The notes beneath the pieces are model-generated. The model saw only the letters and a program-made list of their open reading frames with translations. It was not told the origin of the DNA and did no database searches. Shown one piece after another: positions 1-64,000 of a stretch of 64,000 nucleotides of DNA (position 1 is the stretch's first letter; each line of letters starts with the position of its first letter). The stretch is from the NCBI GenBank assembly GCA_964541375.1, contig CAZIPT010000002.1, forward strand, positions 445 to 64,444. The letters run 5' to 3'. This stretch comes from an uncultured Eubacteriales bacterium. GTDB lineage: Bacteria; Actinomycetota; Coriobacteriia; Anaerosomatales; JAAXUF01. The translations under genes and the position numbers were made by a program.

Positions 1-847
1 CGACGGCATCGAGCTCCCTGCCGTCGAGGGCTTCTCGGCGGTTCCCGGGCACGGCGTCGAAGGAATGGTCGAGGGCAAGCGGGTCACGTTCGGCAACCGC
101 AAGCTCATGGCACGCGAGAACATCGACATCTCGGCGTTCGAGGAGCAGATCGCTGCTCTGGAGGACGCGGGCAAGACCGTCATGCTCGTTGGAGTCAACG
201 GCGTGAAGCTCGCCGGCATGATCGCGGTGGCCGACACGCTCAAGCCCAACTCCGCCGAGGCGGTACGCCGTCTGACCGAGATGGGCGTCAAGGTGTTCAT
301 GATCACCGGCGACAACGCACGCACCGCGCGCGCCATCGCCTCGGAAGCAGGTATCCCCGCCGAGCAGGTGCTAGCTGAGGTGCTGCCCGAGTTCAAAGCG
401 GCCGAAGTCAGCAAGCTGCAGGAGCAGGGGATGACGGTCGCGATGGTCGGCGACGGCATCAACGACACACCCGCCTTGGCGCAGGCCGACGTCGGTATCG
501 CAATGGGAGCCGGCACCGACGTCGCCATGGAGACCGGCGGCATCGTGCTCATCAAGAACGACCTGCGCGATGTCGTCACCGCCATCGAACTCTCCCGCGC
601 GACCATGGGCAAGATCCGCCAGAACTTCATCTGGGCGCTCGGCTACAACACGGTGCTCATGCCGGTTGCAGCTGTGGGCCTGCTTTCGCCGTACCCGTGG
701 GTTGCAGGCGCCGCGATGGCGTTCTCCAGCGTCTCGGTCGTTCTGAACTCGCTTCTTCTGCGGCGCTTCAAGCCCAGCTTGCGCACCGCCGACAAGACAC
801 CGCCCTCCGACACCACTCCGGTCACAGCCGAGCCCGTGGCCGCCTGA
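1..847 (+). CDS. Heavy-metal-translocating P1B-type ATPase, C-terminal part (5' end lies outside the window)
   Basis: The frame is open from the window edge. It carries the P-type hinge motif MVGDGINDTPALAQADVGIAMGAGTDVAME and two C-terminal hydrophobic helices. The metal-specificity motifs are upstream and not visible. Confidence 0.85.
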   Translation, partial: DGIELPAVEGFSAVPGHGVEGMVEGKRVTFGNRKLMARENIDISAFEEQIAALEDAGKTVMLVGVNGVKLAGMIAVADTLKPNSAEAVRRLTEMGVKVFMITGDNARTARAIASEAGIPAEQVLAEVLPEFKAAEVSKLQEQGMTVAMVGDGINDTPALAQADVGIAMGAGTDVAMETGGIVLIKNDLRDVVTAIELSRATMGKIRQNFIWALGYNTVLMPVAAVGLLSPYPWVAGAAMAFSSVSVVLNSLLLRRFKPSLRTADKTPPSDTTPVTAEPVAA

Positions 848-858
848 AAGGAACTCCC

Positions 859-1689
859 ATGAACCGAATCCTACGAATGAGCGCTCTACTCGCGGTTGCG
901 AGCGTCGTGTTGGTCTCGGCGGGCTGCATGTCGAGCAAACCGGCCGCTACCGATACCAGCAAGGTGTGGGGCTATGTCGCGGCCCCAGACAAGGCGCAGC
1001 TTGAGGTCGCGCCCGACCAGAACGGAGTCAAGGATCTCGTGGTCAAGCGTGTCCTTGCTCCGAGCGACGCGTGGGTGGTCGTGCACGCCGACATGAACGG
1101 CAAGCCGGGAATGCGCGTGGGTCTGGCGCACGTGAAGAAGGGCGAGTCCCTCAACGTAAAGGTGCCGCTCAAGGACCTCACAACACCCAAGGTCATCGTC
1201 GCGCTCCACGCTGACAAGGGCACGCCTGAGACGTTCGACTTCGACATGATGAACAAGGAGATGAGCCTCGACCGTCCGTTCTTCGTCAACGGCAATGAAC
1301 TGGCGAAGGTCGTCACGGTGCGCGACTACGGCGTCAAGTCGACCTCCGCATCGGCCTCTATTGAGGCTTCGCCGCAGCCGGGCGCGACCAACCAGCTCAT
1401 CGTATCGAGCGTGAACGCACCAACCGACGCGTGGGTCGTCGTCCACCTTGAGAAGGACGGAGGCCCCGGTCAGCGGATCGGTCTCGTGCATGTGCGCTCG
1501 GGCCAGAGCACGGATGTCGTAGTTCCGCTCGAGCCGGTCAAGTTGACGCCCAACGTCATCGTCGCGCTTCACGCCGACAAGGGCGATCAGGGGCTGTTCG
1601 AGTTCGATATGGATGACAAGATCAACAGCGTCGATCAGCCGTTCTTCGTCAACGGCAAGGAGGTCGCCATCAAGGTGGCTGTGAAGTAA
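859..1689 (+). CDS. Lipoprotein made of two tandem ~120-aa beta-rich repeats (family not assigned)
   Basis: The ATG sits 12 nt after the ATPase stop. Signal peptide with lipobox LVSAGC. Internal duplication: WVVVHADMNGKPG...VIVALHADKG..FDFD...DRPFFVNG versus WVVVHLEKDGGPG...VIVALHADKG..FEFD...DQPFFVNG. Confidence 0.7.
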   Translation: MNRILRMSALLAVASVVLVSAGCMSSKPAATDTSKVWGYVAAPDKAQLEVAPDQNGVKDLVVKRVLAPSDAWVVVHADMNGKPGMRVGLAHVKKGESLNVKVPLKDLTTPKVIVALHADKGTPETFDFDMMNKEMSLDRPFFVNGNELAKVVTVRDYGVKSTSASASIEASPQPGATNQLIVSSVNAPTDAWVVVHLEKDGGPGQRIGLVHVRSGQSTDVVVPLEPVKLTPNVIVALHADKGDQGLFEFDMDDKINSVDQPFFVNGKEVAIKVAVK

Positions 1690-1792
1690 CCTGCAGTTGT
1701 CCACAAAACACGGGATGGGCCGTCCTCGTGGGCGGCCCATTGCCTGTTCTGGCCTGCTGTCCTCAGCCTGCGACCCGGGAGGAGATTCGTTC

Positions 1793-2632
1793 GTGCGCCG
1801 CTTCTCCGGTCTCCTCCTCGCGCTGATGATCCCTCTACTGGGCATAGCCGTCGCTGGGTGCGCCTCCGCGACATCCAGCCGATCCGACCAGGGGCAGGTC
1901 TGGGGTTTCGTCTCATCGGCGAAGAATGCGCAACTCATCGTCGATGAGAACAAGTCCAGCGTGCTCGCGGTCAACCTCTCCAAAGTGGTTGCCCCTGAGG
2001 CTGCGTGGGTGTGCGTGTACGAGAACGTTGAGGGCAAGGTTGGTGACATGGTTGGGCAGACCCGCGTTGAGCGCGGTGTCACCGAGAACGTGGAGGTGCC
2101 CCTCAGACCTGGCACGTCGGACAAGGTGTTCGTGCTGATGCACGCGGATCGCGGCAAGCCCAAGGTGTTCGAGTTCGACCAGCGACGCAAAGACGACAGT
2201 CCGGACAGGCCGGTCTTTGTCGGCGGTAGCGAACTGGTTGCGGCGGTCACGCTCAGGGGATACGGGGTCAAGGCGATCCCGGGAACGGCGCAGGTCGCCG
2301 TCTACCGACAAGGCAAGATCGACACCACCGTTACCGTTGGAAAGATAGTCGCACCTGCCAATTCGTGGATTGTGGCGCAGCTGCGCCAGAACGGCCGGCC
2401 CGGCAAGGTCCTGGGGTTTGCCCCGGTTCCAGCCGGCACCCAACTGGACTATCCGCTCAACCTGACCACCGGCTCGCCGCGCCAGAACTTCTTCGTAACG
2501 CTCTTCGCCGATTCCGGAGTGGCGGGCAGATTCGAATTCGATCCGGCAGCGCCGCTTTCGAGTGCCGATCAGCCCTATTTCGTGGACGGCGCGCCGGTCT
2601 GGTCCGAGGTACCGGTCGGCAAGAAGAACTGA
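1793..2632 (+). CDS. Paralogous two-repeat lipoprotein
   Basis: GTG start with GGGAGGAG about 8 nt upstream. Lipobox IAVAGC. Same two-module architecture as 859-1689 (VFVLMHADRGKPKVFEFD...DRPVFVGG; FFVTLFADSG..FEFD...DQPYFVDG). Confidence 0.65.
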   Translation: MRRFSGLLLALMIPLLGIAVAGCASATSSRSDQGQVWGFVSSAKNAQLIVDENKSSVLAVNLSKVVAPEAAWVCVYENVEGKVGDMVGQTRVERGVTENVEVPLRPGTSDKVFVLMHADRGKPKVFEFDQRRKDDSPDRPVFVGGSELVAAVTLRGYGVKAIPGTAQVAVYRQGKIDTTVTVGKIVAPANSWIVAQLRQNGRPGKVLGFAPVPAGTQLDYPLNLTTGSPRQNFFVTLFADSGVAGRFEFDPAAPLSSADQPYFVDGAPVWSEVPVGKKN

Positions 2633-2695
2633 CCCTCACGACGCCCTGCGGTGGCTTCTCGCGAGGGACATGGCACCGAATCGATCATCGAGAGG

Positions 2696-3328
2696 ATGGC
2701 AATGCGTGTATTGGTCTTCGGTGCGGCGGGCCGCACCGGAAAGCACATCGTCGAGAGGGCGCTCGGCCATGGCCACGAGGTCACGGCCTTCCTCCACCTG
2801 CAACCTCTCGAGCTCGCGGACGAAGGCCTGCGAACCGTCTCAGGGGACGTGCGTGACTTCGAAGCGGTACTCGCCGCGGTCACCGGCAAGCACGCCGTAG
2901 CGTTCGCAATCTCGCAGGGCTCGGGGTCGGGCCACGACATCCACGAGGCCGGGATCGCCAACGTGATCCACGCGATGGCCGAGACGATGGTCTCTCGGCT
3001 TGCGGCCGTCAGTGCGGCCGGAACGTTCGCTCGGAAGGACAAGCACCTGACTCTCAAGCAGCGTACGCTCGCAGCCACGGCACTTCGCGTCGTCTATGAC
3101 GATCTCGAGGCGATGGAGACCCGAATCATGGCCTCCGACCTTGACTGGACGATCGTACGGCCGGTGGCGCTCACCAACGATCCGCCGAGCGGCCACTATC
3201 GCGTGCCGCTCGATGGTCAGGTGCCCGTCAAGAGCTCAAAGATCGCGCGCGCTGACGTCGCGTCTCTTGTGGTCAAGGCGCTGGAGACCGACACCTACTG
3301 GCGCCGCGCCGTCGTGATCGCCGAGTAG
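2696..3328 (+). CDS. NAD(P)-binding Rossmann-fold oxidoreductase (NmrA / atypical SDR-like)
   Basis: N-terminal MRVLVFGAAGRTGKHIVERAL glycine-rich dinucleotide motif. Length is about 210 aa. The start could be 2696 or 2702. Confidence 0.7.
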   Translation: MAMRVLVFGAAGRTGKHIVERALGHGHEVTAFLHLQPLELADEGLRTVSGDVRDFEAVLAAVTGKHAVAFAISQGSGSGHDIHEAGIANVIHAMAETMVSRLAAVSAAGTFARKDKHLTLKQRTLAATALRVVYDDLEAMETRIMASDLDWTIVRPVALTNDPPSGHYRVPLDGQVPVKSSKIARADVASLVVKALETDTYWRRAVVIAE

Positions 3329-3436
3329 CCCGGCAAACGCGGGCTGCCCACCGGGCCGTTCACGGTCGTTCGGACGCCGAGCACTGGGGAACAAACCCTT
3401 CGGTGAGTCTTACTTCGCCGTTGCGGAAGGAAAGGG

Positions 3437-4210
3437 ATGGACCGAACCGCACGCTCGCGACGCATGGGCCGCCCGTTCGCTGTCCTTCTGGCTATCGTGC
3501 TGGGCACACTGGTGCTGCCCACAACCGCGCTGGCCCACGTGCCGTTCATCGAGTCGGCTCAGTTGTCGGACTCGCTCGGCACGCGCGACGTGCCCTACCC
3601 GCAGGCCCAGACGCTACCGTCACCGGCGATCTCGCGAGCGATCTACGGCTATCTCGCGCCCGGCGCCAAGTTCGACGCCTACACCTTCACGGTGGAACGC
3701 GAAGTCACCACCGACGTGGCGCTCATCGTGCCCAAGCGCATGGGCCTGCAGACGTTTCGCCCCACGTTGCGCATCTATGCCGAGGGTACCGACAAGTCGG
3801 TTCTTGTCCCCGATCCGGGCGCACAGCCAAGAACGAGCTTCTATGAGCCGTTCTCGGTCGCCAGCTTCTGGGAAGGGCCATCCGTGACGGCAACGTTTGC
3901 GCCCGGCGAGCGCTACTACGTCGTAGTCGAGCCGCCCGCCACCGGACGAACCAGCGGCGCCTACGCTCTGACCTTCGGCGGTGCCGAGCAGTTCTCGGCG
4001 AGTGATTGGGCTTCTGCGGCAGCCGCGATGCCCACGATCTGGCTCGGCTCGTGGGCCGGAGGACCGGTGCGGCCGGGAATCAACGTCTGCGGTGTCGTGC
4101 TGGTTGTGCTGACAGGGGTTGCCGTCTGGCTGTGGATGCGCCGAAAGCGTCGGCGTGCGCTCCCTACGGAAGAGCCGATGGAAGCCGCGCCGCCGGATGA
4201 TCCGACCTAG
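3437..4210 (+). CDS. Exported protein with a C-terminal membrane anchor, function unknown
   Basis: GGAAGGAAAGGG lies upstream of the ATG. Signal peptide ends in TTALA/HVPF. The C-terminal hydrophobic helix is followed by RRKRRR. Confidence 0.6.
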   Translation: MDRTARSRRMGRPFAVLLAIVLGTLVLPTTALAHVPFIESAQLSDSLGTRDVPYPQAQTLPSPAISRAIYGYLAPGAKFDAYTFTVEREVTTDVALIVPKRMGLQTFRPTLRIYAEGTDKSVLVPDPGAQPRTSFYEPFSVASFWEGPSVTATFAPGERYYVVVEPPATGRTSGAYALTFGGAEQFSASDWASAAAAMPTIWLGSWAGGPVRPGINVCGVVLVVLTGVAVWLWMRRKRRRALPTEEPMEAAPPDDPT

Positions 4211-4220
4211 CGCCTGAGGG

Positions 4221-4715
4221 CTACCAGCCCATCGTACCCGGCGAACCCTTGAACGGGCCGACGACTTCGCTGGTGATCCACCCGCCATAGAAGTGGCCAG
4301 GCTGGGCCGTGACAACCTCGCCATCGACCGTGCACTGCTCCATTGCTTGCGGGTAGAACGCGACGCAGTCCTTCAGAACCTCGTAGTCGGCGTTGGGATG
4401 CGGGTAGTACCATGCGGCGTTCTTCGCCTGCTGGTCGCCGACGACCACGTCGAAATAGGAGGCGGTTCCCTTGTACTCACAGACCGTGTGGTGGGAGGTG
4501 GGTCGGAGCACCTGGCCGTCGACCTCAGCGAGCGGGATGTAGTAGACGGGCGGGTGGCTCGTCTCCATCACCTTGACCGGACGGTTGGTTGTCGCCACAA
4601 TCCGCCCGGCGAACCTCACGACTACCTTGCGATCCACCTCGACGGCTGCGGGTGGCCGAGGGTAGTCCCATGCGGACTCCTGTCCTGGTCCGGGCTCGAT
4701 CCGAGTGGGGCTCAT
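4221..4715 (-). CDS. DUF427-family protein
   Basis: 164 aa. The pattern ...VVRFAGRIVATTNRPVKVMETSHPPVYYIPLAEV...CEYKGTASYFDV...AWYYP is as I remember for DUF427. Confidence 0.6.
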   Translation of the reverse strand: MSPTRIEPGPGQESAWDYPRPPAAVEVDRKVVVRFAGRIVATTNRPVKVMETSHPPVYYIPLAEVDGQVLRPTSHHTVCEYKGTASYFDVVVGDQQAKNAAWYYPHPNADYEVLKDCVAFYPQAMEQCTVDGEVVTAQPGHFYGGWITSEVVGPFKGSPGTMGW

Positions 4716-4769
4716 GCAGTGGCCTTTCGTCGGGGTACTCTGTTCTGTCTACCCGCGATGAGCTTCCGC

Positions 4770-5723
4770 CTAGACCACGGGTTTCGCGGGTGGTTCTTCG
4801 GAGGAGTGGGGGAGGCGGTCCGCGATCTCGGAAGCGCGCTCGCGTAGCGCCGCCAGGACCGCTGAGATTCCCGGGTTGTCGCGGCTGCCTCGGCGGATGG
4901 TCGCCCAAATGGTCCTGTCCAGCTCAAGGTCTGAGATGCGCGTGACCTCGACGTTGGGATAGCTGCCGATGAGCGCAAGCGGGGGGACGAGCGCTACACC
5001 CAGCCCGGCACCTACAGCGGCCAGGATCACCTGGAAGTCCATGGAGTGAAAGTCGGTGCGAGGCTCGTAGCCTTGCCGACGGGTGGCGGCCACGACCAGG
5101 TCCAACATCGAAGTCGAGTCTCGGCCGACGATCCACTCCTCGTCGGCGAGCTGGGCAAGCATGACCGGACCGCTGCCCGCCAGTGCATGGTTCGCAGGCA
5201 GAGCAAGGTAGACCGGCTCGGTGAAGAGTTCTTCGCGCTCGATGCCGGCGTCGATGAGGTGCGGGAGCAAACCCCACTCGTACGTGACGACCACGTCGAG
5301 CTCTGCCGCCTTCAGCGCCGGAAGTGACTCCTCCGGCTCGAGGTCAACCATCGAGACACGGAGATTGGGGTGGCGGTCCCTGAGCCCCGGAAGTGCCGGG
5401 ACAAGCAGCGCGCGAGCCGCGGTGGGAAACGCCGAGACCCGAACCCGACCCACTACTCCGCGGGAGGCCGAGGCCAGATCAGCCTCGGCCCGTTCGATGT
5501 CGGCGAGGATGCGTTCCGTGTTGGCGACCAACCTGATTCCCGCGTCGGTCAGACGAACACCCCGCCCCCGACGCTCCAACAATGGGGTGCCGGCCTCCCG
5601 CTCCAGAACCGACATCTGCTGAGAGACCGCGCTGGGGGTCATGAAGAGCGACTCGGCGGCTGCGGCGATCGTGCCGCGCGCCGAGACCTCCCTGAGCATT
5701 CGGAGCCTCGTCACGTTTAACAT
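4770..5723 (-). CDS. LysR-family transcriptional regulator
   Basis: N-terminal HTH MLNVTRLRMLREVSARGTIAAAAESLFMTPSAVSQQMSVLE plus a LysR substrate-binding-type C-terminus. Start chosen at the internal Met. The ORF track extends to 5759. Confidence 0.85.
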   Translation of the reverse strand: MLNVTRLRMLREVSARGTIAAAAESLFMTPSAVSQQMSVLEREAGTPLLERRGRGVRLTDAGIRLVANTERILADIERAEADLASASRGVVGRVRVSAFPTAARALLVPALPGLRDRHPNLRVSMVDLEPEESLPALKAAELDVVVTYEWGLLPHLIDAGIEREELFTEPVYLALPANHALAGSGPVMLAQLADEEWIVGRDSTSMLDLVVAATRRQGYEPRTDFHSMDFQVILAAVGAGLGVALVPPLALIGSYPNVEVTRISDLELDRTIWATIRRGSRDNPGISAVLAALRERASEIADRLPHSSEEPPAKPVV

Positions 5724-5841
5724 GTAGCTGAGCTTACGATATGCATTAGAAACAGGCAATTGTTCTTTAGCATCAAAGGTATGAAGATAGCTCTAGAACA
5801 GACGCGGTGACCGATCCCGCCGCATGAAGGAGGCGTTTCGC

Positions 5842-5940
5842 ATGAATGACAGCTTCAGCGCAGGTAGCGTGTTCTACGGTCGCACGCTGGCCATCATGGG
5901 CGGAATCCTGGCCCTGGCGGTTGTGCTCAACCTAATCTAG
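5842..5940 (+). CDS. Candidate 32-aa hydrophobic small protein
   Basis: GAAGGAGG lies 7 nt upstream of the ATG. Product is MNDSFSAGSVFYGRTLAIMGGILALAVVLNLI. It is divergent from the LysR gene and is followed by the hairpin at 5993-6020. Not in the ORF track because it is too short. Confidence 0.35.
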   Translation: MNDSFSAGSVFYGRTLAIMGGILALAVVLNLI

Positions 5941-5992
5941 TCCCCCTTGCAGTCGCCGCCGGCCATCCCCCGGCGCGACGGCTAGAACAAAC

Positions 5993-6020
5993 GGCGCCCC
6001 ACGGACTTCCTTGGGGCGCC
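5993..6020. terminator. GC-rich hairpin between the small ORF and the convergent hydrolase gene
   Basis: GGCGCCCC-(12 nt)-GGGGCGCC, an 8-bp stem followed by TATTCATTTCC on the + strand. Confidence 0.4.
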
Positions 6021-6079
6021 TATTCATTTCCGAGGATGCCGCATGCGTTTTGGGATTGCCGTCGACGCTCGTCCGACCG

Positions 6080-7042
6080 CTAGGCGTCTCCCTGCCTGTC
6101 GGACCATCGGCCGAGCTCCGGGTAGTAGCCGCCTCCGGGCGTGGGGGCGTCCAGCGTGCCGTGCGGCGGTGGAGTCAGGCCGAGAACCGGCCAGAGTTCG
6201 TCTCGGACTCGATCCATCGCGTCGTGGTTGTCGCCGTTGGGCTCGAACACGTCGTGCGTGAAACCGAGGGACTTGCTGAGCTCGACCACCTCGGTCAACT
6301 CGGCCACCGGCTCGAGTTGCGAGGTCACGAATCGAGCCGCGACGTCGTTCCGCACAGCGATATCTGCCTCGTTCAGCACCAGAAGCACTCGGTCCAGTTT
6401 GGTCTTGCGCGCCGCATCCGTGCGTTCAACCTGCCTGCGGAAAGCGATCTGAGCCCCGATCGCCTTCATCGAGAACTTGGGCGTCGCCCAGGTTCCGGCG
6501 ACCTCCTTCTCGTGGAGCTTCGGGTTCCACCACGAGTACACGTCAGGGAGCGCGCGCATGGCGGCGTCGAAGGGGGCGTCGACCCACTCGGGCACGGACT
6601 TGGGCTGGATGAACGGGGAGACGAGACGGACCTCGGCGACCTCGTCACGCATCTTCCCCATGTATGAGGCCAACAGTCCGCCGAGCGAAAGGCCGACCAC
6701 GACAACCCTCTCGCCGAGGCCGGCTGCGGCCTCAGCGACCTCGTTGCAGAACTCCTCGAACACTTCCGGAGTCAGGTTACTGAGCTCTCGCGTCAGAGGA
6801 TCTGCGTAGCCGTGGTACGGAATCCGTGGAACCAGCACGTTGGCCCCGTCGTCGAAGAATGCCTGAGCGACCTCCCTGAACTGCGCTGGGGCGTTGGTGT
6901 AGCCGTGGATCATCACGTACGCCTGCGGGGTGGGCGTGTCGTGACTCAGAAGCTGGGTTCTGCACGCCGGGGCGATTGACTCGTCGTCCTTCTCCATGAT
7001 CTGGGCGACCCGTTCGAGGGAACCTTGCCACGTGGGAACCAT
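6080..7042 (-). CDS. Alpha/beta-hydrolase fold protein
   Basis: HGYTNAP oxyanion-type motif and the GLSLGG nucleophile elbow (GxSxG). GGAGG lies upstream of the ATG. Confidence 0.7.
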   Translation of the reverse strand: MVPTWQGSLERVAQIMEKDDESIAPACRTQLLSHDTPTPQAYVMIHGYTNAPAQFREVAQAFFDDGANVLVPRIPYHGYADPLTRELSNLTPEVFEEFCNEVAEAAAGLGERVVVVGLSLGGLLASYMGKMRDEVAEVRLVSPFIQPKSVPEWVDAPFDAAMRALPDVYSWWNPKLHEKEVAGTWATPKFSMKAIGAQIAFRRQVERTDAARKTKLDRVLLVLNEADIAVRNDVAARFVTSQLEPVAELTEVVELSKSLGFTHDVFEPNGDNHDAMDRVRDELWPVLGLTPPPHGTLDAPTPGGGYYPELGRWSDRQGDA

Positions 7043-7262
7043 GTACGTACCTCCAGGTCCGGGAGTAGCGTCCGCGAGCGGTGCACGCGGCTATGCGCCG
7101 CCCCGTTCAACAGACAACCTACCCCAAACGGGGCCCAACCGCTTCGGGTGGGGCGACGCCGCGGCCCCGGTGAAGAACAGTGACTTCTCGGCGAGGAGGC
7201 GCTACACTACGCTGGAGTGATAGAGTGCTCGAAGACACATCCACACAAAGAGGAGCCTCCTG

Positions 7263-8135
7263 ATGCTGACCATCGCCCTTCCCAAAGGCTCGCTTGAAGA
7301 GCAGACGATGCTCCTGTTCGCTCAGGCCGATCTAGAGGTCAAGAAGTCCAGCCGAGAGTACAACCCTACGATCAGCGATCCTCGCGTCGGCAAGGTCAAG
7401 ATCCTGCGTCCGCAGGAGATTCCCGTCTTTGTGCAGGACGGCGACTTCGATCTGGGGATCTCCGGCTTCGACTGGGTGACCGAGACCGGGGCCGACGTTG
7501 TCGAGGTCGCCGACATGCCGTACGCCAAGACGGGGACCGGCTTGGTCAGCATGGTGCTGGCGGTGCCCGACGACTCGACGGTGCAGTCGGCCGCCGACAT
7601 CGCGCCGGGCAGCAGAATCACGACCGAGTTCCCCAACGTGACGCGCCGCTACTTCGAGGAGCTCGGAATCCCTGTCGAGGTGTTCTTCAGCTACGGCGCC
7701 ACCGAAGCCAAGGTCCCCGACATGATGGACGCGCTCGTCGATCTCACTGAGACCGGCTCGACCCTGCGACGTAACGGTCTCAAGATCGTCGACACCGTGC
7801 TCACTTCCACCACTCGGCTACTTGCCAACAAGGCTGCGTGGGCCGATCCGCTCAAGCGTCGCGAGATCGAGGAGATCCGCACGCTGCTGCTGGGCGTCAT
7901 CGAGGCCCGCGGCCGCGTGCTCCTGTCGATGAACGTTCCCGAGAGCCGTCTCGCCGAGGTCATAGCAGCGCTGCCGGCCATGAAGCATCCGACCGTCGCC
8001 AAGCTGTACGGCTCCGACGATCTTGAGGTGACGACCGTCGCCGACAAGGCAGGCGTCAACATACTGATCCCGCAGCTGAAGGCGGCAGGCGCCGAGGACA
8101 TCCTGGAGATGCCGATCAGCAAGATCGTCCGCTAG
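7263..8135 (+). CDS. hisG: ATP phosphoribosyltransferase, long form
   Basis: MLTIALPKGSLEEQT... N-terminus and the TGSTLRRNGLK PRPP-loop motif. At 290 aa it includes the C-terminal regulatory domain. AGAGGAG lies upstream. Confidence 0.85.
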   Translation: MLTIALPKGSLEEQTMLLFAQADLEVKKSSREYNPTISDPRVGKVKILRPQEIPVFVQDGDFDLGISGFDWVTETGADVVEVADMPYAKTGTGLVSMVLAVPDDSTVQSAADIAPGSRITTEFPNVTRRYFEELGIPVEVFFSYGATEAKVPDMMDALVDLTETGSTLRRNGLKIVDTVLTSTTRLLANKAAWADPLKRREIEEIRTLLLGVIEARGRVLLSMNVPESRLAEVIAALPAMKHPTVAKLYGSDDLEVTTVADKAGVNILIPQLKAAGAEDILEMPISKIVR

Positions 8136-8192
8136 CCCCACCGAACCTGTCGGCTCGAACGAGGCGCGTCCTGTGGCACACTGGGTCGGGGA

Positions 8193-8948
8193 TTGGCGGT
8201 TCTGCCGAAAAGGGGCGACGCGACGTTGGGCCAGGAGATCTTCCGTGACGTGATGCTCCTGGTGTTCGTTGCCTTCATGTCGCTGATTGCGAACATGAGC
8301 GCGCTGGTGTGGGGGCCCAATATGGCCTACCTGCTTCAGAAGCGGAGACCGCTCGCGCGCTCGGTCGCCTACACCGTGGGGCGCGGTCTCACGCTCACGA
8401 TCGCGAGCGTCGTCATCGTCTGGACGCTGATCAGGACTGATTCGGGAGTGGACGGGCTTGCCGATCAGGTCACGGCGGTGGCGCACAAACCCCATCCCGT
8501 GATCAGCGTCCTTGTCGGACTCGGCATCGCGATCGTCGCCGCGTGGGTCTGGAAGCGCCCGCCCGGGTTCTTGGTTTCGAAGACGCCGGCGCCGGTCGAT
8601 GACTCTGCAGCGAGGATATGGCCTGCGTTCGTCATGGGCATCACGATTCTGTTCGCGAACATCCTGGAGTTCGCGTGGCAGGTCGTCGGCGTTGGCAGCG
8701 CCGTTGTCGGCTCAGGGCACAATCCGCTGGTCTACGTACCGGCGGTCATCCTCTGGACCAGCCTCGGCACCGCCGCACTTTGGGGCCCCGCAGTAGCCTT
8801 CGTGTTGGCACCACGCTGGGCTACCGAGCGGTTCGAGCGGGCGACCGCCCGCATCCCCACGTTCAAACCGTGGCAAGTCGCGCTGCCGCTGGCGCTGTTC
8901 GGACTCCTCTTCGCGGTCTTCGGTGTGTGGCGGTTCATGCGGGGATAG
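8193..8948 (+). CDS. Polytopic membrane protein (possibly GAP/Sap-like family)
   Basis: About six hydrophobic segments. The family assignment is from memory only and the start is uncertain. Confidence 0.45.
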   Translation: MAVLPKRGDATLGQEIFRDVMLLVFVAFMSLIANMSALVWGPNMAYLLQKRRPLARSVAYTVGRGLTLTIASVVIVWTLIRTDSGVDGLADQVTAVAHKPHPVISVLVGLGIAIVAAWVWKRPPGFLVSKTPAPVDDSAARIWPAFVMGITILFANILEFAWQVVGVGSAVVGSGHNPLVYVPAVILWTSLGTAALWGPAVAFVLAPRWATERFERATARIPTFKPWQVALPLALFGLLFAVFGVWRFMRG

Positions 8949-8990
8949 CCACGGGCGCCGTCGATGAGCGGACCGAGGACCGATTCCGGG

Positions 8991-10307
8991 CTAGTGGGTG
9001 CGCACTTTCGCCCCGCGAGTCAGTGTTGACTCGCTTGAGGCCCTGACGCTCGTCGAGGGATAGCCGTAGTCCACTGAGGCTACGACCCGGAAAGGCCCGC
9101 TCGGCGGCTTTCTCTTGTAGGTGTAGGAGAAGCGCCTGGTCTGACGAGGAAGGAAGAGCACGTTCTTCTTGCTCCAGCTCTTCAGCCGCCTGCCGGAGCT
9201 GTTGTAGATCGCGAAGCGCACGGTGGCCTTGGTCAGGGTGTTGCCGCTGTTGGTGACGTACTGCTTTGCGGCCACGCGGCCGCCTCTTGCCGAGACGTTC
9301 GCGAACGTCGTGGCGTCGACCGAGCGGACCGAGGTGCCATCCGGGGTCGCCGACCAGATGATGGCGGACTCGATATACGCCTCGGCGACCTCGCCCTGCG
9401 GAAAGCCTGTTGGCGTGGGGCGCGAGTAGAGGGCCGTGTTGTAGTTCTGGAGGAAGTCGGTCGCCCCGTAGTAGAACTTCACGGAGCGCCCCTTGCCAAA
9501 GCGAGTACCAAGCACGGCCGTGTAAGTTCCCGGATAGCGCTTCTTGACCGAGGAAGTCAGCAGGTTGAAGTCGGCCGCCGACTGGCGGTCCACCCCGCCG
9601 GGGATGGGAATCGACATCTCGATGTTTGCGGCGGGGTGATAGACCACGACTCCAGCAAGGTCGTCACCGAATCCGCGCGCCGAGAGAATCTCCCGAACTC
9701 CCGAAACGATGGGGCTCGCGGTGTTTGGCCGGATGGTGAAGGCAGGGGTGTAGGCTCCGTCGTTGATGAACTTGGCCTGGTACACCGCGGACAGCGGTCC
9801 CCACTCCCAATAGTTTGAGCCCATGACCCGCCACCACCACTCGTTCATGTTCTCCTTTTGACCGCGCCTCGGCGCATGCGCGGGATCGATTCGAGGCGAT
9901 GACATCGTGGCGACGAGTCCGCCACCGCCGGCGACATACCGGGCCAGGGACTCGCTGGCGGGCCTTCCCAGGGCGTACATCGAGGGCAACACGACTACGT
10001 CGAACCGCTTGAGAGCGTCGGAATTGAGCAGGTCACGATCGCCCACTATCTCTGTGACGTCATAGCCGCGTCCCTGGAGATAGTAGAGCAGCGCGGCCTC
10101 TTTGCTTCCGTGGGGGTAGCGGCTGGGTGTGCGCCGGTAGTTGAGCCAGTCGAGCGTCGTCTGCGAACGGACCACGGCCACCTTGATCGGGGGAGGGGTG
10201 AACCCCCCGGGCGTGATCGTGACCACAGCTTGTGCCGCGATCGGCCAGACAAGCATCGAAACCGCCGCGATGGCGATGCTCAGGTAGGCGCGCGTGGAAC
10301 GGAGCAT
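8991..10307 (-). CDS. Exported protein of unknown function
   Basis: N-terminal signal peptide (AIAAVSMLVWPIAAQA). GAGGGG lies upstream. The C-terminus is a beta-sandwich-like basic segment. Confidence 0.6.
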   Translation of the reverse strand: MLRSTRAYLSIAIAAVSMLVWPIAAQAVVTITPGGFTPPPIKVAVVRSQTTLDWLNYRRTPSRYPHGSKEAALLYYLQGRGYDVTEIVGDRDLLNSDALKRFDVVVLPSMYALGRPASESLARYVAGGGGLVATMSSPRIDPAHAPRRGQKENMNEWWWRVMGSNYWEWGPLSAVYQAKFINDGAYTPAFTIRPNTASPIVSGVREILSARGFGDDLAGVVVYHPAANIEMSIPIPGGVDRQSAADFNLLTSSVKKRYPGTYTAVLGTRFGKGRSVKFYYGATDFLQNYNTALYSRPTPTGFPQGEVAEAYIESAIIWSATPDGTSVRSVDATTFANVSARGGRVAAKQYVTNSGNTLTKATVRFAIYNSSGRRLKSWSKKNVLFLPRQTRRFSYTYKRKPPSGPFRVVASVDYGYPSTSVRASSESTLTRGAKVRTH

Positions 10308-10443
10308 GAGTACCCCTCTGATCGAACAGTCCTATTCCTCTGGTATCGGCAGTCTGAGCACTTCGAATGAGCGAATCGCACGAATTCGCGCTCTTCGTCT
10401 CGCGGGTTGCGGGTCCCTTGGAACAGTCGGTGTGAAGAGACGC

Positions 10444-10481
10444 AAAGAGCCCCGACCGCCTTACGCAACGGTCGGGGCTCT
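10444..10481 (-). terminator. Intrinsic terminator of the rubrerythrin gene
   Basis: A perfect 13-bp stem (AGAGCCCCGACCG / CGGTCGGGGCTCT) with a 10-nt loop, followed by TTTG on the - strand. It lies 18 nt after the stop. Confidence 0.6.
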
Positions 10482-10498
10482 CTTGGTCGGATCAGGTC

Positions 10499-11074
10499 CT
10501 AGTAGTTCTCGGCGAGGAGCTCGAAGTAGGCCTGCGGATGCTTGCACGCGGGGCACACGTCCGGTGCCTCGATGCCGTCGAACACGTAGCCGCAGTTGCG
10601 GCAGATCCACTTGTGCGGAAGCAGGCGCTTGAAGACCTTCTCGCCGTCCACGTTGGCGAGTAGACGGTTGTAGCGGTCTTCGTGGTGCACTTCGACCATC
10701 GCGATGCGGCGGTACGACTCGGCGATGTCGCTGAAGCCCTCGGCTTCGGCCTGGTCGGCGAAGGCGGGGTAGAGCTCGCTCCACTCTTCCTTCTCGCCGG
10801 CGGCTGCGGCGGCGAGGTTCTCCGACGTCGTCCCGATCTTGCCGCCGGGGTAGGTCGCCGTGATCTCGACGGGACCCCCTTCGAGGTACTTGAAAAAGAC
10901 CTTGGCGTGCTCCCGCTCGTTGTCGGCGGTCTCGGTGAAGATCGCCGAGATCTGCTCGAAACCCTCCTTCTTTGCCACGCTGGCGAAGTACGTGTAGCGG
11001 TTGCGCGCCTGCGACTCGCCGGCGAAGGACTTGAGCAGGTTCAGCTCGGTCTTGGTTCCCTTGACGCTTGCCAT
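10499..11074 (-). CDS. rbr: Rubrerythrin
   Basis: Di-iron ferritin-like motifs (GESQARNRYTYF, NEREHAKVF, EVHHEDRY) plus a C-terminal rubredoxin CRNCGY...CPACKHP. AAAGGAG lies upstream. Confidence 0.9.
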   Translation of the reverse strand: MASVKGTKTELNLLKSFAGESQARNRYTYFASVAKKEGFEQISAIFTETADNEREHAKVFFKYLEGGPVEITATYPGGKIGTTSENLAAAAAGEKEEWSELYPAFADQAEAEGFSDIAESYRRIAMVEVHHEDRYNRLLANVDGEKVFKRLLPHKWICRNCGYVFDGIEAPDVCPACKHPQAYFELLAENY

Positions 11075-11160
11075 GGAACGGCTCCTTTCGAGTTGTCTTT
11101 GTTCACTATCAGAGGGTATCCGTTCAGGGCGCTGGCGAAACCCCCTGAACTCGTCTCTTG

Positions 11161-11215
11161 ACTAGTACGAAGTTCGTAGTAGTATTTCCATGAACTAGTA
11201 CGAACTTCGCACTAG
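11161..11215. promoter_or_regulatory. Two palindromic operator-like sites in the rbr-padR divergent promoter region
   Basis: ACTAGTACGAAgTTCGTAGTAGT (11161-11183) and ACTAGTACGAAcTTCGCACTAG (11194-11215). Each has a 6-1-6 dyad TACGAA-N-TTCG(T/C)A. The dyad centres are 33 bp apart. Confidence 0.5.
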
Positions 11216-11254
11216 CGGATGCAGTACATCGGCGAACATGAAGGGGAGGTGGCC

Positions 11255-11623
11255 ATGGATCCGACGACCGACATCACGCTGAAGAAGTTCCAGAAGGAGC
11301 TCAACGGCGGCACGGTCTCGCTTGTCCTGCTGGCCATTCTGGGCCGCTCGGCCGAGCCGCTCTATGGCTATCAGATCGCGAAGAGCATCGAGGGAGCCTG
11401 GGGTGAAGGCGTCCCGGTCAAGCAGGGGACGCTCTACCCGGTCCTGCGCTCGATGGAGGAGAACGGCCTGCTCGCAAGCCGAGTGGAGCCGAGCGTTTCG
11501 GGACCTCCTCGAAAGTACTACTCGATCACCGAGCGCGGCCAGGCCGCGCTAGTGGAATGGAAGTCGGCGTGGGAGCGCACTCGCTCCTTTGTCGACGCGA
11601 CACTGGAGGGTAACGTTGTCTAA
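11255..11623 (+). CDS. PadR-family transcriptional regulator
   Basis: Winged-helix motif LLAILGRSAEPLYGYQIAKSIE...GTLYPVLRSMEENGLL...RKYYSITERG. GGGGAGG lies upstream of the chosen ATG. Confidence 0.85.
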   Translation: MDPTTDITLKKFQKELNGGTVSLVLLAILGRSAEPLYGYQIAKSIEGAWGEGVPVKQGTLYPVLRSMEENGLLASRVEPSVSGPPRKYYSITERGQAALVEWKSAWERTRSFVDATLEGNVV

Positions 11624-12563
11624 CACGGTCGAGGGATACCTCGCACAACTCAAAGCGGCGCTCGCCGGCGCCGATCCGGCGCTGGTGCAGGACGCGCTCT
11701 ACGACGCCGAGGACTACCTGCGCGCTGCTGTTGCCGAGGGCGACGGAAGCCCGGAGGCCGTGGAGGCGGCAATCGAGGCCTACGGCACACCCGAGGAGAT
11801 CGCTACCGCCTACCGCGAGAGTGAGGCGACGGTTGCCGAGGCGCTGCGCAAGCCCGCGGCCGCGGCTCCAAAGAGCAAGCTCGGTCGTTCGCCGATCGGC
11901 CGGTTCTTCGGCGTTGTCATCGACCCCTCGGCGTACGGCGCCCTGTTCTACGCGCTCCTCGCGCTCGCCACCGGCGTTGCGTACTTCACGATCGTGACGA
12001 TAGGGCTCTCGCTGACCTTCGGACTGGCGATCCTGATCATCGGCATCCCGTTCGCGCTGGTCTTCCTCGCGGTCGTGCGGGCGATCTCGCTGGCCGAGGG
12101 CCGCATGGTCGAGGGTCTGCTCGGCGTGCGCATGCCCAGAAGACCTCGGACTCTGGGCGTGCAGGGAAACCTGTGGACGCGAATCAAGTCGTGGCTTGCT
12201 GACTACCGCACGTGGACGACGATGCTGTACATGCTGCTGCAGCTGCCGCTCGGCATCATCTACTTCACGATCATGGTGACCTCGCTGTCGATTTCTGCGG
12301 CTATCGTCGCGCTGCCGATACTTCAGGTCGTGCTGAAGCAGCCGATCCTGCGTGACCTCGACTACGGCTACCTGATCCAGCCGTGGGCGATGCCGCTCGT
12401 GATGGCGCTGGGGATTCTAGGCTTCTTTGTGACGCTGTGGATCGCCAAGGGCATCGGGTACGCGCACGGGCAGTGGGCCAAGACGATGCTGGTCGGGCGT
12501 TTCGAGGGCGCGGCCGCGCAGGAGACTCCGGCCGTCGCAATCGGCGAGGAGGCGAGGGCGTGA
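11616..12563 (+). CDS. Membrane protein with an N-terminal DUF1700/HAAS-like helical region (PadR partner)
   Basis: The TTG start overlaps the padR stop, with GGAGGG 6 nt upstream. A soluble helical N-terminus is followed by at least four hydrophobic helices. Confidence 0.55.
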   Translation: MSNTVEGYLAQLKAALAGADPALVQDALYDAEDYLRAAVAEGDGSPEAVEAAIEAYGTPEEIATAYRESEATVAEALRKPAAAAPKSKLGRSPIGRFFGVVIDPSAYGALFYALLALATGVAYFTIVTIGLSLTFGLAILIIGIPFALVFLAVVRAISLAEGRMVEGLLGVRMPRRPRTLGVQGNLWTRIKSWLADYRTWTTMLYMLLQLPLGIIYFTIMVTSLSISAAIVALPILQVVLKQPILRDLDYGYLIQPWAMPLVMALGILGFFVTLWIAKGIGYAHGQWAKTMLVGRFEGAAAQETPAVAIGEEARA

Positions 12564-13342
12564 TGAGCAAGAAGACACTGGTCGCGGTTGCGGGAGTGCT
12601 GGTTGTTGGAGCCGTTGTGTTCTCGGCCGGATGCACTCGCGTTCCGCTGACGGACTCGCAGAAGGTGTTCGGCGGCGAGCCGGGCAAGAGCAGCACCGAG
12701 ACGACCTCGGCACCGCTGGGCGGGGCGGACCGCATCGACGCGACGATTCGGATGGGCGTGGGCGACCTGGCGGTCACGAGCGTGTCCAGTCGGACCGCGG
12801 GCTTCACCGGCGAGTTCAAGTACAACCCATCGAGCTGGAAGCCAGAGGTCACCTACCGGGTGAAATCGGCACAAGGAGACTCCGTCGGTGTGCTCTACGT
12901 GGGCCAGCCCGAGGCTGGCGGCCCGATGAAGTGGGGTCAGGCGGAGAACAGCTGGGACCTCGCGCTCGCAAGCGGCGTCCCCACCAACGTCTCGCTGAAG
13001 CTGGGTGCAGGGCAGGCGATGGTCGATCTGAGCGGCGTTGATGTTCGCTACCTCGAGGCCGTCACCGGGGTGGGCGAGACCAAGATCGACCTCAGCGGAC
13101 CGCGCTCCACCGACGTGTCGGGCACTATCACGACCGGCGTGGGCGAGACAACCGTGCGGCTGCCGAAGAGCGTGGGCGTGCAGATCACCGGCGGCGGCGA
13201 CGGGCTGGGCAACGTGTCGAGCAACGGGTTCAACGGCAGCGGCAACGTGAAGACCAACGATGCGTGGAGCCAGCCGGGCCCCAAGATCACGCTCAAGGTC
13301 GTGCGCGGGGTGGGCGACATCACGTTCGAGCTGGTTGAGTAG
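12563..13342 (+). CDS. Lipoprotein with a toastrack-type (DUF2154/DUF4097-like) beta-repeat domain
   Basis: The ATG overlaps the upstream stop (GTGATGA). Lipobox VFSAGC. Repeated GVGDLAV / GAGQAMVDLSG / GVGETKIDLSG / GVGETTVRL strands. Confidence 0.55.
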   Translation: MSKKTLVAVAGVLVVGAVVFSAGCTRVPLTDSQKVFGGEPGKSSTETTSAPLGGADRIDATIRMGVGDLAVTSVSSRTAGFTGEFKYNPSSWKPEVTYRVKSAQGDSVGVLYVGQPEAGGPMKWGQAENSWDLALASGVPTNVSLKLGAGQAMVDLSGVDVRYLEAVTGVGETKIDLSGPRSTDVSGTITTGVGETTVRLPKSVGVQITGGGDGLGNVSSNGFNGSGNVKTNDAWSQPGPKITLKVVRGVGDITFELVE

Positions 13343-13414
13343 CGCACTCGCTTCCGAGCCAATCTCCCGGGGTATGCACCCCTTGGCAGGGCCGCGCCCC
13401 GAGGAGAGGTCGAC

Positions 13415-14602
13415 ATGACCGGCAGAGAATCGATTCCGTCGTCGCGTACGGGTGAGGGCGACCTGGGCGCACACCTCGAGCGCCTGCGTGCCCTGACGTG
13501 CATCAAGTGGTCGCGCTATGACGACGACGTGATCCCGGCGTGGGTCGCCGACATGGACCTCGCCCCCGCGCCCGTCACCGTCGAGGCCGTCCGAGCGCTC
13601 GCCGAGTGCGGAGACTTCGGCTACAACTTTGCGGCTGCGGCGCAGCTGCCGGAGGTCTTCTCGGCGTGGGAGGAGAAGCGGCACGGCTGGCGCCCCGACC
13701 CCGAGAAGGTCCGGGTGTTCTGCGATGTCATGCAGGCGGTGGAGACCGCAGTCTGGTTGCACACCGAGCCGGGTGACGGGGTCGTTCTGTTCACGCCGGT
13801 CTACTTCCCGTTCTTTCCGGCGGTGACCTCCACCGGTCGGCGGATCATCGACTGTCCGCTCGACCCCGACGGCTGGCGCATTGACCCCGAACGGCTCGCT
13901 GCGGCGATCGACCCCACAACGCGTGTGATCCTGCTGTGCAATCCGCACAACCCGACCGGTCGGATCCTAGACGCAGAGGAGCTGGCTGCGATTGCCGAGG
14001 TGGCGGAGCGTCACGACCTGCTCGTGATCAGCGACGAGATCTGGGGCGATCTGACGCACCCGGGCGGCACGCACGTGCCTATCGCATCACTCGGCGACGA
14101 GATCGCGGCTCGAACGGTGACCATCTCGGCGGCGAGCAAGGCCTTCAACATCGCGGGACTTCACTGCGCCGTAGCGCACATCGGGCATCAGGGTATCGCC
14201 GACGAGCTGAAGGCGCTTCCCAGGCACCTGTTGGGCGCGGTTGGTTCCCCCGGCGCCGAGGCGACGTACGCGGCGTGGACGGCAGGCGAGCCGTGGCTCG
14301 AGACCGTACGCGCTCATCTCACCGCGCAGCGCGACTACCTTGCCGCGCGGCTCGCAGCTGAGCTGCCGACGGTCGGCTTCGAGGTGCCCGAAGCCACCTA
14401 CCTGGCTTGGCTGGACTTCCGTGAACTCGGTCTCGGCGACGCGCCCGAGAAGGCGATCCTCGAGCGCGGCAAGGTCGCGCTCTCGGCAGGCCTCGACTTC
14501 GGTGCCGAGGGAGCGGGATTCGCGCGGCTCAACTTTGCGACGTCGAGAGAGATCCTGGACGAGATCGTCGACCGGATCGCGATCGCGGTTCAGCCGGGGT
14601 AG
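13415..14602 (+). CDS. PLP-dependent class I/II aminotransferase fold, MalY/PatB-type C-S lyase
   Basis: CNPHNPTGR and SKAFNIAGL (PLP lysine) motifs, 395 aa. GAGGAGAGG lies upstream. Confidence 0.75.
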   Translation: MTGRESIPSSRTGEGDLGAHLERLRALTCIKWSRYDDDVIPAWVADMDLAPAPVTVEAVRALAECGDFGYNFAAAAQLPEVFSAWEEKRHGWRPDPEKVRVFCDVMQAVETAVWLHTEPGDGVVLFTPVYFPFFPAVTSTGRRIIDCPLDPDGWRIDPERLAAAIDPTTRVILLCNPHNPTGRILDAEELAAIAEVAERHDLLVISDEIWGDLTHPGGTHVPIASLGDEIAARTVTISAASKAFNIAGLHCAVAHIGHQGIADELKALPRHLLGAVGSPGAEATYAAWTAGEPWLETVRAHLTAQRDYLAARLAAELPTVGFEVPEATYLAWLDFRELGLGDAPEKAILERGKVALSAGLDFGAEGAGFARLNFATSREILDEIVDRIAIAVQPG

Positions 14603-14608
14603 AGAGCT

Positions 14609-15478
14609 CTACTCCGCCGTCTTCCACATCCCCGCGTGGTTGACGACGGAGAACTCCAGAAGGTCCCGGCTCAGCAGATCGCCGAGGTAGCCCTTCACGG
14701 TGGTGACGGCGAGCCAGTACTGGGCGGGGTTGTCCGAGAGGCCGCGCTGTTCCGAGACGGCGGCGATGCACTCCTCGGTCGTTTTCGGCTTGATGAGCAT
14801 CTCGAGGATGCTCGCCTCGATGTCCTCGATCTGCTCGAGGTGGAAGGCGATGTCCTTCTCGGCGGTTTCGCGGTCTACGAGCGTGCCGTGGCCGGGCACG
14901 AGCCAATCGAAGTCGACGGCGCGCAGGGACTTGAGCGACGTCGCGACCAGATCGGGATCGATCGCGTAGGGCAGGGGATGGCGCGCCCAGAGCGCCTCCA
15001 GGTAGAGCGCGTCACCGGTGAACAGCACCTTGTCGTCGGTCAGGAATCCGGTGTGGCCGAGCGTGTGGCCGGGCAGGCCCACCGGCTTCGCGCGCGGGTC
15101 ACGCCACTTTTCGACGAGCGCGTCGACGCGGCACGGAATCCCCTTGAAGAGCTTGCTCACCAGAATATCGCCGGGCTTGGCCCACGAAAACATCCCGCGG
15201 ATGTTGATGTCGGGGTTCTCGACCATTGCGGCGTCGTCCCGCGCGGCCACAACAGTCGCTCCGCGCTTGCGAAGGTAGGCGCCGCACGCGAAGTGGTCGG
15301 CGTGTCCGTGCGTGATCGCAAGGCGATCCGCCGAGGCGAACTCGTAGATGGACTCCTCGGGCCCGGTGTCGATCATCAGTCCGTCCACGTAGCCGGAGTT
15401 GGTCAGGCCCGGCACGTAGAGGGTGGATCCCGCGATTTGAAGGGCGCCGTCGGGGGCGCCGGGGAAACGCTTGGCCAT
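14609..15478 (-). CDS. MBL-fold metallo-hydrolase
   Basis: HGHADH zinc motif. Start chosen at MAKRFPG, which has GAGGTGA upstream. The ORF track extends to 15505. Confidence 0.8.
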   Translation of the reverse strand: MAKRFPGAPDGALQIAGSTLYVPGLTNSGYVDGLMIDTGPEESIYEFASADRLAITHGHADHFACGAYLRKRGATVVAARDDAAMVENPDINIRGMFSWAKPGDILVSKLFKGIPCRVDALVEKWRDPRAKPVGLPGHTLGHTGFLTDDKVLFTGDALYLEALWARHPLPYAIDPDLVATSLKSLRAVDFDWLVPGHGTLVDRETAEKDIAFHLEQIEDIEASILEMLIKPKTTEECIAAVSEQRGLSDNPAQYWLAVTTVKGYLGDLLSRDLLEFSVVNHAGMWKTAE

Positions 15479-15558
15479 GTGGTCACCTCGCGGAGAGTAT
15501 GACATGCGGGGAATGCGCGCGAGGCGTACCGAACGTACGAGGCTCGAGCCGGGCCGGA

Positions 15559-16287
15559 CTACACCTGCGGCTGGTGGCTGGTCCAGCGCGCTTCTCGGCG
15601 GGCGACGTGACGGCGAAGGACGGGTCGGAGGTCGTCGTCGGTGACCACGCTCCCGTGAGCCGGGTAGATGGTGGTAGCTCCGGCATCGAGCAGGACTTGC
15701 CAGCTCGCCAAGACCTCGTCGACATCGAGTGCCATGTTGGGCATCTCGGGAGGGGTCAGCCCAGGAATCCGGCGGCCCTGAACGGCGTCGCCAACAAAGG
15801 CGCTACCGTCGTCGAGAAGCAGCGATATGTCGCCGCTACTGTGACCGGTCGTGTAGACGATTCGGCCGGGAAGGCCGTATTCGTCCAGACGCGTTCCATC
15901 ATCGAGTGCGATCACCGTGCCCACTCCACGCAGGCCGATACGAGGGAGCGAATTGCGCGCGAGCAGCTCGTAGAACTTGGAGTAGGGGTTCAGCCCCGGC
16001 GAGATGAGGACGCTTCCGGTGGCTACGACTTTGGCGTGCTCGGGGTGCGTGATGATCTCGAACCCGGGCACCTCGTCGAGGATCTCGGGGAGGCCGCCGA
16101 AGTGATCGGCGTGTCCGTGGGTGACGATGGCCAGCTTGATCTCGCTCGGGTCGCGCCCGATATCGCGAATCTTGCGAAGAATCGAACGACCGTGGCCGAC
16201 CATCCCGGCGTCGACCAGATAGAGCGCCTCATCCGTCTCGATGAGGTGACTGTAGGCTGCGACGCTTTGTATGCGATGGATCTTCAT
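15559..16287 (-). CDS. MBL-fold metallo-hydrolase
   Basis: LYLVDAGM...VTHGHADHFGG motif, 242 aa. Confidence 0.8.
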   Translation of the reverse strand: MKIHRIQSVAAYSHLIETDEALYLVDAGMVGHGRSILRKIRDIGRDPSEIKLAIVTHGHADHFGGLPEILDEVPGFEIITHPEHAKVVATGSVLISPGLNPYSKFYELLARNSLPRIGLRGVGTVIALDDGTRLDEYGLPGRIVYTTGHSSGDISLLLDDGSAFVGDAVQGRRIPGLTPPEMPNMALDVDEVLASWQVLLDAGATTIYPAHGSVVTDDDLRPVLRRHVARREARWTSHQPQV

Positions 16288-16356
16288 AGCTCACTGGGAG
16301 CAACGCTTGTGCCGACAGGTCGGCAGCTTCTCGCGCCCGCCGACGGGCAGGTACGA

Positions 16357-17220
16357 CTACCCGTGCTCAGCACCTTCGCGGTCGAGCAGCACGCGTTTTC
16401 GCTCGACTCCCCATCTGTAGCCGGTCAGCGATCCATCGGCGCCGATGACACGGTGGCACGGCACGACGACGGCGGTCGGGTTCGCACCGCAGGCCGCTGC
16501 CACCGCCCGCGTGGCAGCGGGCCGGCCGATGGCCGCCGCGAGCTGCGAGTAGGTGACCGTTCGGCCGGGCGGGATCTCGCGCAGTGCCGTCCATACCTGG
16601 TGCTGGAAGACCGTGCCGCGCACGTCGAGTGGAAGACACGCGGCGGACTGCGCGTCGGGACCAGCGGGTGAGTCGATCAGCTCGACAACGGCCTCCACCC
16701 ACGCACGCGATGCCCCCTCGGCGGGAACAACTGTCGCGCGGGGGAACCGGCGAGCGACCTCATCGGCGAGGGAAACGTCGGAATCTCCGAACGCCACAAG
16801 GCACACACCGCGGTCGGTGCTTGCGACAACGAGCCGGCCGAGCGAGGTGTCCGCAAGCGTGTAGCGGATGGTCTCCCCCGGTGCTCCGCGCTTCGCATGC
16901 GCGGGCGTCATGCCGAGAAGATCGTCGGTGCGCTCGTATACCCGGCTCGCCGAGCCGTACCCGGAACCGGCGATGGCCGTGGAGACGTCGGTGCCGTCGG
17001 CGAGCTGGCAACGCAGACGGTCGGCCCGACGGGCGTCGGCGTACGCGCGCGGAGAGAGCCCGACCATCTCGACGAACGCTCGACGCAGATGAGTTGGCGA
17101 GACGTGAGCCGATCGCGCGAGCGATGCCAGTGAGGGCGCGCGGGTCCCGGAGTCGACGGCGCCGTCGATGGTTCGCACGGATCGGGCGACGGCGTCGGCG
17201 ATGGATTGAGACAGAGGCAC
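16357..17220 (-). CDS. AraC-type HTH fused to methylated-DNA-protein-cysteine methyltransferase (Ada/Ogt-like)
   Basis: AraC-type helix SLARSAHVSPTHLRRAFVEMVGLSPRAY, then an MGMT domain with the active-site PCHRVIGADG. Confidence 0.8.
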   Translation of the reverse strand: MPLSQSIADAVARSVRTIDGAVDSGTRAPSLASLARSAHVSPTHLRRAFVEMVGLSPRAYADARRADRLRCQLADGTDVSTAIAGSGYGSASRVYERTDDLLGMTPAHAKRGAPGETIRYTLADTSLGRLVVASTDRGVCLVAFGDSDVSLADEVARRFPRATVVPAEGASRAWVEAVVELIDSPAGPDAQSAACLPLDVRGTVFQHQVWTALREIPPGRTVTYSQLAAAIGRPAATRAVAAACGANPTAVVVPCHRVIGADGSLTGYRWGVERKRVLLDREGAEHG

Positions 17221-17391
17221 GGCGGGCTCCTCGGCGATAGCGGTCGGTCACTCGCAGTGTACGGTGCGCCTTTCACCGGATTCCATCCGAATCGTGTCCT
17301 TTCTCGGCACGCTCCTCGCTGTCGTGACGGGCACGGAGAACTCCGAGGGCGCAATCCCGCGGCCCGCTGTCCAAAAGGAGGTGATCCAGCA

Positions 17392-17460
17392 GTGCGAAGT
17401 AACTACATCGCTGCGCTGGTCCTGACCGTTTCCACTCACGTGGCGGCAGGCACCGCATAG
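17392..17460 (+). CDS. Candidate 22-aa small ORF behind a near-perfect Shine-Dalgarno sequence
   Basis: AAAGGAGGTGATCC ends 5 nt before the GTG. Product is (M)RSNYIAALVLTVSTHVAAGTA. Not in the ORF track as an independent ORF. Confidence 0.3.
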   Translation: MRSNYIAALVLTVSTHVAAGTA

Positions 17461-17554
17461 GACGGCGGCGTTTCGGGGCCTCACACAGCCTCGCTCGCAA
17501 ACGCTCGAAAGAGCGAATCGCAAAGAACGTCGCTGTTTCTAGAGTCAGCGATGG

Positions 17555-17583
17555 GAGACGGGCCCCGGAGACGGGGCCCTCTC
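17555..17583. terminator. GC-rich hairpin (GGGCCCC-GGAGAC-GGGGCCC, extendable by GAGA/TCTC)
   Basis: A 7-bp core stem plus a 4-bp extension with one bulge. It lies in the 516-bp gap between the ada-like gene and the BNR gene. The U-tract is weak. Confidence 0.4.
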
Positions 17584-17744
17584 TTATGTCGGCATCATCC
17601 CAGCTCAGAGCCTCGCCAACACCTCACATTAGAGAATTCACAAGCAAGGCTGGTTCATTTGTTGCTACGCTCCGCAGTGTGAGTAATCGACACGCTCGAT
17701 AAACCGGCCGAGCGGTCGTTTGAGTTTTGAAGTGAGTGATTCGC

Positions 17745-19538
17745 ATGAAGGTAGTTCGTCGCTGTGCTGCGATGGCTCTATTCGCCGCGGTGATTTTGCA
17801 GGCGGGGGTCGGGGTGGCCGTTCCCGCACAGAGTGTCCGGGGGGTTTCCTTCTCGGACGCAACACACGGCTATCTCGCGGGGGGATACTCTGGTGACGAC
17901 GGCGTTGTCGCCTACACGGCCGATGGAGGCCTGAGCTGGAGACCCACTCAGCTTCCCAATCGGTACACGTGGGCGGTGGGCGCTTCCGCTGACGGATTGT
18001 CTGCGACCGCTGTTGCCTACTCCCAGGACGTAGCGATCACAACCTCAAACGGCGGGGTCAGTTGGACGGAGGATTCGCCGGTCTTCGGCGGCGTTCCCAA
18101 CTTCGGCGGGACGACTCAGATTAACGACGTCGCGCACTTGAGCGGCGGTCCTGTCGCCGTTGGTGGGCAGCAGGGAACCGCCACCTATGGGGATGTCGGC
18201 GCGATTTCGCGCAAGAGCGCCGGGCTCTGGGCACCGACATTTCGCCCGTTCTTTCTCCCGCTCGACGGTGGCGACCTTATCGGACCTATTCCTCAGCCGA
18301 CGTACGCCTCTCTGACCTCGATTGACGCCGCCCCCGGTGGCAACGTGGCACTTGCAGTTGGAACCTACACGGCCCCTCCCACCGCGCCCTACACCAACCC
18401 GCCCACGCCAGGGCCCCTTCGTACGATCGTGTATCGCACCGTCGACGGCGGGTCGACATGGACCACCGACACGGCGACTTCCGGAGCGCCTGCTTGGTCG
18501 CCTACAGCTGTGACCGCCGCTGACGCAGACGTCGCCTATGCCACGTTCTCCGCGGGTTCGCTCGGCAGCAATTACTTTCTGCGTAGATCTGCCGCCGGCG
18601 TCTGGACAAGGTCGGATCAGTGGATTGCATCCGGCTTCCTGTCGAACTCACTGGACGCATACGACGCGGATCACCTTGTGGTGGTGGGCAACCAGGGCAA
18701 GCTGTACTACACCGCGAACGCCTCTTCCGCCACACCGACATGGATCGCGCTTGCCACAACGGGTTCGGCCAACGATCTGTATGGCGTCCAAATGACCGGC
18801 CCCGATAGCTGGATCGTGGTGGGCGGCAACGAGACCATCGTCCGGTTCACCAACGCTGGAGCAAACCAGGCAGGCTCGTATGGACTTGGCGCACCGGTTC
18901 CCGTCATCACCTCTCACGCTTCCGGTTTCTCTCTCCCGGCCGGCTCCATAAGCGGTACTGCGTGGGACGCAGGCGTTGGTGTGCTGAAGGTCGAAGTCCG
19001 GATTCAGCGGGCCCTGGACAGCAAGTTCTGGAACGGCTCGACGTGGGTTGCTGACGCGACCCAATACAACCTTGCGAGCATGCCGACCAACACAACCTGG
19101 ACCTATCCGTTCGCGTCTGGCGAGATGTCGGCGCTTACCATCACGGTTCGTGCCACTGACGGGATGGGCCTCATGGCCACTACCGCCGTCAACTCGGTCG
19201 GCGTGCCTCCGGCTGCGCAGTCGGTCACTCTAGGAACGTGGACCAGTATCGCCGGCAAGAGCAGCGCGAAGGTTCGCAGGTCCTACACCGTGTCGGGTTC
19301 CATCTCGCACGCGGCTGCTCCGGGTGTCGTATCGATCACCATGCAGCGCAAGGTCGGCAGAAGGTGGAAGAACGCCGGAACCGCTCGCGTTGGCGTGTCC
19401 AACGGATCCTACCGCTACAGCTTCAAGCCGAGGTACAAGGGCTACTGGCGCTTCGTCTCGACGTATTCGGGTGGCACCTCCGGCCTAACGACTTACACGT
19501 CGTCTAGGAGCGGCACCAAGACCATCAGAGTGAAATAG
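17745..19538 (+). CDS. Exported BNR/Asp-box repeat (sortilin/Ycf48-like) beta-propeller protein with C-terminal beta-sandwich modules
   Basis: Signal peptide MKVVRRCAAMALFAAVILQAG. Asp-box motifs are TADGGLSWR, TSNGGVSWT and TVDGGSTWT. The C-terminal module is shared with the protein at 38226-39485. Confidence 0.7.
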   Translation: MKVVRRCAAMALFAAVILQAGVGVAVPAQSVRGVSFSDATHGYLAGGYSGDDGVVAYTADGGLSWRPTQLPNRYTWAVGASADGLSATAVAYSQDVAITTSNGGVSWTEDSPVFGGVPNFGGTTQINDVAHLSGGPVAVGGQQGTATYGDVGAISRKSAGLWAPTFRPFFLPLDGGDLIGPIPQPTYASLTSIDAAPGGNVALAVGTYTAPPTAPYTNPPTPGPLRTIVYRTVDGGSTWTTDTATSGAPAWSPTAVTAADADVAYATFSAGSLGSNYFLRRSAAGVWTRSDQWIASGFLSNSLDAYDADHLVVVGNQGKLYYTANASSATPTWIALATTGSANDLYGVQMTGPDSWIVVGGNETIVRFTNAGANQAGSYGLGAPVPVITSHASGFSLPAGSISGTAWDAGVGVLKVEVRIQRALDSKFWNGSTWVADATQYNLASMPTNTTWTYPFASGEMSALTITVRATDGMGLMATTAVNSVGVPPAAQSVTLGTWTSIAGKSSAKVRRSYTVSGSISHAAAPGVVSITMQRKVGRRWKNAGTARVGVSNGSYRYSFKPRYKGYWRFVSTYSGGTSGLTTYTSSRSGTKTIRVK

Positions 19539-19620
19539 CAGGCTCAGCCCGTCAGCCTGGCTCGACGACAAGACCCCCCTTGCATCGACGGCCAGCTCCG
19601 TGGCGTGTCAGGGCGCACGT

Positions 19621-19649
19621 TTGACACCGCACGAGTGCACCCCTAGATT
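19621..19649 (+). promoter_or_regulatory. Sigma-70-like promoter candidate for the TPR-NHL operon
   Basis: TTGACA-17 nt-TAGATT, located about 70 nt upstream of the 19721 GTG start. Confidence 0.45.
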
Positions 19650-19720
19650 CGGTGGGGTTCTTGCCACCCCGCGCTGAGTACCGTTGGAACCGGCCACTTC
19701 ACAAGGAAAGGAACCGCCGC

Positions 19721-20725
19721 GTGCCGAGCTTCAGGCAGATACGACCTCTCGACGCCGTGATCGTGGTCGTTGCTGTGCTCGTGGTGTTGGTCGGTGGCTA
19801 CCTGGGGTACTCGGTGTGGGCACAGAACAAGAGGATTCGAGATGCCTCGCCTTCGACTCGCGAAATCGCATCACTGACGGCGAAACTGCGCGCGAACCCC
19901 AACAACTTCGACACGCGCATGCGTCTGGCGCAAGCCTTCGCTGTGGCGGGTCGTGATGACGAGGCCATCGGGCAGTACAAGGCGATTCTCAAAGTCAACC
20001 CGAGCTTTGTTCCGGCGCTCTCGGGCGTGGGATTTGAGTATCTCAAGCAGAAGAAGTGGAAGGAGGGGGAGGGCTACTTCCGCAAAGTCGTCTCCCTCAC
20101 CGAGAAGGACACGACCAGCGTCGGTTCGAGTCCGCTGGAAACGGCCTACTTCTACTTGGGGATCGCTCTGATGGAACAACGGAAGTACGAAGAGGCCGTC
20201 GGTTTCTTGAAGGGGGCGCTCCGGCTGCGCCGCGACTCGGCGGACGCCAGCTACGCTCTTGCTGTGAGCTATCGAGAGCTCGGAATCATGGACGGCTACG
20301 AGGAGTATCTCCTCTACACGCTGAAGTTCGACCCCAACATGGCCGAGGCCAACTACGACTACGGCATGCTGCTGCTGTCCAAGAAGGACCTGGCCTCGGC
20401 GGCAGAGTACTTCAGGCGCTCGGTCCACGCTGCGCCCGGCGTCGACAAGCCGCAGATCGAACTCGACAAGCTCGGCAACTTTGATGATCGTCTCGCTGAG
20501 GCCAAGAAGCTCAAGCCGACCGACCCCGCAAAGGCGCTGGTCGAGGCGCGGATCGCTTCTGCGCTCGATCCGCAGTCGGTCGAGGCGCTTGCGCTTGTCG
20601 GGGAGCTCTACGAGGCCACCGGCCAGCGCGACAAGGCGGCCGAGGCCTACCGAGAGGTCCTGGTGCTTGAGCCCGGCAACGCATTGGCGACTGAAGGGTT
20701 GAAGCGGGTGTCCAATGGATCCTAG
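19721..20725 (+). CDS. Membrane-anchored TPR-repeat protein
   Basis: GTG start with AAGGAAAGGAA upstream. There is one N-terminal TM helix (AVIVVVAVLVVLVGGYLGY), then several TPR-like units (AEANYDYGMLLLSKKDLASAAEYFRRSV, etc.). Confidence 0.75.
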   Translation: MPSFRQIRPLDAVIVVVAVLVVLVGGYLGYSVWAQNKRIRDASPSTREIASLTAKLRANPNNFDTRMRLAQAFAVAGRDDEAIGQYKAILKVNPSFVPALSGVGFEYLKQKKWKEGEGYFRKVVSLTEKDTTSVGSSPLETAYFYLGIALMEQRKYEEAVGFLKGALRLRRDSADASYALAVSYRELGIMDGYEEYLLYTLKFDPNMAEANYDYGMLLLSKKDLASAAEYFRRSVHAAPGVDKPQIELDKLGNFDDRLAEAKKLKPTDPAKALVEARIASALDPQSVEALALVGELYEATGQRDKAAEAYREVLVLEPGNALATEGLKRVSNGS

Positions 20726-22301
20726 TCAGATACCGGCTCCGACGGTTCCAGCCGAGGCCCCGGCCGGGTCTGGATTCGGTTCTCGCATTCCACCGTCGCA
20801 GCAGAGGGACCCCAGCAAGCTGACGGGGCCGGAGCGTCGACGGCGCATCGTGCTGCTTACGTTCCTGCTCCTCCTGTTGGCGATCCTCGCCTACGTCGCC
20901 TACTACTACAGTCAGAACAAGCGGCTTCCGTCCCTTGGGGTTGCACCCCCTGGGGCCACGGCGATCACCCCGCCTCAGTTCCTCTTCGCGTTCTCCGGCG
21001 AGGGCGCCAACACGCTCAAGCGCCCCGTCGGCGTCGCTGTCGGCCCTGACGGACGCGTCTACGTCGTCGACTTTGGCAACAAGCGCGTCAGCGTGTTCTC
21101 CAGCCAAGGGCGCTTCCTGTCCTCCTTCGACACGCTTTCCGACGGCAAGAAGCTGACTAACCCGGTTCATCTGGCAATCAAGGGCAACGAGGTTTGGGTC
21201 ACCGACCGCCGGCTGCGGAGCATCAGCATCTTCGACCTCAACGGCAAGTTCCTTCGCACGTTCGAGCCCAAGAACGAGAAGCTGACCTGGACGCCGCTCG
21301 CGCTTGGTTTTGACAACAAGGGTCAGCTTCGCGTCACAGACGTTGGTGACACCAAGAATCACCGCGTCGTCTACTTCTCGGCCGACGGCTCGCGAACAGC
21401 CATGTTTGGGAAGACCGCTCAGGTCACTCGGCCCAGCGATTCCCCGGGTGAGTTCCTGTTCCCCAACGGGGTCGCGGCCGACAAGAAGAACAACATCTAC
21501 ATCTCTGACGGTAACAACCGACGGATTCAGGTGTTCTCTCCGGAGGGCACCTTCAAGAGCTTCATCGACGCAAGCGGAATCCCTCGCGGCATCGCCATAG
21601 ATGATCGCGAGCGCCTGTACGTAGTTGACGCGTTGGCCAACGACGTACGGGTCTTTGGCGTCAAAGGCCAGACCTTGACGCAGTTCGGCTCGCGCGGGTT
21701 CGGGCCGGGTCAATTCAACTACCCGAACGACATCGCGCTTGACGCACGCGGGCGCATCTACGTCACCGACCGAGAGAACAACCAAGTCCAGGTTTGGGGC
21801 TGGCCCGTCGCCGCCCTCCCGGCCATACCGCTGCCGAGCAAGCCGCTGTACTGGCTGCTGTGCCTCTCGCCGCTTCTCCTGTTGCCGCTGCTTGTGCGCA
21901 GGCGCAAGACCCGCATCATCGTCACGCCTGACTTCGTCGACGCTCTCGCCGAGGTGCAGGAGATTGCGGCCGTGGCCGCCAAGTCCCGCCTGCGCCTGAT
22001 CGCGCCCATCGAAGACGAGCCCCTCTATCAGGGTCGTGTCGTGGAGGGCGTTGTGCTGAGCGACCTCATCAGCTTCGAGGAGCACTCTGAGTCCGACGTT
22101 CGCAGCCTCATCGAGAAGCTGCAGGTCACGGAGCGCCAGGCGATTCTGATATCCATGACCTGGAGGGCGAAGGCGCTTGCGACCCAGGATCGGGAGCTGA
22201 GATGGCTGGCGGTGCTCGCTGAAGTCCGAGCGGTGAACGTCGAAGAATTCAGGTCCGTTTATCTGGGTAGGGAAGTCAATAAGGAAAGTGCGACTTTGTA
22301 A
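20715..22301 (+). CDS. NHL-repeat beta-propeller protein flanked by two TM helices, with an unassigned ~150-aa C-terminal tail
   Basis: The ATG overlaps the TPR gene by 11 nt. NHL-type repeats include GVAVGPDGRVYVVDFGNKRVSVFS, GIAIDDRERLYVVDALANDVRVF and DIALDARGRIYVTDRENNQVQVW. TM1 is near aa 45-65 and TM2 is LYWLLCLSPLLLLPLLV. Confidence 0.75.
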   Translation: MDPSQIPAPTVPAEAPAGSGFGSRIPPSQQRDPSKLTGPERRRRIVLLTFLLLLLAILAYVAYYYSQNKRLPSLGVAPPGATAITPPQFLFAFSGEGANTLKRPVGVAVGPDGRVYVVDFGNKRVSVFSSQGRFLSSFDTLSDGKKLTNPVHLAIKGNEVWVTDRRLRSISIFDLNGKFLRTFEPKNEKLTWTPLALGFDNKGQLRVTDVGDTKNHRVVYFSADGSRTAMFGKTAQVTRPSDSPGEFLFPNGVAADKKNNIYISDGNNRRIQVFSPEGTFKSFIDASGIPRGIAIDDRERLYVVDALANDVRVFGVKGQTLTQFGSRGFGPGQFNYPNDIALDARGRIYVTDRENNQVQVWGWPVAALPAIPLPSKPLYWLLCLSPLLLLPLLVRRRKTRIIVTPDFVDALAEVQEIAAVAAKSRLRLIAPIEDEPLYQGRVVEGVVLSDLISFEEHSESDVRSLIEKLQVTERQAILISMTWRAKALATQDRELRWLAVLAEVRAVNVEEFRSVYLGREVNKESATL

Positions 22302-22421
22302 CACTTGCCGCAATCTCCCTTGAGGTGTACGGTACGGATGCGGGGTCTGCGTCTTGCAGGCCAGCTGTCAGGGTCCGGCAACCCGGCGCGAACCGCACTT
22401 GAAATCAGAAGAACAGCGCGA

Positions 22422-22519
22422 TCTCCGAGCCTCTCTGCCTACGGCGCCTCCGGCGCTAGGGCACCCAGGCCGTCGGGTTTCACCGGAAACAGTGGAGCCT
22501 CCCTTCCTTGGAAAGGAGA
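22422..22519 (+). ncRNA. Candidate Moco (molybdenum-cofactor) riboswitch aptamer
   Basis: Conserved blocks as I recall them from the Moco RNA motif and E. coli moaA leader: CUCCGAGCCUCU, GCACCCAGG and GCCUCCC-N6-UGGAAAGGAG. A P1 helix UCUCC(22422-26)/GGAGA(22515-19) is possible. It lies about 275 nt upstream of a molybdoenzyme gene. Confidence 0.6.
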
Positions 22520-22793
22520 ACGCATCCGGCCGGAACGTCCGCTCGCGGGCGATTCCTTTGCGATGCGTTGTTCTTCGGGGTAAGGAGATCGTCAAAATGT
22601 TGTGTTCTCGAACCGGACCACTGTCTGGGCCTCACTTGGCCTTGCGGTGCTTCGGTTCTTCTTTTTGGGGGCTTCCGATCGGCGATCGCAGCGTGAAGGG
22701 AGGGTCGACCTCCTAGCTGCTGGCGTTCCCATCTGCTGCACGACGGAAGCCGCGACTGATCTTCTGCTTCAACTGAGAGAGAGGGATGGAGGA

Positions 22794-25700
22794 ATGGCAA
22801 CTAAAGACACCGGGCAACCGGCCAACGGGATAAGCAGACGCGCGTTTGTGACCTCGGCGGCCGTTGCTGCAACGGCAGCCGGATGCGGGTTCGAAGTCGC
22901 GTTTGACGCCGCTAAGGCACTCGCCTACGAGAGTTCGACAGACTACAAAGTCACAAACACCACGTGTCCCTACTGCTCTGCCAGCTGCGGACAGCGTGTC
23001 GTTACTGCGCTCACCGGCGCGAACGCTGGCAAGGTCGTCGACATCTACGGTGACTTCGAGTCCCCGATGAACTCCGGCGGACTGTGCGCCAAGGGCGCGG
23101 GCTCGCTGCAGCTTGTCAACAACCCGTACCGTATCGGTGCGTGGGAGACCACGCATCCCGTCAATTCCGTGTTCGCCGCCAAGCCGGCCGCCACGACGTT
23201 CGGGGCGAGTCCGACCGGCTGGACCGGGCCGGCGTACACGGGTAGCGGCTACACCTACGGCGGCGGCGTGGCCTACTGGCGTCTCGGCGATGAACCGTGG
23301 AACCCAGTCCCGCTCGACGTCGCAATGGCTGATATCGCTGGCAAGCTCAAGACGGCCCGCGAGTACGACACCGCGCGTTGGGACGAAGCCAACGGCAAGA
23401 CCTTCAATAGCAAGAGCGTTGCGTTCTTCGGTTCGTCTCACATGAACAACGAGATGAACTACGTATACCGCAAGATCATCGCGAACTTCGGTACGAGCAA
23501 CGTCGAGCATCAGGCCCGAATTTGACACAGCTCCACGGTGGCCGGTCTGGCCGCCGCATTCGGTCGCGGTGCAATGACGAACCATTGGCAGGACATCGCC
23601 AACTCGACCCTGGTAGTTGTGTGGGGAGCCAACCCGTCTGAGAACCATCCGGCGTGCATGGCCCACATAAACCGGGCGAGGTATCCCAAGCAGTTCTTTG
23701 CGAGCAGCGACGCCAGGTCGAGCAAGCAGGCCGCCCGGATGATCGTGATCGATCCGCGGAAGAACCGCACCGCCCAGCAGGCTGATGACTACGTACGCAT
23801 CCGCCCTGGGACGGACATCGCGTTCCAGAACGGTGTGATCAAGTACATCATCGACCAGATGGAGTCTGGGACGAGCGTCTCGACGGCTGCCAAGACCGCG
23901 TTCTTCGCCTATCTCAACCAGACTGGGAACGGCACTTTCTACACGGACGGCAGCGCGTCTCTCCAGAGCAAGACCTCGGCGACCGTCGCCGGTAGCGCGA
24001 AGTACACCGACGCGCGGTTCTTGGTCAACGGCACCGACACGGACTATGTCCGCGGGTCAGTGAACACCCTTGGGGCAGTCGCCACCACGGAGACCGCGGA
24101 GAACACGATCTCGAACTTCCCCACCAAGTCCACCAACTGCCAGACCGGCAATACGGTGTACAACCGCCTCAAGGCGCACGTCGCGCCGTACACGACGGCC
24201 AAGGTAGTCGAGATATGCGAATGCGCCGACACCGATATCTCACTGGTGGGCGACGCGATCATTGCCAACAGCCGTTGCTCGAGCGTGGGCAAGGCCTTCG
24301 TGGATAAGAAGATGAAGGTCCGCTTCACACAGACGGCCGGTTTCCAGAATGGTGCGGCCACCACAGCGCAGGACGCCATACCGCTGTGGGCATCGGGCGT
24401 CACGGTCTCAAGTGTGACCAGCCTCGATGGCCTGACAAACTACTCGAATGGGACCGACTATACCTTCGCGGCAACCGGGACCATCACGCGCGTGGCGACG
24501 GGGACGATTCTCGACAAGCAGGTGTGTCTTGTCACGTACTCCGGTACCACGGACCAGGCACCGCAGGACACCTACCGTGCGACGACGATTCTCTACGCGA
24601 TGGGCATCACGCAGCACACCTGCGGCTCCCAGAACGTCAAGGGCTTCGCCAACCTGCAGGGGCTCATGGGCAACAATGGACGCGCTGGCGGTGGCATCAA
24701 TGCGCTGCGTGGCATCCACAACGTTCAGGGCTCGACCGACATGGGCCTGCTTTACGGCAACATCCCCGGTTACTCGAACAATCCGTCCGAGCAGCCGGCG
24801 GAGGTCGTGACGCTGACTGGGACTACGGCGGTTGCCCTGCAGTGGAAGAACTACGACAACACCGCGGTCACTATCACGGCCGTGCAGTCGGATGCGTCCG
24901 TGATCTACGCGGCCACCGACTACGACCTCGTAGTAAACGGTAGCGGGTACACGACGATCGCTCGGAGCGCCACGTCCACCATTGCTGACGGCGCCACCGT
25001 CTACGTGAGCTACACCCACGCGATATCGGCCACGGCAGCCGGCCCGGCAAAGGTCTACAACGCTTTTGGCCGCTACGTGAATGCGCTGTGGGGCCTGCCA
25101 GTGCACGGTACCGCCGGACGTTCTCAGATGAACCTCAGCTACGACGATGCTTACACCACTACTGGTGGCATCATGCAGCTGCAGCAGCGTGGCTTCTACA
25201 ACATGACGCTGAAGTGGTTCGGTGACTACGCGACGTACGGGACCGCCGCGCTCAGCAGCGCCAAGAGGACCGCAATCGACGCGACGTACGGGCTGTGGCC
25301 AAAGGGCAACGGCGACAACCACATCAAGATGTTCCGCAACATGGCCTCCGGCAGCGTGAAGGCCGCGGTCGTGTGGGGACAGAACCCCGCCGTCACCGAG
25401 CCCAACCAGAGCAAGATCCGCGACGGGCTACACGAGCTCGACCTTCTGGTGGTTGCCGACATGTTCGAGACGGAGACCGCCGGGTGTGGCCGCAAGGCTA
25501 CCGGCGTCACGTATCTCCTCCCGGCTGCCTCGCATGTGGAGAAGGCCGGTTCGGCGACGAACTCCGGTCGAGTCCTGCAGTGGCGCTACAAGGCGATCGA
25601 TCCGGTCGGCAACTCCAAGGACGACCTTGAGTTGCTCCTCCGCTTCGCGCGCGCACTCAACGACGCCCACTGCTTCAAGCACATCGAGACCGCCAATGGC

Positions 25701-27011
25701 TGGACCGCCGACACGGCCTACACCAAGCTCTACGCCACCCCTTACGGCTGGGACCCCAAGGCGACCATCGCCAGCGTCGGGAACTCGACCGACTTCAAGC
25801 TGGCCGGCAACCTGTCGAGTGCCGCGATCGACTTCGCGACAGTTGGCGTGACGGTCGGGGACGGCACCACCTATGCGTCGCTCGTTCCCTCCGCAGACAC
25901 CAGGGTCAACGGTGCAGAGTTCGTCGCCGAGATGATCTTCCGCGAGTGGGCGGCCGGCAATGGCAGCACGGGTGCGGGCATCTACACGACGCCCAACGGC
26001 ACGACGACTTCGGGCGGCACGCTCTGGATCTACGTCGAGGGATACGATCAGTCCGGCAAGACCGGGCGTCTCTATCCCGAGTACACTGACTGGGGAGTGT
26101 TCAACCGTTCCAAGAGCCGCGATCGCCAGGATCCGTACGGCGTGCTTGCCACCCACAAGTGGGGCTACTGCTGGCTCGTCAATCGTCGCGTGTTCTACAA
26201 CAACAACGAGATCGCCGGCGACCAGCCGGACTTCTTCATGAGTCCCGACTCGTGCACGCGCCTCTTCGCGCCCGATGTCACGCAGCCCGCATGGACTCCC
26301 ACGGGCAGCACGATCTACAACTACGCGCGTTGGTACCGGACGATCGGCGCTCCCACCAAGCACGTGCTTGCAGACAAGCCGCTCTTCAGTAACGGTTTGA
26401 AGCCGAGCGTCCACGTCGTCCCCGGACGGTTCCCGTCTCACGTGGAGCCCTACGAGACGCCGTCGCCCGCGATCGCCGATGACCCGACCAACGGGTTCGG
26501 CTACAACTCCACACTCGACACCGCCATCAATGCGGTCGGAGCCAGGAACCTCCTGTACTCGGGCTCAGCGGTCGGCACGTCGAGCACGTACCCGCTCGTT
26601 CTGACTACCGTCCGGTGTGTGGAGCACTTCCAGGGTGGCCCGATCACCCGTAACAACTGGTTCAACGTCGAGCTCGAGCCGCAGCCGTGGATCGAGATCA
26701 ACTCGGCGGACGCACGTATTGCAGGAATCAAGGACGGCAACATGGTACGAGTCGTCACTGCCCGTGTTGCCGACAATGCCGGCAACTTCGTGAGTCCGGC
26801 CAACTACGGCCAGGGGTTCATCGCACGTGTCGGCAGTGGTCTCTCCGCAGGTCAGAAGGTCGCCGCCGGCGTCGTTGCGATTCCGTGGCACTGGGGAGAG
26901 AAGGGTCTTTCGACCGGCTCCCGCGCCAACGACCTCACCATCGACGCGATGGACGCGAACACCACGATTCCAGAGTTCAAGGCCTGTCTTTGCCGCATCG
27001 AGAAGATATAG
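22794..27011 (+). CDS. Tat-exported Mo/W-bis-MGD oxidoreductase catalytic subunit, FdnG-like formate dehydrogenase, with selenocysteine encoded by the in-frame TGA at 23523-23525
   Basis: Twin-arginine signal GISRRAFVTSAAVAATAAG. N-terminal Fe-S motif CPYCSASCGQ...GGLCAKG. ORFs 22602-23525 and 23538-27011 are in the same frame and are separated only by a TGA. The junction reads EHQARI-U-HSSTVAGLAAAFGRGAMTNHW, close to E. coli FdnG NQARVUHGPTVASLAPTFGRGAMTNHW. The conserved ALRGIHNVQG Arg is present. The gene has 1405 codons. Confidence 0.85.
23523..23555 (+). promoter_or_regulatory. UGA-Sec recoding site with SECIS hairpin
   Basis: UGA CAC AGC UCC ACG GUGGCC GGUCU GGCCGCC. The stem is 7 bp (one G-U pair). 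The apical GGUC begins 19 nt after the UGA, the same loop sequence and spacing as I recall for E. coli fdhF (UGA CAC GGC CCA UCG GUU GCA GGUC UGC). Confidence 0.8.
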
Positions 27012-27024
27012 GGAGGTGTGACCG

Positions 27025-27990
27025 ATGACTGTTATGGCAATCCTGCAAGACGTCGACAAGTGCATGAGATGCAACGGGTGCGTAACGGCCTGCAAGCGTG
27101 AGTGGAACCTCAAGCTGCCGACCGATATCTCCCAAGTGATCCCGCAGAAGTCAATCGTCAACCCGCGTCAGCGCCTCGCTATCAAGAGCCTGCGGCGCGG
27201 AGACATGGGACCGCACATGAGGTTTTCGTGTTGGCACTGCCCTGATGCCCCGTGCATCAAGGAGTGTCCGCGCGGTGCGATCAAGCAAGAGGCAACCGGT
27301 GCCGTCAGTGTGAACACCGGGCTGTGCGCACCGACTCTCTGCAAGGCGGGCCCCGGCCCCAGGCCTTGTGAGATCGGCTGCCAGCAGGGTGGGTATCCCA
27401 AGGTGGGTCCTGCCTACGAGACCGGTCAGTATGCCGGTCAGGTCAAGATGAACAAGTGCACGCTCTGTACCGGTCGCGCCGGAGCCGACGGTGTCGTAGA
27501 CGCCGCCACCGCTCTGCCGACCAGGTCGACCAGAGTCCAGACTTCGGTCGATCCCGCTCCCAAGACGTACGTCTGGCCGAGTCCTTTGGTGCTCCCGAGT
27601 GGCGGAACGCTGACCGATGTCAACGTCCCTGAACTCGCCCACGAGCCGGCGTGCGTCTCGTCGTGCCCCGCGAAGGCCATGAAGTGGGACTCCAAGGCCA
27701 ACATCCTGAAGTACCTGCAGGACCCGGCCAACGGATACACCCTGGCCGGCGGCACGCAGAACTGGATCGGCAACGGCGGCGTCTACTGGGCGTCGAGGAA
27801 CACCAGGATTGTTCCGCCGAAGGCCGACCCGTTCGTCGAAGATCACCTCACGCCCATGGTGAGCAGCGTGGTTTCAGGAGGCAGCAAGCTCATGATTCCG
27901 GCTCTGCTGCTCGGCGGTTTCGCAGTGGTCTCCATGCGGCGCACCAAGGTTCAGGCCGAAGCCAACGATCTGTCAGCAAGGGAGGTGTAG
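27025..27990 (+). CDS. FdnH-like 4Fe-4S cluster subunit with a C-terminal TM anchor
   Basis: GGGAGGTG lies upstream. Ferredoxin motifs are CMRCNGCVTAC, CWHCPDAPCIKECP, CTLCTGR and CVSSCP. The C-terminal helix is LMIPALLLGGFAVVSM. Confidence 0.85.
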   Translation: MTVMAILQDVDKCMRCNGCVTACKREWNLKLPTDISQVIPQKSIVNPRQRLAIKSLRRGDMGPHMRFSCWHCPDAPCIKECPRGAIKQEATGAVSVNTGLCAPTLCKAGPGPRPCEIGCQQGGYPKVGPAYETGQYAGQVKMNKCTLCTGRAGADGVVDAATALPTRSTRVQTSVDPAPKTYVWPSPLVLPSGGTLTDVNVPELAHEPACVSSCPAKAMKWDSKANILKYLQDPANGYTLAGGTQNWIGNGGVYWASRNTRIVPPKADPFVEDHLTPMVSSVVSGGSKLMIPALLLGGFAVVSMRRTKVQAEANDLSAREV

Positions 27991-27996
27991 GACCGC

Positions 27997-29280
27997 ATGA
28001 AAGCTTCACGACTCTTCTTCGCAACTGTCCTCGTCGCCCTTGCCGCACTGGCATTGCCGACGGCCGCGTTCGCGAACTTCGCGATTCACGGCAACTATCT
28101 GAAGGACACCGATGCGTGTGCCGGTTGTCACCGCGCACACACGTCAGTCAGCACCATCGGCTGGACCGATGCCAATAACAATCAGCACTCTTCAGCTCTG
28201 CTGGTGACATCTGCAACTGAGATGTGGCAGTTCTGCTACGCCTGCCACGACGCTACGAGCCAGGGTGCCGATACCAACGTTCAGCAGGGTATCTGGGAAG
28301 GCGACTCAACCTACGGGACTCCCGGCGGTCTTCTCAACGGCGGCGGTTTCGACTCGCTCGCCGAGACGGCCACAACGTCGACGCACATGTACAAGGGCTC
28401 TTCGTGGGGCGCGTACGGCGGAGGTTACGCCGGTAACACCAAGGCGCAGAACTACGGTATAGCCGCCGACGGCAGCACGGCTGGGCAGGGCGCCAACGCG
28501 TTCATGACCGGCACCGGCAACTCCATCAAGATGGATTGCGCCAGCTGTCACGACCCGCACGGGAGCGCGAACTACCGCATCCTGAAGGCCGTCGTCAACG
28601 GCAATCCTGTCGGTGGCTATGGTCCAGGCAACGGACCGGGCGGGGCGCAGGATCCCAACCCCAACGGTTTCGTCTCTTCTGTCGAGACCGGCTGGCCTGT
28701 TAACGGCTTCCGACTCCACACGCAGTATCCCGAGTACAAGCCGAACTACACGACCCCCATGTACGCCAGAGGCTACGACATGGGAACCTTGACCACCGCC
28801 ACTGCGGGACCCACCAACGTGGACAAGGGCATGAGCGGTTGGTGCGCTGGTTGTCACAGCACGTATCTGGGACAGCTGTCCGGCGTTCCGGCTAGCTTCG
28901 CCACAACGTACAACGCTGGTGACGGCGGCGGCCTCGCAGTTCGTCACAAGCACCCGATCAACGTGCCTCTGACCAACTACGAAGGCCCGGACGCGGCCAA
29001 CATGGTCAAGGACAGCTCATCTGGCCTGCCTTTGGCTCATGGCAAGAACGAGCAGGGTAACCCAGTTACCAACGAGGACGACTGGATCGAGTGTCTGACC
29101 TGCCACCGTGCCCACGGTACGGCAGCTTCGATGAGCGGCTGGGCATCCAATGCCGGAGCCGCATCAGTCGTAGGTACTGACGGGCTTGCCTCCAACAAGT
29201 TTGTTGCGGCCGGCGCCGTTCCGTCAGCACTGCTTCGCTATGACAACCGTGGCGTCTGCGAAAGGTGCCACAACAAGTAG
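27997..29280 (+). CDS. Secreted hexahaem c-type cytochrome
   Basis: GGGAGGTG lies upstream. It has a Sec signal peptide and six CxxCH motifs (CAGCH, CYACH, CASCH, CAGCH, CLTCH, CERCH). Confidence 0.85.
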   Translation: MKASRLFFATVLVALAALALPTAAFANFAIHGNYLKDTDACAGCHRAHTSVSTIGWTDANNNQHSSALLVTSATEMWQFCYACHDATSQGADTNVQQGIWEGDSTYGTPGGLLNGGGFDSLAETATTSTHMYKGSSWGAYGGGYAGNTKAQNYGIAADGSTAGQGANAFMTGTGNSIKMDCASCHDPHGSANYRILKAVVNGNPVGGYGPGNGPGGAQDPNPNGFVSSVETGWPVNGFRLHTQYPEYKPNYTTPMYARGYDMGTLTTATAGPTNVDKGMSGWCAGCHSTYLGQLSGVPASFATTYNAGDGGGLAVRHKHPINVPLTNYEGPDAANMVKDSSSGLPLAHGKNEQGNPVTNEDDWIECLTCHRAHGTAASMSGWASNAGAASVVGTDGLASNKFVAAGAVPSALLRYDNRGVCERCHNK

Positions 29281-29312
29281 GCTCGCCAGAGCGAAGATTC
29301 TTGGTATCGTCG

Positions 29313-29342
29313 GAAGGGTCGGGGGTGAAACCCCGACCCTTC
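29313..29342 (+). terminator. Strong hairpin after the cytochrome gene (terminator or attenuator)
   Basis: GAAGGGTCGGGG-GTGAAA-CCCCGACCCTTC, a perfect 12-bp stem 33 nt after the stop. The downstream run is TCTCTCG, so the U-tract is poor. Confidence 0.6.
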
Positions 29343-29393
29343 TCTCGACGTAGGGTTGTTTCGGCAGAGATGCGATGCAACAGAAGGAGCCCG

Positions 29394-30833
29394 GTGAACG
29401 CTCGTCTCGTCACTGCAGCGGTGTTCTCGGCCGCCGTGCTGAGCACCCTCTCGTCGTTCCTCGTGACGACGGTCGCCATGGACTCGCTTCCCGACGCCGT
29501 GCTTGTGGGTGTCAGCACGGTCGTCGCGTTCCTGGTCGTCGTCACAGCGGGAGGCTGGCGGGTCGCCGAGCAGATCCGTGGCCTGGAGCGGACGACACTC
29601 GCGCTCGCACTTGTTGGAGGGGCGCTGACCTTGTGGGCGGCCCCCTTCCTCGCTCTGTCCCAGCGTGCAACAAGCGCCCCCTCGGGCGCTGACTCGCTCT
29701 TCTTCACCACGACCCTCTGGAGCGTTCTGGTGGTGTTCGGCGCGTATGTGATCCGGACCCAGCGCCCCGCTCTGACCGCTATCGCCGGCGCCGTGTGCGC
29801 GGCAGCGGGTGCCATGGGGCTGCTCGCGAGCTGGGAGTATCCGAGTTCGTTCGCACCGTTCGCGAAGTTTCCTGTCCGAGAGTCACTCATGTTGGTCGCC
29901 GGAGTCCTTTTCGCGGTCGGCATGCTGGCCCTTACTGAGGCCGCGCGAAGGATCGGTGCTCGCTACGCGGCGACGTTGGGTCTGGGCGGGGCTGCGGTGC
30001 TCGGCACGCTCGCCTGCCTGCCGAGGCTTCCTGCGGTAGTCTCGGCAGGTGTCTCGGCGTGGAGGCCCAGCATCTATCTCGGCGTGATCACGGCCGTGTT
30101 TGCGGTGAGCTTGCTGTGGACGGCCGCTCAGGTGGGAGCCGCACGTGCCTCAGCAGCGCTGCTGTTGGTTGCTCCCGCGATGACGGCGTTATCGGCGTAC
30201 GAGCAGGCCACCTCGGTCTACGGAGTGCTGCCGTTCGCCATGCGTGGGGTGTTGACGGGTTCGGCGATCGTGGTGGTCGGAGCGGCTGTCCTCTGGCTGT
30301 CTGAGCTCGACAGGAAGCCGTCTCGTGCACTCCGTGACAGGGTCACCGCAGCTGCTCTGTGGGTTGCGGTCGGGTCGTGCGCGCTTGCGGCCGTCTCACT
30401 GGTCACTCCGGCGCTCGACGCGCTGTCGGAGGGCCACATAACCGCGACCTTCCGCGCGGCGTGGGTGATGCTCGGCTACGAATCGGCCGCCGGCTGGATG
30501 CCGGTCGCGGCAGCGCTGCTGGCACTCGCGGCCGTACTCGAGGCCCGCCGCGGGCAGGAGGCGCGCGCCTGGGTCGCGGCGTCTGCGGCGGTGTTCGCCT
30601 GCGCGCTCGCGATGACGCTTCTCTCGGCGACGACGATCCACACCTGGAATAGCTGGGTCCCAGCCGAGGTCCAGCAGACATACGGCACGGAGTATGCTCG
30701 CTTGTCGGTATCGGCCATCGTCGATCCCGTGAGGGTAGGAGCGATGGCGCTCGCTGTTGTCTCGGCAGGTCTGCTCGGGCTGTCTGCCGCTCAGGACGCC
30801 AGAACCGCTCGTTCAACGGAAGCAGGTTCGTGA
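29394..30833 (+). CDS. Polytopic integral membrane protein (about 12 or more hydrophobic segments), unassigned
   Basis: GTG start with GAAGGAG 5 nt upstream (alternative ATG at 29370). The composition is Ala/Leu/Val-rich. There are only two His residues, so it is not an FdnI-type dihaem cytochrome b. Confidence 0.6.
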   Translation: MNARLVTAAVFSAAVLSTLSSFLVTTVAMDSLPDAVLVGVSTVVAFLVVVTAGGWRVAEQIRGLERTTLALALVGGALTLWAAPFLALSQRATSAPSGADSLFFTTTLWSVLVVFGAYVIRTQRPALTAIAGAVCAAAGAMGLLASWEYPSSFAPFAKFPVRESLMLVAGVLFAVGMLALTEAARRIGARYAATLGLGGAAVLGTLACLPRLPAVVSAGVSAWRPSIYLGVITAVFAVSLLWTAAQVGAARASAALLLVAPAMTALSAYEQATSVYGVLPFAMRGVLTGSAIVVVGAAVLWLSELDRKPSRALRDRVTAAALWVAVGSCALAAVSLVTPALDALSEGHITATFRAAWVMLGYESAAGWMPVAAALLALAAVLEARRGQEARAWVAASAAVFACALAMTLLSATTIHTWNSWVPAEVQQTYGTEYARLSVSAIVDPVRVGAMALAVVSAGLLGLSAAQDARTARSTEAGS

Positions 30834-31684
30834 TGAGGTCCAGTCACGCGATGAAGGTCTCGCTGGCGCTCACCTTGGTGCTGCTCACGACCTTGTCGGC
30901 GACAGGCTGTCAGCGCAAGGTCGAGGTCCAGTCCGGTACGCGCACCGTGTGCACCTCGGGAGAGGTCATTTCCGACAACGTCACGACCATCAAGGTGCCC
31001 GCGAACAAAGCTGGCGCCTACCGAGTGAACACCGTTGTGGTGACGTGCGACAAACATGCGAAGGCGCCGACGCTCTACGCGGAGGCCCAGACCGCGCTGG
31101 CTGCCGGCGACACGAAGCTCGCCGCATCCAAGCTCGCCCAGGTCCTTGCGCTCGATCCGACGTACCGCAAAGCCAAAGAGCAGGCCGCTTCGATCGCCAA
31201 GGGCGGCAAGCCAGCGCCTGACACGACGCCCGCCCCCAGTGCTCCGACCACCGTGACAACGCCGATCACGCCTCCCAAGCCTGGTGAGGATCCAGGGACC
31301 GTCGGCGCGCTGGGAAAGTGGACGCCCGACACTATCACGGGTTTTGCGGCGGGCAAGGTGCTGTCGGATGCGCTGACCGTGTCTCGCGAGTACGTCCCAA
31401 CGGGCTCCTCGCCAACCAAAGGACTGGTGATCGTAGCCGAGCAGTTCCGCACCGCTGCAGACGCGAAGCGCGGTGTAGAGCAGCAGGTCAAACGGACCCA
31501 TGGCAAGGACGCGGCGACGCTCAGTGTCAACGGGCACGACGCGTACTTTGGGACCGATGGCCGACGGTTCGCGGCGATCGGCTTCACCGACGGCGCGGTG
31601 ATGGTCGCACTCGAGCTGACCACGGACAAGTCGCCCCAGAACCTACGCTCACTCGCCGAGCAGGTCGCCAAGCAGCTGCCCTAG
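30830..31684 (+). CDS. Lipoprotein with a TPR-like helix pair, a Pro/Thr linker and an unassigned C-terminal domain
   Basis: The start (GTG 30830 or ATG 30833) overlaps the upstream TGA. Lipobox LSATGC. Confidence 0.6.
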   Translation: MMRSSHAMKVSLALTLVLLTTLSATGCQRKVEVQSGTRTVCTSGEVISDNVTTIKVPANKAGAYRVNTVVVTCDKHAKAPTLYAEAQTALAAGDTKLAASKLAQVLALDPTYRKAKEQAASIAKGGKPAPDTTPAPSAPTTVTTPITPPKPGEDPGTVGALGKWTPDTITGFAAGKVLSDALTVSREYVPTGSSPTKGLVIVAEQFRTAADAKRGVEQQVKRTHGKDAATLSVNGHDAYFGTDGRRFAAIGFTDGAVMVALELTTDKSPQNLRSLAEQVAKQLP

Positions 31685-31729
31685 GGTGCAGCGCGGCAAC
31701 CGCCTCATTCCAGCAGGGCCAGCCAGTCG

Positions 31730-32923
31730 CTAGCAGCTACCCGGTACCGAGCACGGCGCCGAGCGCTGGAACTCAGGCGTGGCTTCGAGGTGCGCGACGA
31801 GTTCGCTGCGGTCCGTCTCGGCGTGGAGCAGGCACGTGACGTCCTCGGCCATCGGATCGCCGGTGCGCTGCCAAGCCTTGGCGCGGCACCCGCGGCAGAT
31901 GCGCGAGTACTCGCACGCCTCCGGAGAGCACACTCCCTCGGACTCCTGCTGGTCGAGTTCGTAGAGCTCGCAGACCGCGTCCTGCAGAGAAGTCTCGCGG
32001 ACGTTGCCGATAGTCCAGTCCTGGGCGAACTGGCAGGGCATGATGCCGCCCTCGGAGTTTATGTTCATATGGCCCTTGCCCACCGGGCACGCCGAGATGG
32101 TCTTGAGGCGCTCGAGGCCGTTGGAGACGTCGACGCCGCGCGCGGTGAGCTGCTCGGCCACGTAGGGGATGAAGCTCGGCATCGCGCCGATGTCCCACTC
32201 CATCGTGGACTCCTCGGAGAGGATGTCGTCGATGATGAAGTCGCCCAGCTCGCGCCACTGCTCGGGCGTGATGCGGCCGTCGTCCTCGCCCTCGCTTCGG
32301 CCGGCGGTGATGAGGTCGCAGAAGTAGAGTAGGCCGACGTCAAGCTCCTTGGCCTCGGCGATGAGGTCGTAGATGTACGGCCAGGTGTCCTTGCTGATCG
32401 CGGTCTTGATGGCGACATTGACGCCCTCTTCGCGCAGCACCTTGATGGCCTCGATGACGCGGTCGCGGGTGCCGGGTACCCGGACCATCGCGTCGTGGAA
32501 ATCGGCGGGGCCGTAGAGCGAGGTGGCGATCCAGTCGATGCCTGCAGCACGCAGGCGCTTGGCGGCTGCGCGGTCCATCATCGTGCAGTTGGTCGAAACC
32601 GTGACGCGGATGTCGAGCTCGCGTGCAAGCTCGAGGATCTCCCAGAAGTTCGAGCGCATCATCGGCTCGCCTCCCGAGAGGAACAGTGCAGGCAGGCCGC
32701 GCTCGCCCATCTGGCGCACGAGGGCGATGGTCTCCTCATTGGTGAGCTCGTCGGGTCGAGTGTGGCCGTCGGCGGCCATGTAGCAGTGGTCGCAGAGGAG
32801 GTTGCAGCGGTTGGTTATGTTCCAGATGACGTCGCTGGGGCGGCCCAGCTTGTACGCCTTCACCGCGCGGTTCTCGACCGTGTCGAGCGGACCCTTGAAG
32901 AACAGTGACCGGACGTGTGCCAT
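31730..32923 (-). CDS. Radical SAM / SPASM-domain protein (AhbD/NirJ-like or other maturase)
   Basis: CNLLCDHC radical-SAM cluster motif and the SGGEP motif. The C-terminal Cys-rich SPASM region is CPVGKGHMNINSEGGIMPCQF...CSPEACEYSRICRGCRAKAW. GGAGG lies upstream of the chosen ATG. The ORF track extends to 33001. Confidence 0.8.
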   Translation of the reverse strand: MAHVRSLFFKGPLDTVENRAVKAYKLGRPSDVIWNITNRCNLLCDHCYMAADGHTRPDELTNEETIALVRQMGERGLPALFLSGGEPMMRSNFWEILELARELDIRVTVSTNCTMMDRAAAKRLRAAGIDWIATSLYGPADFHDAMVRVPGTRDRVIEAIKVLREEGVNVAIKTAISKDTWPYIYDLIAEAKELDVGLLYFCDLITAGRSEGEDDGRITPEQWRELGDFIIDDILSEESTMEWDIGAMPSFIPYVAEQLTARGVDVSNGLERLKTISACPVGKGHMNINSEGGIMPCQFAQDWTIGNVRETSLQDAVCELYELDQQESEGVCSPEACEYSRICRGCRAKAWQRTGDPMAEDVTCLLHAETDRSELVAHLEATPEFQRSAPCSVPGSC

Positions 32924-33108
32924 ACGAGTGCCTCCTACGTTCGGGCACCACCGTTTCGGCGCCCCCATGAGTGTTCGCGCACCATAGTATGCAACCCACA
33001 AGCCATGGGTGCGAGTTGTAACTATTGTTGCTGAAAGAGACTGAAGTCACTTCAGGTCGAGCTGCGACGGCACGGGCTCGGCGTGCGGGTACACTGGATG
33101 CAAAGGAG

Positions 33109-33960
33109 ATGGTCGCAATGGCGGAGGCACCACAGCTCCATTCGCTCGGCGATACTGTCGAGATCGCACCAGGCGTAGCGATGAATCGGCTCGGGCTCGG
33201 CACGTACAAGGCCAACGAGGGGCCGGACGTCGAGGGCGAGGTCGAGTCCGGGCTTTCGGTCGGCTATCGCCTCGTGGACACCGCCGCCCTGTACGGCAAC
33301 GAGGAGAGTGTCGGAATCGCTTTGCGCGCGAGCGGCATTCCGCGCGAGGAGCTGTTCGTGACCACCAAGTTGTGGAACACCGAGCAGGGGTACGACAGCA
33401 CGCTCGCAGCGTTCGATGCCAGCCTGGACGCGCTGGGCACCGGCTACGTCGACCTGTACCTGATCCACTGGGCGATGCCCGCGACCACCGCAGACACGTG
33501 GCGGGCGATGGAGGAGATCCTCGCGTCCGGTCGCACGCGCGCCATCGGGGTGTGCAACTTCCTTGCGCACCACATCGATCAGCTCATGGAATCAGCGAGC
33601 GTTCCTCCGGCCGTCAACCAGTTCGAGTTCCACACGCGTCTGCAGCAGCCGGAGCTCGTCGCTTACTGCCGGGCCAACAACATCACCATGCAGGCATGGG
33701 CGCCCATCATGCGCGGACGAGTCAACCTGATTCCGGAGCTTGTCGACATCGCTCAGCGACACCGCAAGACGCCGGCACAGGTCTCCATCCGCTGGATCCT
33801 GCAGCAGGGGATCACCACCATCCCCAAGTCGGTGCACTCCGACCGCATCGCCGAGAACGCCGCGGTCTACGACTTCGCGCTCTCCGACGCCGAGATGGCC
33901 GCCATTGCCGCGCTCGACGCCGCTGAGAGAATCGGCCCGGACCCCGACCGCTTCAGCTAG
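33109..33960 (+). CDS. Aldo/keto reductase (2,5-diketo-D-gluconate reductase-like)
   Basis: GYRLVDTAALYGNE, VDLYLIHW and IGVCNF motifs. The start is 33109 or 33118. Confidence 0.85.
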   Translation: MVAMAEAPQLHSLGDTVEIAPGVAMNRLGLGTYKANEGPDVEGEVESGLSVGYRLVDTAALYGNEESVGIALRASGIPREELFVTTKLWNTEQGYDSTLAAFDASLDALGTGYVDLYLIHWAMPATTADTWRAMEEILASGRTRAIGVCNFLAHHIDQLMESASVPPAVNQFEFHTRLQQPELVAYCRANNITMQAWAPIMRGRVNLIPELVDIAQRHRKTPAQVSIRWILQQGITTIPKSVHSDRIAENAAVYDFALSDAEMAAIAALDAAERIGPDPDRFS

Positions 33961-33983
33961 CGCGACCATCAGGAGGTAGGAGC

Positions 33984-34787
33984 ATGCGACACGGCCACAG
34001 GATCCTCGGAGCTGCGTGCATCGTCATGTTGGCGGTGCTGCTGGCTGCGGGATGCGCCAAGAAGACGCCCGTGACGGTCGCTCCTGTGGATAGCGGGACG
34101 CCGAGCGCGGCCTCGTCGACGACCCCGCCCCCATCACCACAGGTCGAACCTCCCCCCTCGGTCTCGTCGGGGCCGATCACCACGCCGGCCGCCGGTACCG
34201 ACGAGCGAACGGCGTTGATGGATGCCGCGCGCACGAAGCTGGGGACGACGTCGCAGTTCGTCGTGTACCAGCTCTTCGTGCAGGGCGATCACGCCGTCGG
34301 CGATATTGAGACCGCGTCCGGCGGAAAGAGGCAGTTCGTCGTTTTCAAGGGCGGCCCCGGGTGGGAGGCCGATTGGGTAGCGGCGTTTGGCTCGGCGGGC
34401 GCGTCCGAGGCAGGCGCGAAGGCCGGCGCACCCGGCGCCTCGAAGGAGCTTCTCGGCAAGATCGACTGGAAGTACAAGAAGCCGCCGAGCAGCACGGCGA
34501 TGCTGGCGAGCCTGTCGGCCGCGGCGAAGAAGTGGACCAAGTCGCTCATGGGCGGCGTCGGCGAGCCGTACAACGTCACGCTGGTGAAGGTCGCCAAGGA
34601 CAGCAAGGGAGTGTGGTGGGGAAGGGCGGTCGTACAGCCGTCCCCATCGGCCGGCAACTCGTACGAATCCATCGAGTTCTGGGCAAAGTACAGCGGCGGG
34701 TCGTGGAACGGCAAGGCCCAGGATCCCGAGCCGCCCGCGCCGAGCACGTACTTCCCGTCCTCGGTGATCGGGGCTCTCGGCTTGTAG
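33984..34787 (+). CDS. Lipoprotein, function unknown
   Basis: GGAGGTAGGAG lies upstream. Lipobox LLAAGC followed by a Pro/Ser-rich linker. Confidence 0.6.
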   Translation: MRHGHRILGAACIVMLAVLLAAGCAKKTPVTVAPVDSGTPSAASSTTPPPSPQVEPPPSVSSGPITTPAAGTDERTALMDAARTKLGTTSQFVVYQLFVQGDHAVGDIETASGGKRQFVVFKGGPGWEADWVAAFGSAGASEAGAKAGAPGASKELLGKIDWKYKKPPSSTAMLASLSAAAKKWTKSLMGGVGEPYNVTLVKVAKDSKGVWWGRAVVQPSPSAGNSYESIEFWAKYSGGSWNGKAQDPEPPAPSTYFPSSVIGALGL

Positions 34788-34869
34788 ACCCGATTTGACG
34801 GGCGTCAAAGACGAGGGGGTTGTCGGCGAGGATGCTGGAGCGTGTCCGCTCCCGCCCTTGGAGGAATGC

Positions 34870-35517
34870 ATGACCGACCACTCTGTCGCGGTTCCGCTTG
34901 CGGCCAGCACCGAGCCGCGGTTCTTCGACACGTACGCGCTCGTGTACGCGTTCATCCTGACGTTCCTGATGCCCGGTCTTGCGGTGATGAGCACTCTGCC
35001 GTTTCGCACCTACACGCTGGCCTACGTATCGGCGTTCGCCGGTCCGTTTGTGCTTGGGTTGCTGGCAACCTTCGTCACCGACAGCACGGATCCGTGGCGT
35101 CGCGTCGCCCTGCGCTCGGCAATCCTGATTCCCATCGTAAGCGTGACCGGCGTGACCGTCCTGTTCACCGGCTCGCTCACCGTCTTGCCGATCAGCCCGC
35201 TCCTCAAGCCCGGGAACGGTGCGGTCACCACTCCAATCGCGGTCGCGTTGCTGGCGCTGCTGGCCTCGCCCCTGGTGTATGCGCTGTACCAGCGGTTGCG
35301 AAGGCGACCCGACTGGCGCGCCGTGGCGCAGATCCTCGCGCTCCTGATCGCGCTAGGAGTTGCGGGATGGATCGGCTACATGATGCTCGGTACGCCGGGC
35401 GAACTCCGTGGCTTCGCGCGCAAGGACCTCACCATCTACGTCACCGGCGCGGTGATGTGGTACCTGCCGTCGTTTGGCATCGCCGCTGGTGCGTGGCGGG
35501 CTGTCGGCCTGGTGTAG
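34870..35517 (+). CDS. Polytopic membrane protein, function unknown
   Basis: GGAGGAATGC lies upstream of the ATG. About six hydrophobic segments. Confidence 0.55.
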   Translation: MTDHSVAVPLAASTEPRFFDTYALVYAFILTFLMPGLAVMSTLPFRTYTLAYVSAFAGPFVLGLLATFVTDSTDPWRRVALRSAILIPIVSVTGVTVLFTGSLTVLPISPLLKPGNGAVTTPIAVALLALLASPLVYALYQRLRRRPDWRAVAQILALLIALGVAGWIGYMMLGTPGELRGFARKDLTIYVTGAVMWYLPSFGIAAGAWRAVGLV

Positions 35518-35525
35518 GCAAGCGG

Positions 35526-36047
35526 CTACTTGTTACTCGGACCCACCTGAAGGGTGATGGATGAGGTGTAGCCGTCGCTGCTGTCGGAGCCGGTGACAAC
35601 GTTCACGGAAAGTGCGCCCTTGTCGGCAGCGACCATACCCCCGTCGCCGGTTGCGACCGTAGAGGTGATGGTCCAGCCGCCCTTTTCGAGCTCCGTCTTG
35701 TACCAGTCGAGCAGCTCGGTCTGGGGCACCTTGAAGCGGATGTTGATCATGTAGGACTTGCCGTTGGCCGTCTGATTGGTGATGACCGCCTTGACGGTGC
35801 CGTCGTCGCGCATAGGCACTTCGGATGGGAAGTCGGCGGGGATCTTGGTGTCACCGGACACGGTGGCCGCGGAGCCGTCCTTGCCTGTGATGGTCACCGA
35901 GTCGCCTTTGACGTCGACAGCGCCACCCGTTGCGTTCTTGATCGCGCCCTCCGTGGCTTTCTGTGCGATCAACTGGCATCCCGTTGCCGAAATGGCCAGT
36001 GCAGCAAGACAGGCGACCACTACTGCGGTCAGAACTCTGCGCTTCAT
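35526..36047 (-). CDS. Lipoprotein, function unknown
   Basis: GAGGGGAG lies upstream. Lipobox ISATGC. Confidence 0.6.
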   Translation of the reverse strand: MKRRVLTAVVVACLAALAISATGCQLIAQKATEGAIKNATGGAVDVKGDSVTITGKDGSAATVSGDTKIPADFPSEVPMRDDGTVKAVITNQTANGKSYMINIRFKVPQTELLDWYKTELEKGGWTITSTVATGDGGMVAADKGALSVNVVTGSDSSDGYTSSITLQVGPSNK

Positions 36048-36177
36048 GACGGTACTCCCCTCGACGGCGTCCCTACCTGTACTTTACGCGCTGGAGCCGA
36101 TTTCGTAACAGAGGCTCGGGAAAAGGCTCTGGCTGCGCCGCAACGAGGCGATTCTCGAATCGCAGCGCGACCCAGGG

Positions 36178-38061
36178 CTAGCGGGGCGCGAGTTGAATGT
36201 CGAGTGCGAGGTCTCCCGCAAGCGGTGCGGTTAGCAGCACGCGGTCGCCATCGATCCTGACCGGCACCGCGCTATCCGACGCGACAAGCCATGCTTTGGC
36301 TGCGCTGATACGCCAACCCGGCGGCGCCTTGACGCTGACGGCCGTGGGGATGTCCTCGAGATCGGCCTGCCTCAGAACATAGAGACGGTACTGTCCGGCG
36401 CCATCGGTTTGAGCGCCGGGCACCGCGCGCACAGCCCCGGGCACCCTGGCCGTGAGAACCTCGGTGTGGCTTTGACCGCGGGCCACGTTGAACATGCGGG
36501 TCTCGGCGGGGAATCCGAACTCCGTCATCGTCGTGGTCGTTCCGCCTCCCGGGCGCGTAGCCGGAAACTCGGTACCGGGAATGCGGTACACCCTGAGCCA
36601 GTCCCGGAAGTCGGGCGGCAGGTCCGGATGGTACGGCCCCGTGTTCGCATAGCCGAGGGTAAGCGTCGTCTCGGCGGACCGGTCAGGGCGCAGCACCACC
36701 GCATAGTCGATCGCCTTCTTCATGGCGAAGTTGACCTTGCCCGGTTTGTTCATGGCGTTGGAGATGGCGACCACGTCGGTGGTTCCCTCGGGCGGGGAGA
36801 CTCGACCCGACCAGTGAAGCGCGTCGACCGCGGCCTCCGCTCGCGGGTCTGTGAAGTACATCTGTATGTGCTTCGCATCAGCGGCCTTGCCGAGCACCTC
36901 GGCGACCTTCTTCAGCTCCTCGGGACTCGCCGACATCAAACGCTTCTCGAGTTCGTTCGCAAGTTCGATCAGCACGTTCTTGCGATCGGGCTGTCCGCCC
37001 TTGAGCACCTGAGTCAGATAGAGCAGTCGCCCCAGAAGGTTCTCAGCAGTGAAGGTCTCCTTCTGCGTCGGGGCCGTGACCGGACCGAGAACGCGGAGCA
37101 GATCAGCCATGACCACTGTGTCAATCATCACGATGCCATCGACTGGTTGCTGTCGGGCGCCACTCCAGAAACCGAGCATCGCTTCAGCGCTGGTTGGGAA
37201 GTCGATCCACCAGTTGGCGTTGCGGAAGTTGAAGTCCTTGCCCTGAAGTGCGCCAAGAGGCGGTTCGACGCGAACCGGTGGGTTCGGGAGAACGAAGACA
37301 TCCTGGTAGCTTTCGAGCTTTACTCCCGACGAGCCGACGTTGACGATACCGAAGCTCCCTGCCCATCCGCCGGTTGGGCGGAGTTCGGCACCGTCTTGAG
37401 AGATGATCAGGATTCGATGGTCTCCGTCGAGCAGGTACGCGCCCAGGTCGAGCAGCGCGAGACCCCTGCCGCCCAAGGGCCGCGTCGCCTTGCTCAACGC
37501 CGACCGGATTGACCGTACGGCGCGAGCCAACGGGGGTATCAGCCCGTCGGCCGAGAGTGTCTCGGCGCGGCTCGCAGCGGCCGAGAGCGACGTCAGCGCC
37601 TTGCCCCCGTGGGCGATTCGCGAAGAAAGGGCGGCCGTGGCCTGCCCCTTTGTGGGCGCCGAGCCGGCCGCCGGGGCCGATCCGCCCAGAACCTCGGCCA
37701 GCTCGACGCCTGCGGTCGATCCGTCGAGCCCGATGCGCGCCAAGGCTTGTGCGGCCGCGTACTGGCGCCTGGCCCACGGTATCGAGTTCGCGGCGCCCGC
37801 GAGCCATCCGGCACTGAGCGATCGGTCGAGTGAGGCGAAGCTCTCGCGAGCGTCGCGGAACTCGGCGATCGCCGCAGTCGCATCCATGGACGCGAGGCTC
37901 TTCGCACCCGCCTCGGCCTGCGCTTTCCCAGTTGCCGCCGTGGAGGTGATACCCCGCGCCCAGAGCGCGAGTGCCACCGTTGCCGCGGCGACAAGCGCAA
38001 CCAAGACGAGCACCACGACTATGCGGCGACGAGAACGATTCATGACACGAGAGTAGACCAT
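36178..38061 (-). CDS. DUF4012-family membrane-anchored protein (common in actinobacterial cell-envelope glycan loci)
   Basis: N-terminal TM helix, about 620 aa, and the central motif ISQDGAELRPTGGWAGSFGIV that I associate with DUF4012. Confidence 0.65.
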   Translation of the reverse strand: MVYSRVMNRSRRRIVVVLVLVALVAAATVALALWARGITSTAATGKAQAEAGAKSLASMDATAAIAEFRDARESFASLDRSLSAGWLAGAANSIPWARRQYAAAQALARIGLDGSTAGVELAEVLGGSAPAAGSAPTKGQATAALSSRIAHGGKALTSLSAAASRAETLSADGLIPPLARAVRSIRSALSKATRPLGGRGLALLDLGAYLLDGDHRILIISQDGAELRPTGGWAGSFGIVNVGSSGVKLESYQDVFVLPNPPVRVEPPLGALQGKDFNFRNANWWIDFPTSAEAMLGFWSGARQQPVDGIVMIDTVVMADLLRVLGPVTAPTQKETFTAENLLGRLLYLTQVLKGGQPDRKNVLIELANELEKRLMSASPEELKKVAEVLGKAADAKHIQMYFTDPRAEAAVDALHWSGRVSPPEGTTDVVAISNAMNKPGKVNFAMKKAIDYAVVLRPDRSAETTLTLGYANTGPYHPDLPPDFRDWLRVYRIPGTEFPATRPGGGTTTTMTEFGFPAETRMFNVARGQSHTEVLTARVPGAVRAVPGAQTDGAGQYRLYVLRQADLEDIPTAVSVKAPPGWRISAAKAWLVASDSAVPVRIDGDRVLLTAPLAGDLALDIQLAPR

Positions 38062-38225
38062 CGGCTGGACTCCAGCGAGAAGCTGCGCCGCTTCCTACCA
38101 GTCACAGAGAGGGGTCGGAGCCAGCCGCAGCAATGGACGTACGAGTCGGGCGATGCCCGGACAGTCCCGACATCGCCCGACTGAGCGTGGCACTTGGGTG
38201 GGGCGCGACTGCCGTCGCCCTTCGC

Positions 38226-40370
38226 CTAACGAATCCGCAGAGTCTTGGTCGCGGCCGAGCTAGCGGCGGGAACGCTTCCACCGGCGACTACGGTGCGCGC
38301 GCGGTACTTACCGGCCTTGAGACTGGTGCGCACCTTGTAGGTTGAGGAGGGATTGACCACGCGCACCCTCCGGTACACGCGCCAATGCTTCTTCGTGTAG
38401 CGCTCAACCTGCACTTCGAGGACCACTGGCGACGAGGCCACGTTCATGATCGGTGCCGCAGCAACCGACATGGCGGCAGCCGTTGAGCCGAGCTGCACCG
38501 AGCCGGATACCGTGTAGGTGTGGCTGCTCCTCTTGCCGACACGCCTGACTGCCGGCTTGGTCACGACGGTCGGGACTACCGGGGCGGCCACCACCGGTGC
38601 GGCGGCCACATTGATCGAGACAGGTGCGGCAGCCGAGTACTCGGTGCCGTTGTAGACGCGGTAGGCAAAAGAGTCGACGCCCGAGAAGTCCGCGGCCGGC
38701 GTGTACGTGAAGCTGCCGTCGGCGTTCACAGACAGGGTGCCGTGTGCGGGCTGAGTCACGACCGTGGCGGTCAGGGATCCGCCATTCGGGTCGGTGTCGT
38801 TGCCGAGAAGCCCTGGCGCCGCAGCGTTGAGCGTCGTTGCGTTGGCGACGGAGTAGGTGTCGGCCTTGGCGGTCGGCGCCGTGACGGCCACCGGTGCCTC
38901 GCGAAGTACGATCAGACCGTCCTTCGGGGGGATGGTAACCGCGGTGACAAGGCTGCCGTCGTTGACCGTCGGCGCCTGCGTCCCCTTGATCTTGCGGAAC
39001 ACGCCTTCAAGGTTCACGGTGACCGCTACGTCGGTTGAGTTGACGAGTGCCAGACCGTTCTCGTAGTCGCGGCGGTAGACGTCGGGAGAAATCGCATAGG
39101 CAGCGGCGACCGGCGATCCGAGATAGCCCTTGCCGGCGCCGGCGTTGTCGTATTCGTCGTACCAACGACCGACGATGCTGTGGGTGTTGGTGGACGCCTC
39201 ATAGGCGTAGTAGCCATTGCCCAGGAGGGCAGTGGTCAGACCCCAGCGCATCATGCGGTAGTCCGTCGCCGCGCCGTAGGTCATGACCGTCGACAGGTTC
39301 GGGGCCGAACCGATGGAGCACCAGTCGAGGTAGGATCCGCGGTTGGTCCCCCTGGGACCGATAGCTTTCCGGTGCCAATTCGCCGTTGTCATGCCGGCTT
39401 CCGGGAACGCCTCAAGAGTCGAACCGTTGACTGCGGCTAATCCCGGAGGGGCGTCGTTGGTCAGGATGATGGCGCTCTGACCCACCAGCGTGCGGACGGT
39501 CGTGAGGGAGCCTTAGATGCCAGCCCGCCACGCGGCGTCGAAGTTCGTGTAGTTGACCTCGGCGCTCGGCGTGTTGCGGTCCGCGATCGTACGGAAGCCG
39601 GCCCCGCCGCGGAAGGTATTGGCGTAGTCCGCGATGCAGACGTCGATGAGGACGCCGTCCCATTTTGCGGCCGAGTAGACGCCTGCGGTCCGACGAGCGA
39701 ACCAGTCGCGCGCACGCTCAGTGCCGGTTCCGGGGGTGGCGAACGCACCGGTCGCCCTGCCCAGCGGGCAGTTCGCGGTCATGTCGAGCGTGACGGCGTT
39801 GTTCCATGCCGAGACCCCCGGGGCGACGCGTGCGCCACTCGTGTGGGCTGCTGCCGTCGAGCCGGCAAACCCGCGCTTCACGGTGAGAGTGGTGCCCACT
39901 GCGGTCACGACGCACCGCTCGTTGTCGATGATGATGAGGTCATTCACGCGGAACTTGCTGGTGTCGACAACCGAAACCGAAGTGGCCGAAGCGGTCAGGC
40001 CGGCCGAGAGCGTTGAGCCGACTTGCGTCAGGATCCAGGAGTTTGGGATTGCGGCCAGACGCTGGGCGTCATAGGCCACCTCGTTTGTGGCCGAGTAGTC
40101 CACCTCGGCCGCGCTCGAACTCGTGAGCAGAATCACGCCGGGGTTGGCCGAGCGCAGGGAAGCGATGGCATTCGTGTCCGGCCGCAGCGGATCGCTGTTG
40201 TAGGGTGCGTAGTAGTCGAGCTTGGTGTTTTCGGTCGCGGTGGCCGAGCCCCACCAGTGCCCCAAGCGCGGATAGCCTGAGTTCTGTGCGAGGGCAGGAC
40301 TGGCTGAGATAAGCACCACGAGGATGGCCACGGCGAGCACGGTAGCGCCGAACGTCGCGCGCCGAGTCAT
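38226..40370 (-). pseudogene. Surface glycoside-hydrolase-like (GHL-type TIM barrel) protein with cadherin/Ig-like modules, interrupted by a single in-frame TAA at 39513-39515
   Basis: ORFs 39513-40457 and 38226-39485 share one frame. Read-through gives ...NFDAAWRAGI*GSLTTVRTLVGQSAIILTNDAPPG..., which is continuous within one domain. The N-terminus has a signal peptide MTRRATFGATVLAVAILVVLISASPALA. The C-terminus has the Ig-like DTDPNGGSLTATVVTQPAHGTLSVNADGSFTYTPAADFSGVDSFAYRV. Confidence 0.6.
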
Positions 40371-40894
40371 GCGGGGGAATTGCACTGAGTGGGCAAGCAG
40401 CATTTCAATCATCCTGTCGGTCTCTGAGACGCAACGAACCCGGTCCCTCTGGCGCACTTACGCCGTCAGGGCCAGGTCCGAAATCTCAGAGCCAGCAGTC
40501 CTACGGCAACCCGGCTGTCATGGGGAGTCCGTGAGGATTCCCTTTAGACCCGTGGCTTTGCGAAGCCGGCTTTCACCGGCGGTGCCTTTGTCACTAAGAG
40601 GAGAGTCGCTGCTTTTCTCTTTTCAACGCACCTATCTATTCGGCAGAAAAGGGCTCCGACTTGAGGCGCCGGCGAGGCGCGATGGTTGCCGTCTTGTGAG
40701 ATACGTCACAGAGAGACACGCTCGGCGCCGTTGTCTTTCGCAATCCGGAGCGTTTGCGCAGGTGCGCAGCGAAGGCGGCCGTTCACCACAAGCCACGGCG
40801 CGGTGAGGTGCGCTCGTAGCGCGCCTCAGGCATTGACTAGGTGCGTGACGACAAAGCATGGCTTTCGAGCTGGGGGCGAGCGGTGCCGACCTGT

Positions 40895-42121
40895 TCAGCC
40901 GAGAACTGAGCCGTACACGTCGAGGAGACGTTGCAGGTAGGCGTCGAGGCCAAGCGTTTGCGCGGTGGCCAGGGCCCCCGTGCTCAGTCGACCCTGGAGC
41001 TCGGTCGACGAGGCCAGCCTGCCCATGGCCTGCGCGAGCGCTTCATAGTCACCCGCCGTGTACAGAAGCCCGTTCTCGCCGTCCTGCACGAGTTCGGGCA
41101 GTCCTCCCATGGTCGTGGCGATCACGGGACAACCGCGACCGAACGCCTCGGTTACGGCGAGAGGGCTGTTCTCGTACTCCTCGGAAGGGACGACGACAGC
41201 GAGCGAGGCATCTCGCAACACCGCCAGTTCTGCGGGGCCTACCCGACCGTGAAACGTGACCCGGTCGGGTGCGATCTTGTCGGCCAGAGAGCGGAGTTCC
41301 CCGGACAGCGGGCCCTCGCCGGCGATGTCCACCTTGCAGTTCGGGAGCAGCGCCACGGCTTCAATTACCGCGTGGGCGCCCTTCCCGGAGTCGAGCCTCC
41401 CCGTGTAGACGAAGCGATCGTCCCGAGGTTCGCGAGCGAGCGGTATGCGCTCTTCGGGCATGAAGTTTGGCAGGTGCACGAAGTCCGAGCTATCCCATCC
41501 AAACTCGGCGAACTTCGACACGATGAACTCACTTGGCGCCACGAATCGGCTGACGCGGCGCTTGGGGTCGACCGCCTTGCAGACCTCTGCTTCGATCGTC
41601 GCAACCAGACTCGCGGCCAATGAGTCCTTCTTGCAGCGGTTGAGCGTGCACTGGAGCACGCGGTTGGGCTTGCAGCGCTCACATACCGCGCCGCGAACAG
41701 CCAATGCGGTGTTTGGGCACAGAAGTTTGAAGTCGTGAAGAGTCCAGACCACAGGGATCCCACGTCGATGCAGCTCGACCAGCACTGACACGGTCAGGTG
41801 CGAGTGGATGTTGTGCAGGTGGGCGACGTCCACAGGCCAATCCTGAACCAATTCACCTATGCGACGAGCGGCATCTCGCGAATAGATCGACCTGCGAAGA
41901 ACCTGTAGGGCGGCTGCGGCCGACTTCTGCCTGTTCAGCTCGACGAAGTCGATGTGCGGCATCCAGTAGTCCGAGTCCGGCGAGGGCTCGTTCTTGGGAT
42001 CGTCCATCCCGAAGAACTTGACGTCGTGCCCCAAAGCTTTCAGACCCGACTCAAGCGCGAGTGTGTGGACCTCAGCACCCCCACGCGCGTAGTGGTACGA
42101 GTTGACAAGTAGAACACGCAC
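40895..42121 (-). CDS. Glycosyltransferase family 4
   Basis: (V)RVLLVNSYHYARGGAEVHTLALESGLKALGHDV N-terminus. C-terminal EEYENSPLAVTEAFGRGCPVIAT (the E-x7-E region). Confidence 0.85.
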   Translation of the reverse strand: MRVLLVNSYHYARGGAEVHTLALESGLKALGHDVKFFGMDDPKNEPSPDSDYWMPHIDFVELNRQKSAAAALQVLRRSIYSRDAARRIGELVQDWPVDVAHLHNIHSHLTVSVLVELHRRGIPVVWTLHDFKLLCPNTALAVRGAVCERCKPNRVLQCTLNRCKKDSLAASLVATIEAEVCKAVDPKRRVSRFVAPSEFIVSKFAEFGWDSSDFVHLPNFMPEERIPLAREPRDDRFVYTGRLDSGKGAHAVIEAVALLPNCKVDIAGEGPLSGELRSLADKIAPDRVTFHGRVGPAELAVLRDASLAVVVPSEEYENSPLAVTEAFGRGCPVIATTMGGLPELVQDGENGLLYTAGDYEALAQAMGRLASSTELQGRLSTGALATAQTLGLDAYLQRLLDVYGSVLG

Positions 42122-42295
42122 CTGCAGGCCTCACTTCGTTGAAACCCCGGACCCCGTCGTGCGACAGTATACGCATGCAGCCCGATGTGAACCCGCCCCA
42201 CGCTCCAGAGAAGCCGTGACTTCCGGCGGGTAGTGCAGATGCAGCCGGCTCGAAAGCGGCTCGGTGGTTCCGGGCCGGAATACCCCCGCGATGCC

Positions 42296-43240
42296 ATGAA
42301 GGGGCGACAGTTGAGCGACCCCCGCCCCACCGTTGCAGCGCACTCGGGCGGTAAGTCCGCGGCCAAGGCGATCGTCTTTGCGTGCCTCCGATACTCAGGT
42401 GTCGCGTTCCTCCTCCGTCATACCGCTCAGCGACGATGGGGCACTGTGCTCGGGTACCACGATCCGGACCCGGAGACGTTTGAGCGCCATCTCGCCGTCC
42501 TGACCCGCCTGTACTCAGTCGTGCCCCTGGAGACGCTCCTCTCGGCGCGTCGCACAGGTGACCTGCGGCGTCTGCCTCGGCGTGCCCTGGCCATCACTCT
42601 CGACGACGGCTGGGCGGGCAATCGCGCGTTGCTCCCGTCGCTGGAGCGCTGGGAAGTCCGAGTAACGGTCTTCTTGTCCACGGCGATCGTCGGCACACGC
42701 AGGCACTACTGGTGGACGCATGTCACCGACAAGTCCGAGCAGGAGCGGTTCAAGGGTCTCGGCAATCAGGAGCGCCTCGCCGCTCTTGCCGGCGTCGGGT
42801 TCGCCGTTGAGACCGAGTACCCCGATCGGCAGGCGCTGTCGATCGATGAGATAGACGAACTGATGCCGTTTGCCGACTTTCAGGCGCACGCCCGAACGCA
42901 TCCCATTCTGCCGCGCTGCTCAGACGATCAGGCGAGATGGGAGATTGAGGGCTCGGCCGAGGACATCGGTACGATCACGGGTGATCGGGCGCAGGTATTC
43001 GCCTACCCCAACGGAGATTTCTCGGACAGGGACGCTGATCTCGTCAAACAAGCAGGCTACGACTGTGCCTTTTCGATCGATCCCGGATACTTCCGAGAAG
43101 GGGATGACCCCTATCGCTTGAGCCGGGTCTACATGGATGACGCCGCGGACATCAACGAGCTGGTCGTTCGAGCCAGCGGCGCCTACGGGATACTCCTCGA
43201 GTGGCTTCGTGGTCTACGCGGCTCGGACAGTCCGGCCTGA
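42296..43240 (+). CDS. Polysaccharide deacetylase (NodB-type, CE4)
   Basis: ITLDDGW and HARTHPIL motifs. The start is uncertain; the ORF track begins at 42233. Confidence 0.75.
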   Translation: MKGRQLSDPRPTVAAHSGGKSAAKAIVFACLRYSGVAFLLRHTAQRRWGTVLGYHDPDPETFERHLAVLTRLYSVVPLETLLSARRTGDLRRLPRRALAITLDDGWAGNRALLPSLERWEVRVTVFLSTAIVGTRRHYWWTHVTDKSEQERFKGLGNQERLAALAGVGFAVETEYPDRQALSIDEIDELMPFADFQAHARTHPILPRCSDDQARWEIEGSAEDIGTITGDRAQVFAYPNGDFSDRDADLVKQAGYDCAFSIDPGYFREGDDPYRLSRVYMDDAADINELVVRASGAYGILLEWLRGLRGSDSPA

Positions 43241-43491
43241 GGCAACCCCGAACGGATCTTCCGGCGTGAGTCCACGCGGCGGCGTCAACATGAATCGCTA
43301 ACCCGATTCAGGAACCGCCTGATGATGACGATAAGGGGGATGTCTGCGTCGCCGTACCGAGATTCGCAGAAATCGGGTCTGGGCTGGCTCGACTGCGTGG
43401 GGGCGGTGGCACGAGGCAGCGCGTAGTATAAGTAGTGGGGCACTGGTACAGTGCTTCTCTCAAACTGGACATACAGGGTGTTGGAGGTGCA

Positions 43492-45081
43492 GTGAAGCTT
43501 CAGAACCTTCTCGGCGTATTGCGTAAGCGAGGTGCGATCGTTGTCGTCACGGCGACAATTGTCGTGCTGGTGGCCTTCGTGATCAGCGTCGTCACCCCGC
43601 GGACGTACCAGAGTGATGCCTCGATCCTGGTAACGCAGCAGAACGTCGGTACGGTGCTGCTCGGGTCTCCCCAGACCTACCAAAGCGACCAGGCCTTGCA
43701 GCGCGACATCCAGACCCAGGTGGACGTGATGCAGTCGCCGGTCATTCTAGGCAAGGTCATCGAATCGCTCGGTCTGGACACATCCGTCAAGCGGCTCGCA
43801 GATCGCGTGAGGGTTACCTTCAACGGGGCGACAAACATCGTGACCGTCAGCGTCACTGCCTCAACGCCAGATGCCGCCGCGGCGACCGCCAACGCCATCG
43901 CATCGAGCTACGTGGACTGGTCGCGAGAGCGGCAGCGCGCGAGCATCAGGGCCGCAAGCGCTGACGTTCAGACCCGTCTTGCGGCGGCCCAGAAGAGAAT
44001 CGTCCAGATCCAAGCCGAGATATCGTCGGGAGACAAATCGGGTTCGGGTCAAGTGGAGCTCAAGGCTGCCCAGGAGACCTACGCATCGCTCGCCAACAAG
44101 CTCGAGGACCTCAATATCAACGAGCAGCTTTCGACGGGGTCCGGAAGCGTCCTGACGAGTGCGACTCCGTCCCCCGTTCCGGCGTCCCCGAAGCCCGTGC
44201 GCAACGCGGCGCTGGGACTGGCACTAGGGCTGATGCTGGGTCTGGGGATCGCGTTCGTCACGGAGGCTCTGGACAACACGATCAAGTCGACCGAAGTATG
44301 CGAGGAGATCTTTGGAGCACCGGTGTTGTGCACCATCCCGATGGAGAAGCGGTCGAAGGACGCTCCGCGGGGTATCGCGCTCATTGAGGATCCCGGTGGC
44401 AGCGCGGCTGAGGCCTACAGGATCCTAAGGAACAACCTCGGGTTCATCAACTTCGAGCACGACATCAAGACGGTGCTCGTTACCTCGGCACTCCCCGATG
44501 AGGGCAAGTCGACCGTGGCTGCGAATCTAGCCGCCGTTCTTGCGCGCACAGGGAAGAACGTCGTGCTCGTAAGCTGCGATTTCCATCGGCCGGGTTCGGC
44601 CCAGCTCTTCGATCTGAGCGGCACCTTCGGCCTGTCCGACATCCTTCGCGGCACGATCGACGCCAAGCAGGTCTTGGAGCACCCCAAGGGGCTCGATCTC
44701 AACACCCTCTGGGTCATTCCCGCCGGCAGCAAGCCCCCGAATCCCAGCGAGATTCTGGGCTCCTCGGCCATGGGTGCGCTTATCACCAGCCTTGCGGCGT
44801 CGTCGGACTGGGTCATCCTGGACTCTCCCCCGATGCTGGTGCTCGCAGACGCTGCGGCGACAGCGCGATGGGCGGATGGAGCGCTCGTTGTTGTTCGCGC
44901 AAACAAGTCGACGCGTGCATCGTCGCGCAGGATGGTCGAGCAGCTCAGGAATGTCGGCTCGCGTATCTTCGGCGAAGTCATGTGGGGGCTCAGCGAATCG
45001 GTGGCTCCCGGCGGCTACTCGAACTACGGCATGACCTCTTCTGCGCGCGCGGACGAGGCTAAGGGAACGCACGCATCCTGA
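43492..45081 (+). CDS. Chain-length determinant (Wzz) fused to a BY-kinase (CpsD/Wze-like) tyrosine autokinase
   Basis: GTG start with GGAGGTG upstream. It has an N-terminal TM helix, a coiled periplasmic-type domain and a second TM helix. Walker A is SALPDEGKSTVAANLA and Walker B is VILDSPP. Confidence 0.85.
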   Translation: MKLQNLLGVLRKRGAIVVVTATIVVLVAFVISVVTPRTYQSDASILVTQQNVGTVLLGSPQTYQSDQALQRDIQTQVDVMQSPVILGKVIESLGLDTSVKRLADRVRVTFNGATNIVTVSVTASTPDAAAATANAIASSYVDWSRERQRASIRAASADVQTRLAAAQKRIVQIQAEISSGDKSGSGQVELKAAQETYASLANKLEDLNINEQLSTGSGSVLTSATPSPVPASPKPVRNAALGLALGLMLGLGIAFVTEALDNTIKSTEVCEEIFGAPVLCTIPMEKRSKDAPRGIALIEDPGGSAAEAYRILRNNLGFINFEHDIKTVLVTSALPDEGKSTVAANLAAVLARTGKNVVLVSCDFHRPGSAQLFDLSGTFGLSDILRGTIDAKQVLEHPKGLDLNTLWVIPAGSKPPNPSEILGSSAMGALITSLAASSDWVILDSPPMLVLADAAATARWADGALVVVRANKSTRASSRRMVEQLRNVGSRIFGEVMWGLSESVAPGGYSNYGMTSSARADEAKGTHAS

Positions 45082-45154
45082 GTCCACGACGGACATTCCG
45101 GGTGGTGGATGGGAGCGCGACACTTCGGCGCGTCACGCCAGGGGGAGACGAAGA

Positions 45155-46288
45155 GTGAGCGCTAGCGACGGCCCGGTACAGGAGCGATCGGGCGAGCGTT
45201 CGTGCGCGTTCGTTTCGGGTGAGGAGCTCTTGGACTGGGCGCATACCGTCCACATCTTGGCGATGTGGGATGCGCTGACGAAATCCGGGATTGAAACGGA
45301 ACTCCTTGCCTATCCCGGAGAAGATGGGATTCCCAGCGGAGCGGAATTGCGCACGCGGTATGCGCTCAGCAACACCCCGGACATCGCTTGGCTGCCCAGA
45401 GAGAACAAGTGGATAGCCCGATTGAGGCTTGCGATTCGCTCGGCCCGCGAGGGTGGCCGCCGGAGTTTCGCCTATACGACGCGGGCGCTTCCCGCCCTCG
45501 GGGCCCTGTTGGGCGGGTCGCCCGCGGTGTTTCTCGAGTTCCACATGCCGATACAGGCCCGTCACGATCAGGTCGCGTTCGCCCTGGCTCGTCGCAGCAA
45601 GAGACTGCACATCGTCTGCATATCACGACGGCTCGCCGAGATGATCGCGGAACAGTACGGTCTAGAGGTGTCCTCGATAATCGTCGAGCACAGTGGCCAC
45701 GACCTCGCGGTCGCCAGGGACTATCGTGCCAGTTCCGCGCTCGGGCGCCGGCTTCGGGCCACGTACGTCGGCACCATCGCTCCGGGGAGGGGCGCCGAGA
45801 TGGTGATCGAGACGGCCAAACGCCACCCGGATGTCGACTTCACCCTTGCCGGCCCCGGAGAACCCCCCGGGGCTGCCGTGCCCGACAACGTCCGGCTCAT
45901 GCCGGCGGTCCCTCACTCGGAGGTGCGCGAGCTGCTCCTTCAGGCCGACGTGCTCCTGATGCCCTACACGCGCGGGGCCATGCTGGAGGACGGGTTTGTC
46001 GGTACGGCAGAGTACTGCTCTCCGCTCAAGATGGTCGAATACCTGGCGGCAGGCAGGGCCATCATCTCGTCCGATCTCCCTTCGATTGCGGAGGTCATGG
46101 TCGACGAGTCGAACTGTCTGTTGGTGGACTCTGAGTCGGCGGACGCCTGGTCCACGGCGATGGGGAGACTGAAGCGAGATCCGGAGTTGCGTGAAAGACT
46201 CGCACTCGGTGCCGCGGAGAGCGCCGAGGAGCATACCGACATCGGGCGCGTGGAGCGGATGTTCGCGAGCGTTTGGGCGTCCCAGTGA
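45155..46288 (+). CDS. Glycosyltransferase (GT-B, GT4-like)
   Basis: C-terminal region ...LLMPYTRG...SPLKMVEYLAAGRAIISSDLPSIAEVM. Confidence 0.7.
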   Translation: MSASDGPVQERSGERSCAFVSGEELLDWAHTVHILAMWDALTKSGIETELLAYPGEDGIPSGAELRTRYALSNTPDIAWLPRENKWIARLRLAIRSAREGGRRSFAYTTRALPALGALLGGSPAVFLEFHMPIQARHDQVAFALARRSKRLHIVCISRRLAEMIAEQYGLEVSSIIVEHSGHDLAVARDYRASSALGRRLRATYVGTIAPGRGAEMVIETAKRHPDVDFTLAGPGEPPGAAVPDNVRLMPAVPHSEVRELLLQADVLLMPYTRGAMLEDGFVGTAEYCSPLKMVEYLAAGRAIISSDLPSIAEVMVDESNCLLVDSESADAWSTAMGRLKRDPELRERLALGAAESAEEHTDIGRVERMFASVWASQ

Positions 46289-47820
46289 GACCGGCAGCCG
46301 AGAGAGGATTCCGCGCTGGTCTCCCGCACTGGATGGGGAACGATGGAGCGGTTTGGGCGGCTGTCGCGGTCCTGGCGCCCACGCTCGGACTCCTCGTTGC
46401 ACTGTGGCCCAAGGCATGCCTCCTGGCCTTCGTGGCTCTCGCGGTACTCACGGCGGCGGTTCTGAGCCGCGAGCTCGCACTCGGCGCCATTCTTGTGTCT
46501 GCATTCGTGATGATCGGTGTCAGCGATGCGACTTCGCTGCCCTCGCAGGCCGCGCTCTTGACGAAAGCCCTTGTCGCCTTGTTCGCTCTCACAGTTCTTC
46601 TCGACTTGGACCACGACAATCGCCTTCGTGTCCCAAGGCCGCTATTGATGCTCGCCAGCGTGCTCACGGTGTCCGCGGTCTTTGGTGCGGGGACTCGCTT
46701 CCTCGCATTCCAGGCGCTCGCAAGCTACCTCATCGCGCCGATTGCCTATGTGGCGATCATTCACTCACGTCTAACCATCGAGTCGTTGAGACGCCTCTTC
46801 ATACTTGTCGTGGGGCTTGCGCTGGTGCAGTTGCCGTTGGTGATCATCGAGTCACGGTTCACGACCAACGTGGACCGGATCGGCGGCACGTACGGCCTCT
46901 ACGGGGGCACTTCAACGCTCGCGGTCATGATGGCGATTGCGTGGACGATAGCCGTCGCGGCGCTCTTGGGCCGGCGGCGCATCTGGCTGTTGCCCATCGG
47001 TGTCGCGATCTCGGCAGTGTTGATCATCACCTCGGCGAGGGCGGGATTCTTCTTCGCTGCGATGGGGACGATCTGCGTCGGAATCACGAAGGCGATTGCC
47101 AACCCCAAGCGCGGGTTGGCCGCGCTGCCGGTCTACGTCGCTGTCGGCGTGACGGCTCTGGCAGTTCTGTTCGGCGGGTACTTGTACTTTGGCCACCTGC
47201 TACCCGGTGGGCGGACGGAGTCAGGCTACGCGATCATGCTGCTGAAGGACCCCACCGCGATACTGAACTACCTCTTCTCGGTGGGGGCAGGCGGCCAGGC
47301 GGGTCGGTTGGGCGGACTGCGCCTCGCGCTGGCCCAGAATCACTCGGTCTCGAGCCTGCTGATCGGGCAGGGGCTCGGTGTGCTGAGCCAGTCAGCGCTT
47401 CTGGGGCAGGGCTTCACCTCTTCGAGTGCCATGGGACCATCGTTTGACTGGGCGACGAGCGCGACGCGGTGGCTGTTGGAGGCCGGCTTGCTCGGCATCC
47501 TGCTGTATCTCGTTCTCATCGGGACGGCGGTCTCGAATGTCGTGACGTCATGGACCGCTCATCGCAGCGAGCTCGGTATCGCCATCGCTGCTGCCACAGT
47601 CGGATCGGCGGCCATATACACAGCGGCGGCCCTGTACGCTTCTGCATGGAATCTGGATTCAATGGCGATCGTGTGCTGGTGCCTCCTGGGAATGGTGGCC
47701 AAGTGGGGGGCTCTTCGCAACGCGTCCTTGGAAGAAGTGCCTGGGCCCTCGGAGGCCAACCGCCACCAGCAAGGCGTTCCGACCGAATCGGCAACCGGGT
47801 TGCCGAGAGCGGGCAGGTGA
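46285..47820 (+). CDS. O-antigen ligase / Wzy-like polymerase family membrane protein
   Basis: The GTG overlaps the upstream stop (GTGA). It has 10 or more TM segments with a large loop region ITSARAGFFFAAMG typical of Wzy_C-like proteins. Confidence 0.65.
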   Translation: MRPAAERGFRAGLPHWMGNDGAVWAAVAVLAPTLGLLVALWPKACLLAFVALAVLTAAVLSRELALGAILVSAFVMIGVSDATSLPSQAALLTKALVALFALTVLLDLDHDNRLRVPRPLLMLASVLTVSAVFGAGTRFLAFQALASYLIAPIAYVAIIHSRLTIESLRRLFILVVGLALVQLPLVIIESRFTTNVDRIGGTYGLYGGTSTLAVMMAIAWTIAVAALLGRRRIWLLPIGVAISAVLIITSARAGFFFAAMGTICVGITKAIANPKRGLAALPVYVAVGVTALAVLFGGYLYFGHLLPGGRTESGYAIMLLKDPTAILNYLFSVGAGGQAGRLGGLRLALAQNHSVSSLLIGQGLGVLSQSALLGQGFTSSSAMGPSFDWATSATRWLLEAGLLGILLYLVLIGTAVSNVVTSWTAHRSELGIAIAAATVGSAAIYTAAALYASAWNLDSMAIVCWCLLGMVAKWGALRNASLEEVPGPSEANRHQQGVPTESATGLPRAGR

Positions 47821-47822
47821 GC

Positions 47823-48941
47823 ATGCGGGTCGCCATAGACATCACCAGCTTCCCGGTGGGGGGACAGGAGCGCCAAGTCGCGCAGTTGGCTTTCGGGCTC
47901 GCGTCCCGCGGGCACTCAGTGCTACTCGTTATCAACAAGAGCGGGAGCGCCTTTCGCGACACCCTCGACCATCCGGGCGTCGAGGTCGTCGAGCTCGGGC
48001 GACTGTCCCGATACGACCTGCGTGTTCTGCCCGACATCGTGCGGCGTCTCAGAGCGTTTCGCCCGGATGTCGTATTGTGCGTGGGCTACAACGCGACACT
48101 CTGGGGGAGAATCGCCGCGGTCGTACTCCGGATTCCGGTGGTCACCGCGGAGCATGAGAGCACGCAGATCCGTCGCAAGCTCGACCGGGTTCTGACGAAC
48201 AGGATGCTGGCGCCGTTCACACGTGCTGTTGTTGCGTGCGCTTCGGGCCAAACGCAGTACCTGATCGCCGACGGATGCCCCGCCGACAAGATCGTGGTCA
48301 TCCAGAACGGAGTGGATTCGTCCCAGTTCAAACCACAGAGAGACCGAGGACTCGCGCTGAGGCAGGAGTGGGGTGTGCCGGAGGGCGCCGTCCTCGTGGG
48401 TATCGTTGCAACCCACCGTCCGGAGAAGCGACATGATCGGTTCATCGCACTCATTGAGACCTGTCTGGTCTCCGGTGTCGATATCTACGGAGTCATGATC
48501 GGCGACGGAGATCTTCAGGAGGACAATCAGCGGGCGGCGCTGTCGTCTTCCGCCTCGGATCATCTGATCGTTGCAGGGGACGTGTCAGATATGCCCGCGG
48601 TCTACAACGCCTGCGACGTCGTGGTTCTTGTGTCCGACAGCGTCGAGGTCTTTCCGCTGGCCTTCATCGAGGCCGAGGCCTGCGGCGTCCCCGTTGTAGG
48701 GTTCGACATCGGCGGGGTTGGCGAGACCATGAGAGATGGGGTGACCGGCTACCTCGTGACCGCGGACGACGAGGACCTGCTCGCCCGGCGCGTCGTGGAG
48801 TTGTCGACCGATCCCGCTCTGCGACGCTCAATGGGGGACGCCGGGCGCTCGTGGGTATCGGAGCACCTCACAGTCGAGGTGATGGTTTCCACCTACGAGA
48901 CGCTGCTCAAGGGAGTGGCCCGGGGCGCGTCCGCATCCTAG
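47823..48941 (+). CDS. Glycosyltransferase family 4
   Basis: MRVAIDITSFPVGGQERQVAQLAFGLASRGHSV N-terminus. C-terminal VEVFPLAFIEAEACGVPVVG. Confidence 0.85.
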   Translation: MRVAIDITSFPVGGQERQVAQLAFGLASRGHSVLLVINKSGSAFRDTLDHPGVEVVELGRLSRYDLRVLPDIVRRLRAFRPDVVLCVGYNATLWGRIAAVVLRIPVVTAEHESTQIRRKLDRVLTNRMLAPFTRAVVACASGQTQYLIADGCPADKIVVIQNGVDSSQFKPQRDRGLALRQEWGVPEGAVLVGIVATHRPEKRHDRFIALIETCLVSGVDIYGVMIGDGDLQEDNQRAALSSSASDHLIVAGDVSDMPAVYNACDVVVLVSDSVEVFPLAFIEAEACGVPVVGFDIGGVGETMRDGVTGYLVTADDEDLLARRVVELSTDPALRRSMGDAGRSWVSEHLTVEVMVSTYETLLKGVARGASAS

Positions 48942-48988
48942 GGTGCGGCGGCGGGCACGGCCCTGTAGCTCGACTCCAAGAACGTGCA

Positions 48989-50209
48989 TCACGCAGGTGC
49001 ATCCTTCTGTGCTCGCTCGATTGCAGCGACTACGCGCTCGGCGTTTGCGGCCCAGGTGTACTTGCTGGTGACGATCGAGCGGCCTTGTCCCGCACGCAAG
49101 CGGCAGCCCTCAAGGTCCTCTCGGCACCGATGAACGAGCTCGATCAGTTGCTCCGCTGTCTCGAATGCGAACACCCCGCTGTCCTCGCTCAGCAGGTCAG
49201 GAGGGATGCTCATGTCCGGGGTAAGTACGGGAATCCCGAGCGCCAGGTACTCGAAGAGCTTCTGCGCGCTGCCATGGCGATGCGCGTAAGAGAGCAGACC
49301 CAGGTCGAAGGCGGCCATGAGCTGGCTGACTTCGTCATGCTCGAGCCATCGTTCGGAGGCGTAGAACCAGCCGTCGAGAGTGTCGGCGTTCAACCGGACC
49401 TCCCGCATGACTTCCGGAAGCGCGTCTCCCGCCCCGATCAGGACGAGGAAGACATCGTTCATCCCGCGGCGCCTCGCCTCGGCAATCGCCGAGACGATCT
49501 CCGGCACCCTGCGCCAGCGTTCCATCCCTCCGGCCCACCCGACCACGAGTGCTCTCTCCGGAACACCCATTCGCGCGCGAGCCCGTGATCGTTGGGTTTC
49601 GGTCGGGGGCTGGAACAGGTCGGGGTCGACTCCGTTGGGATTCAGGAAGACGGTTCTTGCAAGCCCAGGACGCTCGGCCGTCAGCTTGTCCACCAGATAG
49701 TCCGAAACGACGCCGACCCCGTCAGCCTGGAGAAGCTGCCTGAGCTCTGCTGAACGCAGGAAGGCGCTGTCGAAGGTGCCGCGCCAGTCCTCGTCGAATG
49801 GGCTCCCGTTGTACTCAACAATGATGCGAAGACCGGGGAATGCCCGCTTCAGCCGTCCAACCATGTTTCCATTCGAGCCCAGGCGCACAACGAACGCGTC
49901 CGGACGGAAAGCTTCGATCGCCTCTACCACGGCCGCGTATGCGTCGGGACTGACGCGCGTGAACATGATGTCCGTCCGAATAGCCTCGGGAAGCTTGTCA
50001 TAGAGGGAACGGGCGAAGCCCCGCGCCGCTTTGGGGCTCGAAGTCGAAGGCTGTCCGTCGTCGGTCATCGTGAAGACGCGGGCCTCGCTCACGCGGGGGT
50101 TCCTGGTGAGTTCACGGAAGAACGCTCTCGCGTGCGTGCGCGCCCCGTTCACTTCGCTGTATGCCGTGCTGTAGTAGAGAATCTTCAACTTGGCTCCCAG
50201 GGTGCGCAC
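48989..50209 (-). CDS. Glycosyltransferase (GT-B fold)
   Basis: LKILYYSTAYSEVNGARTHARAFFREL N-terminus. C-terminal HRHGSAQKLFEYLALGIPVLT. The start is uncertain: GTG 50209 was chosen, the ORF track extends to 50530, and the extra 107 aa look non-coding. Confidence 0.6.
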   Translation of the reverse strand: MRTLGAKLKILYYSTAYSEVNGARTHARAFFRELTRNPRVSEARVFTMTDDGQPSTSSPKAARGFARSLYDKLPEAIRTDIMFTRVSPDAYAAVVEAIEAFRPDAFVVRLGSNGNMVGRLKRAFPGLRIIVEYNGSPFDEDWRGTFDSAFLRSAELRQLLQADGVGVVSDYLVDKLTAERPGLARTVFLNPNGVDPDLFQPPTETQRSRARARMGVPERALVVGWAGGMERWRRVPEIVSAIAEARRRGMNDVFLVLIGAGDALPEVMREVRLNADTLDGWFYASERWLEHDEVSQLMAAFDLGLLSYAHRHGSAQKLFEYLALGIPVLTPDMSIPPDLLSEDSGVFAFETAEQLIELVHRCREDLEGCRLRAGQGRSIVTSKYTWAANAERVVAAIERAQKDAPA

Positions 50210-50524
50210 TTCGGGTCGAAGGCGTGCGTTGCGAACTGTCCAGGCCGTTCTGTGTCGAGCTCGGTGCCAGCCAACGGCCCGAACTAGAGCCGCAACATGA
50301 CGCCTGCAGCCATCGTACAGGCGGCCCGCGGTCATCGAACAGCCCGAGGTTCTCGAGGCAGCCATGAGAGGGGTGCCGCTCGATGGCGGCCCGTGAATGG
50401 CGAGGAGAGGTCTGGCGTCGCGCTGAGCCTGCTGCACTACACTGACAATGGCCGAGTTGGCGCTTGCAGCAAAACGATCTGACCAGTAAGCGATTGAACC
50501 TGCCATCGACCGACCAGAGAGTTG

Positions 50525-52051
50525 ATGCACTTGGGCATGAGACTCGATCCAGCGCAGGCCTTTGACTCCTCGTCACGCGGGGGGAACCTGGCCACGCGCT
50601 CGGTGCGTGGGGGCATCTCGACCCTCGGGGGCCAGCTGCTGCGCACGGGGATCACGCTCGTCGGTACGGTCGTACTTGCCCGGCTGCTGACGCCGTCGGA
50701 CTACGGACTCGTTGCGATGGCCGCCGTGGTCGTTGCGTTGGCTCAGCTGGTCAAGGATGGCGGCCTGGTCACCGCAACGGTTCAGGCCAGCGACATTTCC
50801 GAGAAGCAGATCAGTTCCTTGTTCTGGGTGACTCTGGGCATCAGCACGGTGACTGGCGGAGCGGTCTTGGTTGCGGCGCCGCTCGTTGCCGCCTTCTACA
50901 AGCAGCCGGCCCTCCTGGGCGTGACCGCGGCGCTCTCGCTCACGTTCATCTTCGATGGAATCGCCCTTCAGCAGGAAGCGCTGCTGCGAAGGCACATGCT
51001 TCTCTCATCGGTCGTCGTGTCCGATGTCGTTTCTCAGGCGATGGGCGTCGCGGTGGGCATCACGGCCGCGCTACTGGGCGCCGGCTACTGGTCGCTGGTC
51101 TTTCAGACCATGACCGCGTCCCTCATTTCGAGCGTCATCGTCATCTGGTACTGCCCCTGGATACCCGGCCGATATCGGAGAGGCACAGGATCGGGGCGCA
51201 TGGTCAGGTTCGGCGGGGACATCATGGCGTTCGACATACTCACCTACTTCGGAGACAACACCGACTACCTGCTCATCGGCAAGTTCATGGGCGCTGAGCC
51301 GCTGGGACTCTACACGCGGGCGTTTAACCTGTTCGCACTTCCGATGAGGCAAGTCCGTCGGCCGATGGGGGCGGTCGCGCTCCCGGCGCTCAGTGCGCTG
51401 AGAGAGCAGCCGGAGCGTTTCGCCGCCTACTACCGTCGCTTCGTCGAGGCCTTGGCCCTGCTCAGCGTTCCCATCGCCATCTACTGCTTCATCGAGGTGG
51501 AATTCATCATCCGAGTGCTTCTCGGCGAGCAATGGATGGGGGTCGTGCCCGTCTTTCGGATCTTCGCAGTCGCGGGCCTGTTCCAGGCGGTGGCTTCGAC
51601 GCGGGGCATGATTCTCGTGGCATGTGGGTTCTCGCGTCGCTACTTGCATCTCGGAGTTGTGAGCTGCGTGGTGCGCGTCACGGGCGTGTTGATCGGACTT
51701 CCCTTTGGGATCACAGGCGTCGCCGCGTCGACGACCGCTGCGATCCTGCTCTTCCTACCGCCATCACTGCACTACTTCATGAAGGGCACGCCTGTTCGGC
51801 CAAGGGACTTCTATCGCGCGCTGGCGAGGCCGCTGCTGTTTGGGACCGCCGCGGGCCTCGTTGGCGAAGCCGCGCTGAGGCTCATGCCCGACCGGCTCAC
51901 CACACATGCCGTCGTACTCTGCCTCTTTGTGGGCGTGTATGCCGGACTGGCTTGGTCCAACCGCTCAATCCGCGAGGACGTCCGCCTCATCGCGGGCGCA
52001 TGGCACACGGGCCGGCAGGAAGAGGACGCCAGAGAAGATGACCCGGCTTAG
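50525..52051 (+). CDS. Wzx-type polysaccharide flippase (MOP superfamily)
   Basis: About 12-14 TM segments. N-terminal GGISTLGGQLLRTGITLVGTVVLARLLTPSDYGLVAMA is typical of polysaccharide biosynthesis (PST) proteins. Confidence 0.8.
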   Translation: MHLGMRLDPAQAFDSSSRGGNLATRSVRGGISTLGGQLLRTGITLVGTVVLARLLTPSDYGLVAMAAVVVALAQLVKDGGLVTATVQASDISEKQISSLFWVTLGISTVTGGAVLVAAPLVAAFYKQPALLGVTAALSLTFIFDGIALQQEALLRRHMLLSSVVVSDVVSQAMGVAVGITAALLGAGYWSLVFQTMTASLISSVIVIWYCPWIPGRYRRGTGSGRMVRFGGDIMAFDILTYFGDNTDYLLIGKFMGAEPLGLYTRAFNLFALPMRQVRRPMGAVALPALSALREQPERFAAYYRRFVEALALLSVPIAIYCFIEVEFIIRVLLGEQWMGVVPVFRIFAVAGLFQAVASTRGMILVACGFSRRYLHLGVVSCVVRVTGVLIGLPFGITGVAASTTAAILLFLPPSLHYFMKGTPVRPRDFYRALARPLLFGTAAGLVGEAALRLMPDRLTTHAVVLCLFVGVYAGLAWSNRSIREDVRLIAGAWHTGRQEEDAREDDPA

Positions 52052-52158
52052 ACGATGCGAAGAGGCGCTCCAGTTCCATGTTTGGCCTGGAAGCGGCCTT
52101 GATAGATTCCTGGGCTAGCACGAGATCAAGACGCCGAAGGCCAACCGCATGGTCAGGT

Positions 52159-53304
52159 ATGCTGGTTGGCATTGCGAACCGTCACGACTGGGGATTCCGC
52201 GTGCGCGACAAGTCGATTGATGCCCTGAGAGGTCTAGCGATTCTTCTCGTGGTCGCTGGTCATGCGACCGCCTTGGCGGCGGTCGTCTCCCACGGCGGTC
52301 CGGGTCTGGTCCCGTGGGATACCGGTCTATGGCTGCCGATCGCGACTGTCAACGGACTGCCCTACCTGTTCATCTACTCGTTTCACATGCCCCTGTTTGC
52401 GTTCGTCAGCGGCTACGTTCTCCATCCACCACGCGAGGCCGCGGTTGCGGCGCAGATCATTCGGCGGGCGCGAGCCCTGCTGGTTCCTTTCTTCGCATGG
52501 GCGCTTCTTCGACTGGTCCTCCCGTTCGGCGGAGACGGCGTTGCCTCTAACCAGGGCCTGGTCGGCTCCCTCCTCGACATCCTGCTCGGCCGCACAGGCT
52601 TGTGGTATCTCTACGCGCTCTTCATCTGCTCGGTGGTTCTGATCTGTCTGCTGAAGCTGCGAGGCATGCGCTGGCTCTTGCCTGTCTCGGCCGTGGCTGC
52701 TGCGGTCTGTGCCGCCAGTCTATGGATCCCGGACATCCTCTGGCTTGCCGAGACCCTCTGGATCTATCCGTTCGTCGTTCTCGGCTTCATGATCAGCCCG
52801 CTTAATGCCGAGTTCGTCAGTCATCGGTGGTCCCTCTTTGGAGCATGTTTGGCCGCCTATGTGGCGCTCTTCTATTTCCAGTCTCCTCTTGGCACGCTGG
52901 AACCACCCATTCGGCGTATCTCAGAGGCAGCGTTGCGCGGTACGGGATTGTCTCTCGGGTGGGTAGTCTGGCTGTTTCCGTACCTCTGCGCGACCGCAGC
53001 AGTATTGGCGCTGTATAGCCTCTACATCCGGCGAAGCGGGTGGGCGATCGACGCGCAGGCCTGGCTCGGCCGTAGAAGCCTCGGGATATACGCGATGCAC
53101 GCTTCTGTGATTCGCGTGCTCCTTAGAGTCGGCGTTACGAATGTCCTGGTTCTGATCCTCTCGGCGACCACCGTCGCGGTTCTGCTCACCCTTGTGCTTG
53201 AGCGCATACCGGGGGTAAACATGGTCTTCCTCGGCCAGAAGGGTTCTCGGCGAGAAGCACCCGACGGCCTAGACGGGCCTGTCGGTCTGTCTGGCAGCGC
53301 CTAG
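52159..53304 (+). CDS. Acyltransferase family 3 membrane O-acyltransferase
   Basis: SIDALRGLAILLVVAGH motif and about 10 TM segments. The alternative start is GTG 52201. Confidence 0.75.
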   Translation: MLVGIANRHDWGFRVRDKSIDALRGLAILLVVAGHATALAAVVSHGGPGLVPWDTGLWLPIATVNGLPYLFIYSFHMPLFAFVSGYVLHPPREAAVAAQIIRRARALLVPFFAWALLRLVLPFGGDGVASNQGLVGSLLDILLGRTGLWYLYALFICSVVLICLLKLRGMRWLLPVSAVAAAVCAASLWIPDILWLAETLWIYPFVVLGFMISPLNAEFVSHRWSLFGACLAAYVALFYFQSPLGTLEPPIRRISEAALRGTGLSLGWVVWLFPYLCATAAVLALYSLYIRRSGWAIDAQAWLGRRSLGIYAMHASVIRVLLRVGVTNVLVLILSATTVAVLLTLVLERIPGVNMVFLGQKGSRREAPDGLDGPVGLSGSA

Positions 53305-53455
53305 GCGCTGCCCCATGCTCTCCGCGTACCAGTTTCCAAGCGCTCCAGGGGACGGGTCCAGTCCAAGCGCGCTTGCCGATTTGCCGGGACGGGCACGAGC
53401 CTCATCACTCTGCGACTTCATGCCGGACCAGATCACTACACATGCGTGACACCGT

Positions 53456-54346
53456 TCAGGTCTCCGTCCCACGGCGAAGCGTTCTGTACGCCTTGGTCAG
53501 AAGCGGACTCGTCTCAACGTAGTCATCGCGGGCCTCACAGAGGTGGCGTCTCAAAGCCACTCTGGCGTTCGAGGGTCCTGGGAGCGGCGGGGGGACGTCC
53601 AGCGGCCCGATGGGGGCGGCCCTGGTTCCTGCATACTGCTCCGCGATAGTGGCCAGCGATGTCCACCTGACGTTGCCCAGATCGTTTATCCAGTCGACGA
53701 GTTCAGTTATCGCGCCGTACCCGTTCCGGAAGAGGTGGTGGTGTTCCACAACGATGATCGGACGTCCCGCGGCAACGTCTTCCACGAACTGAGATCGTTC
53801 GCTGGGGTAGCGACGCTGCAGCAGCGGAAGACCGTGATACATCCTCGTGGCCGGCAGCTGACACTCGCTGGCGGGGGGCGTCTCCCCGTCGGTCGCCTGA
53901 AGATGGCAGGAAACCGCAGCTAGAAAGCCCTGGTCCTTGAGTGCTCGCATGGCCTCGCATGAGTAGTGATCGTGCGGGAAGACCATGACGGGGTCGTAGG
54001 CCAGACCGGTCAGGCGTTTGTGTTCTTCCATTCTCCACAGGGCGGTATGCGAAAGAGCGCTGAGCTGCTGGTAGTCACTGATCGCGAACTCGTCCAGGGT
54101 GTGGTTGCATCCGTGCACGCACAGCGCGAAGTGGTCGGGGTTCTCGGCGAAGAGCCGTACGGTCTTCGGGTTGCTGCGCTTGTAGTTCCACGGGATGAAG
54201 GCGATCTCCGTGAAGAAGCGGTGGGCCTTCATCTCTTGGAGGAGTTCTTCGTAGTTGAAACAGCCGTAGTTTGGCCTGAGCATTGGGTCGTCGATGATCA
54301 GGCAGGCCAGTGTCTCGCTCGTACCGTCGGCGTCGCGCGCGGTCAC
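53456..54346 (-). CDS. Deacetylase-like protein (DUF2334 / CE4-like?), uncertain
   Basis: LIIDDP...VHGCNH...VVEHHH His/Asp-rich motifs. It overlaps the upstream LbH gene by 4 nt. The assignment is from weak recollection only. Confidence 0.4.
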   Translation of the reverse strand: MTARDADGTSETLACLIIDDPMLRPNYGCFNYEELLQEMKAHRFFTEIAFIPWNYKRSNPKTVRLFAENPDHFALCVHGCNHTLDEFAISDYQQLSALSHTALWRMEEHKRLTGLAYDPVMVFPHDHYSCEAMRALKDQGFLAAVSCHLQATDGETPPASECQLPATRMYHGLPLLQRRYPSERSQFVEDVAAGRPIIVVEHHHLFRNGYGAITELVDWINDLGNVRWTSLATIAEQYAGTRAAPIGPLDVPPPLPGPSNARVALRRHLCEARDDYVETSPLLTKAYRTLRRGTET

Positions 54347-54849
54347 AGTGGCACCAAGCCCCGCTTGAACTCATCGTACTCACCGTCGAGGGTCAGAGGC
54401 ACTGTCACCCGGGCGATGGGCTTTGCGGGAGACCCTGACACGAACGTGAAAGGCGGGACATCACGGGAAACGACTGAACCGGCGCCGACCACAGACCCCT
54501 CTCCGAGAGTCAATGTGCGCTCGTTGGCTGCGACGACGCAGTTCGGACCGATCCAAACGTTGGGCCCGATGACGATTCTTCCAGGCTTGCGAAGATGGCA
54601 GGTGATGATCGACCGCAAGACGAGCTGTGCACCGTCGTGAATCTCGACCAACTCCGGAAACTCGTTCTCAAGGTAGACCTGATCACCAATGAACACCGTA
54701 CCGTGGATTTTCACCCCTCTGAGCTTGTGCAGGAAGGGTCTGAAGCTCGTGGCTCCCGGGGCGAACTGGGCTATGATGTGGAGGAAGCGATTTGCAGCTC
54801 TCCGGGCAAGCGACTTTCGCATGCTGCTCTCAGAATCCCCCTCTTGCAT
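54343..54849 (-). CDS. Left-handed beta-helix (hexapeptide-repeat) acyltransferase, WbpD/WbbJ-like
   Basis: Hexapeptide repeats (IHGTVFIGDQVYLE, IGPNVWIGPNCVV, LGEGSVVGAGSVV). Confidence 0.8.
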   Translation of the reverse strand: MQEGDSESSMRKSLARRAANRFLHIIAQFAPGATSFRPFLHKLRGVKIHGTVFIGDQVYLENEFPELVEIHDGAQLVLRSIITCHLRKPGRIVIGPNVWIGPNCVVAANERTLTLGEGSVVGAGSVVSRDVPPFTFVSGSPAKPIARVTVPLTLDGEYDEFKRGLVPL

Positions 54850-54924
54850 CGCTTTGAGCTGCCACTAGTGTACATGACTGGTCTCGTGAGATGACCTGAC
54901 TTGAGCCCGAGAGGTTGATGGCGG

Positions 54925-56760
54925 ATGAGGGCCGGTGACCTGGACAAAGCGCTGTCAGCGAACTCACTTGTCGAGGTTCGCGAGTCGCTTCGCCCGAGGC
55001 GCGGACCCTTGGCGTTTTCCGATCTCAAGCGGCTGACGCAGCATATGCGATCCCTCGACGATCAACTCAACCCGGTCAGGGTCGCCATTGTTCGAACGTA
55101 CACGACTGAGCTACTGCGCCCCTACTGGGAGTTCGAGAGCCTGTTGAACGGTCTTGCTCTCACCTTGCACGAGGCGCCGTACGGCATGGTCGTTCAAGAG
55201 GCGATACCTGACGGCGGCATAGCCTCCTTCGAGCCCGACACGGTCTTCCTCATGCTGCAGTGGGGTGATCTTGACCCTCGGCTTGCCGGAAGCGTCAGCG
55301 AGTTCACCGATGAGGAGCGGCGTGCCATCGTGCAGTCCGCTGCCGATTCGGCGGTCAGTCTGCTGTCGGCCTACCGCCACGTCGTCAGCTGCCCGCTGGT
55401 TCTGTCCGTGTTGCCGAGTCTCCTCCCGGTCGAACTGGGGATGTGCGACGTTTCCGCACCTTTGTCGGAGCGTCTTCTCCACGGTGAGTTGCTCCGAGCC
55501 GTCGCCGTTGCGTTGCGTGAATCGGTCCCCGACGCGTACCTCGCAGATATCGACGAAGTGGTGACCGAGGTCGGCCGGGAAGACATGTTCGACCTTCGGA
55601 TGTGGCACCAGGGCAGGTTTCCCTTCACTGTCCACGGTGCCCAGGCTGTGGTGCGATCCCTCGCCCGGTACCTCGTGCTCATGACCTCAGCCAGAGTCAA
55701 ATGCGTTGTGGTGGATGCCGACAACACACTCTGGGGCGGCATCGTCGGCGAGGACGGCGTCGAAGGAATCGCGCTGGGGCCCGAGTATCCCGGCAATGTG
55801 TACGTGACTTTCCAGCGCAGACTTGCGGAACTCCGGCACCGGGGGCTCTTGCTTGGCCTGTGCAGCAAGAACAACCCTGATGACGTACGCGAAGTACTGA
55901 GTGACCACCCGAGCCAGGTTCTGCGCGAGGACGACTTCGCGGCGATCCGCGCGAACTGGGAGGACAAATCGGAGAACCTGGCCGCGATGGCTGCTGAACT
56001 CAGGCTGGGGCTGGATTCGTTCATGTTCATCGACGACAGCCCTCAGGAGTGCCTCGCCATGCGCACCCGACTGCCCGAGGTGACCACGGTCTGTCTGCCA
56101 AGCCACATCGACGATCTGCCCTTCCTCGTCGACGACCTGCCTCAGCTCCAAGTGCTGAGTCTCACCGCCGAGGACAGCGAGCGCGCTGACATGTATGTGA
56201 GCGAGCGCCATCGCCGCGAGATCGCCTCGACGGCCCGCACGGTGGAAGAGTACCTGTCGACGCTGAAGATGAAGATGTCCGTCGGCTTCGACGACCTCTC
56301 TCGAGTGCCCCGGCTCGCCCAGCTGACCCAGAAGACCAACCAATTCAATCTCACGACGAAGCGCTACTCCGAGTCAACGATGGCGCAGCTCGTCGAGGAC
56401 CCAAGCGTTCTGGTCGCCCATTTCGCGCTTTCAGACGTCTTTGGTGAGAGCGGAATCGTAGGTCTGGGCGTTGTCCGACTCTCGCCCCCCGTTGCGGAGT
56501 TCGACACCTTCCTTCTCTCGTGTCGGGTGATCGGTCGCACCGCGGAGACAGCTTTCCTCAATGAGATTCTGGCTCGCCTCTCTGATTTGGGGGTCCGGAC
56601 GGTCCACGGTGCCTATACCCCCACCCCCAAGAACGCTCTGGCCGCGAGCTTCTGGACCGATCAGGGATTCTCGGAGGACAGCCCGGGCTGCTTTGAGCTC
56701 GATCTGACGACGTGGAAGCCCTCGCCGACTCCAGCCATCGCCGTCATTGCCCCTGGCTAG
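54925..56760 (+). CDS. FkbH-like HAD-IIIC family protein
   Basis: HAD motif I VVDADNTLWGG, then LCSKN and FIDDSP. The C-terminal LLSCRVIGR motif is characteristic of FkbH-like proteins. Confidence 0.8.
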   Translation: MRAGDLDKALSANSLVEVRESLRPRRGPLAFSDLKRLTQHMRSLDDQLNPVRVAIVRTYTTELLRPYWEFESLLNGLALTLHEAPYGMVVQEAIPDGGIASFEPDTVFLMLQWGDLDPRLAGSVSEFTDEERRAIVQSAADSAVSLLSAYRHVVSCPLVLSVLPSLLPVELGMCDVSAPLSERLLHGELLRAVAVALRESVPDAYLADIDEVVTEVGREDMFDLRMWHQGRFPFTVHGAQAVVRSLARYLVLMTSARVKCVVVDADNTLWGGIVGEDGVEGIALGPEYPGNVYVTFQRRLAELRHRGLLLGLCSKNNPDDVREVLSDHPSQVLREDDFAAIRANWEDKSENLAAMAAELRLGLDSFMFIDDSPQECLAMRTRLPEVTTVCLPSHIDDLPFLVDDLPQLQVLSLTAEDSERADMYVSERHRREIASTARTVEEYLSTLKMKMSVGFDDLSRVPRLAQLTQKTNQFNLTTKRYSESTMAQLVEDPSVLVAHFALSDVFGESGIVGLGVVRLSPPVAEFDTFLLSCRVIGRTAETAFLNEILARLSDLGVRTVHGAYTPTPKNALAASFWTDQGFSEDSPGCFELDLTTWKPSPTPAIAVIAPG

Positions 56761-56869
56761 AGGTCGCGCGACAATGGATGGCCGCCGGTGGCGCGGCGAG
56801 GCACGGCCATGACCAGCCAGAAGACCGGTTTCCCTGGGCCTTTGCCTAGGCACGTTGGAAGGGACTCGC

Positions 56870-57112
56870 ATGAGTAGTAGCGATCGCGCTCGCGAACTGA
56901 TCGCGTCGACCTTTGACCTGCCGGTCGAAGAGGTGACGCTCGAAGGCACGGACTCAACCGTGCCCGGATGGGACTCGTTCGGACATGTCACCCTGATGAT
57001 GGCCTTGGAGGAGGCCGTCGGGGAGACTATCGACGCCGCCGAGATGGGCAAGCTGACTTCGGTCGCGGCAATCGCCGACTTCCTCGGGAAGAGCAGTTCT
57101 GACTCGAGGTAA
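56870..57112 (+). CDS. Acyl/peptidyl carrier protein
   Basis: 80 aa. The phosphopantetheine-attachment-type motif GWDSFGHVTLM is flanked by helices. Confidence 0.75.
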   Translation: MSSSDRARELIASTFDLPVEEVTLEGTDSTVPGWDSFGHVTLMMALEEAVGETIDAAEMGKLTSVAAIADFLGKSSSDSR

Positions 57113-57164
57113 CGGGCGACAGGCTCTAGGAGCGCACCTGAATCGCGAATCTGAGGGGGTCTCG

Positions 57165-58862
57165 TTGGGCGAGTACCGGCTAGATGTGAGACTCGAGAAT
57201 CCTGGACTGTGGACCCGGGTCGACGGGGTCGCGGCCCGCGGGCGCGCGTTCCTAGACGGTCGTCTGCTGGATGCACACGCAATCGCCGAGCTGTTCAGTG
57301 GCCAAGGAAGCGCGGACCAGGTGATTGACCTCGCACGAAGTCTCACCGGCCACTACGCGGTACTGAGCGACGCCGAGGCTCTTCCCTACGCGATCGTGGA
57401 CTCAGCGCGGAGTTTCCCGCTCTTCTTCAACGAGACACCATCGGCGCTTGTCGTCTCGGACACCCCCTATGCCACACTTCAGGCCGGTGAATCGGCCGCC
57501 CCGCGGGAAGACTCCTTGGTCGACTTCGCCTACTGCGGCTACGTGTCGGGAGCCCGGACGCTCGTCGGTGAAGTCAAGCAGGTGCCGGCCGGGACGATCC
57601 TCCTTGTTGGCGGGGGGGAGAACCGCGCGCGTGGTGCGAAGCTGGTACCGTTCGACGTGTTCGTCCCGTCTATCGAGGGAGATCCGGGCAAGAGCGACTC
57701 GGAGCTTCACGCGCTCATGCGCGAATCGATGTCCGCGGCCGTGGATCGTCTCATCACGATCGCCGGTGGAAGAACCATCGCACTGGCGTTGAGCGGCGGC
57801 TACGACAGCAGGCTGCTCGCGATGCTGCTCAAGGAGAAGGGCTACGACGCAGTCCTCTGCTTCTGCTATGGCAAGGACGGGAACTCCGAGTCCGTGATCA
57901 GTCGGCCCGTCGCCGAGGAGCTGGGGTTCCCTTGGGAGTTCATCCGCTTCGACGAGTCGACTTGGGCGTCCTGGGTTCGTTCGAGTGAGTGGCAAGAGTA
58001 TGTGCAGATGGCGCACCTGGGGGTCTCGCTGCCGCTCGTACAGGCGTGGGGCGGCGTCCTGGGGCTTCGGTCCGCCGGAGTGCTGCCTGACGACGCGGTG
58101 TTCGTACCGGGCATGCTGGGCGGGGGATGTCTCGCAGGCAAGTACTCGCGCCGCGACCTGCTCGACCACGCACCCGGAGACCGTCTGCGTGCGGCCCACG
58201 CCATCGTCAACGACCTCTACAACCTCTGGTGGGATGAGCCTGCGCGCTCGTTGCACCTCGAGTCGGCTCCGATGCGGATTGCAGACGATCTTGCGGTGCC
58301 GGGGTTGGGGGAGTGGGAGGCCGACTGCTCGGCGTATGAGTACTGGCGCTTCAGCCAGTACAACCTGGGGTTCCTCGCCAACGATTCTCGTGTGTACGAG
58401 TACTGGGGATATGACTGGTGGATGCCGTTCGCGGACAAGGCTCACGTCTCGATCTGGCAGCACGTGCCCTATGCGAGGCGTATCGGCATGGGTCTCTACG
58501 CTGACTTCGTCACCGACTACATGCCTGACGCACTCGGAGTCCGCGACGACAGCGTGTTGCGGCTCAAGCGAGGCAGCGGCTCGGCGGACCTCATCGAGGC
58601 GAAGACCATCGCGAGCGTGCTGAGACGGTTTGCCAGGAATCTCGACCGGGGCGGCCACGCGCGTGCGATCCGAGACCGGCTCCGCGGGCCGCAGGCCAAG
58701 CTGGACAATGCGTACTACTCTCATCCGCTGGGGTGGTGGGGTGTTGTCGACAAGTCTCAGTTCGATCGCCAATTCACGGGAGCCGAGAGTATCTACTCTT
58801 TCATGACTCAACAGATGCTTGCCGACCGATACGGGTGGTCGAGGGAGAGGGTCGCCGAGTGA
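57165..58862 (+). CDS. Asparagine-synthetase-B-like PP-loop ATP pyrophosphatase lacking the N-terminal catalytic Cys
   Basis: TTG start. PP-loop is IALALSGGYDSRLLAML. The N-terminus (M)GEYRLDV... lacks the MCG nucleophile. Confidence 0.75.
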   Translation: MGEYRLDVRLENPGLWTRVDGVAARGRAFLDGRLLDAHAIAELFSGQGSADQVIDLARSLTGHYAVLSDAEALPYAIVDSARSFPLFFNETPSALVVSDTPYATLQAGESAAPREDSLVDFAYCGYVSGARTLVGEVKQVPAGTILLVGGGENRARGAKLVPFDVFVPSIEGDPGKSDSELHALMRESMSAAVDRLITIAGGRTIALALSGGYDSRLLAMLLKEKGYDAVLCFCYGKDGNSESVISRPVAEELGFPWEFIRFDESTWASWVRSSEWQEYVQMAHLGVSLPLVQAWGGVLGLRSAGVLPDDAVFVPGMLGGGCLAGKYSRRDLLDHAPGDRLRAAHAIVNDLYNLWWDEPARSLHLESAPMRIADDLAVPGLGEWEADCSAYEYWRFSQYNLGFLANDSRVYEYWGYDWWMPFADKAHVSIWQHVPYARRIGMGLYADFVTDYMPDALGVRDDSVLRLKRGSGSADLIEAKTIASVLRRFARNLDRGGHARAIRDRLRGPQAKLDNAYYSHPLGWWGVVDKSQFDRQFTGAESIYSFMTQQMLADRYGWSRERVAE

Positions 58863-58939
58863 TCCGAACGGTCGCGGCGGCCGCCTCGCGTTCGACAAGA
58901 GGGCATCGTGGTGGATCGAACACCTTTGAGGAGCGCTAA

Positions 58940-60049
58940 GTGCGTATCGTGCATATCGGCAGCAAAGGTATCCCGTCGACAGGCGGCACTGAACGCGTCG
59001 TCGAGGCCATCGCCGTGCGGCATGCGCGCGCCCAAGATGTCACCGTGTACGGCAGGGCGGACGTATGTTCCACGGGGACGCATCGCAACGTCAGGGTGAT
59101 TGCGTTCCGAGTGCCTCGCAACAAGTTCCTTGGACCTATCTGGCTTGTATTGGCCTCGACACTGCACGCACTGTTCACCCAGAAAGCCAGTCTTGCGCAC
59201 GTCCACGGCGCCGAGAACGCCTTTGTCCTGCCGTTGCTGAAGACTCGCTTCCCCGTCGTCACCACCAACCACGGGCCGGCCTACGCGCGAGCGAAGTGGG
59301 GTCGGCTCGCGAGCGCACTCATCCGGTCGACCGAGCGCGGCTCGGTTGTGCGAGCAGACGCCGCCACAGCCGTTGCCGAGCGCGATGCCCTTGAGCTCTC
59401 GGAACGCTACGGGGTAGAGGTGCTGAGCATCCCCAACGGGGTCGATGAGGACACTCGTCCCGACGACGCCGCGGCCCAGAAGATGCTCGCCGAACTCGGG
59501 CTTGAGCGCGGCCGGTTCGCGATGTTTGCAGCTGCGCGCGTCGACCCCACGAAGGGCTGCCTCGACCTGTTGGGTGCGTGGAGGATTCTGGGCTGCCCGA
59601 TGCCGCTTCTGGTGGTCGGCGATCTGTGGCACGCGCCGGGCCACGAGGCTGAGCTGCGCGAAGCCGCCGACGGGATGGCCGTGCATTTCGTCCCACGGAT
59701 CGGGGACAAGGCGCTTGTCTTTGGATTGGTCGCAGCCGCGGATGTCTTCGTCTTTCCTTCCACGGTCGAGGCGATGTCGATGATGCTCCTGGAGGCGACA
59801 GCTCTGAGTGTTCCCGTACTGGCGAGCGATATTCCGGAGAACACGGACGTTCTGCCCGACAGAGAGTGGTTCTTCACCTCGGGCGACGCGTCGGATCTGG
59901 CTCGGGCATATGCGGCCCTGAAGCTCGAGCCAGACGACGCGGTGCGCGCGCGTTGTGAAAGCCGAGCGAGCTACGTTCGAAGCCGCTACTCCTGGGATCG
60001 CATCGCTGATGAATACCAGGTCGTATACGATTGTGTAGCGCGTGCGTAA
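58940..60049 (+). CDS. Glycosyltransferase family 4
   Basis: GTG start with GAGGAG upstream. N-terminus is (V)RIVHIGSKGIPSTGGTERVVEAIA. C-terminus is VEAMSMMLLEATALSVPVLASD. Confidence 0.8.
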   Translation: MRIVHIGSKGIPSTGGTERVVEAIAVRHARAQDVTVYGRADVCSTGTHRNVRVIAFRVPRNKFLGPIWLVLASTLHALFTQKASLAHVHGAENAFVLPLLKTRFPVVTTNHGPAYARAKWGRLASALIRSTERGSVVRADAATAVAERDALELSERYGVEVLSIPNGVDEDTRPDDAAAQKMLAELGLERGRFAMFAAARVDPTKGCLDLLGAWRILGCPMPLLVVGDLWHAPGHEAELREAADGMAVHFVPRIGDKALVFGLVAAADVFVFPSTVEAMSMMLLEATALSVPVLASDIPENTDVLPDREWFFTSGDASDLARAYAALKLEPDDAVRARCESRASYVRSRYSWDRIADEYQVVYDCVARA

Positions 60050-60159
60050 GGGCGCCAACACATCGCGTTGGCACAGACACGTCGGGGAGGGCGCAAGCGG
60101 AGACGATGCCGTTTCCGGGTCGCGCGTCGTCACTCCGACGAAGGACAAGGGCGGGAACC

Positions 60160-61266
60160 GTGCACGTTTCATTCGTTGACCTGAAGGCGCAGGCTGAGTC
60201 GCTCGGCGGGACTTACGCCTCGTTACTGGACTCCATCGTCGGCCGCGCTGCCTATACCATGGGCCCGGAGCTCGCAGCGTTCGAGCGCGAGTTCGCGAGC
60301 TACTGCTCTTGCGAGCACGCTATCGGCGTCAGCAGTGGCACCGACGCGCTCAAGCTCGCGTACCTCGCAGCCGGGGTCGGCCCTGGCGACGAGGTCGTCG
60401 TGCCGGTCAACACCTTCATCGCCACTGCCGAGGCGGTCTCTCACGTGGGGGCGAAGCCGGTCTTCGTCGACTGCCTCGCCGAGACCGCGAACATCGACCC
60501 AGGACTCGTGGAGGCGGCGCTGACCGATCGCACACGGGCGATAGTCCCCGTTCACCTGTACGGTCAGCCGGCCGACATGGACCCGATTCGCGAGATCGCG
60601 AACCGACGCGGGATACCGGTGATCGAGGATGCCTGCCAGGCGCACGGCGCCGAGTACCGGGGCGGGCGGGCGGGGAGCCTGGGAGCGGCCGCAGCGTTCA
60701 GCTTCTATCCCGGCAAGAACCTGGGGGCTTTGGGCGACGGTGGAGCTGTCGTGACCAACGATGCCGACCTGGCCGAGAAGATTCGACTCCTTCGAAACCA
60801 CGGACAGCAAGACAAGTACACGCACAGCGTCGTTGGCTACTGCGACCGCCTCCACAACCTACAGGCGGCGTTCCTCTCGGCGAAGCTGCCACACATGGAG
60901 GGCTGGAACGACGCCCGCCGAGAGACCGCCGCTCGCTACGATGCGTTGCTCGCAGAGGTTCCGGGTGTCGGTCGGCTCTCCACGATCGCCGGCGTTTCGC
61001 ACGTGCACCATCTGTACGTCGTGTTGGTCGATGACCGCGACCGGGTTCGTGACGCGCTCGCGGAGGCCGGTATCGAGACGGGCGTCCACTATCCGGTCCC
61101 GCTCCACTTGACCCCGGCGTACCGCTCGTTGGGGTACGGGCCCGGCGACTTCCCAGTGGCTGAGGCGCTCGCAAGACGCGCGCTGTCCCTTCCGATGCAT
61201 CCCCATCTCTCAGGGGAACAGACCAACTACGTGGTCAAACAGCTCGAAGCGGCGCTCGAGCGGTAG
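60160..61266 (+). CDS. DegT/DnrJ/EryC1/StrS-family PLP sugar aminotransferase (WbpE-like)
   Basis: VSFVDLKAQ..., GVSSGTDAL, VIEDACQAHGA and SFYPGKNLGALGDGG (PLP Lys) motifs. The start is assumed to be GTG 60160. Confidence 0.85.
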   Translation: MHVSFVDLKAQAESLGGTYASLLDSIVGRAAYTMGPELAAFEREFASYCSCEHAIGVSSGTDALKLAYLAAGVGPGDEVVVPVNTFIATAEAVSHVGAKPVFVDCLAETANIDPGLVEAALTDRTRAIVPVHLYGQPADMDPIREIANRRGIPVIEDACQAHGAEYRGGRAGSLGAAAAFSFYPGKNLGALGDGGAVVTNDADLAEKIRLLRNHGQQDKYTHSVVGYCDRLHNLQAAFLSAKLPHMEGWNDARRETAARYDALLAEVPGVGRLSTIAGVSHVHHLYVVLVDDRDRVRDALAEAGIETGVHYPVPLHLTPAYRSLGYGPGDFPVAEALARRALSLPMHPHLSGEQTNYVVKQLEAALER

Positions 61267-61509
61267 CCCGCAACCAGCCTCCAAGACTCCACTGTAGTTG
61301 CGGGGGCCTCCTGCCGATACAAACATTGTGAGCGCCGACACAGGATGCTCGCGAGCGATGTGAGTTGGCGGGGCCATTCTCCCGTCAAATGCGCATCGGT
61401 CGCGTTAACCAGCCTGAGCTGTCTGCGCACTGAGATTGACTGGTTTCACAGGTATACTGTCTCCTCGCACTCTGTCTTCAGGACTAGCGCAGAGTGCGCC
61501 CGGGCCTTG

Positions 61510-63027
61510 ATGACGGGCTCGGGGGAACACGAGGGAGGGCGTGGCGGAGCCTTGGTCGACGCGACTCTGAGAGCTGGGACCAGCGGTCGCCGTATGGCGA
61601 GGGTTTCGGCGCGCACCAGACTCGGATGGGCCAGCGTGGGGTCCGACGTCCTTGCACTGTTCGGAGCCTATCTGTTTGCCGGCGCGGTACGCTCCCTGGT
61701 GCCATCGGCTGCGAGCCTGTCTGCGGTCCCCTTCCAGCTCGACTGGTCGATTGCGATATTCGCGGTCGTCGTGGTGGCCGTCTTCTATGTCTCGGGGCTC
61801 TACGAGCCTGAGGCCTACGTGTCGCGTCCTCTGCATCTGTGGATCCTGTTGAAGGCGTCGTTCATCGCGTTCATGGTGTCTGCGCTGACGGCCTACCTGG
61901 TCCGCTCCGCCACCTTCGATGGATCACGGATCGTCCTGCTGCTCACATTCGCCGTGTTCGTGGTGGCCGCGGCCGCGCTTCGCTTCGGCGCTCTTGATGG
62001 TGTGTGCGGCGCCTGGCTTCGTCAGCGCCGGCCCGTGTCACTGCTTGTTGGTGATTCGGAGATCGCACGCAAGCTGGCCGAGCATCTCGGCGATCTTCGC
62101 GGGTTTGATCGCATGGTGCGAGTGGATGCTGCCACGACAGACTTGGGCGACGAGGCTCTCGGTGCCGCACTTGAAGGTTCGTGGCCCAGGGACGCCGAGG
62201 TAGCCTCGGTCTTCATCGATGCCACAAGCCTGCCGCCGCGGGACGTCTACAGGACTGCAGCCGCGTCTCACTCATTGGGCGCCGAGGTGTATCTGGTCTC
62301 GGGGCTGTTCAAGGCGGTCCAGGGCAACGGGCTTCTTAGTAAGTTGTTTGACGTGCCGGTGGTGCGTCTGCACCGGAGCATGGAGTCCGCGAAGCCGTAT
62401 CCGCTGAAGCGAACGCTCGACGTCGTCGGTTCCGCACTTCTGCTCCTCGTTTTCTCGCCCGTCATCCTCGTGCTGGGGATCTTGATTCGCCTGACCTCGC
62501 CCGGGCCCGTCTTCTACAAGCAGACTCGCATAGGCCGTAACGGCGTCCCGTTCGAGTTCCTCAAGCTACGCTCGATGGTCATGGACGGTGACCAGTGCAT
62601 CCATTCGGAGTACGTGCGCGCCTTCATGAACGGAACCGCCGAGGCGGTCGCCATAGGCGGGGGCAACGACGCGATATTCAAGATGGTCGACGATCCCAGA
62701 ATCACGCCCGTCGGTAGGTTCGTACGCAAGTACTCTCTCGATGAGCTGCCGCAGTTCTGGAACGTCTTTCGCGGCGATATGAGCCTCGTCGGCCCGCGAC
62801 CGCCGCTGCCCTACGAGGTGAACGAGTACGATGAGTGGGATTCGCTGCGCCTGGTGGTGCCTTCGGGAATCACCGGCCTGTGGCAGGTCGAAGGGCGCAG
62901 CCGCGTGTCGTTTGACGAGATGATCCTTCAGGATCTGGTCTACGCTCAGAACATGCGGCTGCTGGTGGACATCGAGCTGTGCCTGAAGACACTGCCTGCC
63001 ACGCTGCTGGGCGGCGGAGGGGGCTAG
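61510..63027 (+). CDS. Polyprenyl-phosphate sugar-phosphate transferase (WbaP/EpsB-type bacterial sugar transferase)
   Basis: Four N-terminal TM segments. The C-terminal domain reads KRTLDVVGSALLLLVFSPVILVLGILIRLTSPGPVFYKQTRIGRNGVPFEFLKLRSM...DELPQFWNVFRGDMSLVGPRP. The start is uncertain (61510 or 61594). Confidence 0.8.
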   Translation: MTGSGEHEGGRGGALVDATLRAGTSGRRMARVSARTRLGWASVGSDVLALFGAYLFAGAVRSLVPSAASLSAVPFQLDWSIAIFAVVVVAVFYVSGLYEPEAYVSRPLHLWILLKASFIAFMVSALTAYLVRSATFDGSRIVLLLTFAVFVVAAAALRFGALDGVCGAWLRQRRPVSLLVGDSEIARKLAEHLGDLRGFDRMVRVDAATTDLGDEALGAALEGSWPRDAEVASVFIDATSLPPRDVYRTAAASHSLGAEVYLVSGLFKAVQGNGLLSKLFDVPVVRLHRSMESAKPYPLKRTLDVVGSALLLLVFSPVILVLGILIRLTSPGPVFYKQTRIGRNGVPFEFLKLRSMVMDGDQCIHSEYVRAFMNGTAEAVAIGGGNDAIFKMVDDPRITPVGRFVRKYSLDELPQFWNVFRGDMSLVGPRPPLPYEVNEYDEWDSLRLVVPSGITGLWQVEGRSRVSFDEMILQDLVYAQNMRLLVDIELCLKTLPATLLGGGGG

Positions 63028-63069
63028 ATCCGCGCGGGGGCCATGGCCCTTGGGCGACGAGGGGGATGC

Positions 63070-64000
63070 ATGCCGAGGATCACAATCGGGCTGATCGGGT
63101 ACGGCTACTGGGGCCCGAACCTACTGCGCAACTATATGGAGCAGGAGTCGGCCAACCCCAAGTGGGTCTGCGATATTAGCGCGGAGCGACTTGAGACGGC
63201 CGCCGCCCGGTATCCATCCGTGCGCACCACGACTTCTGTCGAAGAAGTCATCGGCGACCCCGAGGTCGACGCTGTTCTGATCGCGACTCCGATCTCGACG
63301 CATCATTCGCTGGCGATGCAGGCCCCCGCCGCGGGCAAGCCCGTTTTCGTCGAAAAGCCGCCTTCCACGAGCGTTGCAGAGTGTGACGAGATGTGCGCCG
63401 CCGCGGACGCCGCCGGTCTCGTTCTCATGGTCGGCCATACCTTCGTGTACAGCCCGCCTGTGCGCTCCGTGAAGCAGATACTCGACTCCGGGGAGCTGGG
63501 AGACGTCTACTTCATCACGTGCTCGCGTGTGAACCTCGGCCTGCATCAGAAGGATGTCAGTGTCGTCTGGGATCTGGCTCCCCATGACCTCTCGATTCTG
63601 GAGTACTGGCTCGGCGAGGAGCCTGTTTCGGTTCAGGCGATGGGCCGGAGCTGCATCAACAACGGTATCCCGGATGTCGCGTTCCTCAACGTGCGCTATG
63701 CGACCGGGATCATCGCGGAGCTGCAGGTCTCTTGGCTCTCCCCGGTGAAGCTGCGCCGAACCATCATCGTCGGCAGCAAGAAGATGCTTATGTACGACGA
63801 CACGGAGAGCGTCGAGAAGGTGAAGATCTTCGACCAGGGCGTGGACTACAAGGATCCCGAGACCTTCGGAGAATTCCAGCTTTCGTATCGGACGGGGGAC
63901 ATTCACGCTCCCCGGATAGAGAACAAGGAGCCTCTGAGGGTGGAGGCGGGGCATTTCCTCGAGTGTGTGGCGAGCGGTCTTCGGCCCATGACGGACGGCT
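63070..64000 (+). CDS. Gfo/Idh/MocA-family NAD-dependent sugar oxidoreductase (WbpB-like), 3' end outside the window
   Basis: My own translation gives MPRITIGLIGYGYWGPNLLRNY...AVLIATPISTHHSLAMQAPAAGKPVFVEKP...MVGHTFVYSP. The frame is open to the window end, which is why the ORF track lacks it. The track's 63121-63954 minus ORF is its shadow. Confidence 0.8.
   Translation, partial: MPRITIGLIGYGYWGPNLLRNYMEQESANPKWVCDISAERLETAAARYPSVRTTTSVEEVIGDPEVDAVLIATPISTHHSLAMQAPAAGKPVFVEKPPSTSVAECDEMCAAADAAGLVLMVGHTFVYSPPVRSVKQILDSGELGDVYFITCSRVNLGLHQKDVSVVWDLAPHDLSILEYWLGEEPVSVQAMGRSCINNGIPDVAFLNVRYATGIIAELQVSWLSPVKLRRTIIVGSKKMLMYDDTESVEKVKIFDQGVDYKDPETFGEFQLSYRTGDIHAPRIENKEPLRVEAGHFLECVASGLRPMTDG

Follow-up and report, generated by a model that had tools for sequence, protein, structure and literature searches.

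The region at 53456-58862 of the window (the whole 64,000-nucleotide stretch of DNA analysed here) can be read as a mosaic in which two sugar-tailoring functions, each separable from the other, share a Wzx/Wzy polysaccharide locus and together form a variant of the Wbp/Vim route, a reading to which we give an even chance. One function would reside in a four-gene "acyl-swap" cassette (53456-57112) and the other in an AsnB-like enzyme (57165-58862). The first-pass annotation had grouped the FkbH-like, carrier-protein and AsnB-like genes as one combination; the relatives of these genes separate them.

Gene order and glycan setting

The three + strand genes are present in the order and with the motifs that had been reported: a long-form FkbH-like enzyme of 611 aa (54925-56760), a dedicated acyl carrier protein (ACP) of 80 aa (56870-57112), and a Cys-less AsnB-fold protein of 565 aa (57165-58862). 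The start given for the first of them, 54343, is wrong, since 54343-54849 is a minus-strand gene and the FkbH frame is closed upstream of 54919. That minus-strand gene encodes a left-handed beta-helix (LbH, hexapeptide) acyltransferase of 168 aa (Pfam Hexapep, 33 bits) and overlaps by 4 nt the downstream gene for a 296-aa protein (53456-54346, minus strand) with the predicted fold of CE4 de-N-acylases. These two partners of FkbH and the ACP on the opposite strand had been overlooked. The LbH gene diverges from the FkbH-like gene across a 75-bp intergenic region read from the sequence (54850-54924), in which we looked for a sigma-70-type consensus and found none. The same divergent arrangement is present in locus L005, which holds the closest FkbH/ACP relative (71% identity).

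The glycan-locus setting described earlier is upheld, with Wzz/BY-kinase and several GT4 genes in addition to the following. Directly upstream of the cassette, on the + strand, lie a Wzx flippase (50522-52051; Polysacc_synt_3, 275 bits) and an AT3 membrane acyltransferase (52078-53304; Acyl_transf_3, 111 bits). Beyond the AsnB-like gene the same + strand gene string continues with a GT4 glycosyltransferase (58940-60049; Pfam Glyco_transf_4 and Glycos_transf_1), a DegT/DnrJ/EryC1 sugar aminotransferase (60031-61266; PF01041, 416.9 bits) that we propose as the source of the sugar amino group, an initiating polyprenyl-phosphate glycosylphosphotransferase (61345-63027; Bac_transf, 198 bits; TIGR03025, 317.8 bits, over cut-off), and a Gfo/Idh/MocA oxidoreductase (63028-64000; Pfam GFO_IDH_MocA) truncated by the window end. 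The best match of the last is UDP-GlcNAc 3-dehydrogenase (NF040723, E 1.2e-44, 153 bits against an equivalog cut-off of 450), which makes it a candidate for the initial reaction towards a 3-amino sugar. The window contains no UDP-sugar 6-dehydrogenase gene and no visible WbpA or WbpD homologue; the contig stops about 550 bp beyond the window, which makes a uronic-acid substrate conjectural here.

A proposed cassette for loading and transferring an acyl group

The FkbH-like protein scores 282.6 bits against the NCBIfam "FkbH domain" model TIGR01686 (cut-off 146.65) and 67 bits against the HAD-IIIC model TIGR01681. Its DADNT motif occupies residues 264-268 of the HAD-IIIC phosphatase domain, and LSCRVIGR, at residues 531-538, places Cys533 of the SCR motif in the C-terminal domain. 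We aligned it with short FkbH proteins of the canonical kind from PKS/NRPS clusters: a zwittermicin-type cluster, and a Streptomyces cluster of NRPS type that also contains genes for KS-III, an ACP and acyl-CoA dehydrogenase. The DxDxT motif, Ser, Lys, Asp and SCR are invariant, and the family assignment holds with catalytic Asp and Cys intact. Like the canonical enzymes (FkbH, OzmB, ZmaN and the tetronate homologues), the window protein combines a HAD-IIIC domain with a C-terminal Cys domain, keeps the catalytic residues and has an adjacent ACP. Unlike them, it carries an extra N-terminal BF1531-type domain of some 255 residues (approximately 1-255; PDB 3SLR, BF1531, matches residues 197-397 with E 1.5e-36), stands in a glycan setting, and is not followed by hydroxy- or methoxymalonyl-ACP dehydrogenase/methyltransferase genes or a KS-III gene. 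More than 6,800 homologues were found. In other loci the long-form FkbH and its ACP are partnered with GNAT, AAC(3)-like or MBOAT transferases, and also occur alongside CE4 deacetylases, methyltransferases and DegT.

The carrier ORF begins with TTG at 56855, and the ATG at 56870, preceded by a GGAAGGGA ribosome-binding site, agrees with the start of a homologue and gives the 80-aa product. With Pfam PP-binding this protein reaches 21.5 bits, the cut-off being 20.8. In the alignment Ser36 of its GWDSFGH motif corresponds to Ser36 of E. coli AcpP, the residue that is phosphopantetheinylated there, and is the predicted phosphopantetheine attachment site; a W-D/E-S motif is common to most FkbH-adjacent ACPs that we aligned with it. 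The carrier-protein assignment stands, with a modifiable Ser present, and FkbH and the ACP are still best read, as first suggested, as delivering a glycerate-type acyl group on the carrier to an amino sugar.

The product of 53456-54346 matches no Pfam or NCBIfam model, the VimE model included, and its homologues (about 300 clusters at about 60% identity) are almost all named "hypothetical". Its AF2 model (pLDDT 82) has CE4 deacetylases, among them chitin deacetylase, ArnD and PgdA, as top Foldseek matches (TM about 0.5), and Asp19-Asp20 and His78-x3-His82 are invariant in the family. We therefore regard it as a previously unrecognised CE4-fold, deacetylase-like protein of putative activity. 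In NCBIfam the LbH protein matches models for N- or O-acetyltransferases, of sugars and of other substrates, every one far under cut-off. An LbH gene accompanies the CE4-like gene in 40 of 80 metagenome loci, mostly directly upstream and with overlapping ends. FkbH lies near the pair in only 4 of the 80 loci, many of which are on short contigs; the many pairs with no FkbH nearby suggest that the pair has a function of its own. All four cassette genes are kept in L005 at 68-77% identity (CE4-like 70%, LbH 77%), though their order has changed. FkbH recurs with LbH and CE4-like genes in L117, L141, L145 and L155, where an ACP is not always detectable. In L010 the place of FkbH and ACP beside the pair is taken by a carrier protein and two DltA-like adenylating enzymes, an arrangement suggesting that the pair accepts acyl groups that different enzymes have loaded onto carrier proteins.

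LpxA and LpxD are LbH enzymes with acyl-ACP donors, and in 3-amino lipid A pathways the Gfo/Idh/MocA oxidoreductase GnnA and the DegT aminotransferase GnnB make an acceptor of the UDP-GlcNAc3N type. The window would repeat this combination of LbH transferase, acyl-ACP donor and UDP-GlcNAc3N-type acceptor. The 168-aa LbH protein differs in matching LpxA weakly (E about 1e-5, far under cut-off), and its donor would be a C3 hydroxyacyl rather than a fatty acyl group. We propose that it is the transferase for the ACP-bound acyl group; its nearest models are acetyl-CoA-dependent acetyltransferases.

The AsnB-like enzyme and its separate distribution

The AsnB-like gene starts with TTG, preceded by GAGGGGG. 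As had been noted, its product is Cys-less, with no Cys among the first 30 residues, and keeps an intact PP-loop, SGGYDS, at residues 210-215. The N-terminal Cys is absent from all 31 homologues inspected, and SGGYDSR is invariant in the family. The Asn_synthase match (25 bits) is limited to the PP-loop region; the AF2 model (pLDDT 90), in turn, shows the full two-domain AsnB fold, with Foldseek matches across both domains to TsnB9, AsnB, beta-lactam synthetase and CarA. By profile, the nearest solved relatives are the Cys-less beta-lactam and carbapenam synthetases. The window protein shares with these enzymes and TsnB9 the two-domain fold, the PP-loop and a degenerate Cys-less N-terminal domain; its similarity to them is mainly around the PP-loop (E about 1e-7), and it is set among genes of glycan assembly rather than of beta-lactam or hydroxamate biosynthesis.

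A profile search at E<=1e-30 returned 2,549 representatives of this family in bacterial and archaeal glycan loci. Among 79 genomic AsnB-like loci, just 2 carry an FkbH-like gene at a distance of 10 kb or less, a result of the proposed co-occurrence survey that speaks against one dedicated pathway. L005 points the same way, its FkbH and ACP genes standing with LbH and CE4-like genes and no AsnB-like gene, and the closest AsnB-like relatives (43-46% identity) lie in glycan loci with neither FkbH nor ACP. A UDP-sugar 6-dehydrogenase gene, on the other hand, is found within 10 kb in 20 of the 79 loci (1.5 per 100 kb) and is about four times rarer in control glycan loci (0.39 per 100 kb), an enrichment that rests on small counts (20 versus 2). 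The AsnB-like enzyme probably acts on a sugar acid, converting it to the amide, independently of the FkbH cassette.

In the window the AsnB-like gene comes next after the ACP gene. It starts 52 nt past the ACP stop behind a ribosome-binding site of its own, and no terminator-like site was found between the two. An AsnB-like gene also adjoins FkbH and ACP in L029; together with the adjacency in the window this makes a functional link possible. In Rivularia (L021) an AsnB-like gene sits two genes from FkbH: WbpA-, WbpB-, WbpD- and WbpE-like genes, Wzx and the AsnB-like gene are followed by an N-acyltransferase, a methyltransferase, FkbH, ACP and a VimE-like UDP-GlcNAc3NAcA deacetylase (E 2e-57).

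Comparison with known routes and alternative readings

The first-pass annotation could match this gene combination to no characterised pathway, a statement that calls for qualification: the overall logic fits the Wbp/Vim route of Porphyromonas gingivalis (PMC7468200), and a glycan-locus precedent for FkbH exists in the fkbH-domain gene cj1302 (PMC7099621). The Wbp/Vim set of P. gingivalis and Tannerella forsythia comprises WbpA/B/E/D, VimE, VimA and WbpS; the CE4 enzyme VimE deacetylates, VimA re-acylates and the AsnB-family WbpS amidates (PMC7468200). The window resembles it in having Gfo/Idh/MocA and DegT enzymes that would lead to a 2,3-diamino sugar acid, followed by CE4 deacetylation, unusual re-acylation and AsnB-superfamily amidation, and true VimE homologues occur in the related AsnB-like loci L003 and L021. 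It differs in that the CE4-like protein has no VimE-model match, the re-acylating enzyme is LbH rather than VimA-type, the proposed donor is an FkbH-made ACP thioester rather than an amino acid, and the AsnB-like protein has no glutaminase Cys and fails to match the WbpS-type model TIGR03108, where it reaches 15 bits and the cut-off is 817. The gene cj1302 lies in the flagellin glycosylation locus of a Campylobacter jejuni strain with a glycerate-derived acyl group on its glycan (PMC7099621); here too an FkbH-domain gene stands within a glycan-modification locus, and in L005 PseC-like and other genes of nonulosonic-acid type come after the cassette, which recalls that setting. One C. jejuni strain in which cj1302 is a pseudogene is without dimethylglyceric-acid sugars (PMC7099621); a second strain, for which loss of cj1302 is not reported, is also without them. 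The link is correlative and comes from a single paper, and it is cj1295 that experiments have tied to the modification (PMC3068675).

These C. jejuni strains bear, in both directions, on whether the long-form FkbH-like enzyme instead loads some other small acyl group, its N-terminal domain altering the substrate, or is a phosphatase only. We consider this unlikely: the HAD residues and the acyl-accepting Cys are all invariant between long and short forms, in most of the contexts inspected an ACP gene was found beside the FkbH-like gene or close to it, and bacterial glycans do bear glyceroyl and di-O-methylglyceroyl groups. Against this, the extra domain at residues 1-255 is absent from canonical FkbH and has no assigned function, VOC/glyoxalase-like and methyltransferase genes often near long-form FkbH suggest further acyl chemistry, and the searchable literature yielded no assay of any long-form member. 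It is very improbable that FkbH and ACP serve a polyketide, tetronate or lipid pathway. All characterised FkbH enzymes come from polyketide, NRPS or tetronate pathways, and FkbH domains occur in PKS/NRPS settings on plasmids; but no KS, AT, KS-III, FkbK/I/G or NRPS is among the annotated genes at 17.7-64 kb of the window, FkbH and ACP lie within an unbroken string of glycan genes, and their closest relatives also belong to glycan loci.

The acyl group might also be moved by another transferase, such as the AT3 protein, O-acylating the finished polymer, with LbH and CE4-like proteins forming an unrelated acetyl-CoA-dependent unit. About 150 nt separate an AT3 gene from the cassette end, FkbH is absent from most LbH/CE4-like pairs, O-acetyltransferases are among the top family matches of the LbH protein, and on S. 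meliloti pSymB FkbH and ACP adjoin an MBOAT membrane acyltransferase in a Dlt-like layout. We nevertheless hold this to be rather unlikely, as in L005 the four genes, although rearranged, have not been parted and no AT3 was called on that contig, FkbH joins the pair in four more loci, and L010 sets the pair beside another carrier-protein loading system. Direct cooperation of the AsnB-like enzyme with FkbH and ACP seems quite improbable. It might adenylate and amidate the carboxylate of an ACP-tethered glycerate-derived unit, like the OxyD proposal (malonamate), or form the amide bond linking that unit to the sugar. The close ACP/AsnB-like spacing, the proximity to FkbH in L029 and L021, and a Gln-dependent AsnB 5 kb from FkbH and ACP in L176 would suit such schemes; the separate distribution of the nearest relatives and the rare co-occurrence argue against them, as does the chemistry. 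Glyceryl-S-ACP has no free carboxylate for adenylation, the window has no FkbK- or FkbI-type dehydrogenase to generate one, and to our knowledge no AsnB-family enzyme uses a thioester donor.

In the mosaic of two functions, the gene order, intact catalytic motifs, folds and co-occurrence patterns are what the analysis established, and to these we add by inference every substrate and product, N- rather than O-acylation, the order of steps and the uronic-acid identity of the sugar. The 3-dehydrogenase-like enzyme and DegT would produce a diamino sugar. The long-form FkbH-like enzyme would take a phosphorylated three-carbon acyl donor, 1,3-bisphosphoglycerate by analogy with canonical FkbH; the acyl group would be held on Cys533, dephosphorylated by the HAD domain and loaded as glyceryl onto Ser36 of the ACP. 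The CE4-fold enzyme would strip an N-acetyl group from the amino sugar, and the LbH enzyme would move the ACP-bound acyl to a free sugar amine, either the newly deacetylated one or the 3-amino group introduced by the 3-dehydrogenase-like enzyme and DegT. The AsnB-like enzyme would adenylate a carboxylate, the likeliest being C6 of a hexuronic acid that belongs to the same sugar or repeat unit, and then form an amide with ammonia or another amine in the absence of a glutaminase step. The FkbH/ACP cassette and the AsnB-like enzyme are each widespread, and their combination here may yield something like an N-glyceroyl diamino-uronamide.

Layout of the locus and the FkbH-like/carrier pair

The window (GC about 64%) carries a Wzx/Wzy-type polysaccharide locus at 36-64 kb. 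Its first gene encodes a DUF4012 protein (36178-38061, minus strand) and is followed by genes for a GHL15/cadherin-like protein, a GT4 glycosyltransferase (40895-42121, minus strand), a Polysacc_deac_1 deacetylase (42233-43240), a Wzz/BY-kinase (43435-45081), several further glycosyltransferases, a Wzx flippase (50522-52051) and an AT3 acyltransferase (52078-53304), after which come the genes considered here. Beyond the AsnB-like gene lie a further GT4 gene (58940-60049), a DegT aminotransferase gene (60031-61266), the gene of the initiating phosphoglycosyl transferase (61345-63027) and a Gfo/Idh/MocA oxidoreductase gene that begins at 63028 and is cut by the window end; the best family match of its product is UDP-GlcNAc 3-dehydrogenase (E 1e-44), below the equivalog cut-off. 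From 54925 on, the + strand genes are separated by gaps of at most 110 nt with no terminator-like site between them, and a promoter/terminator scan of 53300-59200 returned no signal exceeding shuffle expectation.

Gene boundaries within 46273-48941 are uncertain as listed. A 515-aa ORF (46273-47820) without a family match, possibly the Wzy polymerase, overlaps a listed GT4 ORF (47469-48941) by about 350 nt; the latter probably starts later, because its GT4 domains start near residue 130. A cluster unrelated to the glycan locus occupies 23538-30833 and encodes a 1,157-aa molybdopterin-oxidoreductase-like protein, a 4Fe-4S protein, a multihaem cytochrome c with paired CXXCH motifs and a 522-aa protein with no Pfam match. 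Possibly it is a respiratory module, resembling alternative complex III or of another kind. Between this cluster and the glycan locus, at 31730-33960, the gene of a radical SAM/SPASM-domain protein (minus strand) adjoins that of an aldo/keto reductase.

The first-pass annotation had described three consecutive + strand genes, and these are indeed present: FkbH-like (54925-56760), carrier protein (56870-57112) and AsnB-like (57165-58862). Its starting point for the group, 54343, was wrong, as no open FkbH frame extends upstream of 54919 and 54343-54849 is a minus-strand gene for a 168-aa hexapeptide-repeat (LbH) acyltransferase. The 611-aa FkbH-like protein matches NCBIfam TIGR01686 over residues 258-584 with 282.6 bits (cut-off 146.65). 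Its HAD-IIIC motifs are intact, with D264, D266 and T268 (DxDxT), S314 (Ser), K348 (Lys) and D370 (acidic motif IV) at alignment positions D10, D12, T14, S60, K94 and D116. The alignment joined the window protein to five relatives. Two are short: a canonical FkbH of a zwittermicin-type NRPS/PKS cluster in Bacillus thuringiensis, and one from Streptomyces, where the cluster also has genes for KS-III, ACP and acyl-CoA dehydrogenase. Two are the long forms of Sinorhizobium meliloti pSymB and of L005 (the locus of the closest FkbH-like relative), and the fifth is a Ralstonia PKS fusion. All six sequences agree without exception in the HAD residues and in the cysteine of an S-C-R motif (Cys533), presumably the catalytic acyl-enzyme site as in OzmB and FkbH. 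An additional domain spans residues 1-255; together with the HAD domain it matches 3SLR (BF1531, a structural-genomics entry) with an E value of 1.5e-36. Such long-form FkbH proteins abound, their homologues numbering more than 6,800 sequence clusters.

The gene adjoining the FkbH-like gene encodes a dedicated ACP with a modifiable serine. This 80-aa protein, whose ATG follows GGAAGGGA, exceeds the Pfam PP-binding threshold, and its Ser36 falls at the position of Ser36 in E. coli AcpP. Neither the carrier serine nor the FkbH catalytic Cys and Asp, whose loss the first-pass annotation had named as grounds for giving up its reading, is missing: Ser36, Cys533 and the HAD residues are all in place. 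By analogy, the FkbH-like enzyme is predicted to load a glyceryl unit from 1,3-bisphosphoglycerate onto this ACP. A Trp directly precedes the D/E-S attachment motif (W-D/E-S-L/F-x-H) in five of the six aligned FkbH-associated carriers, these being all the carriers that adjoin long-form FkbH genes; the usual motif is G/A-D-S-L. The FkbH-like loader may recognise its carriers through this Trp.

A methoxymalonyl/hydroxymalonyl-ACP or tetronate pathway would call for partner genes that are absent beside the FkbH and ACP genes of the window: no FkbK/FkbI-type dehydrogenase, FkbG methyltransferase or KS-III was found among the genes annotated at 17.7-64 kb. Unlike the window, the compared locus L174 holds KS-III, ACP, acyl-CoA dehydrogenase and FkbH together. 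The Ralstonia solanacearum megaplasmid (L171, 319-14995) shows a PKS-type use of the FkbH domain that differs from the glycan setting: there the domain is part of a fused protein of 1,179 aa, and the flanking genes encode an AMP-binding enzyme, an acyl-CoA dehydrogenase, an ACP and a large protein with an acyltransferase domain.

An AsnB-fold protein without the N-terminal cysteine

The AsnB-like protein (57165-58862, + strand, 565 aa, TTG start after GAGGGGG) begins M-G-E-Y-R and has no Cys in its first 30 residues. Pfam Asn_synthase matches it with 25 bits (cut-off 21), significantly around the PP-loop only. A profile built from 31 homologues, none of which has the N-terminal Cys and in all of which SGGYDSR is invariant, matched beta-lactam synthetase (E 2e-7), carbapenam synthetase and asparagine synthetases in the PDB. 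In the AlphaFold model (pLDDT 90), both domains superpose on TsnB9, AsnB, beta-lactam synthetase and CarA (Foldseek E about 1e-13, about 550-590 columns). The SGGxDS PP-loop and the two-domain fold, Ntn-like plus synthetase, place the protein firmly in the AsnB superfamily.

The named subfamilies fit poorly. The protein scores 30.4 bits (cut-off 267.1) with the model for glutamine-dependent asparagine synthetase B (TIGR01536) and 15.3 bits (cut-off 816.9) with that for the WbpS-type amidotransferase (TIGR03108), and it lacks the N-terminal nucleophile Cys that belongs to the Ntn glutaminase domain of both. The lasso-peptide cyclase model (NF033561-type) gave 25.4 bits against 300, with no precursor or B-protein gene adjacent. 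Profile similarity to beta-lactam and carbapenam synthetases is confined to the vicinity of the PP-loop, and the context is a polysaccharide locus, not a clavam or carbapenem cluster. An acetamidino-forming PP-loop enzyme of the WbpG/PseA type was also rejected, there being no NCBIfam match to that family and a full two-domain AsnB fold instead.

The 31 relatives came from a word-indexed search and had made the family look rare. An exhaustive profile search refuted this, with 2,549 representative clusters at E<=1e-30, and a genome scan gave at least 487 AsnB-like loci in Bacteria and Archaea, with Methanosarcina, Natronococcus, Bacillota and Betaproteobacteria among the hosts. The count of 31 was thus a word-index artefact, and rarity should therefore not be judged from an indexed search alone. 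In reference genomes no relative above 33% identity to the window protein was found; the two closest relatives are 43-46% identical.

The survey covered 79 AsnB-like loci and up to 10 kb of sequence to either side of the gene. The neighbours were those of glycan loci: GT4 glycosyltransferases in 39, Wzx flippases in 21, UDP-sugar 6-dehydrogenases in 19-20, DegT aminotransferases in 13, initiating transferases in 11, Gfo/Idh/MocA oxidoreductases in 10, and LbH acyltransferases and genuine Cys-containing AsnB proteins in eight each. With CE4-like loci as the control set of glycan loci, the UDP-sugar 6-dehydrogenase occurred 1.5 times per 100 kb near the AsnB-like gene versus 0.39 in the control, on small counts. 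This excess points to a uronic-acid carboxylate as substrate. A pyruvyl transferase link, hinted at by the two closest relatives, was dropped, as PS_pyruv_trans was not among the annotated common neighbours of the 79 loci; nor was it found in the annotated part of the window.

The same survey bears on whether the AsnB-like enzyme acts together with the FkbH-like enzyme and its carrier. In the window its gene directly adjoins the ACP gene, and it adjoins the FkbH and ACP genes again in locus L029; an FkbH-like gene is found, however, in just two of the 79 loci (L029 and the Rivularia locus L021), and neither FkbH nor ACP genes lie near the two closest AsnB-like relatives. On this neighbourhood evidence, to which the AsnB-less locus L005 adds, a conserved FkbH/ACP/AsnB-like three-gene operon was rejected, and we regard a direct functional link between the AsnB-like enzyme and the FkbH/ACP pair as quite improbable. 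The family assignments of the first-pass annotation hold up, and its idea of an ACP-delivered, glycerate-type decoration remains the most plausible reading; its treatment of the three genes as one pathway does not stand, and it had missed two partners encoded on the other strand, the LbH enzyme and a CE4-like protein.

CE4-like and LbH partners, and the company of FkbH elsewhere

The LbH gene overlaps by 4 nt the gene of a 296-aa protein (53456-54346, minus strand). The closest FkbH-like homologue, 71% identical and present in L005 and two sibling contigs, lies in a rearranged version of the same block: LbH (minus strand), FkbH-like, ACP and a 293-aa protein (minus strand). The LbH enzyme and ACP there are 77% and 68% identical to those of the window, and the 293-aa protein is 70% identical to the 296-aa one. 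The block contains no AsnB-like gene and is followed by a PseC-like gene and other genes of nonulosonic-acid type.

The 296-aa protein had no Pfam match even at E<=10 (Polysacc_deac_1 included), no NCBIfam match and no match to VimE (NF053580), and a PDB sequence search gave nothing meaningful, its sole match, RpfC, being spurious. Because these searches were uninformative, a fold prediction was needed. The best Foldseek matches of the AlphaFold model (pLDDT 82) are CE4 enzymes (chitin deacetylase, ArnD and PgdA; E 1e-6 to 1e-4, TM about 0.5). The family is tight (about 300 clusters at about 60% identity, annotated 'hypothetical'), and Asp19-Asp20 and His78-x3-His82, the CE4 base and metal motifs, are invariant in it. 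Fold and motifs together predict a NodB-type protein of carbohydrate esterase family 4.

A small LbH gene occurs in 40 of 80 metagenomic loci of this family and in most of these lies directly upstream with overlapping ends. In L091-L139 the LbH partner has 160 aa, and in most loci with both genes the two overlap by a few bases. More distant CE4-like domains (about 40% identity) lie within ORFs of about 500-1,100 aa in L140-L170. An FkbH-like gene accompanies four of the 80 loci (L117, L141, L145 and L155), in arrangements other than these; in the last three, FkbH and LbH genes precede large CE4-like ORFs. In our reading, the CE4-like/LbH pair is a unit that would take off an acetyl group and put a different acyl group on. 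LpxA and LpxD are LbH enzymes with acyl-ACP donors, and by this analogy the LbH enzyme of the window would take an acyl-ACP as well. In L010 (7001-11960) the pair stands beside a DltC-like carrier of 92 aa that has a DltA-like amino-acid adenylating enzyme on either side; this is a different way to make a carrier-bound acyl or aminoacyl donor and suggests that the same transferase pair there gives an aminoacyl rather than a glyceroyl decoration. The surroundings of L010 are an exosortase/PEP-CTERM-type locus with PrsK/PrsR-like regulators.

Long-form FkbH and ACP are found with GNAT acyltransferases (L008, L175 and the locus of protein P0035), with AAC(3)-like N-acyltransferases (L021 and L176) and, on S. 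meliloti pSymB, with an MBOAT membrane acyltransferase; other frequent companions are CE4 deacetylases, VOC proteins, methyltransferases and DegT. We read FkbH and ACP as a portable acyl-donor cassette. The pSymB locus (L172, 4198-10077) runs VOC protein, MBOAT, 409-aa protein, ACP and long-form FkbH, a layout like that of the Dlt and AlgI systems, whose polymer acylation takes place outside the cytoplasm; the label 'TonB-dependent receptor' of the 409-aa protein is doubtful from its size and context.

A proposed Wbp/Vim-type route and glyceroyl groups on glycans

Porphyromonas gingivalis builds its linking sugar, 2-N-seryl-3-N-acetylglucuronamide, with WbpA/B/E/D and three further enzymes: VimE, a CE4 deacetylase; VimA, an acyltransferase; and WbpS, an amidotransferase of the AsnB family (PMC7468200). 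Rivularia L021 holds WbpA-like, WbpB-like, LbH, DegT, Wzx and AsnB-like genes, followed by those for an AAC(3)-like N-acyltransferase, a methyltransferase, FkbH-like and ACP proteins and a VimE-like deacetylase (NF053580, E 2e-57). Locus L003 has Wzx, AsnB-like, a 377-aa acyltransferase-like protein and a VimE-like deacetylase, with Gfo/Idh/MocA, LbH and DegT farther on. In L176 a glutamine-dependent AsnB and a UDP-sugar dehydrogenase lie about 5 kb from FkbH and ACP, which are grouped with an AAC(3)-like enzyme, a CE4 deacetylase and a methyltransferase. These three loci, which are related to that of the window, reproduce the Wbp/Vim layout, and the window therefore resembles a route of this type, in which the new acyl group would be carrier-borne, probably glyceroyl, and amidation would fall to an AsnB-like enzyme without a glutaminase site. 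The Wbp route to UDP-2,3-diacetamido-2,3-dideoxy-hexuronic acid uses the WbpA 6-dehydrogenase, the WbpB oxidoreductase, the WbpE aminotransferase and the WbpD N-acetyltransferase. A 3-dehydrogenase-like oxidoreductase and a DegT protein are encoded here, the window stopping inside the oxidoreductase gene; a UDP-sugar 6-dehydrogenase or WbpD-type LbH gene is not in the window, and the contig stops about 550 bp past it. A uronic-acid acceptor is thus only putative here.

Glyceroyl-type N-acyl groups occur on bacterial glycans, as in the Pse5Am7Gra of Tannerella forsythia, whose genes are unknown and whose N-glyceroyl origin was called 'a major challenge' (PMC5378307). Campylobacter jejuni 11168 has a dimethylglyceric-acid pseudaminic acid and, in its glycosylation locus, the fkbH-domain gene cj1302; these sugars are missing from a strain in which cj1302 is a pseudogene (PMC7099621). 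The link is weak and correlative, because a second strain without the sugars has no reported cj1302 defect (PMC7099621). General literature searching for FkbH in polysaccharide loci gave polyketide papers only, and the mention of cj1302 came from a search by C. jejuni gene name.

This type of sugar tailoring is already known; its construction from long-form FkbH/ACP, CE4-like/LbH and Cys-less AsnB-fold families is new. The three are large families for which no biochemical characterisation was found. With the Wbp/Vim pathway as the pattern, the locus and its comparisons propose a division of labour between these families that can be put to the test. Taken jointly, and only tentatively, long-form FkbH and ACP could be a general source of glyceroyl and O-methylglyceroyl groups for bacterial glycans, and the Cys-less AsnB-fold family (about 2,500 clusters) could consist of sugar-carboxylate amide ligases. 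The former may hand their cargo to interchangeable LbH, GNAT, AAC(3)-like and MBOAT transferases, often after a CE4 'acyl swap'; the latter may be an ATP-dependent class, unrecognised so far, of Bacteria and Archaea, and the amines that it joins to uronic acids might include amino acids and others besides ammonia. Surface-glycan substituents of the N-glyceroyl, di-O-methylglyceroyl and amide-linked kinds shape antigenicity, phage recognition and immune evasion. If the division of labour outlined above is confirmed, glycan chemistry could be predicted from many polysaccharide-locus genes now labelled 'HAD-IIIC family phosphatase', 'hypothetical protein' or 'asparagine synthase-related'.
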